The notes below the pieces were generated by a model. That model ran no database searches and was not told where the DNA came from. It worked only from the letters and a program-made list of their open reading frames with translations. Source: Macrostomum lignano (lineage: Eukaryota). From it: DNA of 64,000 nucleotides. A program made the position numbers and the translations under genes. The DNA is taken from the NCBI GenBank assembly GCA_002269645.1, contig NIVC01001860.1, positions 164,990 through 228,989 of the forward strand, read 5' to 3'. The number at the start of each line of letters is the position of its first letter. Positions within the stretch are counted from its first letter, which is position 1. Positions 1-64,000 of this stretch are shown here, piece after piece.

Positions 1-3000
1 AAGTTGAGCTACATGAGCAAATCCAGAAACCGGTGCACCCCGCAGACAATCGCTGCGTGTCGTTCGACGTGAACACCCTGGTCGAGGAGGCCATGGACGC
101 CTTCAAGCTGAACGAGCTCGAGCCGCTGCCGACGCCGCCGCCGACACCGCCGCCTGAGCCTGAGCCCGAGGAGAAGCCGGCTGAGGCTTCGGCCACCACA
201 GTGGGGGAGTCAGGCTCGGCTGTTCAGCTTGCGTCGACCTCCGGGGCGGCGATGGCGACCGGCGCTGCCGCTGCGACGTCGCAAACAACTCTTACAGCCG
301 AGTCGTCGGCCACGGCGGGCGCTGAGGACGGCGCCACCACACCGCAGTCGCAGCAGCCACCGCCACCACCGCCAGAGCCACCGAAGCCGCAGCTGACACG
401 GAGGGCGAAAATTGGCGAGAAGCTGACGGCGCTGCTACGCCGAGGAAAGTCAGTCACCGACGAGCTGCTGGTTGAACTGCTGGTGAGGGAAATTGGTATA
501 AAATTTTAAGCATACGCTTTCTATATAGCTGCAAAAATCGACGCAATACAGTTAGCAGACTCTTTTAATGTACATCAGTATTAGCTTAAAATCGGTAGGA
601 GGGGTGTGTCTATAATTAAGGCAAATGTTCATTCCAAACATGGATATATTTGTGAAAAAGAGAGAGGGGACAGTACATATGCCGATCTATAAATAGCTCG
701 TAGAATCAATGTACACGCAAATAAGATGAGTGCGTGTATCGATCTATAAATAGAATCAATGTACACGCAAATAAGATGAGTGCGTGTGTCGATCTATAAA
801 TAGAATCAATGCACACGCAAATAAGATGAGTGCGTGTGTCGATCTATAAATAGAATCAATGTACACGCAAATAAGATGAGTGCGTGTGTCGATCTATAAA
901 TAGAATCAATGTACACGCAAATAAGATGAGTGCGCGTGTCGATCTATAAATAGAATCAGCGTACACGTGGGTAGGTTCTGTGCACGTGACACCTTAACCC
1001 ATCAGATCGAGGCCATCCACCGCGTCCCAGCCGGCACCGGGTGGATTCTGGACGGATTCCCCGGCAACTATGCCCAGGCGAAGCTGTTTGAGAAGGCTCT
1101 GACGGGCTTCGAGGAGCCTACCAAGGCTGGGTCGCGAAAGAAGAAGGCCGGAAGTCTGGCGACAAATCCGAAGCCGGCCCCGGCGGCGCCAGAACCAGCC
1201 AGCGGATTGGATCTTGTTATCGATTTCTCCGTCGACGACGCCTGGTGCCTGAAGCGAGCGCTGGGTCGAGTCGAGCAGCCGGGAACGGGCAAGGAGTTCC
1301 ACCTGGAGACAAAGCAGCCGCCCGAAGGCAGTGCCACGGGTGTGCAGGGCGAGGAGAAGGTGCAGCCAGTCAAGGACCCGGCCTACGATCTTGATCAGGT
1401 ATTTTTGGGTTCTTTGCGTGTAGTTTAGATTGATGGTAATTTTTTGCCTCTTTTTCTTGATGGTCTCTCAGTCCCAACCTCTGAAGCGTCCACGACTGTC
1501 TTTAACACCGATCCTCCGCCAGGTGCAAAAGCGGCTCAGCGCGTACGCTGAGTCGTGGCCGAAGCTGGAGAAGTTCTACCAACGCTTCGGCAACGTCGTC
1601 CGAGTCGACGCCTCGCTGGAGCCCGAGGCGCTCTACCTGGAGACCGAGCGCCTGCTGGATGAATTCGTCGCTCGCCGACTGGAAGCGGAGCGCCTCGAGG
1701 AAGAGCGCAAAGAGACAGAGGCACGCGCTGCGGCCGAGGCGCTGCTGGCGGAGCAGCATCGCCTGGAGGAGGAGGCGGCGGCTGCCGCGGCTGCTGAAGC
1801 AGCCGAAGAAGCCGCCCGGGCGTCCAAAGCGGCGTCGGAGGCGGAGGCGGCCGCAGTAGCGGCGGCGGCGGCTGGTTCGCGACCGGCCTCGGGCAAGCGC
1901 AAAGGCAAGGCGAGCCCCGGCCGGTCCAAGTCGAAGGACAAAGCCGGCGGCAGCCGGCGCAGCAGCCGGGCGAGCAGCGCGGACAAGAAGGGTGGCGCGC
2001 AGGGGAAGGCCAAGAAAGGCTCGCGTGGCGGCTCGCCGAAGGCGTCGAAGGCGACGGCAGCCTCAGACGAGAAAGCGACGTTGAAACCGGCCGACAGTGT
2101 TGCTCCTGAGGCTTCTGGCGATAGCGCGGGTGAAGCCGCCCCGGAGCAGCCGCCGCCACCGCCGCCGAAGCCGTGCGACCCCGAGTGGGAGTTCGTCGAC
2201 CTGGCTATCCCAGAGGAGCTGGCGAAGGCGCTGTCGCCTCTGTGGGACGCTATCGAGGACGGCTACGTGTCCACCGCCAAGTCCGTGTTCCGACGACTCC
2301 GCCTGGTCAAGGACTCTGCCGTAGTGTACTTTTATCAAGTTCGGCGAGACTTTCTTGAGTATCTGCAGCGGCCGGACAATCACCAGGTGCTGCTGACCGC
2401 CTTCCAGAAGGATTTCAACGAGATACCGCAGGACCTGCGTTACGACGAGGAAGTGGTCGCCGACCTGCACCAGCGGCTGGAGGAGCTGCGTGAGCGCCTG
2501 GTTGACATCACGGATAAGCGCAAGGAGCAGGCCGAGGCCAAGAAGGAGGCCATCGAGCAGTGCGGATGGGTGGAGGACCGACTTGGCCTGCTGACCAACC
2601 TGTACATCGAGCTGTTGCAGGGCGAGATGGACCGCTTCCAGGACACGGTAAAGTTTATGAAGGACTACTACAAAGGCATGGACACGCCAATCCCGGAGCC
2701 GTACAAGCCGGACTTCCTGCGGCTGCCCATCGTCGAACTGCCGTACGAGCGCGACCCGGCCAGGTCCGGCGACGGCTCGTCCCGAGGCTCGTCGCGCCAC
2801 CAGTCGCCGGCCAAAGCGGCCAGTCCGGTGGCGAAGAAAGCAGGCGGTGGCGGCAAGAACAAAGAGCCGGTGGACGAGGCCAGGGAGCTCACGGATGAGG
2901 AGATCGAGGCCATGTTTAGGACCAAGTAAGAGTTTACTTGTTCGGGTATGACAGAGACCAGTTTGTAGCAGTTTAAGACGTCGCTGCACCCTCCAATAGT

Positions 3001-6000
3001 GTGAAGGAGTCTCAAGAAACTTGGTGTGCCTCATCACTTCCAATCCGGTCCCTGGTGTGAGCTGCCACCACTCCTCCCTCTCAGTCCCTGGTGTGAGCTG
3101 CCACCACTCCTCCCTCTCAGTCCCTGGTGTGAGCTGCCACCACTCCCCCAGTCCCTGGTGTGAGCTGCCACCACTCATCCCTCTCAGTACCTGGTGTGAG
3201 CTGCCACCACTCCCCCAGTCCCTGGTGTGAGCTGCCACCACTCATCCCTCTCAGTCCCTGGTGTGAGCTGCCACCACTCCCCCAGTCCCTGGTGTGAGCT
3301 GCCATCACTCCCCCAGTCCCTGGTGTGAGCTGCCATCACTCCCCCAGTCCCTGGTGTGAGCTGCCATCACTCCCCCAGTCCCTGGTGTGAGCTGACGCTA
3401 CTTCTTTCCTCCCAGTCCCCGGAGTGAGCTGCACTAATACAAACTAACGTGTTGAAATTCGCGCTCGCTACTAACAGAAATCAGCATCAATAAAACCTGA
3501 TAGTCAAACGTGTGTAAAAGACAGTCAAAAAGCCCAACCACAAACTAATAATTCTCGGCGGGATGCTCCTGCAGAATCACATTTTTCGTAGCGCCAATGG
3601 AGCCCGAAGACTCCGATCTCGAGCACGAAATTAATGTCGAATGCGTTGTCCCCAACGGCGACGAGATCGCCAAAGCAACACCATCGGCTGAGGCGCAGCG
3701 CCAGCGGCCTCAGCAGCTTGGCGGCAGTCTTATTACTAACCGCAGCAGCAGCAGCCTGAGTGGCACCTCCTCGGACCTCGCCAGCTGGCGGGAGGCCACG
3801 CTGCGCACCGCCGCCTCCGTCACTGCCGAGCTGCTCCGGCGTCGGCCGTCGGCCAAGTCGCTGGCCGATGCATTGAAGTCGGCGGCCGCCGCTGCTGGCG
3901 GATGGCGCGCACCACCCAGGGGGCCGGCGGGCCGACGGCGGCAGAAGCGGCAGCAACAGCAGCAGCAGCAGACGGCCTCTGTAGCATCTGGGACAGGCGG
4001 CAGTCTCAGCCTGAGCTTGGAGGCTTCCAAATCTTCCAGCAGGTTGTCAAGCAGATCTCGGATGCATCTGCATTTCCTTCTACCAGCTGGCTCTGCGACA
4101 GGCACCTGTCATTCAACATGGGCACCAACCTTTATACTCCGCTAAGTCAGTTCGTTAACTCCCTCCACCTCCCTTATGTAGCTTCCTGATTTTCCTGAAA
4201 ATGTTTTGTTAACGTGATTATTAGCTCTTTGATTTCTATTTTTCGTTGAAATACTTAGCCGAAACCAACGACGAGCATGCCTAGATTAGTCATTCCGTAA
4301 ATTGCATTGCATATTCCCTGTCAGTAGTGAGTTGCAAACATTGAGCAATTCACGCAACAGGAATTTTTATTGCTTTTTATTTTTCATTTTTTGCTCGCAT
4401 TGAAGTTTTTCATGACTAAAAGCTTAAACATCTTCAATCCCGTTTCGCACCGCACCAGGATCCCAGTGCTTGGCCAGGCGCCCACCCTAGCCGAGTTCAA
4501 GGAGGCCCTGCAGGCGCAGTTCAAAGTCGGCAAAGAGAAAGGCGCCGGCGGCGGCGGAGGCGGCGGCGGCAAGAAGGACAAAAAGGCCGAGCGGCTGGAG
4601 ACGCCGGCGGCGCCCTCGGACCCAGACGCGCGAATCGTCTTCGATGCTTTTTGGGCGGGCGTCAGCCAGATTGCGTTCTTTGTCAGCCAGGAGCTCGCGG
4701 CTAAGGAGGCCGAGGAGGAGGCCGAGCGGCAGCGGCTTCTCGAGAAGGAGCGCGAACGCGAGAAGGCGGTGAAAGAGGCCGCCAAAGGCGGCGGCAAGAA
4801 GGGCGGCGGCGGCAAGAAGGGCGGCAAGAGCCGATCGCCCAGTCCGAAGAAGGGCGCCAAAAAGGACGGCGGCAAGGCGGCGCCGGCGCCGGCCGGAGAG
4901 GCGGAGGCGGCGACGCCGGACCCAGCCGCGGAGCCGCTAGAAACTGAGGAAGAGCGGGCCCGCAGACTGACGAAGGAGCGGATGCGAGAAGAGTACTTTT
5001 ACTCGCTGGAGCACGAGGCCAGGGCGGCGCGAGCCCGCATGGAGTTGTGCGTCGCTGTGGCTGCCCGTGTCCTTCAGGACCTGAAGCAGAAACAAGAGCT
5101 AGCCAGCAAGGATCTGGCTGACTGGATCGGGGCCCGGCTGCTGCGCGAGAGCGAGCTTATTGATCAGGCTTGCGAGCTGATCAGGCACGCCATCGAGTCG
5201 CGGGGACCCATTGTGGAACGCCTGGAGCTGTCAGCCAGCGACTTCCTGCTCAATTCGGTGAGGGGGGTGAATTCTCTACTTGCTTCATAACTCATAATTC
5301 ATAATCTAATGGGAGCAGATGTAATTGTAAATAACTGTAAAAAAGCAGGATAAATTCTATCCAAAACTTCACTGCAGCTCGTAAAAGGTTTAGATCAACT
5401 GGCGACTGGCGTGACTTCAAAGTCGTGTCTTCGCTTTTTAGCAAGCAATCCGCGGAGCACTGGTAGTTTCTCTATCAGATTGACTGGATCAGGTCAGGAT
5501 CCGACTGCCCAGACAGTGCCCAGTTTGACTGTCACAATTCACAAATGGCTGCCGAGGGCCGACCGACCCAAACCCAAATCCTAAACCGATATGGTCGGCA
5601 CTCGGCATCGGCAGTCGAATTGGGGCGGGTAGTAAAATAAAATGTTGGGCTTTATTATCGGTTTGCTAAGTTTAAGTGAATAAATTAGGTCAATTAAGCT
5701 ATAAACTTATCCGGTCTGTCTATTTATAGCTAGCTAGGAGCGTATTGTCTAATTTCAAGTGTAAACTACTGGGGTTTTGGGCCTTGGGGGGGATTGTCGC
5801 GACTCCCCCCCTCCATCGATTTTTCACTCTCCTCGCAGGCCAGCTATGTACATTTTATTTCTTAACCAACGTACACTTGAAAGGCATGAATACCCACCCC
5901 ACAAATTAAATCCTTTCTTGAGTGCATGTACTGCTATGTACGATCCTTCTTAGGCTTCCTTACACTGCCTGATAAAGAAACTTAAAAACTATATAGCTTT

Positions 6001-8625
6001 TCTTAATCTGCATGAAAGCATCAACGTAGAAACAATGCGAATTTGCATTTTGCAGGAGGAAGTGACGGTTTTAGAAGAGGTACAGTTTTAAAGTATATGC
6101 TATTGTTTGACATACATGAAGTTGCCTGCTTTTGTACCACCAAGTGCAGAAATATTTTAAGAATTAATCCACCTCATCCAGAGTCTGGATTTACCTTTTT
6201 TCAAAAAACTTTCATGAACCCGATTGAAAATGGCTTCACTCATTGCACACTACAATCTAACTATAACGGCCTAACAACAGCACTTTCTTGTTCGAAATGC
6301 CTTTCCAAATGTTGTACCCTTAGCATCTAAGTGACGAAAAACAACACCTCTGAGGATACATTAAGTTGAACTCAATTAAGTTAAACAAAGCTACGAACTG
6401 TAATGCAAGCACATGATTTATTGTCTTTTTTTATTCTGTTTTCTATCATTTACTTTTCATTTTCTTCTGCAATAGATTTTAGTTTTAAACAGTCAAAATG
6501 CGTTTTAAATGAAATTTCAAATTCGCGCCAATTTTCCAGGAATTCAAAGTCGTTCCAGACCCACCAAAGCCGGTGCGACCGCCGCCAGTCGAACAGTTGG
6601 AGCCTGATTGGTTCTCCATCAAAGCTATCCGCGACCTGCTGGGCCGATTCAAGGGCGTCGCGCCAGATGGCCTGCTGGCCATTAATGAGTTTGTCAGCGT
6701 GCTGATGGTGAGTGACCGATGCTTTGATTGGCTGTTTTGGGGCTCCTTCGAACTGTCCACCAACTGTATCCCAATTGTCCACCAACTGCCATTCCAATTG
6801 TTCACCGAACATTATTCATGGTTAATTTTGAATGCACCCATCCGCAGGAGGAGGTGAACTCTCACCAGGACCCGGACCTCCTGCCAGAGCAGTGGCAGCA
6901 CTGCACCGCCGCCCAGCTGCAGGAGCTGGCCCAGAGCATGTCATCGGATCAGGAGTACGTGTCCTGGCGCGCCTTCCTGCTGGCCATCTCGCAGCCGTGG
7001 CCGTGGCCAAGCCAGCAAGACCTGCTGGACACCCTGCTGAAGTTCAAAGATCTTGACCAAACTGACTGCGGCTATGTGACCAGGGAGCAGTACGACTTTA
7101 TTGAGCTCTGGTTCAGCCCTGGGCCGCCGCCGTCGACGCCTGAGGAGCCGACGAAGCCGAAGCAGATCAGCCGGCTTGAAGGCTTCAAGCACCTGCTGTT
7201 CGAGTTCTTCGCTAACGAGGAGGGCCGAATGGCGTACCTGGACCTGCTGCTGCACTGCGCCGCTTCGCCCAGCCCCTACGTGGGCTTCCTGAGGGCGCTT
7301 AGCGTGGCTAACGACTCGCACATCCCCCACTGCCCGATCGCCGGCTACGAGGAGCTCACCGCGGTGGAGCCGCTAGCCGATGAGGTCAGCCCCGAAGTGG
7401 GCCGTTTTCCAAATACTTGGGTGCCGCTTTTAGCTCTTCTTCTGGCGCCTAATTTAGCGCCCCTGACACCCAAAGTGGTGGCCTCTGACACCCGAATTAG
7501 CGGTCTCTGACACCCAAAATGCATGGCGCCCCTGACACCCAACGGGCGCGCACTGTTCACCACGCCCACGTTACTCGGGAAGGCGCTGCTTGAAGGCGGG
7601 AAGGCGCTGTGGCAGTCGCTCACAACAAGAGGGAATTGGATTGAGCCGGGGATGAACGAGAATTCCTAGAATCCTCGATCTCAATTGCCGCCCCCTGCCT
7701 GTTGAATAGCGGAAGCAAATTCGAATTCGATATTCGAAATGAGATGCTCTCAACAACCGGGAGCCGTTGTCATTTCAAGAGTGGAAATGTTTTCGCCTTG
7801 GGGGCAGGTCATGCGGATTATGGATGAACACCTCCCGTTTTTCATCCGCTTTGAACAGAGTAAAATCACTTGTGTTCTAAAATTCCAAAGCCGAGCTGCA
7901 GAGACGTTCGAGTGCATTTTTTTTATTTTCTAAATGGGGGACTGGGTAAGCGAAAGTGCGTGCTTGAATGTGCCACCCCCGGAACTTGAAAGTCTGTTTA
8001 CAATAAGGCTTGTTGAAAGCATGTTTACTGCGTTTAAAAGAAATTGAGTGGAGGAGGGGTGGCGGTCCAGCTGAGCTGAGGGGAGGAGGGGTGGCGGTCC
8101 AACTGAGCTGAGGGCAGGAGGGGTGGCGGTCCAACTGAGCTGAGGGGAGGAGGGGTGGCGGTCCAACTGAGTGGAGGATTAAGAAGGTTGGCGGTCCAAC
8201 TGAGCTGAGGGGAGGAGGGGTGGCGGTCCAACTGAGTGGGGGATTAAGAAGGTTGGCGGTCCAGCTGAGTGGTTCCCCACCCTGACCCGCAGGTGCCCGC
8301 TGACTGCGAGGACAGCCTGGTGAAGATAGACGCAGTTTACTACGTGCTGGGCTACGGGCGCAACATCACTGAGGACACGACCGACTTCTCGGATCTGGTG
8401 GACACGGAGGTCACCCAGGAGTGCCTCACCCGGCCAATGCTGGGCGCCATCTACCAGCAGCTGGGCAGCGAGGATCTGGACCCGCTGCCGTACACGAAGC
8501 TCATCAAGCACGTGAGCTTTGTGGAGCTGCTGCTCCAGGCGCGGCAGTACAAGAGGGTCAGCGTGAGGGACTTCCTTGCAGCCGATGGGCGCAGCAGCCG
8601 GGCGCCATCGCAGATGCAGGCTTAG
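1..8625 (+). CDS. SPEF2: Sperm flagellar protein 2 (SPEF2/KPL2), 5'-partial, 7 exons visible: <1-482, 1006-1398, 1523-2925, 4459-5257, 6540-6707, 6848-7384, 8293-8625
   Basis: Adenylate-kinase-like motif GWILDGFPGNYAQAKLFEKALTG. Downstream segments (KIPVL, VVPDPPKPVRPPPVE, LPEQW, VSWRAFLLAISQPWP, GFLRALSVA, LIKHVSFVELL) are collinear with vertebrate SPEF2 as recalled. All junctions are GT-AG and phase-compatible; stop at 8623-8625. Confidence 0.92.
686..960. repeat. 50-bp intronic minisatellite (~5.5 copies)
   Basis: Unit gatctataaatagaatcaatgtacacgcaaataagatgagtgcgtgtgtc repeated in SPEF2 intron 483-1005. Confidence 0.95.
3049..3400. repeat. 32-36-bp intronic minisatellite
   Basis: Unit gtccctggtgtgagctgccaccactcccccca, about 10 copies. 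Confidence 0.95.
3597..4145 (+). CDS. Probable nested gene in SPEF2 intron, 182-aa Ser/Ala/Gln-rich protein of unknown function
   Basis: GC-rich ORF with host-like codon use. Acceptor tttttcgtag lies 5 nt before the ATG. It cannot be spliced in frame into SPEF2 (phase-2 reading hits TAA). The 3' end is uncertain. Confidence 0.5.
   Translation: MEPEDSDLEHEINVECVVPNGDEIAKATPSAEAQRQRPQQLGGSLITNRSSSSLSGTSSDLASWREATLRTAASVTAELLRRRPSAKSLADALKSAAAAAGGWRAPPRGPAGRRRQKRQQQQQQQTASVASGTGGSLSLSLEASKSSSRLSSRSRMHLHFLLPAGSATGTCHSTWAPTFILR
8045..8268. repeat. ~30-bp G-rich intronic minisatellite
   Basis: Unit ggaggggtggcggtccaactgagctgaggg, about 7 copies in the last SPEF2 intron. Confidence 0.9.
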
Positions 8626-9282
8626 AGACTGGGGGAACTGATACACTGGGGGATCTGCGTTCTCATCCGTCTTCTCACCTTCCCCAAATTATTCTCCCTA
8701 ATCCCCCCGTTTATTCCCCTTAATTCCCCTTCCTTCCCCACCCTGAGTTTCACCCAGCTGCCGCTCCCCCAGGCTGACAGGCAGGGAAATGTATCCAAGG
8801 TGGCGTCAAAGGAGGGGCGCCTGTTTTCTTTAGCAGAAAATCGGCCCAGTTCCCTGACACAGCGGGATTAGCAAGAGATCTCGAACCCCGACACGCCCAA
8901 TTTAGTGGGCGGTGACAATTTTCCTCATTATTGCGTGAGACAGATTTTTCTTTCAGAGCTAATGCTTTCTTTTGCTGGCGAAATTCTGCTCTGTGTTGCC
9001 CCGTAGCCATGAATATTTTTGTCTCACTGTGAACTGACTGACTGGCAGTGATTCTCTCGATAATATTTTTATGTAACTTCTATTTAATTCAATTGCAGTG
9101 ACCTTGCGAAATTTTGTAAGAAATATTACAAATTTAGAAACAAATTACACTGGTACGACTGTTTAGATAACTTATTTTGTGTCCTGGTAACTTTTAATAG
9201 CGAATGGGTGCTTCGATAAATCTTATGTTAATATTATCTTGTCAAATGATTACACGCATGCACTTAACTGATAACTGGCTAC

Positions 9283-9355
9283 TTAGCTAGTTAGTTAGTT
9301 AGTTAGATAGTTAGTTAGTTAGTTAGTCAGTCAGTTAGTTATTTAGTTAGTTAGC

Positions 9356-9387
<32 letters not shown>

Positions 9388-9402
9388 CAGTCAGTTAGTT
9401 AT

Positions 9403-9433
<31 letters not shown>

Positions 9434-9499
9434 TTTAGTTAGTTATTTAGTTAGTTAGCTAGTTAGTTCGTTACTTAGTTAGTCAGTCAGTCAGTTAGC

Positions 9500-9592
<93 letters not shown>

Positions 9593-9731
9593 CGTTAGTT
9601 AGTTAGTTAGTTAGTTAGTTAGTCAGTCAGTTAGTTATTTAGTTAGTTAGTTAGTTAGTTAGTTATTTAGTTAGTTATTTAGTTAGTTAGCTAGTTAGTT
9701 CGTTACTTAGTTAGTCAGTCAGTCAGTTAGC

Positions 9732-9773
<42 letters not shown>

Positions 9774-9803
9774 CTTAGTTAGTCAGTCAGTCAGTTAGCT
9801 AGC

Positions 9804-9887
<84 letters not shown>

Positions 9888-9995
9888 CAGTCAGTTAGTT
9901 ATTTAGTTAGTTAGTTAGTTAGTTAGTTATTTAGTTAGTTATTTAGTTAGTTAGCTAGTTAGTTCGTTACTTAGTTAGTCAGTCAGTCAGTTAGC

Positions 9996-10042
<47 letters not shown>

Positions 10043-10082
10043 ATAGTTAGTTAGTTAGTTAGTTAGTCAGTCAGTTAGTTGT

Positions 10083-10139
<57 letters not shown>

Positions 10140-10219
10140 CAGTCAGTCAGTTAGTTATTTAGTTAGCTAGTTAGTTAGTTAGTTAGTTAGTTAGTCAGTC
10201 AGTTAGTTATTTAGTTAGC

Positions 10220-10251
<32 letters not shown>

Positions 10252-10252
10252 C

Positions 10253-10347
<95 letters not shown>

Positions 10348-10363
10348 CAGTCAGTCAGTTAGC

Positions 10364-10431
<68 letters not shown>

Positions 10432-10451
10432 CAGTCAGTCAGTTAGCTAGC

Positions 10452-10541
<90 letters not shown>

Positions 10542-10587
10542 CTTAGTTAGTTAGTTAGTTAGTTAGTCAGTCAGTCAGTCAGTTAGC

Positions 10588-10641
<54 letters not shown>

Positions 10642-10667
10642 CTTAGTTAGTCAGTCAGTCAGTTAGC

Positions 10668-10747
<80 letters not shown>

Positions 10748-10762
10748 CAGTCAGTTAGTTAT

Positions 10763-10793
<31 letters not shown>

Positions 10794-10859
10794 TTTAGTT
10801 AGTTATTTAGTTAGTTAGCTAGTTAGTTCGTTACTTAGTTAGTCAGTCAGTCAGTTAGC

Positions 10860-10901
<42 letters not shown>

Positions 10902-10931
10902 CTTAGTTAGTCAGTCAGTCAGTTAGCTAGC

Positions 10932-11015
<84 letters not shown>

Positions 11016-11123
11016 CAGTCAGTTAGTTATTTAGTTAGTTAGTTAGTTAGTTAGTTATTTAGTTAGTTATTTAGTTAGTTAGCTAGTTAGTTCGTTACTT
11101 AGTTAGTCAGTCAGTCAGTTAGC

Positions 11124-11170
<47 letters not shown>

Positions 11171-11186
11171 CTAGTCAGTCAGTCAG
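9283..11186. repeat. 1.9-kb (TTAG)n tetranucleotide satellite with variant units
   Basis: Continuous TTAG with interspersed TCAG, CTAG, TTAT, TTCG and TTAC variants. Confidence 0.98.
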
Positions 11187-11682
11187 CTCTCAGAGCCGCA
11201 GCCCAGCTCTCCTCTTCTTTCCTCGGCCAGAGCTGCAGCAAAGCGCCGACTGAAAATAGCTGTGAAAGCAAAATGCGTGAGAGGGCTGTCTTCTTTTGCA
11301 ATTTTTTTCTCCTGCGCCTTGCCCGCCCGTTCCGTCTCCGCGTCTGCTCTCCTCGGAGCGGGGCGGGGCTCCGGTCGGACTCGCTATTCCCGATCCCGAG
11401 CTCTTAATCCCCTGCAGTTGCTGGGCAGCAGGGGTGTCTTGAGCCTTGAGCGTCAGGCGGGGATCGGCGCTGAGAGGGCCGGGATGGGAGTGCCTCAGAG
11501 ACGGCAGAGGGGATCAAGGAAGATCCTGGATATTTCATTTTTTGCTTTTCAACTTTTCTCGGGCAGTCCGCCCCGGCCCCGATAATTACAGAGGCCTCAA
11601 TGGTTAAATGGGGGGGGATTCTGCAGTCTACTTTTCATCTGAGTAATCGCAAAATTGCTGCCAAATAATATAGCGTTCCGAC

Positions 11683-11696
11683 GTCTCCATAGCAAC
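11683..11696. promoter_or_regulatory. RFX X-box-like motif GTCTCCATAGCAAC
   Basis: Matches the X-box consensus GTHNYY-AT-RRNAAC. Target gene not identified. Confidence 0.35.
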
Positions 11697-11802
11697 CTAT
11701 TCACTGGCTGTGCTTTCGATCAGAAGCCATTAGGCAGCTGGTTAGTCATTATCAGGCGGCTGCTTCCCCTGCCTAAGACTGGAGTAGCCTGTCGCACTGC
11801 AC

Positions 11803-12096
11803 GCAGCTGAACTGTGAGTAAAGCGCAGCTGAACTGTGAGTAAAGCGCAGCTGAACTGTGAGTAAAGCGCAGCTGAACTGTGAGTAAAGCGCAGCTGAAC
11901 TGTGAGTAAAGCGCAGCTGAACTGTGAGTAAAGCGCAGCTGAACTGTGAGTAAAGCGCAGCTGAACTGTGAGTAAAGCGCAGCTGAACTGTGAGTAAAGC
12001 GCAGCTGAACTGTGAGTAAAGCGCAGCTGAACTGTGAGTAAAGCGCAGCTGGACTGTGAGTAAAGCGCAGCTGAACTGTGAGTAAAGCGCAGCTGC
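11803..12096. repeat. 22-bp minisatellite (~13 copies)
   Basis: Near-perfect unit gcagctgaactgtgagtaaagc. Confidence 0.95.
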
Positions 12097-13190
12097 AGTA
12101 GGAAGCCGCTAGGGGGCTGTCGCTGCCTCCAAGTCAAAAAAAAGATTCTGGACTAGATGAAGCAAAATGAGCCACGGCGAGAGGGGAAGAGATTCCTAGA
12201 GGAAGAGCGGAGCGAGCGAGTCTTGGATAGACGGGGTAAGGGAGGGATTTCACTCCGGCTGGAGGCTGGGGATCTCCAACTCTGGCTGAGGCGGCGGGGC
12301 GAATAGAGGGAGGAGAGGACAGCGGTGTAGGGATCAGGATCCCATTCCTGTCTCTTCCCAGATCCCACTGATCTGCATTGGCTATTTCACTTCTCAAGGC
12401 CGGGACGCAATCGCGGCTTCTAAAAGTCCGGTACGGCGGCAGGAGATGCTGGAGGGTGGTGTCAGCCTCGAATGATTAATGAGTGACTGACAAGACTCAG
12501 GCGGACTGCCCCCCCCCCGGTGATAAAGCGGTTGAATTCTCCAGCTCGGCAGAGGCCCCCGAGCGGCGGTCGAGTCTGTTTTATACGCCAAAAAAACGAG
12601 ACAAAACAGAATTAGTGAAGCTGGGCTGCTGGCTAGAGCTGACACACCCGTAGGTGTACAGGAGGAAGCTCCGGGAAGGGGAGGACTGGTTAATGAGCTC
12701 GAGGATTCTGGGCTCGGGGCCTTTAATTGGCATGACGAGAGAGAGAGCTCGAACTGCTTCTGGCTGGGCGCCGCTCAAACACATACAGAGAGAGTGATAA
12801 AGTACAGCGAGTCGATGAAGACCACGGGAGGCTGGGAGAGGAGGGTCACCGAAGACGAGTCGGTGAAATTGGATTATGTCTGACTTGCCGACCGGAGCGA
12901 TGAAGGATTGGGGGGGGGGAGGCCGAGAGGCTGGGGGGCGTCAATTGCAGTCTCCCGGATGAAGCCTTGGAGGAAATCGAGGAAGACCTGTGCGGATTGC
13001 TCAAGCTGCATGCGATGAAGAAATTCTTCTGGCGATTTTTTCAAACGCAAAGTCAGTACTGGCAAAATTATTTTATGATTAGCATTAGCTTTAATATTGA
13101 AATTTATTTTAAGTCTCAGTTTATTACCGACTTATATATATTTAAGTCGAGACAAAAACAGTCTGGCAGCGTATTGATAGTGCGCCATAG

Positions 13191-14145
13191 CTGTGACACT
13201 CCTGTCTAACATCTGACACTCCTGTCTGACATCTGACACTCCTGTCTGACATCTGACACTCCTGTCTAACATCTGACACTCCTGTCTGACATCTGACACT
13301 CCTGTCTAACATCTGACACTCCTGTCTGACATCTGACACTCCTGTCTAACAGCTGACACTCCTGTCTGACATCTGACACTCCTGTCTAACATCTGACACT
13401 CCTGTCTAACATCTGACACTCCTGTCTGACATCTGACACTCCTGTCTAACATCTGACACTCCTGCCTGACATCTGACACTCCTGTCTGACATCTGACACT
13501 CCTGTCTGACATCTGACACTCCTGTCTGACATCTGACACTCTTGTCTAACAGCTGACACTTCTGTCTAACAGCTGACACTCCTGTCTGACATCTGACACT
13601 CCTGTCTGACATCTGACACTCCTGTCTGACATCTGACACTCTTGTCTAACAGCTGACACTCCTGTCTAACAGCTGACACTCCTGTCTGACATCTGACACT
13701 CCTGTCTAACAGCTGACACTCCTGTCTGACATCTGACACTCCTGTCTAACAGCTGACACTCCTGTCTGACATCTGACACTCCTGCCTGACATCTGACACT
13801 CCTGTCTGACATCTGACACTCCTGTCTGACATCTGACACTCCTGTCTGACATCTGACACTCTTGTCTAACAGCTGACACTCCTGTCTAACAGCTGACACT
13901 CCTGTCTGACATCTGACACTCCTGTCTGACATCTGACACTCCTGTCTGACATCTGACACTCTTGTCTAACAGCTGACACTCCTGTCTAACAGCTGACACT
14001 CCTGTCTGACATCTGACACTCCTGTCTGACATCTGACACTCCTGTCTGACATCTGACACTCTTGTCTAACAGCTGACACTCCTGTCTAACAGCTGACACT
14101 CCTGTCTGACATCTGACACTCCTGTCTAACAGCTGACACTCCTGA
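13191..14145. repeat. 20-bp minisatellite (~47 copies)
   Basis: Unit ctgacactcctgtct(g/a)aca(t/g). The same family recurs at 36794-36918. Confidence 0.97.
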
Positions 14146-14492
14146 CATCTCCGTACATCATAGAACGCCAATTTCCTTAGTTTAACAGTCCAGAATCTGC
14201 AGCAGACAGAAGTACTTTTAGCCCAATGCGCCCGCCCAGACCTATTTACGAGAGCGATGTTAAAAGTGCAAAAAATGTCCATTAGTAAAAAATTGTTGGG
14301 CAAATAGACGACAAATAACGGAGACGGAGAAAAACACAGACGTCTCACAGGAAACGCACATACAGCATAATAGGTAGCTGTGTACTCAGAAATTTATTAC
14401 AGCGCACAGTGACTTAGCCTTATGTGCTTTGTAGCAGTTTACTGTTCAAAAGAATGACGGAACAGCTTCCTAAGTCGCATGAATTCTCAAAG

Positions 14493-16320
14493 TCAGTCAA
14501 TTCGAGTTTCCATGACCTGCCCGGATGTCACCGAAGATGCGGATACTTCAGCGGCGGCGGCGGCGGCGCTGGAGGTTCCGGCGAGGATACCGACACTCGC
14601 GGCTCCGGAGGAGGAGGACAGCGGCTCCTCGGAGCGGTTGAAGGTCGTCAGGCCGACAGTGGGCGAGCCCGTGTCACCGTCAGGACCACCGAGCAGCGGC
14701 TGCAGAGGTGTGGGCAGCTGGTGAATACTTTGCTCCTACCACTCCTTTCAATCCGGAATCTGCCCCCTTCAATCCGAAATACGCCCCTTCAATCCGAAAT
14801 CCGCCCCCTTCAATCCGAAATCCGCCCTCTTCAATCTGAAATCTGCCCCCTTCAATCCGAAATCCGCCCCCTTCAATCCGAAATCCGCTCCCTTCAATCC
14901 GAAATCCGCTCCCTTCAATCCGAAATCCGCTCCCTTCAATCCGAAATCCGCTCCTTTGAATCCGAAATCCGCTCCTTTGAATCCGAAATCCACTCCCTTC
15001 AATCCGAAATCCGCTCCCTTCAATCCGAAATCCGCCTCCTTCAATCCGAAATCCGCTCCCTTCAATCCGAAATCCGCTCCCTTCAATCCGAAATCCGCCC
15101 CCTTCAATCCGAAATCCGCTTCCTTCAATCCGAAATCCGCTTCCTTCAATCCGAAATCCGCCCCATCCATGCCTCACCTGTCTGTGGTGATTGTTATTGT
15201 CGGCATGGCGCCGGCGCCCGCCGCCCCCCACGTCGTCGGCGTTTCGCGCCGCCCCGGCGCCGACATTTGCCCCGTCGGCGTCTTCAGCGTCGGCAACGGG
15301 AGCCCTGAGCTGCCCGATGTCCATGAGGTCGCGCATGGCGGAGCGAAACGGGCCGCTGAGGAAGGCGTAGAGAATTGGATTGCCGGCGCTGCTGGCGTAG
15401 GTCAGCAGGGAGGTCACGTGCGAGCTGACGATGGTCAAGTAGGTGATCGGTGCCTCGGTGGCCAGGCTGACATTCACGTGCACCCAGTACGGCAGCGAGC
15501 AGCCCAGATAGAAAATCACCACGGCAACCACCAGCAGGGTGGCCTTGCCCAGCCGGTCCTGCGATTGCGTGCTGGCCGCCGCGCTTGAGCTCTGAACCGC
15601 TTCGCCGCCGCCGTTCCGTTGAGCCCTCTTGGCCAGGTACAGGCGGTAGGCGATAAGCGAGTAGAACAGGCACAGCAGGAGGCCGGGCAGAACGCAGCCG
15701 GTCACGAACATGTAGCGCATGAAGTAGGCCGGGTGTGAGAAGAATTTGTACACAGGACTGGCCGGCCGTGAGGCCTCGTCCGAGTCAGCGTCGGATCTGG
15801 TGTCATTGAGCCGATCGTCCGAGAAGGCATCCGGCGATGTGTGCGTGCAGTGCGGCACGGTGTCGTTGAAGTACTCCACCCTGGCGCACAGGTAGGTCGG
15901 GCTGATGACCAGGGCGCCCATCAGCCAGATGGCGGCGAGGACAACGCTGGCGAAGGCTCGGGTCCTCAGTCTGGCCGACGGCGAGACCATCGCCTTGTAG
16001 CGATCGAAGCTCATGGCGGTGATGATGTAGATTGACACTGTCCAGTTGGTGTAGTTCAGCATGTAGTACACCTTGCACAGCAGCCAGCCCCAGTTCCATT
16101 GGCCCACGATGCTGGTGTACATCAGCGGAGGAATTGACAGCAGGTGAAGGCTGTCAGCCAGCGCCAGGTGCATCAGGTACAGGCTGGTCACGGAACGGCT
16201 GCTGTGCTGCTGTCGGCAGATGACGCCCATCACCAGGCAGTTCCCGACGATGCCAACAGCGAAGATCGCAGCCAGGACCGAGTTGTAGAGGATCACCGCG
16301 ATGAGAGACAGGCTCTGCAT
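14493..16320 (-). CDS. Rhodopsin-class peptide GPCR, somatostatin/allatostatin-C/opioid receptor-like; exons 16320-15178 and 14717-14493
   Basis: GN in TM1, LALAD in TM2, SFDRY (DRY), CSLPYW in TM6, NPILY in TM7. A phase-0 GT-AG intron (15177-14718) is filled with a 21-bp repeat, so the RIEGSGF tail in the ORF track is intronic. Spliced C-terminus ends ...VMETRID*. Confidence 0.9.
14750..15165. repeat. 21-bp minisatellite filling the GPCR intron
   Basis: Unit ctcccttcaatccgaaatccg, about 19 copies. Confidence 0.95.
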
Positions 16321-16499
16321 GGCTGCTGGGTGCTGAGAGAGAGAGAGGAGGGCGCGAATCTCGGCTGCAGTTGCCGGGGGAGCCGATTTTAAACAGGGAG
16401 AGAAACTGCCCGGATGGCCAATCAGATCTGACCAGCCTGGACTGATCGGCTCGCCCAGGATGGCATCTGTAAATTTAGAATTCAGCTATTTTTTGCTGC

Positions 16500-16672
16500 T
16501 CCAATGCGGAAACGTTATCTGCGACGTCGTTCTGTGACACCAGCGACTTTTGATCACACATACGAGCGCCCATACTGTACGCTCGTACGCAGACACGAAC
16601 TCAAGCACACGCTCACACAGGGTGTACCGCGGCCCTGACTGTCCAATCGTCAGGCATGTGCACTCTGTGCCA
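16500..16672 (+). repeat. Dispersed repeat family, copy 1 of 3
   Basis: Shares gtacgcag...cacac(g/a)ctcac(a/g)cagg..tgtac with 37230-37375 and 46225-46430. Confidence 0.55.
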
Positions 16673-17939
16673 TCATGGATGTGAATCTCATGGCATGAAT
16701 GCGGCCGCGCACGAAATTGAAGCTGAGTTTACTACCGAGCTGCTGTGCTGATTGGATCAATATTCATGGCAACAATCAAGTATAGATGCTGCAATTTTCA
16801 CTGCAGGTCGATTTTTAGCAATTAAATTGTCAATGCTTCATCGTCTGGACTCCCCAAATTGCAAATGAAGCTGTGCTAAAATTTATAGCCAAGTTTGACA
16901 AAAATTATTGAAGACGCAGTCTTGACCTCGCGCCTAGCTGCAGGGGGCCCCGGACATCCGGACGCAAGCAGGGAGGCGTCGCTGGCCCATTCCTAAAAAA
17001 ATGTGGCGACCACGGGCTGCCATTGTGCTCCGCGAGTCGTTAAAAGTCAGATGGGGTGCTGGTTGAGAGAGACTGCATGCTAGGCCGTAAAATGCAAACA
17101 CAACAGCCAGCAAAACTTTATAGCGGCTTGGATGTGGCTGGCTTATCCCTTATCCGGCCTGACCCCTTAGCAACCATGAGAAACTGCATGGTTATAAGAG
17201 CCCAGGTCCCCTGTTAAAGGTCAGAAGATAATACGGGTCCCTCAGAGCCTCAGATTATGCGCAGGTACACTTCTGGATTATCCAGTGCACCCAAAACATC
17301 ACAAGTCAAAAATCAAGGATGGGTTGCCGCCGCCGGAGCCGTCAGTCCAGTAACCTTAGGGTTGCCTTGACCACATGCAGGACTCTAACCCCTGGGCTAG
17401 GCTAGCGAGTCAGAGAGAAATCTCTCCAGCCATTCCTGCACCGGAATACTGGGGGTGCAGGTGTGTATAGCATCTCAGTTATCATGAGAACCATGAGAAT
17501 TCACAGTTGGGAGTTAGCGCATCAAAGGCATCTGAATGTACGGGTGAGATATTCGATAGCAAGCATCGCTTATCTGTTGCCACTCGAACGTGACTTGTGG
17601 CAGCTTCAGGTGGGTTTTAAGGGCTGCCCTATATCTCAGTGAGTACCCGTACTGTCATGTAGATTACACGATACACGTAACAAAAAATACGAAGACTAAA
17701 GCTGGAACACTATACTTCTCAGCCTGAGCATGTGTCTCAAATTTTTTGGATAATTTTGATCCATTAAATTTTCTTTGAAAATAACTTCCTCAAACCGCCT
17801 CACCTGGTCCCTAAGACTCCGACAGGAAATGGAAGGGCATGTGAAACCCCGATTGCTATTGTCGTCTCTGAAAACTCGAAAGCAACTCAACAGTGAGAAC
17901 AGCTTCATCATTGAAGCTGGCTAATTGTTTGAAATGAAC

Positions 17940-19670
17940 TGTTTAAGTAAAGCTCGAACTGATTTAAGTAAAGCTCGAACTGACTAAAGTCAACTAAACT
18001 AAACTCGATCCGACTCAACTCAAACTCGAACTGAATCAAGTGAAACTCGAACTGAATCAAGTGAAACTCGAACTGACTCAATTCAAACTCGAACTGACTC
18101 AACTCAAACTCGAACTGAATCAAGTGAAACTCGAACTGACTCAAGTGAAACTCGAACTGACTCAAGTGAAACTCGAACTGACTCAAGTGAAACTCGAACT
18201 GAATCAAGTGAAACTCGAACTGAATCAAGTGAAACTCGAACTGACTCAATTCAAACTCGAACTGACTCAACTCAAACTCGAACTGAATCAAGTGAAACTC
18301 GAACTGACTCAAGTGAAACTCGAACTGACTCAAGTGAAACTCGAACTGACTCAAGTGAAACTCGAACTGACTCAATTCAAACTCGAACTGACTCAATTCA
18401 AACTCGAACTGACTCAACTCAAACTCGAACTGAATCAAGTGAAACTCGAACTGACTCAAGTGAAACTCGAACTGACTCAAGTGAAACTCGAACTGACTCA
18501 AGTGAAACTCGAACTGACTCAAGTGAAACTCGAACTGACTCAACTCAAACTCGAACTGACTCAATTCAAACTCGAACTGACTCAACTCAAACTCGAACTG
18601 AATCAAGTGAAACTCGAACTGACTCAAGTGAAACTCGAACTGACTCAAGTGAAACTCGAACTGACTCAAGTGAAACTCGAACTGACTCAATTCAAACTCG
18701 AACTGAATCAAGTGAAACTCGAACTGAATCAAGTGAAACTCGAACTGACTCAATTCAAACTCGAACTGACTCAACTCAAACTCGAACTGAATCAAGTGAA
18801 ACTCGAACTGACTCAAGTGAAACTCGAACTGACTCAAGTGAAACTCGAACTGACTCAAGTGAAACTCGAACTGACTCAATTCAAACTCGAACTGAATCAA
18901 GTGAAACTCGAACTGAATCAAGTGAAACTCGAACTGACTCAATTCAAACTCGAACTGACTCAACTCAAACTCGAACTGAATCAAGTGAAACTCGAACTGA
19001 CTCAAGTGAAACTCGAACTGACTCAAGTGAAACTCGAACTGACTCAATTCAAACTCGAACTGAATCAAGTGAAACTCGAACTGAATCAAGTGAAACTCGA
19101 ACTGACTCAATTCAAACTCGAACTGACTCAACTCAAACTCGAACTGAATCAAGTGAAACTCGAACTGACTCAAGTGAAACTCGAACTGAATCAAGTGAAA
19201 CTCGAACTGAATCAAGTGAAACTCGAACTGAATCAAGTGAAACTCGAACTGACTCAAGTGAAACTCGAACTGACTCAAGTGAAACTCGAACTGAATCAAG
19301 TGAAACTCGAACTGAATCAAGTGAAACTCGAACTGACTCAAGTGAAACTCGAACTGACTCAAGTGAAACTCGAACTGAATCAAGTGAAACTCGAACTGAA
19401 TCAAGTGAAACTCGAACTGAATCAAGTGAAACTCGAACTGAATCAAGTGAAACTCGAACTGAATCAAGTGAAACTCGAACTGAATCAAGTAAAACTCGAA
19501 CTGACTCAAGTGAAACTCGAACTGAATCAAGTGAAACTCGAACTGACTCAAGTGAAACTCGAACTGAATCAAGTGAAACTCGAACTGACTCAAGTGAAAC
19601 TCGAACTGAATCAAGTGAAACTCGAACTGAATCAAATGAAACTCGAACTGAATCAAGTGAAACTCGAACA
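17940..19670. repeat. 21-bp minisatellite (~80 copies), stop-free on both strands
   Basis: Unit aaactcgaactga(c/a)tcaa(gtg/ttc/ctc). Reads KLELTQV on + and FEFHLSQ on -. Confidence 0.97.
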
Positions 19671-20065
19671 GACCCAAAACCTCGAAGTACTTCATGCCAT
19701 TTCGGAATGAAAAAGTCACTTTAAAACAATTCAAAAAGATGATTATAACGAACAAGTATCGCTGTTCAAGCTCGGTCTAAATAGAAATGGTTATTTCTGC
19801 TTTGCTAAAATTTACTTCAACATGTTACAGGTCTCAAGGAAGCAAAGCATGCATCATTTTTACTATACTACTTATAACTCGTAGAGGCAGTAATATGCAG
19901 AGTTAGCAGCCAAAGAAGACGGTGAGAAAGCATTGACAGCATCAGCACCTCTTGCAGTCGAACAAATTCAAATAAAACCATGAAGACTGAACAGGAAAAC
20001 TAAGAAAATGTAAAATGCAAACTCAAAAAACGCATTTCAAGTCACCCAGCACACCAGGGCAAACC

Positions 20066-23000
20066 CTAGGATGAGCCGGCCCCGGCCGACAGCTGCTGGT
20101 TGACAGACTCCAGGCGTTTCAACACGGAACCGTAGCTGAACTTGGCCTGGCCTGGGTTGAACGGGTCTCGCATCGGCTTGCCGTCTCGGTTGATGTGGCG
20201 CCTGCACAGGTCTGTGTAGTACTGGTAGTGCTGCCCGAAAGCGTTGCGCATCTCCTGGAGGGACAGGGCAGTTCGGTGTGAGTCAAGATCCCAATCCCTG
20301 ATCCCATTCTGAAATCCCAATCCCTGATCCCATGCTAAAATCCCAATCCCTGACCCCATGCTGAAATCCCAATCCCTGACCCCATGCTGAAATCCCAATC
20401 CCTGACCCCATGCTGAAATCCCAATCCCTGACCCCATGCTGAAATCCCAATCCCTGACCCCATGCTGAAATCCCAATCCATGATACCATTCTGAAATCCC
20501 AATCCCTGACCCCATGCTGAAATCCCAATCCCTGACCCCATGCTGAAATCCCAATCCATGATACCATTCTGAAATTCCAATCCCTGATCCAATGCTGAAA
20601 CCCCAATCCCTGGTCCCATTCTGAAATCCCAATCCCTGACCCCACACTGAAATCCCAATCCCTGACCCCATGCTGAAATCCCAATCCCTGATCCCATTCT
20701 GAAATCCCAATCCCTGACCCCATGCTGAAATCCCAATCCCTGACCCCATGCTGAAATCCCAATCCCTGACCCCATGCTGAAATCCCAATCCCTGACCCCA
20801 TGCTGAAATCCCAATCTCTGACCCCATGCTGAAATCCCAATCCCTGACCCCATGCTGAAATCCCAATCTCTGATCCCATGCTGAAATCCCAATCCCTGAC
20901 CCCATGCTGAAATCCATGACGCCAACCGGAGAGACGGCTCAGCGTGCTTGGCTACGCCGATGACCTCGCCCTGCTGTCCTCGACCGTCGAGGGCGCCCAA
21001 CGACAGCTGGATAGGCTGGTTGCCGTTGCGGCGAGCGTCGGCCTGGTGGTCAACACGCAGAAGACCGTTGTGCTCTGCGTGCCGGACGACATCGAGACTA
21101 CAATCTTCTGCCGAGGCGCTGACGGACAGGCGAGTGAGCTTCCAAGATGTCAGCAGTTCGTCTACCTTGGCGGTCTGGTTCCCAACGTCCGCGAGGATCT
21201 GCGGCTTCGCCGAGGACTTGCCTGGGCTGCCTTTCGTTCTATAAGGTCAGTCCTGCAGTCCGAGGCCCTACCGGACCGCCAGAGGGCGGCGCTGTTCCAG
21301 GCGGTGATCGAGACCGTCCTGTTATACAACGCCGAGACCTGGACGCTGACAGACTCGCTCGAGGCTCAAGTCGACGCGGCACACGCTGGCCTGCTGCGCG
21401 CCGCCTTCAAGATCGGCAACGAGCGAGTCACCAACACGGCGCTCTATCATCGCGCCGGCCTGGCCCGTCCTAGCGATCTGCTGCGCCGTCGGCGACTCCA
21501 GCTGGCAGGCCACGTCATCCGCGCCGAGGCCTACTGTCCGGAGCCGGTGCAGGAGGTGCTGCTACTTACGTTGCAGGCACCCTACCGGCGGGGACAGGCG
21601 AGGACTCGGCGCTACATCGACTGTCTGCTGGCTGACGCCGGCGCCCCGGACTCTGCCGGCGGTGCGGCCTTTGTTCGCGCCCAAGCTTCGAAGCGCGCCA
21701 TCTGACGCTGCTTTTGCGAACTGGCAGCGTACTCTGTTGTTGTTTGAAATCCCAATCCCTGACCCCATGCTGAAATCCCAATCCATGATACCATTCTGAA
21801 ATCCCAATCCCTGATCCCATGCTGAAACCCCAATCACTGACCCCACTCTGAAATCCCAATCCCTGATCCCATGCTGAAACCCTAATCACTGACCCCATGC
21901 TGAAATCCCAATCCCTGACCCCATGATGAAATCCCAATCCCTGACCCCATGCTGAAACCCCAATCCCTGACCCCATGATGAAATCCCAATCCCTGACTCC
22001 ATGATGAAATCCCAATCCCTGACCCCATGCTGAAATCCCAATCCATGATACCATTCTGAAATCCCATCCCTGACCCTATTGCAGCGCATGGCTTAAGTAC
22101 GCCAGACGCCTACACAACCTGCGCCACGCTGTGAAATGACTTACCTATGAAAGAAACTCTAAAGCAAAATTAACGCAGTTTTGGGTAAACGGCAGGAGTA
22201 ACTATGACTGTCTTATCAAGCCTAAATGCCTCGGCATCTAATTAGTACCGCGCCGCGCCGTACTAATCGCCGCGCGCCGTACGCGCCGCGCCGCGCCGTA
22301 TTAGATCCGCGCCGGACGCCGTCCGCCAAAATGCCCATGCGCTGCAATCAGGATCCCTGATCCCACTCTGAAATCCCAATCCCTGATTCCATGCTGAAAC
22401 CCTAATCACTGATCCCGTTCTGAAACCCCCATCCCGGAATGCCATCAGCCACCTGTCTGAGCAACTGCGGCATGGGCACCCGGCCTTCCATCATCTCGCA
22501 GACGGCCACGCGAAGAGTCTCATGCTGCACAATGTCGTTATACTCGTCGCACTTCTTGACGCTGGCGCTAGCGAAGCCGGGCTCGTTTCGGTAGGGCTTT
22601 TCGTTCATCAGCGACTGCACAGAGAGCAGGACGGAGCGGAGGCCCATAGCCGGCGTCCAGCAGGGGCCCACCCAGGTGCCCAAGATGCTCAGGCAAACTT
22701 TGCCGTTCTTGTACAGGTTCGGGTTGAAGCGCACCTGTGCGACGGAGTACAGGTGTTTCAACAGTGTTACAAAAAAAATTCCAGAAGCTCAGGAACCTAC
22801 CGGAAATTTGCATAAACTTTCCGGGGAACTCGAAGCTTGAAGATGATTAAATTCAGAGATCATGAAACTTGAGGCTATGAACTGTGGGATCGAATGAGTT
22901 TGGGGATCATTAATATCAGGGATTAATGAGTTTGGGTCATTAATGTCAGGGATTAATGAGTTTGGGTCATTAATGTCAGGGATTAATGAGTTTTGGATCA

Positions 23001-25042
23001 TTAATGTCAGGGATTAATGAGTTTGGGATCATTAATGTCAGGGATTAATGAGTTTGGGGATCATTAATGTCAGGGATTAATGAGTTTGGGATCATTAATG
23101 TCAGAGATTAATGAGTTTGGGATCATTAATGTCAGGGATTAATGAGTTTGGGGATCATTAACGTCAGGGATTAATGAGTTTGGGATCATTAATGTCAGGG
23201 ATTAATGAGTTTGGGTCATTAATGTCAGGGATTAATGAGTTTGGGTCATTAATGTCAGGGATTAATGAGTTTGGGTCATTAATGTCAGGGATTAATGAGT
23301 TCGGGGATTAATGAGTTGGGGATCATTAATGTCAGGGATTAATGAGTTTGGGGATCATTAACGTCAGGGATTAATGAGTTTGGGATCATTAATGTCAGGG
23401 ATTAATGAGTTCGGGGATTAATGAGTTTGGGGATCATTAACGTCAGGGATTAATGAGTTTGGGGATCATTAATGTCAGGGATTAATGAGTTTGGGATCAT
23501 TAATGTCAAGGATTAATGAGTTTGGGATCATAAATGTCAGGGATTAATGAGTTTGGGATCATTAATGTCAGGGATTAATGAGTTCAGGGATTATTAATGT
23601 CAGGGATTAATGAGTTTGGGATCATTAATGTCAAGGATTAATGAGTTTGGGATCATAAATGTCAGGGATTAATGAGTTTGGGATCATTAATGTCAGGGAT
23701 TAATGAGTTCGGGGATCATTAATGTCAGGGATGAATGAGTTCGGGGATCATTAATGTCAGGGACTAATGAGTTTGGGGATCATTAATGTCAGGGACTAAT
23801 GAGTTCGGGGATCATTAATGTCAGGGATGAATGAGTTCGGGGATCATTAATGTCAGGGACTAATGAGTTTGGGATCATTAATGTCAGGGACTAATGAGTT
23901 TGGGGATCATTAACGTCAGGGATTAATGAGTTTGGGATCATAAATGTCAGGGATTAATGAGTTTGGGGATCATTAATGTCAGGGATGAATGAGTTTGGGA
24001 TCATTAATGTCAGGGATTAATGAGTTTGGGATCATTAATGTCAGGGATTAATGAGTTTGGGATCATTAATGTCAGGGATTAATGAGTTTGGGGATCATTA
24101 ATGTCAGGGATGAATGAGTTTGGGATCATTAATGTCAGGGATTAATGAGTTTGGGATCATTAATGTCAGGGATTAATGAGTTTGGGATCATTAATGTCAG
24201 GGATTAATGAGTTTGGGGATCATTAACGTCAGGGATTAATGAGTTTGGGATCATTAATGTCAGGGATTAATGAGTTTGGGGATCATTAACGTCAGGGATT
24301 AATGAGTTTGGGGACCATTAATGTCAGGGACTGAGGTTGGGGATCATTAATGTCAGGGATTAATGAGTTCGGGGATCATTAATGTCAGGGATTGTTGAGT
24401 CTGGGGATCATTAATGTCAGGGACTAATGAGTTCGGGGATTGGTGAGTTTGGGGATTGTTGAGTTTGGGGATCATTAGTGTCAGGGATTAATGAGTTCGG
24501 GGATTAATGAGATTGGGGATCATTAGTGTCAGGGATTAATGAGTTCGGGGATTATTGAGTGTGGGGATCATTAACATAAGCATCAATAAGTTTGATTTGG
24601 ATCAATAAAGTTTTAAATTGCAAGAGGAAATCAAAAAGAGTTCGAAAGGTCGCTGAGCTGGGCTCACCTGCCCGCTCCCAGTGGTCATGAGCTGGGCCTT
24701 GGGCGGCTGCATGGGATACTGCTCGGTGACTCGCAGCACGAGATAAAAGAAGCCACCCTGATATGGCGTGCCGCTGGGGCCGATGAGCAGGGCGTGCACC
24801 CTGCCCAGATCGTCTTCATCCTGCACAGCTGCTATGCCAGGCAGTGGGTTAGTGACCAGGTCCAGCAGTTCCCTGGTCACCCGCGACAGGCACGTGGGTG
24901 GCAGTGGGCTGGTGTACCCATTGGGGCTCCAGTCCTCAGCCCTGCTGTAGGAACTGGCTGGCCCGGGGCCATGCTTGAATGGCAAATGGGCCGCCTTCTT
25001 GGCTTGCTTGGCTAGCGGCTGCCCATCATCACTAGAGGCCAT
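20066..25042 (-). CDS. UBE2Z: Ubiquitin-conjugating enzyme E2 Z (USE1)-like, 281 aa; exons 25042-24668, 22734-22453, 20254-20066
   Basis: [17 protein letters not shown]; TTGSGQ|[21 protein letters not shown] with catalytic Cys; [12 protein letters not shown]; [11 protein letters not shown]; MRDPF. Both introns are phase 0, GT-AG. Confidence 0.93.
20916..21744 (+). mobile_element. 5'-truncated RTE-like non-LTR retrotransposon (RT C-terminal part)
   Basis: YADD motif ([10 protein letters not shown]), [14 protein letters not shown] and [11 protein letters not shown] in an open frame to 21705. (GTT)n tail. Flanked by tgaaatcc at 20908-20915 and 21745-21752; this putative TSD is also part of the host repeat unit. 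Confidence 0.88.
22078..22348. mobile_element. 271-bp insert with 14-bp terminal inverted repeats carrying a 28S rRNA fragment
   Basis: ATTGCAGCGCATGG (22078-22091) and CCATGCGCTGCAAT (22335-22348) are exact reverse complements. The insert interrupts the 26-bp minisatellite. Confidence 0.6.
22183..22246 (+). pseudogene. 64-nt degenerate 28S (LSU) rRNA fragment, helix 69-71 region (R2/I-PpoI target)
   Basis: GGGTAAACGGCAGGAGTAACTATGACTGTCTTATCAAGCCTAAATGCCTCGGCATCTAATTAGT versus the conserved eukaryotic GGGTAAACGGCGGGAGTAACTATGACTCTCTTAAGGTAGCCAAATGCCTCGTCATCTAATTAGT (recalled). Confidence 0.85.
22900..24575. repeat. 29-30-bp minisatellite filling UBE2Z intron 1
   Basis: Unit gggatcattaatgtcagggattaatgagttt, more than 50 copies. 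Confidence 0.97.
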
Positions 25043-25595
25043 GGCTCAGCAGCCAGTGAAGTGAAATAATAAGACAAAACATAACCTGTGACAAGAGACT
25101 TTGTTTTTCATTTCAATTGCATCTAGCAACTTAAAATTGCCAGTAGAATTATTTTGTAGATTATTAGATTCTACATACATATTGATCACTTTTAGTGAAA
25201 AAACCTATCAATATAAAACTTCACCTCTTGATATTTGATGTGATGCTAACTTGACATATGCAAAAAATATTATTATTTACCAATTTGTAACCTGGTTTAT
25301 CCATGATACTTTTCAACATGATTAATTATTTTAAATGCATTTTTATCTCATAGCACTTATGAATTTAAATCTTGAATTAATTCTTAATATTAAAAATTTA
25401 AAAAAATTATTTTTTCCTTGCAAAACACTAGGATTAAAGATTCTATCTAGTTTTTATTATTTTTTAAAGCATTTTTGAATATCAAAATGGTTGGCCAGGT
25501 GATAGATACTAGTTGAAAGACACTGCTTACTGGGGCAAATGGGTGGCAATGTTGCTGAGTATATATACTATAATAAATTAAAAAAGTAATACAAG

Positions 25596-26413
25596 TGTAG
25601 AAGGGTCTATGTTTTAATTAGTATTTTTTGCGAAATTAAATTCCCGCCAAATAACAAATACTGTATATTTTTGTTTAAATGCATTATTTTGTTTAAACGT
25701 AGAAATTTTGTTTTAGTAAGGTGAAATAATTTTGTTTTAATTTGATGTTGTTTTAATGCATGTTACACGAGCCAATTAGACGAGACTGTAACCACTATAA
25801 AAATAAGGCCACAAAAGAACGTTTAACCTCAACCTTTCGGGTTCCTAATCAGTTAACAGGAAATTAAGATTTCTTGGTTCTTCTGAATTAGTCCTTTGAA
25901 GCAGTATTGCAGACTAAGTTACCGTGTTGGATAGCAGAAAGCATTTTGCCAGTACAGTGATAAGCAGGGATTGCTAATTAAAGAGGGTGGAATACCCAGT
26001 AAAGAGGGTGGAATACCCAGTGCAAAGAGGGTGGAATACCCAGTACAAAGGGTGGAATACCCAATGTAGAAAGGTTGGATTACCCAGGAAGGGAGAATTT
26101 TCAGGTTGCTCAGATTAGCGTAATGCAGTTCTAAGTCGTGAGAGACAGTAATAAAGGAAGCCGGAAACCCCTCGGTCTGTGGTAAACGCCGTGTTTGGAC
26201 TGGATAATTTTAGGAATTTAGCAGTAGTCAGCAGTGTCTTGCCGCTCGGGCACTGAAGCTACCAAGGGTAACTCGTAGCGACGATAGCCCATAACGTAAA
26301 AGTACATATAAGTATAGAAATAGGATTCTTAGAAATAGCAAATTTAGCAGTTTTAGTACAGTTCAGTGATTCAGCTTTAGAATTAAATAGAGAGAGCCAG
26401 AAGGCCTGCTACA
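25596..26413 (+). repeat. 5' LTR (818 bp)
   Basis: TGTAG...CTACA inverted termini. About 98% identical to 33646-34463 (about 17 substitutions by eye). Internal tandem aaagagggtggaatacccagt repeats at 25980-26087. Confidence 0.95.
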
Positions 26414-26416
26414 ACT

Positions 26417-26427
26417 TGGTGGCAGCG
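26417..26427 (+). other. Primer-binding site TGGTGGCAGCG (tRNA-Leu type)
   Basis: Starts 3 nt after the LTR CA. Matches the first 11 nt of the complement of the metazoan tRNA-Leu(AAG/UAG) 3' end (TGGTGGCAGCGGTGGGAT, recalled). Confidence 0.75.
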
Positions 26428-27170
26428 TAAAGGATTGAGGAACCGGCAAGAATCTAGTATAGTGTTTTAAGTAGTTAAAAGTACATTTCAAAAGTACATT
26501 CGGATAAGATGGCTGCAAGAATTAATGATGCAATTGCACTTTTAGCTGAGGAGATTAGGAATAGATTAGAGCTAGGACCATTGAGGCATGTGAAGATACA
26601 GAAGTTTACGCCTAGTCAGGATATTAGGATTTAGCTCACTGCTTTCAACCAGAGGTGCGAAGCAGAAGGAATAGAAGTAGAGCATAGGAAGACTGAGCTA
26701 CTAGCTAACTTAGATCTAGCGACAGCATTTGCTGCAGTGCAAAGGTTGAATTTGCCTGATGAACTAACTTACGAGGAGTTTAAGGAGCGCTTAGTAGAGA
26801 GGTTTGGTAGGATAGGTAGTGCATCAGAATTTTAGGAGGAATTCCATGGAAGAATGCAGGGTAGGAACGAGACTGCGGAAGCTTATGCCGACGCATTGAT
26901 TGAGTTGTCCACAAGGGCTTTTCCGAATATGAACGCTGAACAGCGCGAGGAAGAAGTTGTTGAACAGTTTATTAAGGGGGTAAGAATCCCAACAGACACT
27001 AGGGAGAAGCTAATTTTTGCGCAGCCAGCTAATCTGCAGGAGGCTAGGAGAATGTTGCATAGGATTGAAGCAGCCTGGCATATGTCACACAAAGGAGGTG
27101 TGAAGATGGTGAAGGAGGGAGAGGATGAGCAGCAGAAGCTACAGGAGCTGGTGAGACAGCAGAAGGATGA

Positions 27171-28309
27171 TCGTCTTGAGTCACCGGCCATGCTTCAGAC
27201 GAGTAGGCCTGTGGCTCCTGAGCCTTGCCGGTATCCACATCGGAGACATAGACCGCCAGCACTACCCGGCTCTCCCGCCGTGGCACTTAGCCGACCAGGC
27301 GATCACCATCGCTACCGATCTCGCCCGGCCGACCAAAAGATCCGACCCACTGGAGGCCCGCCGTGCTGCGGCAGAAGCCACCTTGGCCCTGTTACCGAGC
27401 GCCGACTGCACCATCTGGACGGACGGCTCCGTTAGCCCGGACGGCACTGCTGCCGGCGGAGGTGCTCTCCTCACTGCCGAATCCATCGAGGCACTCCGCA
27501 TGTCCATCCGCCAGCAAGCCGGAAAGTGGTGCAGTAGCACCCACGCTGAATTGGTCGCCATCGAGGCAGCGATAAGAGCCCTACGTCAAACCCTCGACAC
27601 CATCGGCAACCCGCGGCTCTCGGTTCACATCTGTACCGACTCACGATCAGGCCTTCAGGCCATCAACCAAGGCCCGTACCGTTCTACTAATTCGCTCGTC
27701 CTCACGATCTGGCGACTCATCACCGACCTCCCAGCTCAGACCAGGCTCCACTTCCAATGGGTTCCTGGCCACGCGGACATTGCTGGTAACGAGGCGGCGG
27801 ACGCCCTCGCCCGCGAAGCTGCAGAATTGGAACCGAACACCGCGCAACTTTCCCAGGCCTCCGCCAAAAATGCCGTCCGCCACGTACTGTCCAATTGGAG
27901 AACTGCGCGGGACCGCACGCATCCGCACCTGACTCCGACGCCAGGCCACGATGACCTTCCCAGGTGGGGCCAGGTGACGGTCAGCCAAATCCGCACTAAG
28001 AAATCCCCCCTGACTTGCGACACCCTGTTTCGGTTCGGCCTCGCTCAGAACGACCGATGCGCCGACTGCGGAGAACCGGACTCGGTCGATCATCTTATGC
28101 TCTACTGCCCCTGCCACCACCAGGCCCGCATCCGCACCTGGGGCGGGGTGGTCATTTCCTGGAACGACGTTCTCGAGGGTGGCGGCGCCCTCATCTGTGA
28201 CTACCTCAAGAGGGTGGGTCGGACCGAGCCGCCCATTGACGACCCTGGCGGCCACCCGGCCCCGCCCCGGCCGCCTGCGAGCGGTCGGAGGTCGGAGTGA
28301 AGAAAAGAA
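27171..28309 (+). mobile_element. 5'-truncated I-group (Ingi/I/Loa/R1-like) LINE with RNase H, inserted in gag
   Basis: RNase H motifs IWTDGS, AELVAI, ICTDSRS and WVPGHADIAGNEAADALA. C-terminal CADC...H....C knuckle. A-rich tail. 13-bp TSD agcagaaggatga at 27158-27170 and 28310-28322. Confidence 0.92.
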
Positions 28310-28604
28310 AGCAGAAGGATGAGCTGGAACAGCAGAGGAAGAGAATTGAAGAGCTCATGGCGTATAAGCCACTGTACAAGCCAGGGCCTCAGCCATGTCC
28401 AGCTCAGATGCCACGTCAAGCATCTCAGCAGCAGCCGGCGTTTCAGCCACGAATTTCGAATATGTATTGGCCCAGGCCAAGGAGTGAGTTTGTAGGCAAA
28501 TCATTTGTGCCACAGCCAGGAAAGTGTGCAGTCTGCCAGAATCTGGGACCGATAAGGCCTGGTTTGGATCACCAGTGCCGCTTGTTCCGTAATCGAGGTA
28601 ATCA

Positions 28605-28611
28605 GGGAAAC
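28605..28611 (+). other. -1 ribosomal frameshift slippery site G GGA AAC at the gag-pro junction
   Basis: X XXY YYZ heptamer in the gag frame directly before the TAG. The -1 frame is open into the protease ORF. A GC-rich stem (gagg...gacg aggcca cgtc cctc) follows. Confidence 0.75.
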
Positions 28612-29765
28612 TAGAGTTCGAGGGCCGAGAGACGAGGCCACGTCCCTCCAGAAAATTTAATTGCAAAGTGAAGGCCTCTAAGTGCGATTCTGAAGGTTGG
28701 CAAACTGTCCCCATTCAAAAGAGACATATGCGTGATGCAACTGTATATAATGCATTTAATGCACCTGCGTCTGCACCATCTGTATTTTCTGCGTCTGCAC
28801 CATCTGCATCTGCACCATCTGCATCCGCCACATCGCAATATGTTGTCCCTGCATCTGCTGTTGACAAGTCAGCATCAGCCGATGAGCCCCGAGAAGAAGA
28901 AGAATCTGCACCCGAAGCAAGCCAACCAAAGCCAAAGAAGGTAAGCAAGTGCAAAGTTTTTGTCAAATCTAAGGTAGAACTAGTGAATCATAAAAGTTAT
29001 GAGGCAATAGTAGTAGGCGATATAGAAAAGCAGGAGGTAGACTTTTTATTAGACACGGGTGCTAGAAGCAATTTCTTAAGCCGATCAGTGTGGTCAAAAT
29101 TATTCAAACAAGATCAAATTAGGGAGACGAATAAGAGAGTTTCCACATTCGATGGAACGAGAGTTCAGTTAGATGGCGAAGTGCGTGCTGCAGTGAAATT
29201 CGGAGACTTTGAGATCGAAATTGATTTCTTACTATGTAGCCACGAGTGTGACAACATACTTGGAATGGAGTTTTTCCTAGAGCAGTGTGAGAGCATTCAT
29301 CTAACAAAAGGCATGCTCATCTTGAAAGAAGGAACGTGTATTCCTATGCAATACACCCACCTTCTAGTAAAGGTTTGCCGAGTATATACGCAGGAGAAGG
29401 CAGTCATTCTGCCGAATAGTGCACTGCGAATCCCTGTGTGCCTAGCGAAAAATTCTGAAGCTAATTATGGAGCTCCGATGACAATTGAGACAATTGGAGA
29501 AGGCGTGAATGCCAGTAGAGAAGGCGTGAAAGCCAGTGAACCTGTGAACGAAGAAGGCGTGAGTGCCAGTAGAGAAGGCGTAAAAGCCAGTGAATCTGTG
29601 AATGAAGAAGGCGTGAGTGCCAGTAGAGAAGGCGTGAAAGCCAGTGAACCTGTGAACGAAGAAGGCGTGAGTGCCAGTAGAGAAGGCGTGAAAGCCAGTG
29701 AATCTGTGAATGGAGATGGCGTGAGTGTCATGAGAGAAGGCGTGAAAGCCGTGGAAAACTATTGA
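28605..29765 (+). CDS. Gypsy aspartic protease ORF ending in a 54-bp x4 repeat
   Basis: VDFLLDTGARSNFLS and ILGMEF motifs, then (EGVSASREGVKASEPVNE)x4 and a stop at 29765. Confidence 0.85.
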   Translation, partial: GKLEFEGRETRPRPSRKFNCKVKASKCDSEGWQTVPIQKRHMRDATVYNAFNAPASAPSVFSASAPSASAPSASATSQYVVPASAVDKSASADEPREEEESAPEASQPKPKKVSKCKVFVKSKVELVNHKSYEAIVVGDIEKQEVDFLLDTGARSNFLSRSVWSKLFKQDQIRETNKRVSTFDGTRVQLDGEVRAAVKFGDFEIEIDFLLCSHECDNILGMEFFLEQCESIHLTKGMLILKEGTCIPMQYTHLLVKVCRVYTQEKAVILPNSALRIPVCLAKNSEANYGAPMTIETIGEGVNASREGVKASEPVNEEGVSASREGVKASESVNEEGVSASREGVKASEPVNEEGVSASREGVKASESVNGDGVSVMREGVKAVENY

Positions 29766-29772
29766 TGGAGAG

Positions 29773-31802
29773 ATGCAGACTCCGCATCCCACTGATTCAG
29801 AATCTAGGATCGAGTCATTAATCTCGGGAGAGAAAGGTGTGAAAGGAACTGATGTGTCAGCACTGAGTTCTAGCACTATGCAACTGAACCGAGACACTGA
29901 TCCTGAACACATGAAGAATGATACGCCTAAAGTTGAAAAATTATTGACTGATTATTTGCTAGTACCTTTGAAGAGGGAACAGATTGTAAAAGCTCAGAGA
30001 GAGGACTCAGCAATTTGCACTTTGGCCAAATGGAAGCAAGACAAGCTGTTAGTTCCCCCATCTCAAGAGAGTGTTTCACCAGAGTTAAAGCAGTTAAGCA
30101 AGCATTATGAGAAAATGAAGCTAGAAAAGGATATGCTCCTTATTGAAGAGGATGAGAAATGGAAAGTCGTCTTGCCTAGATCCTTGGACAAGCTAGTTCT
30201 TAGCGATCTACATGATAGCCCACTAGCCGGACACTTAGGCAGAGATAAGACAATCCAGCAAGTTAAGGAGAGAGTTTGGAGACCAGGTTTAGTGACTGAG
30301 GTAGAGAAATATGTGGCAGAGTGTATTCCATGCCTAGAGAGCAAGAGAGGTCACAAGATTCAGGCGCCAGTGCAGTCATTTCCAATTAGTGAACTGTTTC
30401 ATAGATTGCATATAGACGTGATCGGGCCGATCTCAAAAGTAAGCAAGAGAGGGCACCAGTACGTTTTAACTATAGTGGACAGTAACACGCGATACCCGTT
30501 TGCTTTCCCAATGCGTAATCAGAAGGCAGACACGATTATCAAGTTATTACAAAAAAGAGTGTTCAGTGAGTATGGCCAGTGCCATTGGATCCACACATTT
30601 TGTATAATGTTAAGCATATGTGCACAACCCCATACCATGCCCAAAGTAATGGTTTGGTAGAGCAATTTAATAAACAAATTAAATCAATTATTACTTGCTT
30701 AATAGAGAAAGACCATAGCGATTAGGATCTGTTAATCCCAGCAGCATTAGTAGCAGTCAGAACCAGTGTGAATCAGACCACCGGATATTCACCTCATTTT
30801 CTATTATTCTGAAGAGAAGCAGTTTTACCTATGGATAGTGAGCTTAGAAAGTCGAGTAATTACGCTAATTATCCAACGTATGTTGCCAAACATGCTAAGA
30901 GGCTGGAGAGTGCAAGGAAGCTCGTGAGAGAGAAGTACGAGAAGGTGCATAGCCATAGACAGGAAAATGCAGAAAATCAGAAAAAGCCCAAAAATATCGC
31001 ACTAGGAAGTTTAGTATTAATCAATAATCTGCAATTAGAGAACGAGGAGTCAAATAAATTTCATAGGAAGAAGAGAGCAGCTTACAGAGTGCTGAAGCAG
31101 ATTTCAGAAGTTGTCTTTAAAATTCAGAAGGAAGAAAATGGAGAATTAACAGGCAATAAACTAATAGTGCATAGAGACAACATGACATTAGTACCGAACT
31201 CAGTCAAAGAGCCAATAGACAAGGGAGGCCAGCCCAGTATGCCGACTGCAGAGCTTCAAGATAAGGGAAGCCAGGCGGCAGAGGCAAAACGCAAGGGAAG
31301 CCAGCCCAAGAAGAAGACCAGAACTAGACCAACTAAGAAGTTATGTGAACAAGAAGAAGAGTCATCATCATCAGATGAAGAAGACCAAATCAATTGGCAG
31401 TGCAAACTCCGTGATGGAAATGAATCTGTAAGAGGAAGCGATTTAGAGATAGGAGCAGAAGTAGAAGTTAGGGAAGAAGGAAGCGAAGGTGAGAATCCAC
31501 AGCGTGAGAGCTCAGAAGAGGAGATTGAGGAAGAAATCGAAGCAGAGAGTGAGGAAAGTGAGAAGGGTGAGGAATCAGAGCTTGAGCACGAGGGAGAGAG
31601 AGAAAGTGAGGAGGAGGTTGCACGCGAGCACAGTGAGTCAAAGGAGGAGATATCGCATACCGAGCAGAGTGAGAGACAGGATGACGCAATACCAGCTAAA
31701 AGGTATAACACGCGCAGTCAGACCAAGCCTCCAAACAGATGTCAGTGCTATCTGAAAAGGCTAATCTCTGTGTGGAGCCTATTAGAGAGACTAAAATTCT
31801 GA
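29773..31802 (+). pseudogene. Gypsy integrase (frameshifted, core partly deleted) with acidic C-terminal tail
   Basis: HDSPLAGHLG...CIPC zinc finger; HIDVIGP (first catalytic D); TTPYHAQSNGLVE in another frame. The SDxG motif is missing. Internal stops are present. Confidence 0.85.
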
Positions 31803-31884
31803 GTCAGGGAAGAATTGATAGCAAGGGTAAGGCACAGAGCAAGCAAACAAGTGGGAGTTCATTGGGTAAGGGAAGGAAATCAGA

Positions 31885-32037
31885 GCAGCCAATTAGAAGC
31901 CAGCTATTGGGAAGGCCAGGAGTGGTCAACTGGGAAATCAGGGCGGTCAGCCAATGAAAATTCAGCTTTTGATTAAATGGATTGATGGGCAAATTAAAAC
32001 AAACAACACCTGGGGTGGGGTGCCACGCCTATATAAA
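31885..32037 (+). promoter_or_regulatory. Putative internal promoter for ORF3
   Basis: CCAAT at 31889 and 31951, TATATAAA at 32030-32037, about 100 nt before ATG 32136. Confidence 0.45.
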
Positions 32038-32135
32038 CAAACACCCAGAGGCGAGAGGAAGTCAATTATAGTCGTGTTGACAGCTAGTAACCGTTTTGGT
32101 ATCGATTGACCGTGTTGGATTGCGATAGTTCCATA

Positions 32136-33242
32136 ATGGAAGATACAATTGACATAATGGCGGAAGACGATATTTTAGACAAAATTTTAGCTGACATTGA
32201 GGTAGGAAGTGTAGAGGAAATTGAAGGAAGTGCGAGTGCAAAGTCATCAGGAGACAACGCTGTGATGGCAGCGGGACCGGCAAAGACGTCAGGTGACGAC
32301 GCTGTGATGGCAGCAACGATGAAGTCGCCAGGAGATGACACCGTGATGGCAGCAGCAGCGACGGTAAGGTCCGACAGCAGTGCCGTGATGGTAGAAGATG
32401 AAGAGGACTGTCCGAACAAGCGGCTGAAGTCGGTAGTCATTAAGAGGACATCAACTGAGGCAGAAGGTGCGCAGTCGGCGAAGCGGCCTGCTCTAGGGAA
32501 CCAGTCATTAGTTCCACATGATCCAAAGGCCCGAGCGTGGCTGTTAAGCGACCAAGCTAACAGGCCAGTGCCTGTCATTCCGGCCATTATGAAGCAGCAA
32601 CCACAGGGCGCCAAGAGCGCTATATGTCTCGCTAGTCAGTACCAGCTGATTCAGCCGAAGCCACCGACAGTAGCTGGCGGGCAAGGACAGGCGGCAGCAA
32701 CAGCATCGGCGACAGCCAGCCGTCGAGGGCCATCAGCAGCCTCAGCAGCAGCAGCAGCGATCGGCGGGCAGCCTGCGCCAAGGTTGACGACAGCGCCAGC
32801 GCCAGCGCCGACCACGATCCTGAAGCGGTCACAGGATGCGGCAGCTTGCAGTTCAGCCAGTGCCGCAGACCTCAGTCTAGGATCTGACTTCCCGGCCGTG
32901 CTCGACCGAATCCCGAGAGCTCAACATGATCAGTTGAAACGCTTTATTAAAATGCTTAAGGGACATTTGATGCGCATGGCGTATCTACGCACCGATCGGC
33001 CAACTCCATGTCGGTGCACACAGGCCAAACCAGTGTTGCGCCTGCTGACGCAGCAGTTCGATCTAGAGTCAAGAATCGCAGCATGGCGCCGAGCCGTGCA
33101 ATACGCGCTGCACGATCTGACACAAGCTGGGCAAACATTTCATCGGCTATTGCTGCAAATCAAGATCCGCTGGATGGCGGACCAGCTTGGCTGGCCATAC
33201 CATGACCAACTGCCTGAGGAGTTCAAACTGGAACGCAATTAA
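32136..33242 (+). CDS. Extra ORF3 of the LTR element, 368 aa, unknown function
   Basis: Intact ORF between integrase and the 3' LTR. Acidic and Ala/Pro-rich N-terminal two thirds, helical basic C-terminal domain. No obvious signal peptide or TM segment. Confidence 0.75.
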   Translation: MEDTIDIMAEDDILDKILADIEVGSVEEIEGSASAKSSGDNAVMAAGPAKTSGDDAVMAATMKSPGDDTVMAAAATVRSDSSAVMVEDEEDCPNKRLKSVVIKRTSTEAEGAQSAKRPALGNQSLVPHDPKARAWLLSDQANRPVPVIPAIMKQQPQGAKSAICLASQYQLIQPKPPTVAGGQGQAAATASATASRRGPSAASAAAAAIGGQPAPRLTTAPAPAPTTILKRSQDAAACSSASAADLSLGSDFPAVLDRIPRAQHDQLKRFIKMLKGHLMRMAYLRTDRPTPCRCTQAKPVLRLLTQQFDLESRIAAWRRAVQYALHDLTQAGQTFHRLLLQIKIRWMADQLGWPYHDQLPEEFKLERN

Positions 33243-33645
33243 GTACATCTTGACTATTTGAACTAACTTTTGCAATTGAATTACTTTTATTACTAGGACA
33301 ATACCTTTTCTCTTTTAAACTTGCTTATTCTGCGTGAATTCTATGCCAACGCTATTTTGAATTTGCTTATTTTGTGCTATTTTTTCTTTGCCTTGCATGA
33401 CATTTTTGTACTCATTCTTTGTGAAGTAGCTTTTATAAATTTCTTATCTTCTGCATGCACAATTTTTATTTCTGGTAAACAGTTGTTTGATGATTTAGTG
33501 CTTTTCGAATGTATATGTATATTTTTTGCAATTACATTTATCATTTCATGCCATTACCACATTGCTCAATTTTTGATGAATATGTATTTTTGTGTATCAT
33601 TTTGTTCACTTAAAAATTCGCAAAATAATATTCAGGGAAGCCAAT

Positions 33646-34463
33646 TGTAGAAGGGTCTATGGTTTAATTAGTATTTTTCGCGAAATTAAATTCCCGCCAA
33701 TTAACAAATACTGTATATTTTTGTTTTAATGCATTATTTTGTTTAAATGTAGAAATTTTGTTTTAGTAAGGTGAAATAATTTTGTTTTAATTTGATGTTG
33801 TTTTAATGCATGTTACACGAGCCAATTAGACGAGACTGTAACCACTATAAATATAAGGCCACAATAGAACATTTAACCTCAACCTTTCGGGTTCCTAATC
33901 AGTTAACAGGAAATTAAGATTTCTTGGTTCTTCTGAATTAGTCCTTTGAAGCAGTATTGCAGACTAAGTTACCGTGTTGGATAGCAGAAAGCGTTTTGCC
34001 AGTACAGTGATAAGCAGGGATTGCTGATTAAAGAGGGTGGAATACCCAGTAAAGAGGGTGGAATACCCAGTGCAAAGAAGGTGGAATACCCAGTACAAAG
34101 GGTGGAATACCCAATGTAGAAAGGTTGGATTACCCAGGAAGGGAGAATTTTCAGGTTGCTCAGATTAGCGTAATGCAGTTCTAAGTTGTGAGAGACAGTA
34201 ATAAAGGAAGCCGGAAACCCCTCGGTCTGTGGTAAATGCCGTGTTTGGACTGGATAATTTTAGGAATTTAGCAGTAGTCAGCAGTGTCTTGCCACTCGGG
34301 CACTGAAGCTACCAAGGGTAACTCGTAGCGACGATAGCCCATAATGTAAAAGTACATATAAGTATAGAAATAGGATTCTTAGAAATAGCAAATTTAGCAG
34401 TTTTAGTACAGTTCAGTGATTAAGCTTTAGAATTAAATAGAGAGAGCCAGAAGGCCTGCTACA
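33646..34463 (+). repeat. 3' LTR core (818 bp)
   Basis: Collinear with the 5' LTR. Preceded by a short purine tract cagggaagcc. Confidence 0.95.
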
Positions 34464-34619
34464 ACTTGGTATCAGCTGTGGGATCCAGTAGAAATAGAGA
34501 GAACGCCTACGACAATTTTGTGGCATTTAGTGGGATTCTGAGAGATAGAGGAAGCAACCCTACAACAACTTGGTGACAAGTCGGTGGGATATTATAAATT
34601 AGCGAAGGGACCTGCAACA
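34464..34619 (+). repeat. Array of three (PBS-like + LTR-end-like) cassettes extending the 3' LTR
   Basis: CA-ending units at 34463, 34514, 34567 and 34619. The first three are each followed by T(G/T)GT...GTGGGAT; the last is followed by the TSD CAAG. Confidence 0.8.
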
Positions 34620-35810
34620 CAAGTTTAAGGTCAGATCTACAATTCAATAAACTCAGTCAATAGTCTAGAACAATTTGGTTTATAGGGAATTACTATAATG
34701 TTATGACTTTTGGGGAGAATTGCTAAGATATCAAGGCTTAGGCCCTATACTAGTTATAGGCCCTACTAAGGGAAGAATCAATGAGCTGTCAAAGCTAGGC
34801 CTAAAGATGCTAAATACTACTAGATGGTTCACTTTAATATATTTAGCAAAACTACTCTATATTTAATAATTATTTATTTAAATATATTTATTTATTTATT
34901 TATTAATTATTTATTTACCTAGCTAGCCTATTTATTTATTTACCTAGCTCCAACCTCCAATAGTATATTTTGATCCATTGCCAAGCTTGGCCATAGACAA
35001 CAGAATTGAAAGCAGACAGCTAAGTTTTGCATATGATGCCTACACCTACTCATAGATATAAGATAGACATAGGGCCTAGACTTAGGCTTATAAGTTATAG
35101 ACAGCACAGCACATCATGGGCTAATTAAAATAGTTAGGCCCTATGACTAGGCCTAGTTAAATTAAAATTGTGCTTTCTACTACTTAAAAAAGAATAAGCT
35201 GAATATAAGATAAACATAACAACCTAAGCCCTAGCCTAGCCCTAGGTTAGACCAAAGCCAATCTACAGCCTATAGAGTATAGGCCTATAATAGGCCTAGG
35301 GCTAGGCTAGGCCCCCCTAGGCTTAGACTATAAGGCCTAGGCGTGTCGACTATTATAAGCATTTAGGTCTATTACTACTAGACTAACCACTATAAAAACT
35401 TACGGCTAATAAAAAAAATTCATGCATATCCTTCAAAATACTATCGATGCTATTCGCTTACGTAGACCATTCTAATTATTCTATCCATTATCTCCGACGG
35501 CTGAATATGCCAGTGATTACTTGCTTACAAGCTAGTACATGTCGTAAAGATGCTAAGTAGTTTGTCCATTTTTTAATTTAAATGTTGTGAAAATAAGTTC
35601 TATAATATTTTTAATAATAATTGTTCGAAATTTTTCACTTCTATCACGAAACATTTTCTGATTTGTTATTCTACGCATCTATGTTTTAATCGACATTTTT
35701 CAACTTACAACGGAGGTTCCTATTTTTGCTGTCATTCGCGTAGTAGGGTTACTATTCATTTTTAATTTTGTCACATACCACATTATCACCGTAAACGTTT
35801 TTAAAGCAAA

Positions 35811-38800
35811 ATGGCTGATTGCCTAAGAAAGCTTGTCACAATTAGGTCTTTTTCATTGCTGCAGGAACGACTGGACAGATGGAATCAAACATATAAGGTA
35901 CGCAAACTATAGCCTGCAGATACCGACACTCATATCAACACAATAACCCCTTAGATAAGAGTGTATAGTCGCAGCTCTGAAATAAATTTGGAAAACGAAA
36001 TATATATTGCATGGCAATAATAACATAATCAAAAGCCATAAATCTCTGGTTAACGAAAATACTTCTATCATTTTATCGCCGGTAAAAGTTTTTACCGTTC
36101 ATGCACATTGCACTATCTCAGCTGGGGGTGAATGCATTGCCCTGTAGACCCTAACTGGCCTATGACTCCCTATACCTAGTTTAGGCACTAGAACACTTAA
36201 GCAAAACTTTTCATGCCATAATTTATTTGCAGCACAATTCCTACGACGAAAATTTGGCGAATGCGTGCGAACTAATTGAACTGAATGCGCGAGTGCAGAG
36301 CCAGCTGTTTAAATTGCTCAGCCTTTGCGCAGCTGAAGGTAATTATATGCTACCTTTGTATGGAATTGCTTCAAATGAGGTACAATTAACTTCTTTTCAA
36401 TAAAGCTGAGTGTTTCAAAACCGTACGCGACTTCAGGTGACCTACTCGGTGCGCATCCAGCCACTATTCGAGCTCGACTGCAGCCGCTGCTCGGCCCGGA
36501 CTTTTTCGAATCCGCCGCCGCCGATCAAGCCGACGATGAGGACGATGACGTCCCCGCCGGCTGCCTGAGCGCTGACGCAGCGCTAAGCGTTATCGCCAAC
36601 GCTGGAGCTGCTCGTTCACATCAGCAGCCTGCCTGTGGTGCTCCAGGTAGACGATTCGTCGACGTCGACGAAGTCAAAATTCCCGGCGCTGAGTTGGACG
36701 AACTCGAGCATGACCTGCGCCTGATGCGGCGAGCCAACGACGGAATTCGGGCGCAGTGAGTCAAATTTATTACAAAGGCTTTAGCACCAACAGGTGACAC
36801 CCTGTCTAGCAGCTGACACTCCTGTCTAACAGCTGACACTCCTGTCTAACAGCTGACACTCCTGTCTAACAGCTGACACTCCTGTCTAACAGCTGACACT
36901 CCTGTCTAGCAGGTGACACATTTATCTAAAATGCATTTCATCCTTGCTAAACAGTCAAGCAGCACCTCATCCATCAGCTGATGATTCCTCAGTCTTGGAT
37001 TTGAGAATACAAAAAGAAAGCAATTCAAAAGAACAGTAGACACAGATGAGTAATATACTCGCAATTTGCCACCGATTATCGCCGCAGACTTGTACAGGCC
37101 AGAACGGAGCTGGAACGGCAGGCGAGAGTGTCAGCAGGTGAGAAGATGCTGGCTGACAACGAGATTCGAGAGCTCACTGCTAGGTGAGTGGCTAATCTAG
37201 TGGCGAAAATTCATGAGTTGTTCGGAGGGCTATGGGCACCCTGGCGCAACGCCTTTGGAGACGTCGTCTCGTTACAGCATCGACTCCTGAGCACATGCAA
37301 GTGCGCCAATACTGTACGCAGACATACTCTCATACACACGCTCACGCAGGGTGTACATTCTGTGTGCCTTGGGGCTTGGGTCCGTGGCGCGACAGTAAGA
37401 CGAGTTCACCACTGAACTGCGATTTGAGGCAAAATCGGGTCACTAATTAATAAATTTTCTACAAATTGAAAGTGATGAGCTGCATCTCAATGCCGGAGCT
37501 TGATGACTGCAAAATCTGCTCTGCACACCACCACAGGCTCACTAATTCAGAGGCCGAAAACGACCGGCTGAGAGCGCGGGTCCGCCAGCTTGAAGGGTAC
37601 GACAGACAAGTCCAGCGGCTTCGAGAGGACGTCACCGCGCTGCAGCAGCAGCAGAAACAGCAGAAACAGCAACAACAGCAAGAACTAGAGCGAGAGCAGC
37701 AGCAGCAGCAACAGCTGCAGCAGGAGTCGAGGAGGCCGCAGCAGCAGTCCCGATCGCGAGCTGCAACGCCCAGTGACGGAATCAGGCGACAGGCGCCCAT
37801 CACTGACGGGTAATGCGTGCTGCTTCGCTGCTGGCTGTGGTAGGGGGTGTCGGGGAGGGAGGTGGGTGTCGGGGAGGGAGGTGGGTGTCGGGGAGGGAGG
37901 TGGGTGTCGGGGAGGGAGGTGGGTGTCGGGAAGGGAGGTGGGTGTCGGGGAGGGAGGTGTGTGTCGGGGAGGGAGGTGGGTGTCGGGGAGGGAGGTGGGT
38001 GTCGGGAAGGGAGGTGGGTGTCGGGAAGGGAGGTGGTTGTCGGGAGGGAGGTGGGTGTCGGGGAGGGAGGTGGGTGTCGGGGAGGGAGATGGGTGTCGGG
38101 AAGGGAGGTGGTTGTCGGGGAGGGAGGTGGGTGTCGGGGAGGGAGGTGGGTGTCGGGGAGGGAGATGGGTGTCGGGGAGGGAGATGGGTGTCGGGAAGGG
38201 AGGTGGGTGTCGGGGAGGGAGGTGGGTGTCGGGGAGGGAGGTGGGTGTCGGGGAGGGAGGTGGGTGTCGGGGAGGAGTTGGGTGTCGGGAGGAAGGTGGG
38301 TTTCGGGGGGGAGGTGGGTGTCGGGGAGGGAGGTGGGTGTCGGGGAGGGAGGTGGGTGTCGGGGAGGGAGGTGGGTGTCGGGGAGGGAGGTGGGTGTTGG
38401 AGATAGTGAGTAGATGTGTATCGGGGTGGGAGCTGGGTGTCAGAGATTTGAGATCGGTGCAATAGAAGCCGTTGTGAGAAGTATGATTTGACTGTTGCAA
38501 GTTTGAGCTGTTGGAAAATCTGCAAGTAGACTGCGGCAACCCTCGACCCGATCAGAGCCCTCAGCGACACTGTGGACCGGCACCTGGCACAGCGGGGGCC
38601 ACCCGGGCCTCAGTCCCCGCTGTCGCTGAGCCATCCTTGGCAGCAGTCGCGCCAGCAGCACCTGATCGCCCGCTTCAACGAGGCTTTCACGGCGTCCCGA
38701 GCCGAAGCGATGGAGGCGCTGCGCTGTTGCTATGATGACCACGAGAACAACCAGAGAATTGTCTACGCTGCAGTTGTGGTGAGGGCGACTTCTAGGCTGA

Positions 38801-41800
38801 GCTGCTTCTCTCTGAGCTTTGGCAAAAATTCTCAGCATCCAAAACCAACCCGCAGGAATCCTTCAACTCGGCCAAAGTCGCCTTCCGATCCTTCAAAGCC
38901 CGCGTTCGGTCGCACCTGATTGCACGCAGGGTCGGCCCCGACCTGCTGGAGGAGGCTGTGCAGGACTTCATCAACTGCCACACGGATCTGTACGACTTGC
39001 ACACTTTGGTGCAGGTGAGACCAAATTCTTAAAAGTGCATCAGCAATTTTCAATGCTCAGTTGGACTGCAGTGACAGATGCTCGAACTTGCAGGAGGTGC
39101 TTCGCTGCCTCTCCCGCAACTCCCGCCTCTACCTGCCTCCGGGCATCGGCTATGACGTCATCGCACCGTTCGTCACCGAGTGCTGCCGCATCGCCTGGGA
39201 GATGACGGCTCTGGCGCATCCGCTCGATGTGGCCGTGGGATACGATGGGGAGCTGTTCGATGACTACAGGTGGGTCCTCGGATCACCCCATCCTCTAACC
39301 CCAACAGGTATCACCCACCCCATCCTCCACTCCAATAGCACCTACCCCATCCTCCACTCCAATAGCACCTACCCCATCCTCCATCCCGACAGGTATCACC
39401 CAACCCATCCTCCACCCCAACAGGTATCACGCACCCATCCTCCACCCCAACAGGTATCACGCACCCCATCCTCCACCCCAACAGGTATCACGCAACCCAT
39501 CCTTCATCCCAACAGGTACCGCCGTAGCTACGACTCAGAGTTCTCAGCCACGGGCGTGTCGCACCACATCTGGCCTGCCCTGATGCAGGGCTCCGGGCTG
39601 TTAATGAAAGGCGAGGCTTGCACCCGGAGGGGTCACGTGAGTACCAAAATTAATCTTAAAGCTCCGAGATAAATCACCGATGAGATTTAATAATCAAATT
39701 CATCAAAATCAAATAAAGAATTAGAAGGACGCTACGCTGGGAAATCGTATATGAAACTTTGAGTAAAGAACGAATATTCGTAAAAAAAAACAATTTTAGC
39801 AAACAGAGCTGCACATTAGTCTGCGGAATTCCCGTTTTCAATATAAATAAAATAACAACAAACTGAACTACGAGTAGAAACAATGAGTGGGGTGCAAACC
39901 TAAACAATTATATTGATAAGCATTAATGGGGGGATGCGTTGGGGGTGCTGATAAGAAATGAGGGTGAAGTGCGCAACTGAGGAGAGGCAAGATTGAAGAG
40001 CCAATCAGAAGGCTGTGGGGGAGAGATAAAATGATAAGACTAAACTGGACAGAGAGGGAGAGAAAACAGAAAAAACAGAGACGGGGAGGGTGGAGTGCGC
40101 AACTGAGGAGAGGCAAGATTGGAGAGCCAATCAGAAGGCAGTGGGGAGAGATAAAATGGTAAGACTAAACTGGACAGAGAGGGAGAGAAAACAGAAAAAA
40201 CAGAGACGGGGAGGGTGGAGTGCGCGACTGAGAAAAAGGGCGAGATTGAGATTGAAGAGCCAATTAGAAGGCTGCAAGGGGAGATAAGAAAAACAAGACT
40301 GAACCAGTCATCGAGGGGGAGAGTATTGTTATTCTTATATTTCTACTGCTAGTAGAGTACCAAATAAAATTTATTTATAATTCATCTTATATATGTAATA
40401 TTTCTTAATATTCTGATATTTACTGTAGCTAAAATATAAGTGATTTTAAAATAAATGCTACTATATTTTGAAATCCGTACATTTTTGATCCATCGATTTG
40501 GCAGTTTCTTCTACCCAATACTTCATAGCGGTCCGAAATATATGTATGATAATACGTTAAGTACTACAACTGCAAGTAAAAATACAACTGGTCTTCACTA
40601 CTCAACAGATTTAGTGCTGAAAATTGAGAACTGTCGATCTTTCTAATGTATTTTATAATGTAGAAGAGTGACCTCCAGCGAAAGAGGACTTGTTATGAAT
40701 ATAAAAGATGTATGGCCACTCTGTGTAACAAACTATTTATCCGGATTGCTCCAGCCAGGTGTAGGAGCCGCCACAGCAGGATAACTGCATGCTAGTCGAT
40801 GCGACAAGAGCGCACCAGGTATCCTGATGTTGTTGCGTCCGTTGTCAAGTATGCCTGAAAGGCCTGTGGGCACAGGCCAGCCCTTGAATTTTTATTGATT
40901 TCACGAAACCGCATTTCTAAGGGGTTTCTAATGGGTTGTAGCCTAGTAGTGGTCAGAGCGTCGGACTCACGCCTTGAAGGTCGGGGGTTCGATTCTCGAC
41001 CCACTCGGAACAATTCGTGTCCTTGAGCAAGACACTTAACTCTGCGTTGCTTCAGCTCACCCAGCTGTAAAATGGGTGCCAGCATTAGCTGGGGTAATTG
41101 AGGGTGTGTGCGGCGACCCCCCCCCCCCCCCCCCAGTCCTTGGACTGAACAGCCGTACGCAGCCTTCAGATGCGCCGCGCAATAGCTGCAGCTAAGCTGT
41201 CGGTTGCACATCTGCCCATTAGGCAAGGTGTAATCAATAATCAATTATTTATTACTCGTATTTACGAAACCGCGCACAAATCACGGATTTGCATGATTTT
41301 ACTCACAAATTGGTTGAGTTCACGTACATTTTATTTATTTATTTTTGTTTCATTTGATTAAAAAGAAATTGCCACTATGCACTGCATTATTATTTCTACT
41401 CCTGGCCACTGTATCCTTGCTTGCTTCACTTTTGGTGACTGAATGGCTTATGAAAACTCGGAATTGTATCAGCCTAATGACCTTTATTACTAACTCAAGT
41501 GCCGTATATTCTTGATGGCACCGAGGAAAGAGCGGTACAACACTGAAGGAGGGGCGGTAACACACTGAAGGAGGGGGCGGTAACACACTGAAGGAGGGGG
41601 CGGTAACACACTGAAGGAGGGGGCGGTAACACACTGATGGAGGGGCGGTAACACACTGAAGGAGGGGGCGGTAACACACTGAAGGAGGGGCGGTAACACA
41701 CTGAAGGAGGGGGCGGTAACACACTGAAGGGGGCGGTAACACACTGAAGGAGGGGGCGGTAACACACTGAAGGAGGGGGCGGTAACACACTGATGGAGGG

Positions 41801-44800
41801 GCGGTAACACACTGAAGGAGGGGGCGGTAACACACTGAAGGAGGGGGCGGTAACACACTGAAGGGGGGCGGTACCACACTGATGGAGGGGGCGGTAACAC
41901 ACTGATGGAGGGGCGGTAACACACTGATGGAGGGGGCGGTAACACACTGAAGGGGGCGGTAACACACTGATGGAGGGGGCGGTAACACACTGATGGAGGG
42001 CGGTAACACACTGAAGGAGGGGGCGGTAACACACTGAAGGAGGGGGCGGTAACACACTGAAGGGGGCGGTACCACACTGATGGAGGGGGCGGTAACACAC
42101 TGATGGAGGGGCGGTAACACACTGATGGAGGGGGCGGTAACACACTGAAGGGGGCGGTAACACACTGATGGAGGGGGCGGTAACACACTGAAGGGGGCGG
42201 TAACACACTGAAGGGGGGCGGTACCACACTGATGGAGGGGGCGGTAACACACTGATGGAGGGGGCGGTAACACACTGATGGAGGGGCGGTAACACACTGA
42301 TGGAGGGGCGGTAACACACTGATGGAGGGGCGGTAACACACTGAAGGAGGGGGCGGTAACACACTGATGGAGGGGCGGTAACACACTGAAGGAGGGGGCG
42401 GTAACACACTGAAGGAGGGGCGGTAACACACTGAAGGAGGGGGCGGTAACACACTGATGGAGGGGCGGTAACACACTGAAGGAGGGGGCGGTAACACACT
42501 GAAGGAGGGGGCGGTAACACACTGAAGGAGGGGGCGGTAACACACTGAAGGGGGCGGTACCACACTGATGGAGGGGGCGGTAACACACTGATGGAGGGGG
42601 CGGTAACACACTGATGGAGGGGGCGGTAACACACTGAAGGGGGCGGTAACACACTGATGGAGGGGGCGGTAACACACTGAAGGGGCGGTAACACACTGAA
42701 GGGGGCGGTACCACACTGATGGAGGGGGCGGTAACACACTGATGGAGGGGGCGGTAACACACTGATGGAGGGGCGGTAACACACTGATGGAGGGGCGGTA
42801 ACACACTGATGGAGGGGCGGTAACACACTGATGGAGGGGGCGGTAACACACTGAAGGGGGCGGTAACACACTGAAGGGGGGCGGTACCACACTGATGGAG
42901 GGGGCGGTAACACACTGATGGAGGGGCGGTAACACACTGATGGAGGGGCGGTAACACACTGATGGAGGGGCGGTAACACACTGAAGGGGCGGTAACACAC
43001 TGAAGGGGGGCGGTACCACACTGATGGAGGGGGCGGTAACACACTGATGGAGGGGGCGGTAACACACTGATGGAGGGGGCGGTAACACACTGATGGAGGG
43101 GGCGGTAACACACTGAAGGGGGCGGTAACACACTGAAGGGGGGCGGTACCACACTGATGGAGGGGCGGTAACACACTGAAGGAGGGGGCGGTAACACACT
43201 GAAGGAGGGGGCGGTAACACACTGATGGAGGGGCGGTAACACACTGATGGAGAGGGCGGTAACACACTGAAGGGGGCGGTAACACACTGATGGAGGGGCG
43301 GTAACACACTGATGGAGGGGCGGTAACACACTGATGGAGGGGCGGTAACACACTGATGGAGGGGGCGGTAACACACTGAAGGGGGGCGTTATCACACTGA
43401 AGGAGGGGGCGGTAACTGGTAATACAATGCTCAGGATGTGCGACTGCACTTGCAACCTTTGCATTAAGTTTTGTTATATTCTATCACTAGAGCCCAAGTA
43501 TTTCAGTTAATTTTACGTTGATTAAATACTAACACAATTCCCAAAAACAAATATTGATGTTAATCGGATAAATATTGTAATGTACTGCCACAGCCTGCTG
43601 TCAGTCATGACAAATCAAGTGCGTCATTCGAAATTTCTATTCTGTACTTCCTCAGGGTGCGGCGGGCCAAAGGGCGGCTGACAGACCTCCGAGCGGAGCT
43701 GCAACTTCCCATGGTGAGTATCTTGTATTAGTTGTTCACAAGTTGTTCGCGCATATGTCTCCAATGAGAGCTATAGCAGCGTCAGTCTAAAAATTTTTCG
43801 GGACTTTCAGAACAATGAAAAATGTGCTCTATTGGTTCACGTCCTTGAACTTTAACTATCAGCATATAAGGACAAGTGCTAGGATCTGGATGTGTTTTCC
43901 TATGCTTAGGTTGTAGGGCGTTGCCATGGATTTTATGGTGGGGGGACAAAGCCAAGAATTCAACATGTACATGAATAAATTCCTAGATTTCCACTATTTT
44001 GAGAATCGTGTTGTCAGCGCTCATTTTGGCGCCGCAGGCACTCATTTTGGCGCCGCCGGCACTCATTTTGGCGCCGCAGGCACTCATTTTGGCGCCGCAG
44101 GCACTCATTTTGGCGCTCTGAAGAAAAATGATTGATTAGCACAACGAGTTACAAGGTGGGGTGGGGGGACACAAAGCATTGGCATATCCTCCCATAGCTT
44201 TTACTGGGGGACATGTCCACCCCCCGGTGGCGACGCGCCTGTCGGGTTGTACACTTCGGGAAAGATTTGCGACTCCAGATTTTTGACATCAACTCATATA
44301 CTCGTAGATCACCAGGGGGAGGTGAACGCGTCCGACTCTCGACGACACTTCACGACCGCCGGTTCGATTCCAAATTAATCTGGGGCTTGTGCCAGAAAAT
44401 TGGGGGGGGGGGTTGTCATGCGATTCACAGACATGAGGACCACCAACTCCCCAAGGCCTTTCCAAGGCTCCCCAAGGTCAGTTTCTTTGCCTGTTATACT
44501 GGGGTTTTAGCCTAGTGGTCGGAGCGTCGGACTCACGACTTGAAGGTCGTGGGTTCGATTCTTGACTCACTCGGAGCAATTCGTGTCCTTGAGCAAGACC
44601 ACTTAAGAAGTCTGCATTGCTTCAGTTCACCCAGCTGTAAAATGGGTGCCAGTGTTAGCTGGGGTAATTGAGGGTGTGTGGCGACCCCCCAGTCCTTGGA
44701 GTGAACAGCCGTACGCAGCCTTCAGATGCGCCGCGCAATAGCTGCGGCTGAGCTGTCGGTTGCACATCTACTGGGGCAGGTGTAATCAGTTATTATTATT

Positions 44801-45041
44801 ATTATTATTGGCAGTTATACACTTTGGAAAGGCCAGCAAATCATACAGCTACAAAATCATCATTTATCCTCTTGCTGCAGATGCTGCGGGCCCATCGAAG
44901 GCCACTGCGGGTCGCAGGTCGCGCAGTCGCGGCGGCGGCGGCAAATCGGGATCAAAGACAGCGGCGGCGCCTGTGAAGCGGCGCCCGGCTTCAGCCAGCC
45001 GGCCTGTGATTGATAGCAGCGCCGCCTGTCGCAAGAAGTGA
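35811..45041 (+). CDS. SPATA18: Mitochondria-eating protein (Mieap/SPATA18); exons 35811-35897, 36233-36338, 36437-36755, 37088-37183, 37537-37809, (38444-38456?), 38530-38778, 38856-39014, 39094-39269, 39516-39636, 43656-43713, 44881-45041
   Basis: N-terminus MADCLRKLVTIRSFSLLQERLDRW..HNSYDENLANACELIELNARVQSQLF and C-terminal domain ECCRIAWEM...YRRSYDSEF...HIWPALM....MKGEACTRRG match Mieap as recalled. GT-AG junctions. The exon 5/6 phase and the last two exons are less certain. Confidence 0.88.
36794..36918. repeat. 20-bp minisatellite (~6 copies), same family as 13191-14145
   Basis: Unit ctgacactcctgtctaacag. Confidence 0.9.
37845..38400. repeat. G-rich 17-19-bp minisatellite in a Mieap intron (G-quadruplex-prone)
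   Basis: Unit ggggagggaggtgggtgtc. Confidence 0.95.
39290..39515. repeat. ~29-bp repeat filling a Mieap intron, containing repeated AG|GT sites
   Basis: Unit ccccatcctccaccccaacaggtatcac. Confidence 0.85.
39965..40300. repeat. ~125-bp purine-rich tandem duplication (~2.5 copies)
   Basis: gtgcgc(a/g)actgag recurs at 39969, 40095 and 40220. Confidence 0.8.
40933..41258 (+). mobile_element. tRNA-headed SINE with Nin/Deu-like core, copy 1
   Basis: A-box-like TAGTAGTGG, B-box GGTTCGATTC, core gtgtccttgagcaagacacttaac...cacccagctgtaaaatgggt, ATT-rich tail. Confidence 0.85.
41535..43410. repeat. 20-24-bp minisatellite (1.9 kb) in a Mieap intron
   Basis: Unit ggagggggcggtaacacactga(t/a). Confidence 0.97.
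43914..44241. mobile_element. hAT-like MITE containing a 21-bp x5 internal repeat
   Basis: Imperfect termini tagggcgttgcca / tggcgacgcgcctg. 8-bp flanks ttaggttg and tcgggttg (6/8 match). Internal gcactcattttggcgccgcag repeats. Confidence 0.55.
44501..44808 (+). mobile_element. tRNA-headed SINE, copy 2
   Basis: Collinear with 40933-41258. (ATT)n tail. Possible TSD gttatac. Confidence 0.88.
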
Positions 45042-46754
45042 ATGAAGCCTTGGACAGGGCTGCTCAAAGTTTAAAGGCGCTTCACCCCCCTCAAGTACTG
45101 CGTGTTTTTACAAGCAAACTGAATGACATGATATGACACGTCTGTATCGTCAATTTATATTTTTCGAGACAAGATTCAGGTCCACTAAAAGTACTCTGTT
45201 TCTTGGAAGTCTGTTGAAACTCAACGTTTTCCAGATATTTTACAGAAAAAATTGTCAACGCAGAAGACTAGGCAGGCAAGCTAAACCTTAAATCCGATCA
45301 TTCCGCAAAAAAGTTCATGTCGTACTTTATACTTCTCCTTGAGTCTTGAGCTTTCTGAGCTTTTGAAAAACACAAAATCCTACTGAAATTATCCTAGCAA
45401 CTATTTTTTAGAAGAAAAATTTTAAAAAGCTCCTGAATGTAGTTTAGTTATTGTCTGACTTATTGCATAAGCTTATTTTATTATCTTCTAGTTCTAATAA
45501 CTAACCAAACTAGGTGCTCTATTTAGTTAATTATAACAAAATTTTAGCCAACTATAAATCATTATTTCTACGCGCATCGGCTCAATTATTTATTTTGCAC
45601 AATTATATTCCATTGAAATTTGCTATTCCCGCTCAGTATGTTACCGCAATGTCCTGCAGCAGCACAATGATATTATGTACATTTATTTTTAGCCCAAATG
45701 CTTAATTGATAGCTTAAATAGAGAGATTTGTATTACCTACCCTGGCAGGTAGCGATTAGCGATAGGTGTACTTTTATTTCAAATGGACTGCTCAAAAATA
45801 ATTATCTAAATAGCCTACTGTTCTGGTTAGCTATTGTTTTCAAAAGCACTATTCTATAGCGGATACGTACTTTAGAGTTCAACTTAATAAGCGAAAAATT
45901 GTCTGATAGTCGTATAGAGTGCAGCGGATGGACATTCTAGACCGGGTCGGCCTAATCATCAAATTGGCTGACAATAATCCTTAACAATAAAAACCGCAAT
46001 TTCGATTTGTCTTAATATAGTCAAAATGACGCAGAAGCATTTTCGTGCATTTAGAACTGATTGTATGTGGCCCGGACCGCGAAGCCTCTCTCTCCGCGTC
46101 CCTCGGGTCCTTTGAAACTTCATAAGACCGATATCCGGCTCAAGGTCTAATCTTATTTCCTTTTCTCTCGTTTCATCTTTCATCTCATCTATCCTCTTAT
46201 CTATTCTTCCATCTGTGTATCAGAGACAGGGGCTGTGTGCTCCCTGGCGCACTTTAAGCGACATTGTCACACAACCGGCGAGAGGCATTGCTGCCCATTC
46301 CGCCGACTCCCCTGAGCAGACACAAGCGCGCGGATACGTACGCAGTCATACACACAGGCACACACTCACACAGGAGTGTACAGCGGCCCTAACTTTATTT
46401 ATCGTTAGGCATGTACAGTTCACTGCGCCTTGAGGGTTGGCCATCAAGGGCGTTAATTGCACGAGCAGAGCCAAGCCGAGATTCCAGATTCCAAGTCCTA
46501 AATTAATGTGACTGCAGTTGGAATCATTCTCTCATCTCCTCTCTCCTGCCTCTCCCTCCTCTATTGAATCACCAGCCATGAGCAGGGGATCTGGGCATTG
46601 AGGTAAAACCGGTTGCCGACCCCAGGTCTATCAGCACCAGTTGGGACTCTTTCTTGGATTAGCTAATGCAGCGACCGTTGCTGTGATGCAGTCTTTAGTT
46701 GTGCATATGGTTTCTGGTGTAGACAATTATATATTAAATTAAGAAGCCCTATCA

Positions 46755-47826
46755 ATAATATAGCATTTTCCAAGCCAATTGAGCCTAGGGGCAAGCAATT
46801 TAATCCTTATTGGGAGAATCAAGCTATTGAAGACTTGTTTTTCATTGTCTATGGCCAAAAAGGGGGTCTATGGAGTCTCTCAAAACAGTTTTGGACATAT
46901 TGAAATAAAAACCGATCAATCTTTACGTGCAGCCATCGCGAAATGTGCTCAGCACTCTTATCTCTCTCTTTCTCGAAAGCAACTTACGATCGACCATAGA
47001 CGTAAGTTGGGTAAGCTACACTTACGGGTTGCTCGAAGGGCTCGCAAGTTAGCTATGCGTAAGATTGATCGCAACTTTACGAGTTCGTAACTTTGCGCAA
47101 AAGACTGTTTCTCGAAACGTTCGTATGTCTATGGTCTTTCGTAAGGTTGATCTTAACCCTACGACTGCTCGGTATCAGTCGTAAGACGCACTTAAGCACT
47201 AATCGCATAGTACGTGAAGCTTTAGTCAAGCCAAGTCAAGTTAAACTTTATCGAAGGTGGGTCTTTCTCGAAAGCAACTTACGATAGACTAAGTAAATAT
47301 ATTTGCAGATTTATGACCATAGACATGCAACTTTTCGTTTCAGATACGACTTACGAACAGCGTAAGCCACGCAAAGTCTAAGTGAGTTTTGAGAAAGCGT
47401 CTTACGAGCAAACCTACGCTACACGTAAATTTCTTTCTTACGATCTAACTTACCATAGAACTTACGTGAGTTTCGAGAAACACCCCCCAGGTCGTACCTT
47501 TCGTTGCTTATCTTGCGATAGGGTTCTCGCCCTGCAGGATTCTGCTCATCCACTGCATCTTGGGCTGTAGCAGAACTTTCGTCACTGCTCTGCTCGCTAA
47601 ATTCTTCGTCTGCAATATCCATGTTTGTCTGATGAAATCTGTTAATTTCTATGGCCTGAGGCTTGCACAAATGTGAAAAGGATTATTTGCGCGTCCAAAT
47701 TCTCAAATTGGTTGCTCCATAGACCCCCTTTTTGGGCCATAGACAATGAAAAACAAGTCTTCAATAGATTGATTCTCCCAATAAGGATTAAATTGCTTGC
47801 TCAATTGGCTTGGAAAGTGCTACATT
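46755..47826. mobile_element. Foldback/MITE-like element with ~120-bp inverted repeats
   Basis: 46757-46875 is the reverse complement of 47716-47826. The interior is built of degenerate ctcgaaagcaacttacgat/accataga/cgtaag repeats. Confidence 0.7.
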
Positions 47827-48037
47827 GTCGTATTGAAAATAGTCCACTTGTGACTTTGACTTTTAAACAAGTACACAATTCGCTGAAAGTATATTTTTAC
47901 TAATTTGTTAAAGTGATTGTCTATGGCCTCGGTGGCGCATCTCTCTCTCTCCTGACGTATAAAGACCTTCGTAACCATGTTATCTATATTATTATATTAA
48001 ACACAATAGAAATATAGTTTCCGCAGCATAAAGAGTT

Positions 48038-49193
48038 ATGAATTGTCCATCCAACAGAACAAAGAGCTCAGTCGCAGCCAACGCCACAGGCAGTGTCGGC
48101 ACAAAGCCCCAGGAAGCGGAGCCGGCCTCGCTGCCCCGACCCAAAAGTCGCACCAGCAGCGTCAGCTCCGGAAGCAGCTGCTCGCACAGCTGTGGCCAAA
48201 GCACCAGCTGCTCCGTGCCCGAGTCCGAGGCCCGATGGTCGGAGTTGCCAGCCCTGAAGCCGCTGGTGAACCCTCAGCGACTCCGAGCCCTGCGCCTCAG
48301 CAGTCGAGACGACGCGAGACACGGCGAGACGGTCTGGCAGCCGAGCCAGCGCAGCTGGAAGGAGGCAGTAGGTGGCGGCGACGCCACTGTCGCGGTGGAG
48401 CCTTCGAGTCCGCTGCACGAAATGGCTGGGCAGACCAGCGGACCGCAGGACCCGGATGTGCGCACAAGGATGGACGGTACTTGCAACTGGTTCAAATAGT
48501 TTTGGGTGAACCAATTGAGGTTTTTGTACGCCTTAATTAACCCTAATCTTGTCCTCACTATCCTGGGTATGAATGTCAGCAGCGCAAAGCCAAGTTCCGC
48601 GTGCTCAGGCCAATGCCGGATTCGCAACTCTTCTCTGCATTGCAGCCTCCTCCTGCCGCATCGCCCCGTCTCCAACAGAGCGCAACCAGTGCAACAGCCG
48701 GCGACGCTGCCTCAGCGCCGACGAATTCGGCGATGTAGCGGACGGTGACACCGACAGATCGACCTTGGCGTCGATGGCGCTTTACGACGAAGGCGCCGCC
48801 ACCCTGGCGGCCTCGGCCAGCACGCCGCTGCAGCCGATCTACCAGTACAGCTTCCGGGTGCCGGAGACCCGCGCCAACATGCGCGCCTTCTGCCACGCCT
48901 CCGACCGTCGCGTCGAGGCCATCGCCCGCGCCTGCGACTCGGAGATCCTGCTGGACCCGCAGCCAATCCGCACGGCCGCCACCTCCATCGCCCTCCGCCG
49001 GATCACCGTCAGGGCGCCGGACCTGCACAGCCTGGAGAAATGCTGCCGGATGTTCGACGACAAGTTTCCCCAGTTCTACGCCAGCTCGGGCCTCGGCCCG
49101 GACGGCCGCGGAGTCAGCAAGGTCTTCGACGACGACAGCGAGCGGCAGATTTCGGCCTCCAGCGACGAAATGACCTTCGGCAGCTTCTCTTAG
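48038..49193 (+). CDS. Orphan 2-exon gene (~329 aa; 48038-48476, 48646-49193) with a compact C-terminal domain, possibly KH-like
   Basis: Acceptor tttccgcag 11 nt before the ATG. Phase-1 GT-AG intron. Domain YQYSFRVP...RRVEAIARACDSEILLD...RRITVRAPDLHSLEKCCRMFDDKFP has an alpha/beta pattern. Confidence 0.75.
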
Positions 49194-49544
49194 CACTCGC
49201 TGGAGCCTTCGGCAGCATGGAGTGTGAGAGCCGCCTGCCTTGTGGCAAACCTTAATGACTGAGATTATTTTCCCTGTGGGTTCAGATCGTCTTCCTACCT
49301 ACGCCTAGCCTACGAGTATATGTATTTTAGTTCTGGCATTGTTTGCAACACGCGTACTGAACTTCTGTAAAATTGGATGCATAAAGTACGATAAATAACC
49401 ATTTTTCAACTGTGTGAATGCCTCCCAATTTTAAAGGATGAATACTATTCAGATAAAAAACTTCAAATTCACCGTCATCGAGAACACAACTCGATATTGA
49501 CGGTTTTTTTTGAATACTTTTTTTATTTCACCTCCCCCTAAAAT

Positions 49545-49742
49545 GGGCTGATGAGCAACCGACAGCTCAGCTGCAACTATCGCCACGCACACCCTCAACT
49601 ACCCCAGCTAATGCTGGCACCCATTTTACAGCTGGGTGAACTGAAGCAATGCAGAGTTAAGTGGTCTTGCTCAAGGACGCAAATTTTTCTGAGTGGGTCG
49701 AGAATCGAACCCTTGACGCAGTAACTAATAGGCTACCACCCC
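49545..49742 (-). mobile_element. tRNA-headed SINE, copy 3 (internally deleted)
   Basis: Reverse complement of the core (cccattttacagctgggtgaactgaagcaatgcagagttaagtggtcttgctcaagga) and of the B-box (gaatcgaacc). Confidence 0.8.
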
Positions 49743-50600
49743 GCGTGTCATAAATGTCTTTAACAAGATTTCCGTCATTGCGGAGAGGTCCCAGAAAACC
49801 GTGGCCCACTGGGCCAGCGGACATGAAATTACATCCAAACATTCGAAGTCGTACGTGTAAGCAACAAGAAATGCCGAATGTGATTAACACAGGTATTGCT
49901 TTGTTAGCACTTCAGTGAACCTGCTACCATGAGCAAAAAAACAACCATTACTCATTAGAGCAGTTGTTTAAAAAGTTATATTTTTCATAAAGATAACAGT
50001 AATACTAACCAAATACAATGTCCAACTTGTCAAGCAGCAGTTTGCACTGACATTCCTCCCCCTGCGACTTGTTCTCGGAACATCCAGAGACGCCAAAAAA
50101 TGATTTGAACTCTTCCGACTGCTGATGTTGAATTTCGAACTCCGCGAGCGGCTTAAGCCTTTTCTGCTCTATTTAGATTTGTTGGAAAAAATCGGATTGG
50201 GAAATCTTGAGTATTCTGGCACAAATTAGCTATTGGTTGGCCTGATGGCGCTAGCAGCTCTGGGATCAGTCAGTGTGTATTGCAATAAAATCAGCCACCT
50301 TGTCACTTTGGCGCATTAAGTCAATAATTATTGATTTTTCGGAATAGGTTAAATAATCTTGCGTTTCCTCTCCCCGGGGAGGGGGGTACACCCACGGCCA
50401 ATCGAAATTTCTGCTTCCAAAGCCAGCAGGACAAAATTCAAAAAGTTTAGTACAAAAATGAATTACTTTTACAAGCGACACAAATGCTGAACAGCACTTT
50501 CCCAGTGCATTTCGTGGGTCTCCAGATCGGGATCAACTCGTGGACCAAAATTGTGACCAGATCAGGATCAAATCGGGATCAGGATGGGACCAGTTTGGGA

Positions 50601-51038
50601 TCAGTCTGGGTATTGATGAGTCACTTCGCAGTTGGAATCAGTTGGTTGCGCAGGGAGTTGAGCTGGAACAGCAGCTGTGCCACTCGCCTGGCAGCAGGCG
50701 GCAGTGGCTGTGGCGGGTGCGCGCAGGCCCTCGTCAATCCTAGCAACCGTGGCGGACTCCGCCATGGACACCACGTTTGGCAGCTGCTGCTGAGCTTTGG
50801 GCGGTCTTTCCTCGTCAGCCGCGCTCTGGTTGACGACGTCTTCGATTGACATTCGAGTTGGAAACTGCTTGAGGCGCTGGCGCTTCCGACTGCTCTCTTG
50901 CCTACTCGAATTCGGCGATTCTTCCTGATTGGACGCGAGGCTCTGCCGGAGGACGCCGATGGCCAGCGCCGCCGTCAACGCGAGCGTCACCAGGAAGGCC
51001 GTGGCAACAACAACAAGAGCAATTTCTGTGGAATTCAT
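50601..51038 (-). CDS. Small single-pass membrane protein, unknown function
   Basis: N-terminal hydrophobic helix IALVVVATAFLVTLALTAALAIGVL followed by basic residues. Acceptor cgccag abuts the ATG. The 3' end may be spliced. Confidence 0.55.
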   Translation of the reverse strand: MNSTEIALVVVATAFLVTLALTAALAIGVLRQSLASNQEESPNSSRQESSRKRQRLKQFPTRMSIEDVVNQSAADEERPPKAQQQLPNVVSMAESATVARIDEGLRAPATATAACCQASGTAAVPAQLPAQPTDSNCEVTHQYPD

Positions 51039-52854
51039 CTGGCGGGCAGCAGTTGACTTTGTTGAGGTTTGAAGTTCTACTGAGCTTGAGTTCGGTTCAG
51101 CGGATCACCGGGCTACCGAGCTGCATGCTATCGCATTAGCAAAAATAAATGTTGTACAAACAAGAAATTGCGTTCATCAAGTCGTCACTGCATCGTAAAT
51201 TTTGACTGAAAGATTGTTCGAGAGAGCTCATAGTCTATGGCCAGAGGAGGGAACGGTTGCTTAGCTTAAAGATTGCTACAATACGGTTGGTCAAGAATTG
51301 TTTCAGTATAAATTCTCCTCCTTTTGCCAGTGTGGCTTCGCCTCGGCCTGAGAAATGCATCCTCGGACTTACTTTTCCATAGACATATTTGGAAAAAGGA
51401 GAAAATATTTAACCTACTGAAAGCAAAAGACGTATCAATATCCAGTACAGTTAGTCTATGGCACAAGGCTAAAGTGTTATGAATAATCTATCTAGATGGT
51501 GCAGTCCATCCATACGCATACATAATAGAAACATTTTACCATGGAAGACGACTTAGATCTAGTGTTAAGATATTTTGAAAGTAAAGAATCCGCTGCAACG
51601 AATCCTGCTGCTGGTAGTGATCGGTAGTGATTTTTGAGTGAGTGCTTACAAGACGCTTCTATTTCTTACTATGTTGAACTTCCTATTGTTGTTTTTTTCG
51701 TTTACGAGCGTACATTTTTTACATACAACTATAGCAGGACTGAGAACTATTTCTCAGGCCTCGTTTGGGGACTGAGAAATGGTTCCGAGTTAATTGAAAT
51801 GGTTCTCAGTCCTCTACAACCGATAAATTACCATAGAAAATGTTGTTCCTCGGGAAAAGGATGAGACTGGGATAGAGGCGAGAAATGCACTTTCTGTAGG
51901 TTAAATTAGCAAGCGATGTCACTGACTGCTCTCAGCTTGCAAGTTTACACACAAGGATTGTCTATGGCCAAATCGTGGGTAATCGGTGCAACAAGACTGC
52001 GCCATGGATGAATAATAGAACTGGATCGCCGAAAACCCCAATTTTTTTTGTCCTAGCCATAGACAAGCACCGGCATCACAAGAAGAAGCTCAGAATGCCG
52101 TACTTTCCCGTACGAATACGTGTAGCTTTTTAGCTTTTTACCTCAAGGCCAGATAGAGAACCAACCAAAGCGTATGATTGCGGTCCAGAAAGGGAAGAAA
52201 AGACGTGACGAGAGGAGAGATGAACTAGGAGAGAGGATCAAAGAGGAGAGACGAGATTCGAATAGGGAGCTGAGAAGACGAAATTAATTACGAGCTGCGG
52301 CGTAATTGATTTGTTCAATGGTGCCACAGCGGTCCTGACTTTCTTACGGTCGGGCATGTACACACTCCCTGTCGCTTGAGAGTTGACGTATACTAAACCT
52401 TCAATTGAAAAATAGCTTGAAAGCAAGCAATACACTTGCAACAATTATCAGTTAACCGACTCTGCTCTCGTCTTTAAACTCAAAAACGGCGGCATCTTTC
52501 AAGCGAGTTTTATTTTCCGCACCAACGGCAGGAGCCTTCGCCAAAAAATACAATGCTGAAAATAATTTGCACTATTCCGAAATTAATATTTATTAATTAG
52601 AAATACTTAAAATGGCCGTGCCAAAGAACTTGAAAAATGTACGCAGGTAACAGAGAGCACAAATGCTGCTAAAGCACTGCTGGGTGGCAATTACGTAGGG
52701 ACATAGAGCATTAGGCAAATAGTTCTGCAAATCAGAGTTGCCAACACATTTAAGATAATTAATCAATTTCTTGATTCTAAAATGTGCACAGTAAAATCAG
52801 ATTGGAACAGCAGAGACGGAATCAACAGGGCCTTAGGGGATGGCCCGGCAACTG

Positions 52855-53420
52855 AGCATCTGACAGGGGGTCAATTTGAGGATCTGACAGAGGGTCAATT
52901 TGAGGATCTGACAGGGGGTCAATCTGAGGATCTGACAGGGGGTCAATCTGACGATCTGACAGGGGGGTCAATTTGAGGATCTGACAGAGGGTCAATTTGA
53001 GGATCTGACAGAGGGTCAATTTGAGGATCTGACAGGGGGGTCAATTTGAGGATCTGACAGGGGGGTCAATTTGAGGATCTGACAGGGGGGTCAATTTGAG
53101 GATCTGACAGGGGGGTCAATTTGAGGATCTGACAGGGGGGTCAATTTGAGCATCTGACAGTGGGGTCAACTTGAGGATCTGACAGGGGGGTCAATTTGAG
53201 GATCTGACAGGGGGGTCAATTTGAGGATCTGACAGGGGGGTCAATTTGAGGATCTGACAGGGGGTCAATTTGAGGATCTGACAGGGGGTCAATTTGAGGA
53301 TCTGACAGGGGGGGTCAATCTGAGGATCTGACAGGGGGTTAATTTGAGCATCTGACAGTGGGGTCAATTTGAGGATCTGACAGGGGGGGGTCAATTTGAG
53401 AATCTGACAGGGGGTCAATC
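52855..53420. repeat. 23-25-bp minisatellite
   Basis: Unit gggggtcaatttgaggatctgaca. Confidence 0.95.
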
Positions 53421-53454
53421 ATTCAGAATCAAATGAGACGAGGACACTAGAGTC

Positions 53455-55663
53455 TCAGACAGTCCTAGCGCACTCGATGCCCTCGTCAATGCTGCCGAAT
53501 CGCCGCATTCCCCGAACGCCGATTCCACCGACGCCGCTGCTGGCGCCGGCGCCACTAATTGCTGGCGCGGCGCGTAGAAAATGGCGCCTGGCGGGCGGGT
53601 CTTGCGCCATCTTGGGCTGCCTGACTGCGTAGGCGGCCAGGCCCAACAGAATAGCGGCATAGGACACAAAGTACAGCGGGTGAAAGCTGTAGCCGAACAG
53701 GTAAACGCCGACAAACAGGGCGTACAAGTCGGCTGTGAGCAGGGACAGATTGACCAGCACTGCGCTGCCAGTTGTCATGGCAACCGGCATCAGAGAGTAC
53801 AGAGCGTACATGCACAGCGCGAAGCCTACAGCGGCGCCGATTGCAGCGGCTGGAGACGCGCCGGGCGCCAGGCGGCCAGCCAGCAGGTGGCCGAGCTCGC
53901 GCCGCTCCAGCAGCAGCAGCTGAACTCCGCCAACCAGAGCGCCAAGGATGCCGACGCAGCCGATGTACAGCAGGCGCTCGTACCGCCGGACCAGGTGCTC
54001 CTGCCAGACATTCGACAGGCCGTACAGGGCGCCACCAGCCAATACGAGGGCGTCGCCGAGCAGCGGCGCTGGCGGTGCAGAATCGCCGGCGTGCTGAGCT
54101 GCCAGAACGTCAGCCAGGGCCATGCCACCAGCGCCGAGGACGCAGGCGGCAACGCCGACGTAGTGGCAGGCCTTGAACCTGGCGCCCAGGAGGAACCACG
54201 AGCTGATGAGGGCTACCGGGATGCTGGCGCAGTCGAGCAGCTGCACGCTGGTCACGCTGGTGTAGGCGTAGGCCTGGGATGGGGGTTCGATTGTTGATGA
54301 TTGGATGATTGCGTAGGCTTGCTCAGCCGGAAGTGAAGGCAAATGTGTGGAGTGTGTGAGGCAACCGGAAGTATAATGTGAAGCAACCATAAGGGGATGT
54401 GAGGCAACCGGAAGTGGAGTGTGGGGCAACCGGAGGTGGAGTGTGGGGCAACCGGAGGTGGAGTGTGAGGCAACCGGAGGTAGAGTGCAGGGCAACCGGA
54501 GGTGGAGTGTGGGGCAACCGGAGGTGGAGTGTGGGGCAACCGGAATTGGAGTGTGGGGCAACCGGAGGTGGAGTGTGGGGCAACCGGAGGTGGTGTGGGG
54601 CAACCGGAAGTATAACGTGAAGCAACCAGAAGGGGATGTGAGGCAACCGGAAGTGGAGTGTGGGGCAACCGGAAGTGAAGACAAATGTGTGGAGTGTGTG
54701 AGGCAACCAGAAGTGGAGTGTGGGGCAACGGGAAATGGAGTGTGGGGCAACCGGAGGTGGAGTGTGGGGCAACCGGAGGTGGTGTGGGGCAACCGGAGGT
54801 AGTGTGGGGCAACCGGAAGTGGAGTGTGAGGCAACCGGAAGTGGAGTGTGGGGCAACCGGAGGTGGTGTGTGGGGCAACCGAAGGTAGAGTGTGAGGCAA
54901 CCGGAGGTGGTGTGTGGGGCAACCGGAGGTGGAGTGTGAGGCAACCGGAGGTGGAGTGTGAGGCAACCGGAGGTGGAGTGTGGGGCAACCGGAGGTGGAG
55001 TGGGGGGCAACCGGAGGTGGAGTGTGAGACAACCGGTGGTGTTAGGCATTCGAAAGTGGGGTGCTGGCAAGTAAAATCTTAGGTAACCTACGGCTAAAGT
55101 GAAACAAAGGAAACCCTTTACTTTACTTTGGAAGCGAGGCACATGTAACCGGAAGTGTGACGAGCAAGGCTCACCTTAACCACAAGAAAGTTGGCCTCAA
55201 CGTCCATCAGAGCGGCCAGCAGGTATCTCCACCAGAGGCGTCGAGCGGCGGCGCGCAGGCTGGCGGCCCGGCCGAGCCGGTAGAACGCCACGGAGCCAAA
55301 GGTAAGGCCCAGCAGCAGGTAGTTAAGAAAGCACTGAGAAGTCGGCGCGTTCACGCCGAACCGTTGCAAATAGCCGGATGTTACTGCCGTGCCGCAGATG
55401 AACAGCGACAGCAGCTGGCCGAGCGCCAGCGACACCAGCAGCCGGCGAGTTGTCGGTCGGTCGCCGCCACAGCAGCGGCTGGCCCAGTCTGGCGATGCTG
55501 CCTCATCAGCAGCTGGCTGGGCAGCAGAGTCCACAGCTGGCATTGGCGAGGCCTCCTTGCTGTTGTGCACCACTGGCGGCCCGAACGGACTGTCGAATTC
55601 GTCGACGCGCCCGACGGCGTCAGCGGCCGATGCGGTTGCCTGAAGGCGCCGTTGCCGCTGCAT
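53455..55663 (-). CDS. SLC35F2: SLC35F1/F2-family (DUF914) transporter; exons 55663-55175 and 54273-53455
   Basis: LALGQLLSLFICGT, NAPTSQCFLNYLLL, WWRYLLAALMDVEANFLVVK|AYAYTSVTSVQLLDC, LGDALVLAGGALYGLSNV.QE, VNLSLLTADLY. Phase-0 intron. F1 versus F2 orthology cannot be resolved here. Confidence 0.9.
54325..55040. repeat. 21-23-bp minisatellite filling the SLC35F intron
   Basis: Unit ggcaaccggaggtggagtgtgg. Confidence 0.95.
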
Positions 55664-55736
55664 GCATTAAAGACTTTCGGTAAGTAAACTACTGAAAGTA
55701 GGCATCTACGGTATATAGCCAATGGCGCGGTATAGC

Positions 55737-56810
55737 CCTAGGGGGAATCTCCATCACAACCCTATGGGGAATATCCATCACAACCCTATGGGGAATCTCC
55801 ATCACAACCCTATGGGGAATATCCATCACAACCCTATGGGGAATATCCATCACAACCCTATGGGGAATATCCATCACAACCCTATGGGGAATCTCCATCA
55901 CAACCCTATGGGGAATATCCATCACAACCCTATGGGGAATCTCCATCACAACCCTATGGGGAATATCCATCACAACCCTACAGGGAATCTCCTCACAACC
56001 CTACAGGGAATCTCCCTCACAACCCTACGGGGAATCTCCCTCACAACCCTACAGGGAATCTCCCTCACAACCCTATGGGGAATCTCCATCACAACCCTAG
56101 GGGGAATCTCCATCACAACCCTATGGGGAATCTCCATCACAACCCTATGGGGAATCTCCATCACAACCCTATGGGGAATCTCCATCACAACCCTAGGGGG
56201 AATCTCCATCACAACCCTATGGGGAATCTCCATCACAACCCTATGGGGAATCTCCATCACAACCCTATGGGGAATCTCCATCACAACCCTATGGGGAATC
56301 TCCCTCACAACCATACAGGGAATCTCCCTCACAACCCTACAGGGAATCTCCATCACAACCCTATGGGAATCTCCATCACAACCCTATGGGGAATCTCCAT
56401 CAGAACCCTATGGGGAATCTCCATCACAACCCTAGGGGGAATCTCCATCACAACCCTAGGGGGAATCTCCATCACAACCCTATGGGGAATCTCCATCACA
56501 ACCCTAGGGGGAATCTCCATCACAACCCTATGGGGAATCTCCCACAAAACCCTATGGAAAATTTCCCACAAAACCCTATGGGGAATCTCCCTCACAACCC
56601 TATGGGGAATCTCCCTCACAACCATACAGGGAATCTCCCTCACAACCATACAGGGAATCTCCATCACAACCCTACAGGGAATCTCCATCACAACCCTATG
56701 GGGAATCTCCCTCACAACCATACAGGGAATCTCCCTCACAACCATACAGGGAATCTCCCTCACAACCCTATGGGGAATCTGCTACAAAACTCTATAGGGA
56801 ATCTCCCAGA
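55737..56810. repeat. 24-bp minisatellite (~45 copies)
   Basis: Unit atcacaaccctatggggaatctcc. Confidence 0.97.
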
Positions 56811-57304
56811 CAACCAATACAGAATCGCCCTTTAACTAGCTCAACAAAAGTTTCTGAAGATAACAAGCCTGATCTGATACAATAATGTGATAAGAACGTG
56901 ATTAGATATATTTGTTATTAATATTGTCAAAACTGGTTCATATTTACAGCTAAACTGCCCATGCAGTTCTCCAGCATACAGAATACTAACACAGGCTAGC
57001 AAATTTCAATTTTAAGCCGCAAAAAACACAACACAGATAAATGCCATGAGAAAAGGGGGTTATTTAAGTGAATAAACTAAATCTAGTATCTATGGAGACA
57101 ACAAGTTACAAAATTTAGTCAAGTATTGTTATTATCTATAAGTTGTAAATATTTTACAGAAGTTTTAACACAAAACGAGATTAGTAAGCTTTAATTTGAT
57201 CAACAAGAACTCCGTAGGGAAGAGTTGAATGAAGAGATATTATTAATTCAGTGTCGCTGCTTCCGTGACTTTCTAATAATAAATCCAGTGATTGTATACC
57301 CAAA

Positions 57305-57476
57305 CCAGTGACTTTCTACCCGACTCAGTGACTTTCTACCCGACTCAGTGACTTTCTACCCGACTCAGTGACTTTCTACCCGACTCAGTGACTTTCTACC
57401 CGACTCAGTGACTTTCTACCGGACTCAGTGACTTTCTACCCGACTCAGTGACTTTCTAACCGACTCAGTGACTTTC
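57305..57476. repeat. 20-bp minisatellite (~8 copies)
   Basis: Unit cagtgactttctacccgact. Confidence 0.95.
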
Positions 57477-57619
57477 TCTCTCTACATCACAGACTAGATA
57501 AACTCTTCAGTGACTTTCCAGCCACGCAAGAGACCGGCTACCCTCTTCAGTGACTAACCAGACCTCGGACAGATTGTCTGAGCGCACAGAGTGCCAAAGC
57601 TAGTTTGTTGAGCAGCCAA

Positions 57620-58444
57620 TCAGAATCGAACACCCTCCAGCCGCAGCAGCAGGCTGTCTACTTCTTCAGCCTCAGCGTCGGCCGGTTCAGTCGACGAAGC
57701 TGCCGGCGCGGCAGTTGGGGTTTCTGGGGCCGACGCAGAAGCCACTCGCCGTGGAGGCGTCGGCGGCGACTGTCGCTCCTGGATTGTCAGGCAGGTGCGC
57801 AGCAGCGACCGGGCGTCCCTGTAGGCCTGCAGCAGCGAGGCGGTGTCTCCGGACAGGGTGAAAGCTCGCTTAGCCCGGGCCAGGCCGTCCCTGGCCAGAG
57901 CCACGGGACTGCGGCCCAGGTCCGCTTGGGTGGCGCCGGCGGCCAGGTAGCGGCCGACGAGGTCCAGCCGGCCTGTGACGGCCGCCAGCCTGGCTGGCGT
58001 GTTGCCAACGCAGTCCACTCGGCTGGGATCGGCACCGCAGGCGAGCAGACAGTCCACTAACTCACTGTCGCCCCTAGCCGAGGCGATGTGCAACGGTGTT
58101 CGACCTTTTTTATCCGCAACATTCGGCGGCGCCCCGGCTTCGAGTAGGCGCCGAACACGCGCCGTTGAGTGGCGCCGATTGACGGCCTCGATGAGCTCCT
58201 GGCCCAGGCGGGCGCGGAACCGGGCGCGCCTCGGGCCGATCCGGGCGCCGCCTCTGTCCGCCGCTGACGACGGTGCCGACGCCGCCTTGCCAAGCAGGTG
58301 GCGCTGCTGGAAGACGCCGAAACCGCGCCGGAACTCGTCCGGCACAGTTAGCGCCAATGGCGGCGCCTGCGGCAACAGCGGCGGAGGCGGCGGCGTGACC
58401 GGAGGCGATTCGCCAAGGACGCTGGCGCTGGTGGCAGCGGCCAT
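57620..58444 (-). CDS. ANKRD54: Ankyrin-repeat protein, ANKRD54-like, single exon
   Basis: Ankyrin repeats VRRLLEAGAPPNVADKKGRTPLHIA and LLACGADPSRVDCVGNTPARLAA. C-terminal EVDSLLLRL resembles the ANKRD54 end as recalled. Likely ATG at 58444. Confidence 0.7.
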   Translation of the reverse strand: MAAATSASVLGESPPVTPPPPPLLPQAPPLALTVPDEFRRGFGVFQQRHLLGKAASAPSSAADRGGARIGPRRARFRARLGQELIEAVNRRHSTARVRRLLEAGAPPNVADKKGRTPLHIASARGDSELVDCLLACGADPSRVDCVGNTPARLAAVTGRLDLVGRYLAAGATQADLGRSPVALARDGLARAKRAFTLSGDTASLLQAYRDARSLLRTCLTIQERQSPPTPPRRVASASAPETPTAAPAASSTEPADAEAEEVDSLLLRLEGVRF

Positions 58445-58581
58445 CACTGCCGAGGGTGAAGCTGTGTGGGCTGGAGAGCGAAATACCATCAATTTTTTTA
58501 AAACAAAGCGATCGGTCAGACGAATGGGCGAAGTTCACTGACACTTGCAATTATTTTAAACAGACCTATGGTCACATACAC

Positions 58582-58737
58582 GCGCAACCTTCGGAATCAC
58601 CAGGCCGTTTCTATTGGCAACACACTCATGTAAGTCGCTATTGGCTGAGAGCAGTCACGTGACTACTATTCTGTCCAATAGCGACTTACATGTGTGTGTT
58701 GCCAATAGAAACAGTGGGGTGATTCCCTAGGTTGCGC
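58582..58737. repeat. 156-bp imperfect palindrome centred on AGTCACGTGACT
   Basis: Arms gtttctattggcaacacac.catgtaagtcgctattgg / ccaatagcgacttacatg.gtgtgttgccaatagaaac plus outer gcgcaacc/ggttgcgc. Confidence 0.9.
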
Positions 58738-58804
58738 CCAAGTATGCCTATGGAGTGGCGTGGAAGTCAGCAAAGAAAGAGCAGGACAGTGGTGACATGG
58801 AATG

Positions 58805-59200
58805 GTGAAGAAGTTTAAATATCTGGGGGCAACCATCATGGTAAAGAAAGGTGGAGGAAGAGATCAGAATCCAAATTGGTATTGCAACCAGCTCAACAAT
58901 AAGGCTTGATGAACCTTGGTGGCTCAAAGGAGTCAGTTTGAAGAATCGCCTCAAGATCTCAAATTCGGTCCCATGGGCAACATTGCTCTACATGTATGGG
59001 TGCAAGAGCTGGACTATAGAGAAGAAAATTATGGACACTCAAAGCATTTGAAACTGTTACAAAAGAATGCTAAGGATTTCATGGAAAGAGAAAAAGACAA
59101 ATGCTTGAATTTTGAGAAAAAAGATAAGGAGGTAATTGGAAAGGAACTAGAATCTATAGAGATGATCAAGTGAAGAAAGCTCAAATATTATATCAATTGA
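58805..59200 (+). mobile_element. Degenerate RTE-like LINE remnant
   Basis: Frameshifted FKYLG, EEEIRIQIGIA, ATLLY..GCKSWT and CYKRMLRISWKEKKTN. Confidence 0.7.
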
Positions 59201-61261
59201 GGAAAGGAATGAAGAGCCATGGCAAATGTCTATTTAGAGAGAAATGCAATGTGAAAAAGAGGAAGTAGTGTTCCATTGTAGCTATGGCTATAGCTATAGG
59301 ATCCTATGGCAAATATGGTAAAATAGGTGCCTATGGCAATTACAGATATGCCTATGATAGGTAGCTGCTCTTATGGTATGACTATGGAAATATGATAATT
59401 GCTATCATATTCTATAGATTCTCATAGCTGTATTATTAATAAAATTTTACTATTTTTTTAATCTATAATACGGTTCTTAACTTCTCATTAATATTAATAT
59501 TAAGCCCTAATGGCCTAAGAAATTTAAAGCAAATTTAAAGATAAATTTAATAGTGAGTTTTTTTATTAAATATTAGAAAGTTAAATACTTCTATAATATA
59601 ATATTAGGCCTATGGCTATGTTGCCTATCCAATTAGAGAATAATGATAATTAACAGGATCAAAGCAATAATGTATGATTTCTTAGAAACAGAATTTGTAG
59701 GCTATGCATTAGAAGAGAATAAATATTTTGTTTTAATGCACCATGTATTTTTGTTTTACTGCACAAAATAAATTGGGAAAATAATTTTTGGGCAATTTTC
59801 CTCTTTCGTTCGTTAAATTATTTTTTCGATTTGAATCGGTGCGTAGACGCAAAAAAGTGACGTGGCAGCATTTGAAATTGTGCCTATTGAAAAAATGATG
59901 TGGCAGTAGTGGAAAGGACATGGGGTTGCTGCTGACACATGTCTATGGCACTACTCACCTACTCGGTTCGTGGCGGAGTATAGGCAGCAGCTTGCACTCG
60001 CTCCTTGCTCCCCTTCCCACTCTCGCATGAGCTTTGACTTATCGCATTGAGTCTCACTTGTTAAATTTTATTAAATTTTACTCGAACTGCAACATGGCTG
60101 GGCGCCCAGCGGCACCTACATTCATCGTCCCTCCTGGACAACTGCGTCCCTCGCTGGAGCTGTGCGACATAAACTTTACGATGCGCGAGCTGGCCAACAT
60201 CACCCAGACGCCTAGAGACTGCATCAACTCCATCCAACTTTCCGAGAAAAATTTAAGTCCCAGCATCCCATTACTGTCGTTTTCTGACATTACTCAGTAG
60301 TCACAACTTGTTTCTGTCGAAAAAATAATTTAAAGAACGAAAGAGGAAAATCGCCAATTTTTGTTATAATTTATTAAGAAATTTGATGTATAAATAGGCT
60401 AGGAGCAATTTTGCAGCCAAGTAAACTCAATTGTCTGGTATCTAATCCATGAGCAACTATTGCAAGCAATAAAAGCAATTCAATCTATAAACTTTTAAAG
60501 TCTTTCAAGTACAATACAAAGATTTATTCATTTAAAAAAGGCTAGAACAGTGCTAAGAAATTTGCTAAGAGAAGGAATTGGGAAATAATTTGTAGAAACA
60601 TACTAAGATTAAGAAAGGCACCATGGGCATGACTCTCTAGTCCTGGTAACGCCCAATTGGACTAACTCATGTACCATTACCAGTATTAGACTGCTCAGGC
60701 CATACATAAGACACTACTAGAACTATACATAAGATGCTACCAGATATATCAAATGAAATTCTAGGAAACAGTTAAAAGCATTAAGACAGAAGTTAGTTAA
60801 GCTTAGCACAACTTGGTGGAATTCAGAGGTCCAGAGGACAGAAGTAAGCCCTATGACACACTATTTGGACACAAAATTTGCAACAAAAAACAATTTTTGA
60901 ATTTGAGGTGAGCCTTTAAGTTCTAGGCTTCTATCTTAAACTTTGTGACACCATTAGGCCTACACATTATGAAAATTTAATTTAATTTTAATTTAGGTTA
61001 ATTTAAGCTAGGTTTATTCCCATCAGCATCAAGTGATCAAACATCAAAGTAGGCCTAGGCCCTACTATTGTTGGCACTGGTGTGGTGACTAAAAAAATGG
61101 GCTTACTATACTTCGTCTTCAGGCACTAGGCTCTAACTAGGTAAAATGAAATCATAGGTCCCTATACCTAGGCCTAAATAATGTCAAATAGGCCTATTCT
61201 AGACTCAAATAATGCAGTTTACTTAAGGCCTATGGCCTGCCTACTGCCTGCTAGTTAGTAC

Positions 61262-61332
61262 GGCTACAGGTCAAAAGGGCGACAGATCAAAAGGGCGACA
61301 GTCAAAAGGGCAACAGTCAAAAGGGCGACAGT
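61262..61332. repeat. Subterminal-type repeats (g/t)caaaagggcgaca x4, probable end of the MULE element
   Basis: Four tandem copies after ggctacagg, about 200 bp from the transposase stop. Confidence 0.5.
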
Positions 61333-61533
61333 CGTAGTAAACTAGTAGTAAAAAGTAGTTAAAATTTATTAGACTTGTATTTGTTAAAAGCATTTGTTAG
61401 AATGTACAAGCAGTTAAATTGACGAACTTTGACGATTATACTTGTATTTGTTAAAATGCTTTGTTAGAATGTACATGAGCAATTAAAATGAATTAGACTT
61501 GTATTTGTTATAATGTATTTGTTAAAATGTGGT

Positions 61534-62830
61534 TCAGTGAGGTCCATTTATTGCACTAACTGCCTTCAGTAGATCATCCACTGAGCGGTTGCCGCGCCTG
61601 AATAATTTCCAGTACTTAAAGTACTGGGCCTGCATACCTCGGTATCTGTTGTGCTGTACGCGGCGCATTACTCCTTGGGAGAGGAGCTGCACCTCCACGG
61701 GGATCATTCGTGCTTCATTGAATAGGAGCTTGATGAGCAGGTAAAATTGGATGTATCTTCGCAGGCTCTGTAGTTTAGCGCGCGATGCCTGCTCTCTAAG
61801 TCGTTGTTGGTCCAGCTAATCACCTGTGAAATATAGAAAAATGTATTGACACAAATGCGTAAAATAATGCATTTATGCGTATCAGTAGTGACATGTATTT
61901 GTTAAGCAAACTTATCAAACTTGTTAATCACTTTAGTTCATACAACAAAGTCATACTTTCGAAGTCAGTCCCAGTACATCATTTTTCCTCCTTACATGTA
62001 GTACTTAAGGTGAATTCTGCACTTAGTATCACTCTTAAAGTGATACTCTAAGACAGTACACTCTCTTGTATCTACTTTAAATCACCATGAAAATACTTGT
62101 CAAGTAATTAAACTTTTTTGCAACAATGAAAACTGCCAAAGTATGAAGTACTGGTACTTTCCTTACATTTTCAATATGCCTACATGCCTACATGCCTACA
62201 TGAACTTTCCAAGTTATCTCCAAGTTTGCAATGATATTTTTTCCGGATACACATAAAATATTTTGTCATAACTTCACCTGTCTGTATACGGAGATGTCAT
62301 GGATGTTCCAGCAGATGGAGCTGGTGATCCACGTCACTTGGACGTAGTCGCACAGGGCAGTCAGGAGAGGTGTTAGAGCAGTCTCAGCCTCTCAACGTGG
62401 AGACGGTAAAATGTCATCGCAATATGCTCAGGTGGCAGGAAGGGGAGCGCCATCAGCTTTTCGGCAGAATCGCTGAGTTCCATCATCGTTACAGTACGCC
62501 GGCTGCAAGCCTAGCTGCTGAATGGCAAGCCTAGCTGCTAGCCACGAATTGATGCTTGTGGTAAGACAGTTCAGATGGCTCTCAGAACTGCGGCCTCAAA
62601 GTCAACGATAAAGCCCTCTGGTTTCGCGTGCGGGACGATGGCCTTGAGTGCCTTTGCATGTATACATGTAGGAAGGAATGACAACGGTTAGTTTTTACTT
62701 CTTTTCATTCTTTTCAATCGTACATGCCACTGTTGCATGTTCGGTGTTGCCAACCATGGCAGCCATCACACTGCAAGCCTTGTTGACGTTGGCGGACCTC
62801 ATTTTCGTATATGATGCACGAGTTATCCAT
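61534..62830 (-). mobile_element. Decayed, intron-containing MULE/Mutator transposase with N-terminal PHD-like finger
   Basis: MDNSCIIYENEVRQRQQGLQCDGCHGWQHRTC (from 62830). FIVDFEAAVLRAI, QQLGL, RKLMALPFLP, LCDYVQVTWI (62660-62280). TNNDLESRH and FYLLIKLLFNEA...LLKAVS (61820-61534). Stops and deletions are present. Confidence 0.8.
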
Positions 62831-64000
62831 TTTAAGGAAATCAATATGCAGCCCGCTTCCATCAGCTTTCTAACTAAACATGTATATACGCAACTAACTA
62901 AACCAAATATAGCTAATTGTACACACTCACAACTCAACAGCCCTTTCCCCATTCCCCCTATTCATCAAATTAATGTACATCGTTAAATCAACAATGAATA
63001 GAATTGCACAGTCCTTATATTGTTGCACCAGAACTTGGACTGCTACTAAATCATGAGCTGAACATAGGACAGTAAAGAGCAGATTTTTTAATTCAGGCGT
63101 GGCAACGTGGCAACTTGTATGGTCTAGTGAGAGCAGTGAATGAAATAATAAATAAATATAATCGATTCTCGAAACTAAATGGCCGGGGTCTAGCCGGTTC
63201 GTACCAATTGTTTAATTTTTAATATCCATTTTCAAAATGGGTTCCAGTTCCAGAACGCTGCGTGTCTGTCTAAATAAAATTTTCGATCCATTCACGTTTC
63301 CTGTAAAGGCTGGCAACATTTAAATAAATTCAAGTTGCTTTTCATTTCCCATCTGATTCTGGTTGTAGAATTGGATAACGGAGTTATTTTGTTCTGGAAC
63401 CAATTATTCTTGTGAGAATACTAATATCAACTCAACTTTAAAATGAGTCTGAACCAACTACTTATCGATTTGAGCAACCTCAGATAGACCAGCGGAGCTA
63501 ACGGAATGAGAACCGGTCTTGAAAACAAATTTATTACTACACGTGCCAACCAGTCAGTCTGCTGCTAGCTGACGGGGAGTTTTCCCGAGGCTTTCGTGTG
63601 ACAGCATCATAGTCATAGTGATTATATGGTAACTGGACGACCCACTGGGCTGACTTCCCCTTTCTAGCGTTTGCTACACTGCTTTCCTTGTAGCACGTGC
63701 GATGTGCACGCGGTAAACCAACAATGTAATCAAGCAAATTAAGTACTTTTAAATGTAAAATACGTCGACGTTTCTGCTTTTATGTAATGACGTCGTTATC
63801 CGTTGGCGTAATGTCAAACTATACCTACATGTACATATAAATATGCCAGCGGCGTCCTTCAACGTTAGGTACACATGGATCTGTACTCGGTTCCGTCGTC
63901 GGCGGCGTCAGAATACTTCACGGATAATGCATAATTACCGAGAAAGTTTCAGAGAAAGGGTTCTATAGAGTTCAAGTCCTGTTCGCTCGCCAGCCATACG

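What the first reader, a model, noticed from the sequence alone, without database searches (positions are those of the whole stretch)
34441..34623. Tandem array of primer-binding-site + LTR-end cassettes on a Gypsy 3' LTR: a possible multi-primer leader system
Seen: the 818-bp 3' LTR ends at CTGCTACA (34463), but no TSD follows. Instead come three ~52-bp units (ends at 34514, 34567, 34619). Each has a PBS-like 18-22-mer (TGGTATCAGCTGTGGGAT; TTGTGGCATTTAGTGGGAT; TGGTGACAAGTCGGTGGGAT) and then a diverged copy of the LTR's last ~30 nt (aaatagagagaacgcctacgaca; gagatagaggaagcaaccctacaaca; aaattagcgaagggacctgcaaca). Only after the third unit does CAAG appear, matching the CAAG before the 5' LTR. 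The 5' LTR lacks the array and carries a fourth, different PBS (TGGTGGCAGCG). Known: TGGT...GTGGGAT is the complement of tRNA-Leu isoacceptor 3' ends, and integrase needs a terminal CA. Inference: the parent element has a leader of four PBSs, each preceded by its own usable attachment end, so priming at any of them gives an integrable cDNA. This copy would have primed at the distal PBS, carried the array into the 3' LTR, and collapsed the 5' side by repeat-mediated strand transfer or deletion. Such a cassette array could widen primer choice or help evade 3'-tRNA-fragment silencing. I do not recall this architecture being described.
Basis: partly seen in the sequence, partly recalled or inferred. 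Interest (0 to 1): 0.92.

Follow-up and report, generated by a model that had tools for sequence, protein, structure and literature searches.

The report
Decayed primer-site repeats on retrotransposon end
A dead Ty3/gypsy-type retrotransposon in an animal genome carries, after its right-hand long terminal repeat (LTR), three worn-out tandem copies of its "LTR tip + tRNA-Leu primer site" junction; this is a real and unusual structural variant, but nothing shows that it works as a multi-primer system.

Summary
The two 818-bp LTRs are at 25596-26413 and 33646-34463. They differ by 16 substitutions and no indels. The 3' LTR is followed by three units of 51-53 bp (34464-34619). Each unit has a PBS-like (primer binding site) 18-20-mer and a copy of the last ~25 nt of U5. 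The units resemble each other far more than chance allows (p<0.001). The resemblance drops sharply after 34619. There CAAG repeats the CAAG that precedes the 5' LTR.

Most likely the array was part of the inserted cDNA, as an extension of U5. This requires priming at the innermost PBS (TGGTGGCAGCG).

- The three extra PBS-like copies look like decayed paralogues of that one Leu PBS, not like sites for different isoacceptors.
- Two of them have 8-9 nt instead of 7 nt in the acceptor-stem segment.
- Their invariant columns are not clustered beyond chance.
- The array has no special RNA fold.
- One scan of the JGI metagenome collection found no tRNA matching unit 1.

No other copy of the family could be retrieved, so the family-level test is still open. 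A weak hint (p about 0.02) that the repeat continues into the flanks is unresolved. Interest is modest.

The parts
25592..25595 (+). CAAG, putative left copy of a 4-bp target-site duplication
   Evidence: Sequence. The same 4-mer lies at 34620-34623. Caveat: the 4 nt before the 3' LTR are CAAT, a 3/4 match.
25596..26413 (+). 5' LTR, 818 bp, TGTAG...CTACA. TATA-like ctataaaaataagg, AATAAA, and a 21-bp tandem repeat inside.
   Evidence: blastn self-match and global alignment: 16 substitutions, no indels. Sequence.
26414..26427 (+). 3-nt spacer ACT, then the presumed functional PBS TGGTGGCAGCG (26417-26427)
   Evidence: The next 8 nt (TAAAGGAT) depart from the tRNA.
27404..27823 (+). RNase H (PF00075)-like domain in a GC-rich ORF (27167-28300) upstream of protease; probably captured or nested sequence
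   Evidence: Pfam E = 4.4e-16. GC-rich sequence at its 3' end.
29016..29273 (+). Retropepsin-type aspartyl protease domain
   Evidence: Pfam Asp_protease_2 1.4e-9, gag-asp_proteas 1.4e-8, RVP 1.4e-3
30175..30561 (+). Integrase zinc-binding (H2C2) domain and start of the catalytic core
   Evidence: Pfam Integrase_H2C2 2.8e-17, rve 1.1e-4
31083..31184 (+). Integrase C-terminal domain, Ty3 p58 type, in a different reading frame from the core
   Evidence: Pfam Integrase_p58_C 1.4e-5, just below its cut-off
33634..33640 (+). Short purine run AGGGAAG, the only polypurine-tract candidate; it lies 5 nt before the 3' LTR
   Evidence: Sequence
33646..34463 (+). 3' LTR, canonical 818-bp part
34464..34514 (+). 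Unit 1: ACT + PBS-like TGGTATCAGCTGTGGGAT (34467-34484) + CCAGTAG + U5-end-like AAATAGAGAGAACGCCTACGACA (34492-34514)
   Evidence: PBS-like copy matches 15/18 of the Leu AAG/TAG PBS with correct geometry.
34515..34567 (+). Unit 2: ATT + PBS-like TTGTGGCATTTAGTGGGAT (34518-34536) + spacer + U5-end-like GAGATAGAGGAAGCAACCCTACAACA (34542-34567)
   Evidence: TGG start lost, and 8 nt instead of 7 nt in the acceptor segment.
34568..34619 (+). Unit 3: ACT + PBS-like TGGTGACAAGTCGGTGGGAT (34571-34590) + ATTAT + U5-end-like AAATTAGCGAAGGGACCTGCAACA (34596-34619). This is the presumed true right end of the inserted DNA.
   Evidence: One substitution and two 1-nt insertions relative to the Leu AAG/TAG PBS.
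34620..34623 (+). CAAG, putative right copy of the target-site duplication
   Evidence: It is the only CAAG in 34400-34900 that follows a ...CA end.

Best explanation
25596-34619 is one defective Ty3/gypsy-type LTR retrotransposon in an animal genome. Its right end is a long LTR: the canonical 818 bp plus 156 bp made of three decayed tandem copies of the ~52-bp segment that spans the U5 tip, a 3-nt spacer and the tRNA-Leu primer binding site.

Inferred history:
(1) In an ancestor of this copy, the U5/PBS junction was duplicated in tandem. The element also has a 21-bp tandem repeat inside its LTR.
(2) The upstream copies decayed. Only the copy next to the internal region (TGGTGGCAGCG) stayed able to pair with the 3' end of tRNA-Leu.
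(3) Minus-strand synthesis was primed there, so the relic copies lay between R-U5 and the primer. They were therefore copied as part of U5.
(4) The right end of the cDNA was the last U5-like ...CAACA. Integrase joined it to the target and made the 4-bp duplication CAAG.
(5) The 5' LTR lacks the 156 bp because of a second event. This was either a deletion between the 10-nt direct repeats ACAACTTGGT (an RT template switch or later slippage) or recombination with a relative that has a short U5.

Shown here: the anatomy, the paralogy of the units, the sharp end of the array at CAAG, and the 11-nt tRNA-Leu match. Inferred: steps 1-5. On this reading the extra PBS-like copies are relics, not working primer sites.
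For: - Units 1-3 and the LTR tip + PBS are mutually homologous (at most 0.07% of random windows score as high, z = 6.4-7.3). A profile built from the units hits the 5' LTR/PBS junction at E = 7e-9.
- LTR homology continues 13 nt into unit 1.
- Similarity drops from z > 6 to z = 2.1 and then 1.0 right after 34619. The next 4 nt equal the 4 nt before the 5' LTR.
- The units are only about 60-70% alike while the LTRs are 98% alike. The array is therefore older than this insertion and must have come in with the cDNA.
- The four PBS-like copies share one consensus, which equals the Leu AAG/TAG PBS. Only the innermost keeps 11/11 at the priming end. Units 2 and 3 carry indels that break tRNA geometry.
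- Invariant columns are not clustered beyond chance (p = 0.39), and the array has no special RNA fold.
- tRNA-Leu PBSs are common in metazoan Ty3/gypsy elements (PMC13524379).
- No nucleotide similarity links 34464-36500 to the element's own internal region. This argues against a tandem second element.
Against: - There is only one copy, and no family-level data could be obtained.
- The model needs a second event to explain the short 5' LTR.
- CAAG is only 4 nt (chance about 0.4% per site, about 1.7% over four candidate ends). The 4 nt before the 3' LTR are CAAT.
- The junction motif ACAAYTTKGT recurs at 34670, in phase and beyond CAAG (6 matches in the window vs 0.68 expected).
- In-phase windows of both flanks resemble the units weakly (p = 0.009-0.023, p = 0.04, 0.04, 0.017, 0.37). 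The array may therefore extend into what I call flank.
- The tRNA-Leu sequences are from memory, and the host's own tRNA set is unknown.
- PBS-like copy 1 has perfect tRNA geometry, so a host isodecoder that matches it cannot be excluded.
Confidence: 0.45

Rival explanations
1. The family has a leader with several working PBS + attachment-end cassettes for different tRNA-Leu species. Priming at any of them gives an integrable cDNA, and this copy used the distal one.
For: - Each unit keeps TGGT (TTGT in unit 2) and GTGGGAT, the parts shared by all tRNA-Leu 3' ends. The units differ mostly in the acceptor-stem segment.
- Each unit ends in ...ACA + AYT, like the real LTR end.
- Unit 1 has perfect 18-nt tRNA geometry.
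- The TSD after the last unit shows that a CA end other than the canonical one was used.
Against: - Units 2 and 3 have 8-9 nt where a tRNA has 7 nt, and unit 2 lacks the TGG that pairs with CCA.
- None of the units matches any tRNA-Leu sequence I could supply better than 15/18.
- A tRNA with the 3' end that unit 1 needs was not found in JGI metagenomes. The single hit is not a tRNA.
- The conserved-ends, variable-centre pattern is not significant.
- A PBS in use should be refreshed to a perfect tRNA copy at each cycle (standard reverse-transcription scheme). These copies are not perfect.
- There is no evidence that the ends at 34514 or 34567 were ever used.
Confidence: 0.1
2. CAAG is a chance match. 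The sequence after 34463 was not brought in by this insertion. It is older DNA at the locus: the relic of a related element's U5/PBS repeat array, or a satellite derived from it. The present LTR-internal-LTR was placed against it by homologous recombination or by nested insertion.
For: - The 3' LTR runs straight into a PBS homologue, as a 5' LTR would.
- The junction motif recurs in phase at 34670, past CAAG.
- 34620-34672 aligns weakly, in register, to the units (p = 0.016, p = 0.017).
- Two in-phase windows of the left flank (25486, 25538) begin AATGG(T/G)TGGC and also score weakly.
- No second deletion event is needed.
Against: - The flank similarities are marginal once slack and composition are allowed for. 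I estimate a combined p of about 0.05 from the values.
- Ungapped autocorrelation of the joined flanks shows no 52-nt peak.
- nhmmer finds nothing significant in the flanks.
- There is no third LTR and no internal-region homology downstream.
- Identity falls from 98% to about 60% exactly at the LTR/PBS boundary. That looks like a reverse-transcription boundary, not a crossover point.
- Landing by chance in a roughly 300-bp relic of one's own family has a low prior.
Confidence: 0.22
3. The structure is an aberrant cDNA end or an assembly artefact. For example, a plus-strand strong-stop product that kept its tRNA-derived PBS and picked up further pieces by template switching and then joined without integrase, or a mis-join of reads.
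For: LTR + exactly 18 nt of PBS is the structure of plus-strand strong-stop DNA (standard scheme), and unit 1's PBS-like copy is exactly 18 nt.
Against: - The units differ from each other and from the LTR tip by 30-40%, while the LTRs differ by 2%. They cannot have been copied from this element in a single event.
- A CA end plus a matching 4-mer fits an integrase-made junction.
- Diverged repeats are not a typical assembly error.
Confidence: 0.05

Closest known systems
Canonical Ty3/gypsy (Metaviridae) LTR retrotransposons of animals with a tRNA-Leu primer binding site
   Same: - TG...CA LTRs.
- A PBS 3 nt after the 5' LTR that matches the tRNA-Leu 3' end.
- Protease upstream of an H2C2/Ty3-type integrase.
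- A 4-bp target duplication.
tRNA-Leu PBSs are reported as common in metazoan env-carrying Ty3/gypsy clades (PMC13524379).
   Different: - The right LTR is 156 bp longer than the left.
- The extra DNA is three decayed copies of the U5-tip/PBS junction.
- No reverse-transcriptase domain is detectable, and the coding region is broken.
Tandem repeats inside LTRs and 5' leaders of LTR retrotransposons (general knowledge; not tested here)
   Same: A short unit amplified head to tail inside non-coding parts of the element. This element also has a 21-bp repeat, 5 copies, in the LTR.
   Different: Here the unit spans the functional U5/PBS boundary, so each copy carries a pseudo attachment end and a pseudo primer site. 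I know of no description of that, and my literature searches found none, but those searches were shallow.
Engineered retroviruses with two primer binding sites, and RT-mediated deletion between direct repeats (from memory; not checked in the library)
   Same: With two PBSs in a leader, the PBS that is used defines where U5 ends, and direct repeats are readily collapsed during reverse transcription. The same logic explains a long 3' LTR and a short 5' LTR.
   Different: Those are laboratory constructs with identical, functional PBS copies. Here the copies are natural, old and decayed, and no use of the extra copies is shown.
Extended or bipartite primer contacts (Ty1 boxes, Ty3 bipartite PBS, HIV-1 primer activation signal; from memory)
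   Same: Sequences outside the 18-nt PBS that are complementary to other parts of the primer tRNA. Here GTGGGAT is complementary to the T arm.
   Different: Those are single extra contacts in the RNA. Here whole PBS + U5-tip units are repeated, and nothing shows that they contact the tRNA.

Membership tests
Ty3/gypsy (Metaviridae) LTR retrotransposon | Two direct long terminal repeats with TG...CA ends and short terminal inverted repeats | tested here: met
   818-bp LTRs, TGTAG...CTACA, 98.0% identical
Ty3/gypsy (Metaviridae) LTR retrotransposon | PBS complementary to a tRNA 3' end just inside the 5' LTR | tested here: met
   TGGTGGCAGCG lies 3 nt after the LTR and matches 11/11 of tRNA-Leu AAG/TAG + CCA.
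Ty3/gypsy (Metaviridae) LTR retrotransposon | Polypurine tract abutting the 3' LTR | tested here: inconclusive
   Only AGGGAAG (33634-33640), separated from the LTR by CCAAT
Ty3/gypsy (Metaviridae) LTR retrotransposon | pol order protease - reverse transcriptase - RNase H - integrase | tested here: inconclusive
   Protease (29016-29273) precedes a Ty3-type integrase (30175-30561, 31083-31184). No RVT domain was found even at E <= 1, and the gap of about 900 bp is too short for RT + RNase H. The integrase type (H2C2, p58_C) and its position argue for gypsy rather than copia.
Ty3/gypsy (Metaviridae) LTR retrotransposon | Target-site duplication of 4-6 bp flanking the element | tested here: inconclusive
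   No duplication at the canonical LTR end (ACTT vs CAAG). CAAG/CAAG appears only if the element ends at 34619. Chance is about 0.4-1.7%.
   Host tRNAs are unavailable. No tRNA with unit 1's 3' end was found in JGI metagenomes.
   No other copy was retrievable. Protein and DNA searches found no close relatives, and the host genome is absent from the collections.
   Invariant columns are not clustered beyond chance (p = 0.39). Indels break tRNA geometry in 2 of 3 copies.

The most novel reading that the evidence does not exclude
This Ty3/gypsy lineage keeps a leader with several U5-tip + PBS cassettes. It can start reverse transcription at more than one of them, or has repeatedly shifted its priming site along the array. 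That would produce progeny with LTRs of different lengths, each with a usable CA end. PBS duplication would then be a natural route by which LTR elements change or diversify their primer tRNA.
Probability: 0.1. Interest if true: 0.8.

Novelty: new variant of a known kind. Interest (0 to 1): 0.35.

Why it matters
How LTR retroelements change their primer tRNA, and how the U5 boundary is set, are usually inferred from comparisons between families. A copy in which the U5/PBS junction was duplicated, and in which the priming site now lies 156 nt inside the old one, would be a natural example. It would show that the LTR end is defined by primer position, and that duplicated PBSs can supply raw material for primer switching. 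As it stands, this is a single defective copy whose extra PBS copies look decayed. Its value is as a lead for a family-wide survey in the host genome, not as evidence for a new mechanism.

Tried and rejected
- Other copies of the family, none found:
  - Word-index protein searches with the protease segment (nothing at E <= 1e-10) and the integrase segment (two weak unrelated hits).
  - Exact-protein look-ups of the integrase ORF and of a host GPCR ORF (not on record).
  - An exact 20-mer of the LTR end in viral and metagenome contigs (0 hits).
  - A host SLC35F fragment shows why: its best NCBI relatives are only 45% identical, so the host genome is not in the collections.
- A tRNA for unit 1: the pattern TTCRAATCCCACAGCTGATA in metagenome contigs gave one hit, which is not a tRNA.
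- Tandem Leu PBSs elsewhere: TGGTGGCAGCG twice within 25-55 nt in viral contigs gave 17 IMG/VR contigs (2 of them GVMAG-labelled), several with 81-nt periodic matches, which I judged unrelated without reading them. Not followed up.
- Literature: three phrase searches on multiple or duplicated PBSs and on the PBS string found nothing on point. The eLife paper's PBS table is not held as text.
- Structured-RNA idea: the array folds no better than shuffles, and Rfam finds nothing.
- Tandem second element: rejected. There is no third LTR and no internal-region homology downstream.
- Array continuing into the flanks: tested five ways. It stays marginal.
- Conserved ends with a variable centre as a sign of selection: rejected by a column permutation test.
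Full report
**What is there**

A self-comparison of the window finds exactly two copies of an 818-bp repeat, at 25596-26413 and 33646-34463. Both begin TGTAG and end CTACA. They differ by 16 substitutions and no indels (98.0% identity, K2P 0.020). The sequence between them holds these protein domains:
- a retropepsin-type protease (29016-29273);
- a Ty3-type integrase, made of an H2C2 zinc domain and core at 30175-30561 and a p58 C-terminal domain at 31083-31184, in a different reading frame.

The reading frames are broken. No reverse-transcriptase domain is detectable even at E <= 1. A GC-rich ORF with a cellular-type RNase H domain sits where gag should be (27167-28300). This is therefore a defective Ty3/gypsy-type LTR retrotransposon.

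The host is an animal. The window also encodes a rhodopsin-family GPCR, an SLC35F transporter and an ankyrin-repeat protein. The nearest database relatives of the transporter are only 45% identical and come from a mollusc, fishes and cestodes.

**The observation**

Right after the 3' LTR come three units: 34464-34514, 34515-34567 and 34568-34619. Each unit has:
- a 3-nt spacer (ACT, ATT, ACT);
- a PBS-like (primer binding site) stretch: TGGTATCAGCTGTGGGAT, TTGTGGCATTTAGTGGGAT, TGGTGACAAGTCGGTGGGAT;
- 5-8 nt of filler;
- a copy of the last ~25 nt of the LTR that ends in ACA.

Together with the real LTR tip, this makes a 3.5-copy tandem array with a period of about 52 bp.

The units are only about 60-70% alike, which is why TRF misses them. 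Their mutual similarity is still far beyond chance:
- In local alignments, at most 0.07% of 3000 random windows scored as high.
- In-register global alignments gave z = 6.4-7.3.
- A profile built from the units finds the 5' LTR/PBS junction at E = 7e-9.

The 5' LTR is followed by ACT TGGTGGCAGCG and then an unrelated leader, with no array. CAAG precedes the 5' LTR (25592-25595) and follows the third unit (34620-34623). No duplication exists at the canonical LTR end.

**Corrections to the description**

First, LTR homology does not stop at 34463. It runs 13 nt further, ACTTGGTatCAGC against ACTTGGTggCAGC. The first PBS-like copy is therefore a paralogue of the 5' PBS rather than a different site.

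Against their 3' ends + CCA:
- The 5' PBS matches Leu AAG/TAG 11/11 from the priming end and then diverges.
- Unit 1 matches 15/18.
- Unit 3 matches 15/18 but with two 1-nt insertions.
- Unit 2 has lost the TGG start and has an extra base.

The position-by-position consensus of the four copies is TGGTGGCAGCGGTGGGAT, which is the Leu AAG/TAG PBS. A tRNA has exactly 7 nt between the discriminator base and the T stem. Units 2 and 3, with 8 and 9 nt there, cannot be continuous complements of any canonical tRNA.

**Is the array part of the insertion?**

The LTRs differ by 2% and the units by 30-40%, so the array is much older than this insertion. It either arrived inside the cDNA or was already at the locus. 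Four points favour arrival with the cDNA:
- The array ends exactly on a U5-like ...CAACA.
- The next 4 nt equal the 4 nt before the 5' LTR. The chance is 0.43% at one site and about 1.7% over the four candidate ends.
- Similarity to the units falls from z > 6 to z = 2.1 and then 1.0 at that very point.
- Nothing downstream resembles the element's internal region or a third LTR.

By the standard scheme of reverse transcription, the right end of the cDNA is set by the position of the tRNA primer. An array at the right end therefore means that the parental RNA carried it between U5 and the PBS that was used. That PBS is the one now next to the 5' LTR. In other words, the array is an extension of U5.

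**Why is the 5' LTR short?**

Normal reverse transcription would give both LTRs the array, so a second event is needed. The canonical junction and the predicted distal junction share the 10-mer ACAACTTGGT. A deletion between these direct repeats reproduces the observed 5' junction exactly. Such a deletion could arise by RT template switching while the 5' LTR was completed, or by later slippage. Recombination between a long-U5 copy (or solo LTR) and a short-U5 relative would give the same product. I cannot tell these apart.

**Is it a working multi-primer system?**

Nothing here says so.
- Two of the three extra copies have broken tRNA geometry.
- The impression of conserved ends and a variable centre does not survive a permutation test on the unit alignment. 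30 of 50 columns are invariant, the longest run is 7, and p = 0.39.
- The array folds no better than shuffled sequence (z = +0.5).
- Rfam finds nothing.
- A scan of JGI metagenome contigs for a tRNA gene with the 3' end that unit 1 needs found a single non-tRNA hit. This is weak evidence, because eukaryotes are sparse in that collection.
- A PBS in regular use should be reset to a perfect tRNA copy, because plus-strand strong-stop DNA copies the primer. That is established mechanism. The extra copies are not perfect.

The simplest reading is that they are relics of an old tandem duplication of the U5/PBS junction.

**An unresolved point**

The junction motif ACAAYTTKGT occurs six times in the window against 0.68 expected. 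Four of these are the known junctions. One is at 60808 and is consistent with chance. One is at 34670, exactly two unit lengths past the last full junction and beyond CAAG.

In-register alignments to the units give these results:
- 34620-34672: p = 0.016-0.017.
- Two left-flank windows at 25486 and 25538, both beginning AATGG(T/G)TGGC: p = 0.04 each against composition-preserving shuffles.
- A phase-aware test over both flanks: p = 0.009-0.023.

Against this, ungapped autocorrelation of the joined flanks shows no 52-nt peak, and nhmmer finds nothing there. I treat it as a hint that the element may lie in or next to an older relic of the same kind of array. In that case CAAG could be a coincidence. 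It is not strong enough to overturn the TSD reading, and I give that rival about 0.2.

**What could not be done**

The decisive test is whether other copies carry the array and where their TSDs lie. It needs the host genome, which is not in any collection I could reach. The literature searches were shallow and found no description of tandem U5-tip/PBS cassettes. They did confirm that tRNA-Leu PBSs are common in metazoan Ty3/gypsy elements (PMC13524379).

No full-length sequence was printed, saved or rebuilt.

**Verdict**

The array most likely is part of the inserted DNA and marks a priming site 156 nt inside the canonical U5 end, but the cassettes look like decayed paralogues of one tRNA-Leu PBS, not a set of working primer sites. 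It is a new structural variant of a known kind of element. It is of modest interest until a family-wide survey is done.

Noticed in passing
window 27167-28300 (+): A GC-rich 377-aa ORF with a cellular/LINE-type RNase H domain (PF00075, E = 4e-16) and a weak zf-RVT match lies upstream of the protease, where gag should be. It may be a captured or nested fragment. A zinc-knuckle-like CxxC...HxxC stretch follows at about 28525-28585.
   Followed up: partly
window 29274-30174: Only about 900 bp separate protease and integrase, and no reverse-transcriptase or Ty3-type RNase H domain is detectable even at E <= 1. The element has lost its RT and is non-autonomous.
   Followed up: partly
window 32106-33242 (+): A 378-aa ORF downstream of integrase has no Pfam match. 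It could be a third ORF, perhaps env-like as in errantivirus-type elements, or it could be decayed sequence.
   Followed up: no
window 34029-34137 and 25979-26087: A 21-bp tandem repeat (TAAAGAGGGTGGAATACCCAG, about 5 copies) lies inside each LTR. This shows that the element is prone to short tandem duplications.
   Followed up: partly
window 33642-33645 vs 25592-25595: The 4 nt before the 3' LTR (CAAT) match 3 of the 4 nt before the 5' LTR (CAAG). This is probably chance (about 5%), but it bears on the TSD reading.
   Followed up: partly
window 34670-34690; 25486-25551: Junction-like ACAATTTGGT lies in phase beyond the putative TSD. Two AATGG(T/G)TGGC motifs lie 52 nt apart in the left flank. 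Together they are a weak hint (p about 0.02) that the repeat extends into both flanks.
   Followed up: yes
window 60808-60817: Another exact ACAACTTGGT (GCACAACTTGGTGGAATTC). No LTR structure was found around it within the window. It is consistent with the 0.68 chance matches expected.
   Followed up: partly
window 22893-24568: A 1.6-kb satellite-like tandem array with a 31-bp unit (AATGAGTTTGGGATCATTAATGTCAGGGATT), about 51 copies, 90% matches. It lies about 1 kb upstream of the element.
   Followed up: partly
window 9283-11183: A 1.9-kb (TTAG)n microsatellite, about 475 copies.
   Followed up: partly
window 34735-35300: The right flank is rich in short TAGGCC/GGCCTA palindromic motifs (aggccctata, taggcctag and similar). 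It may be another repeat family.
   Followed up: no
window 14680-16320 (-), 53455-55032 (-), 57620-58492 (-): Host genes as long single ORFs: a rhodopsin-family GPCR, an SLC35F transporter and an ankyrin-repeat protein. The SLC35F fragment is 76% identical to one Logan contig protein and at most 48% identical to annotated animals (mollusc, fishes, cestodes). The host is a poorly sampled metazoan.
   Followed up: partly
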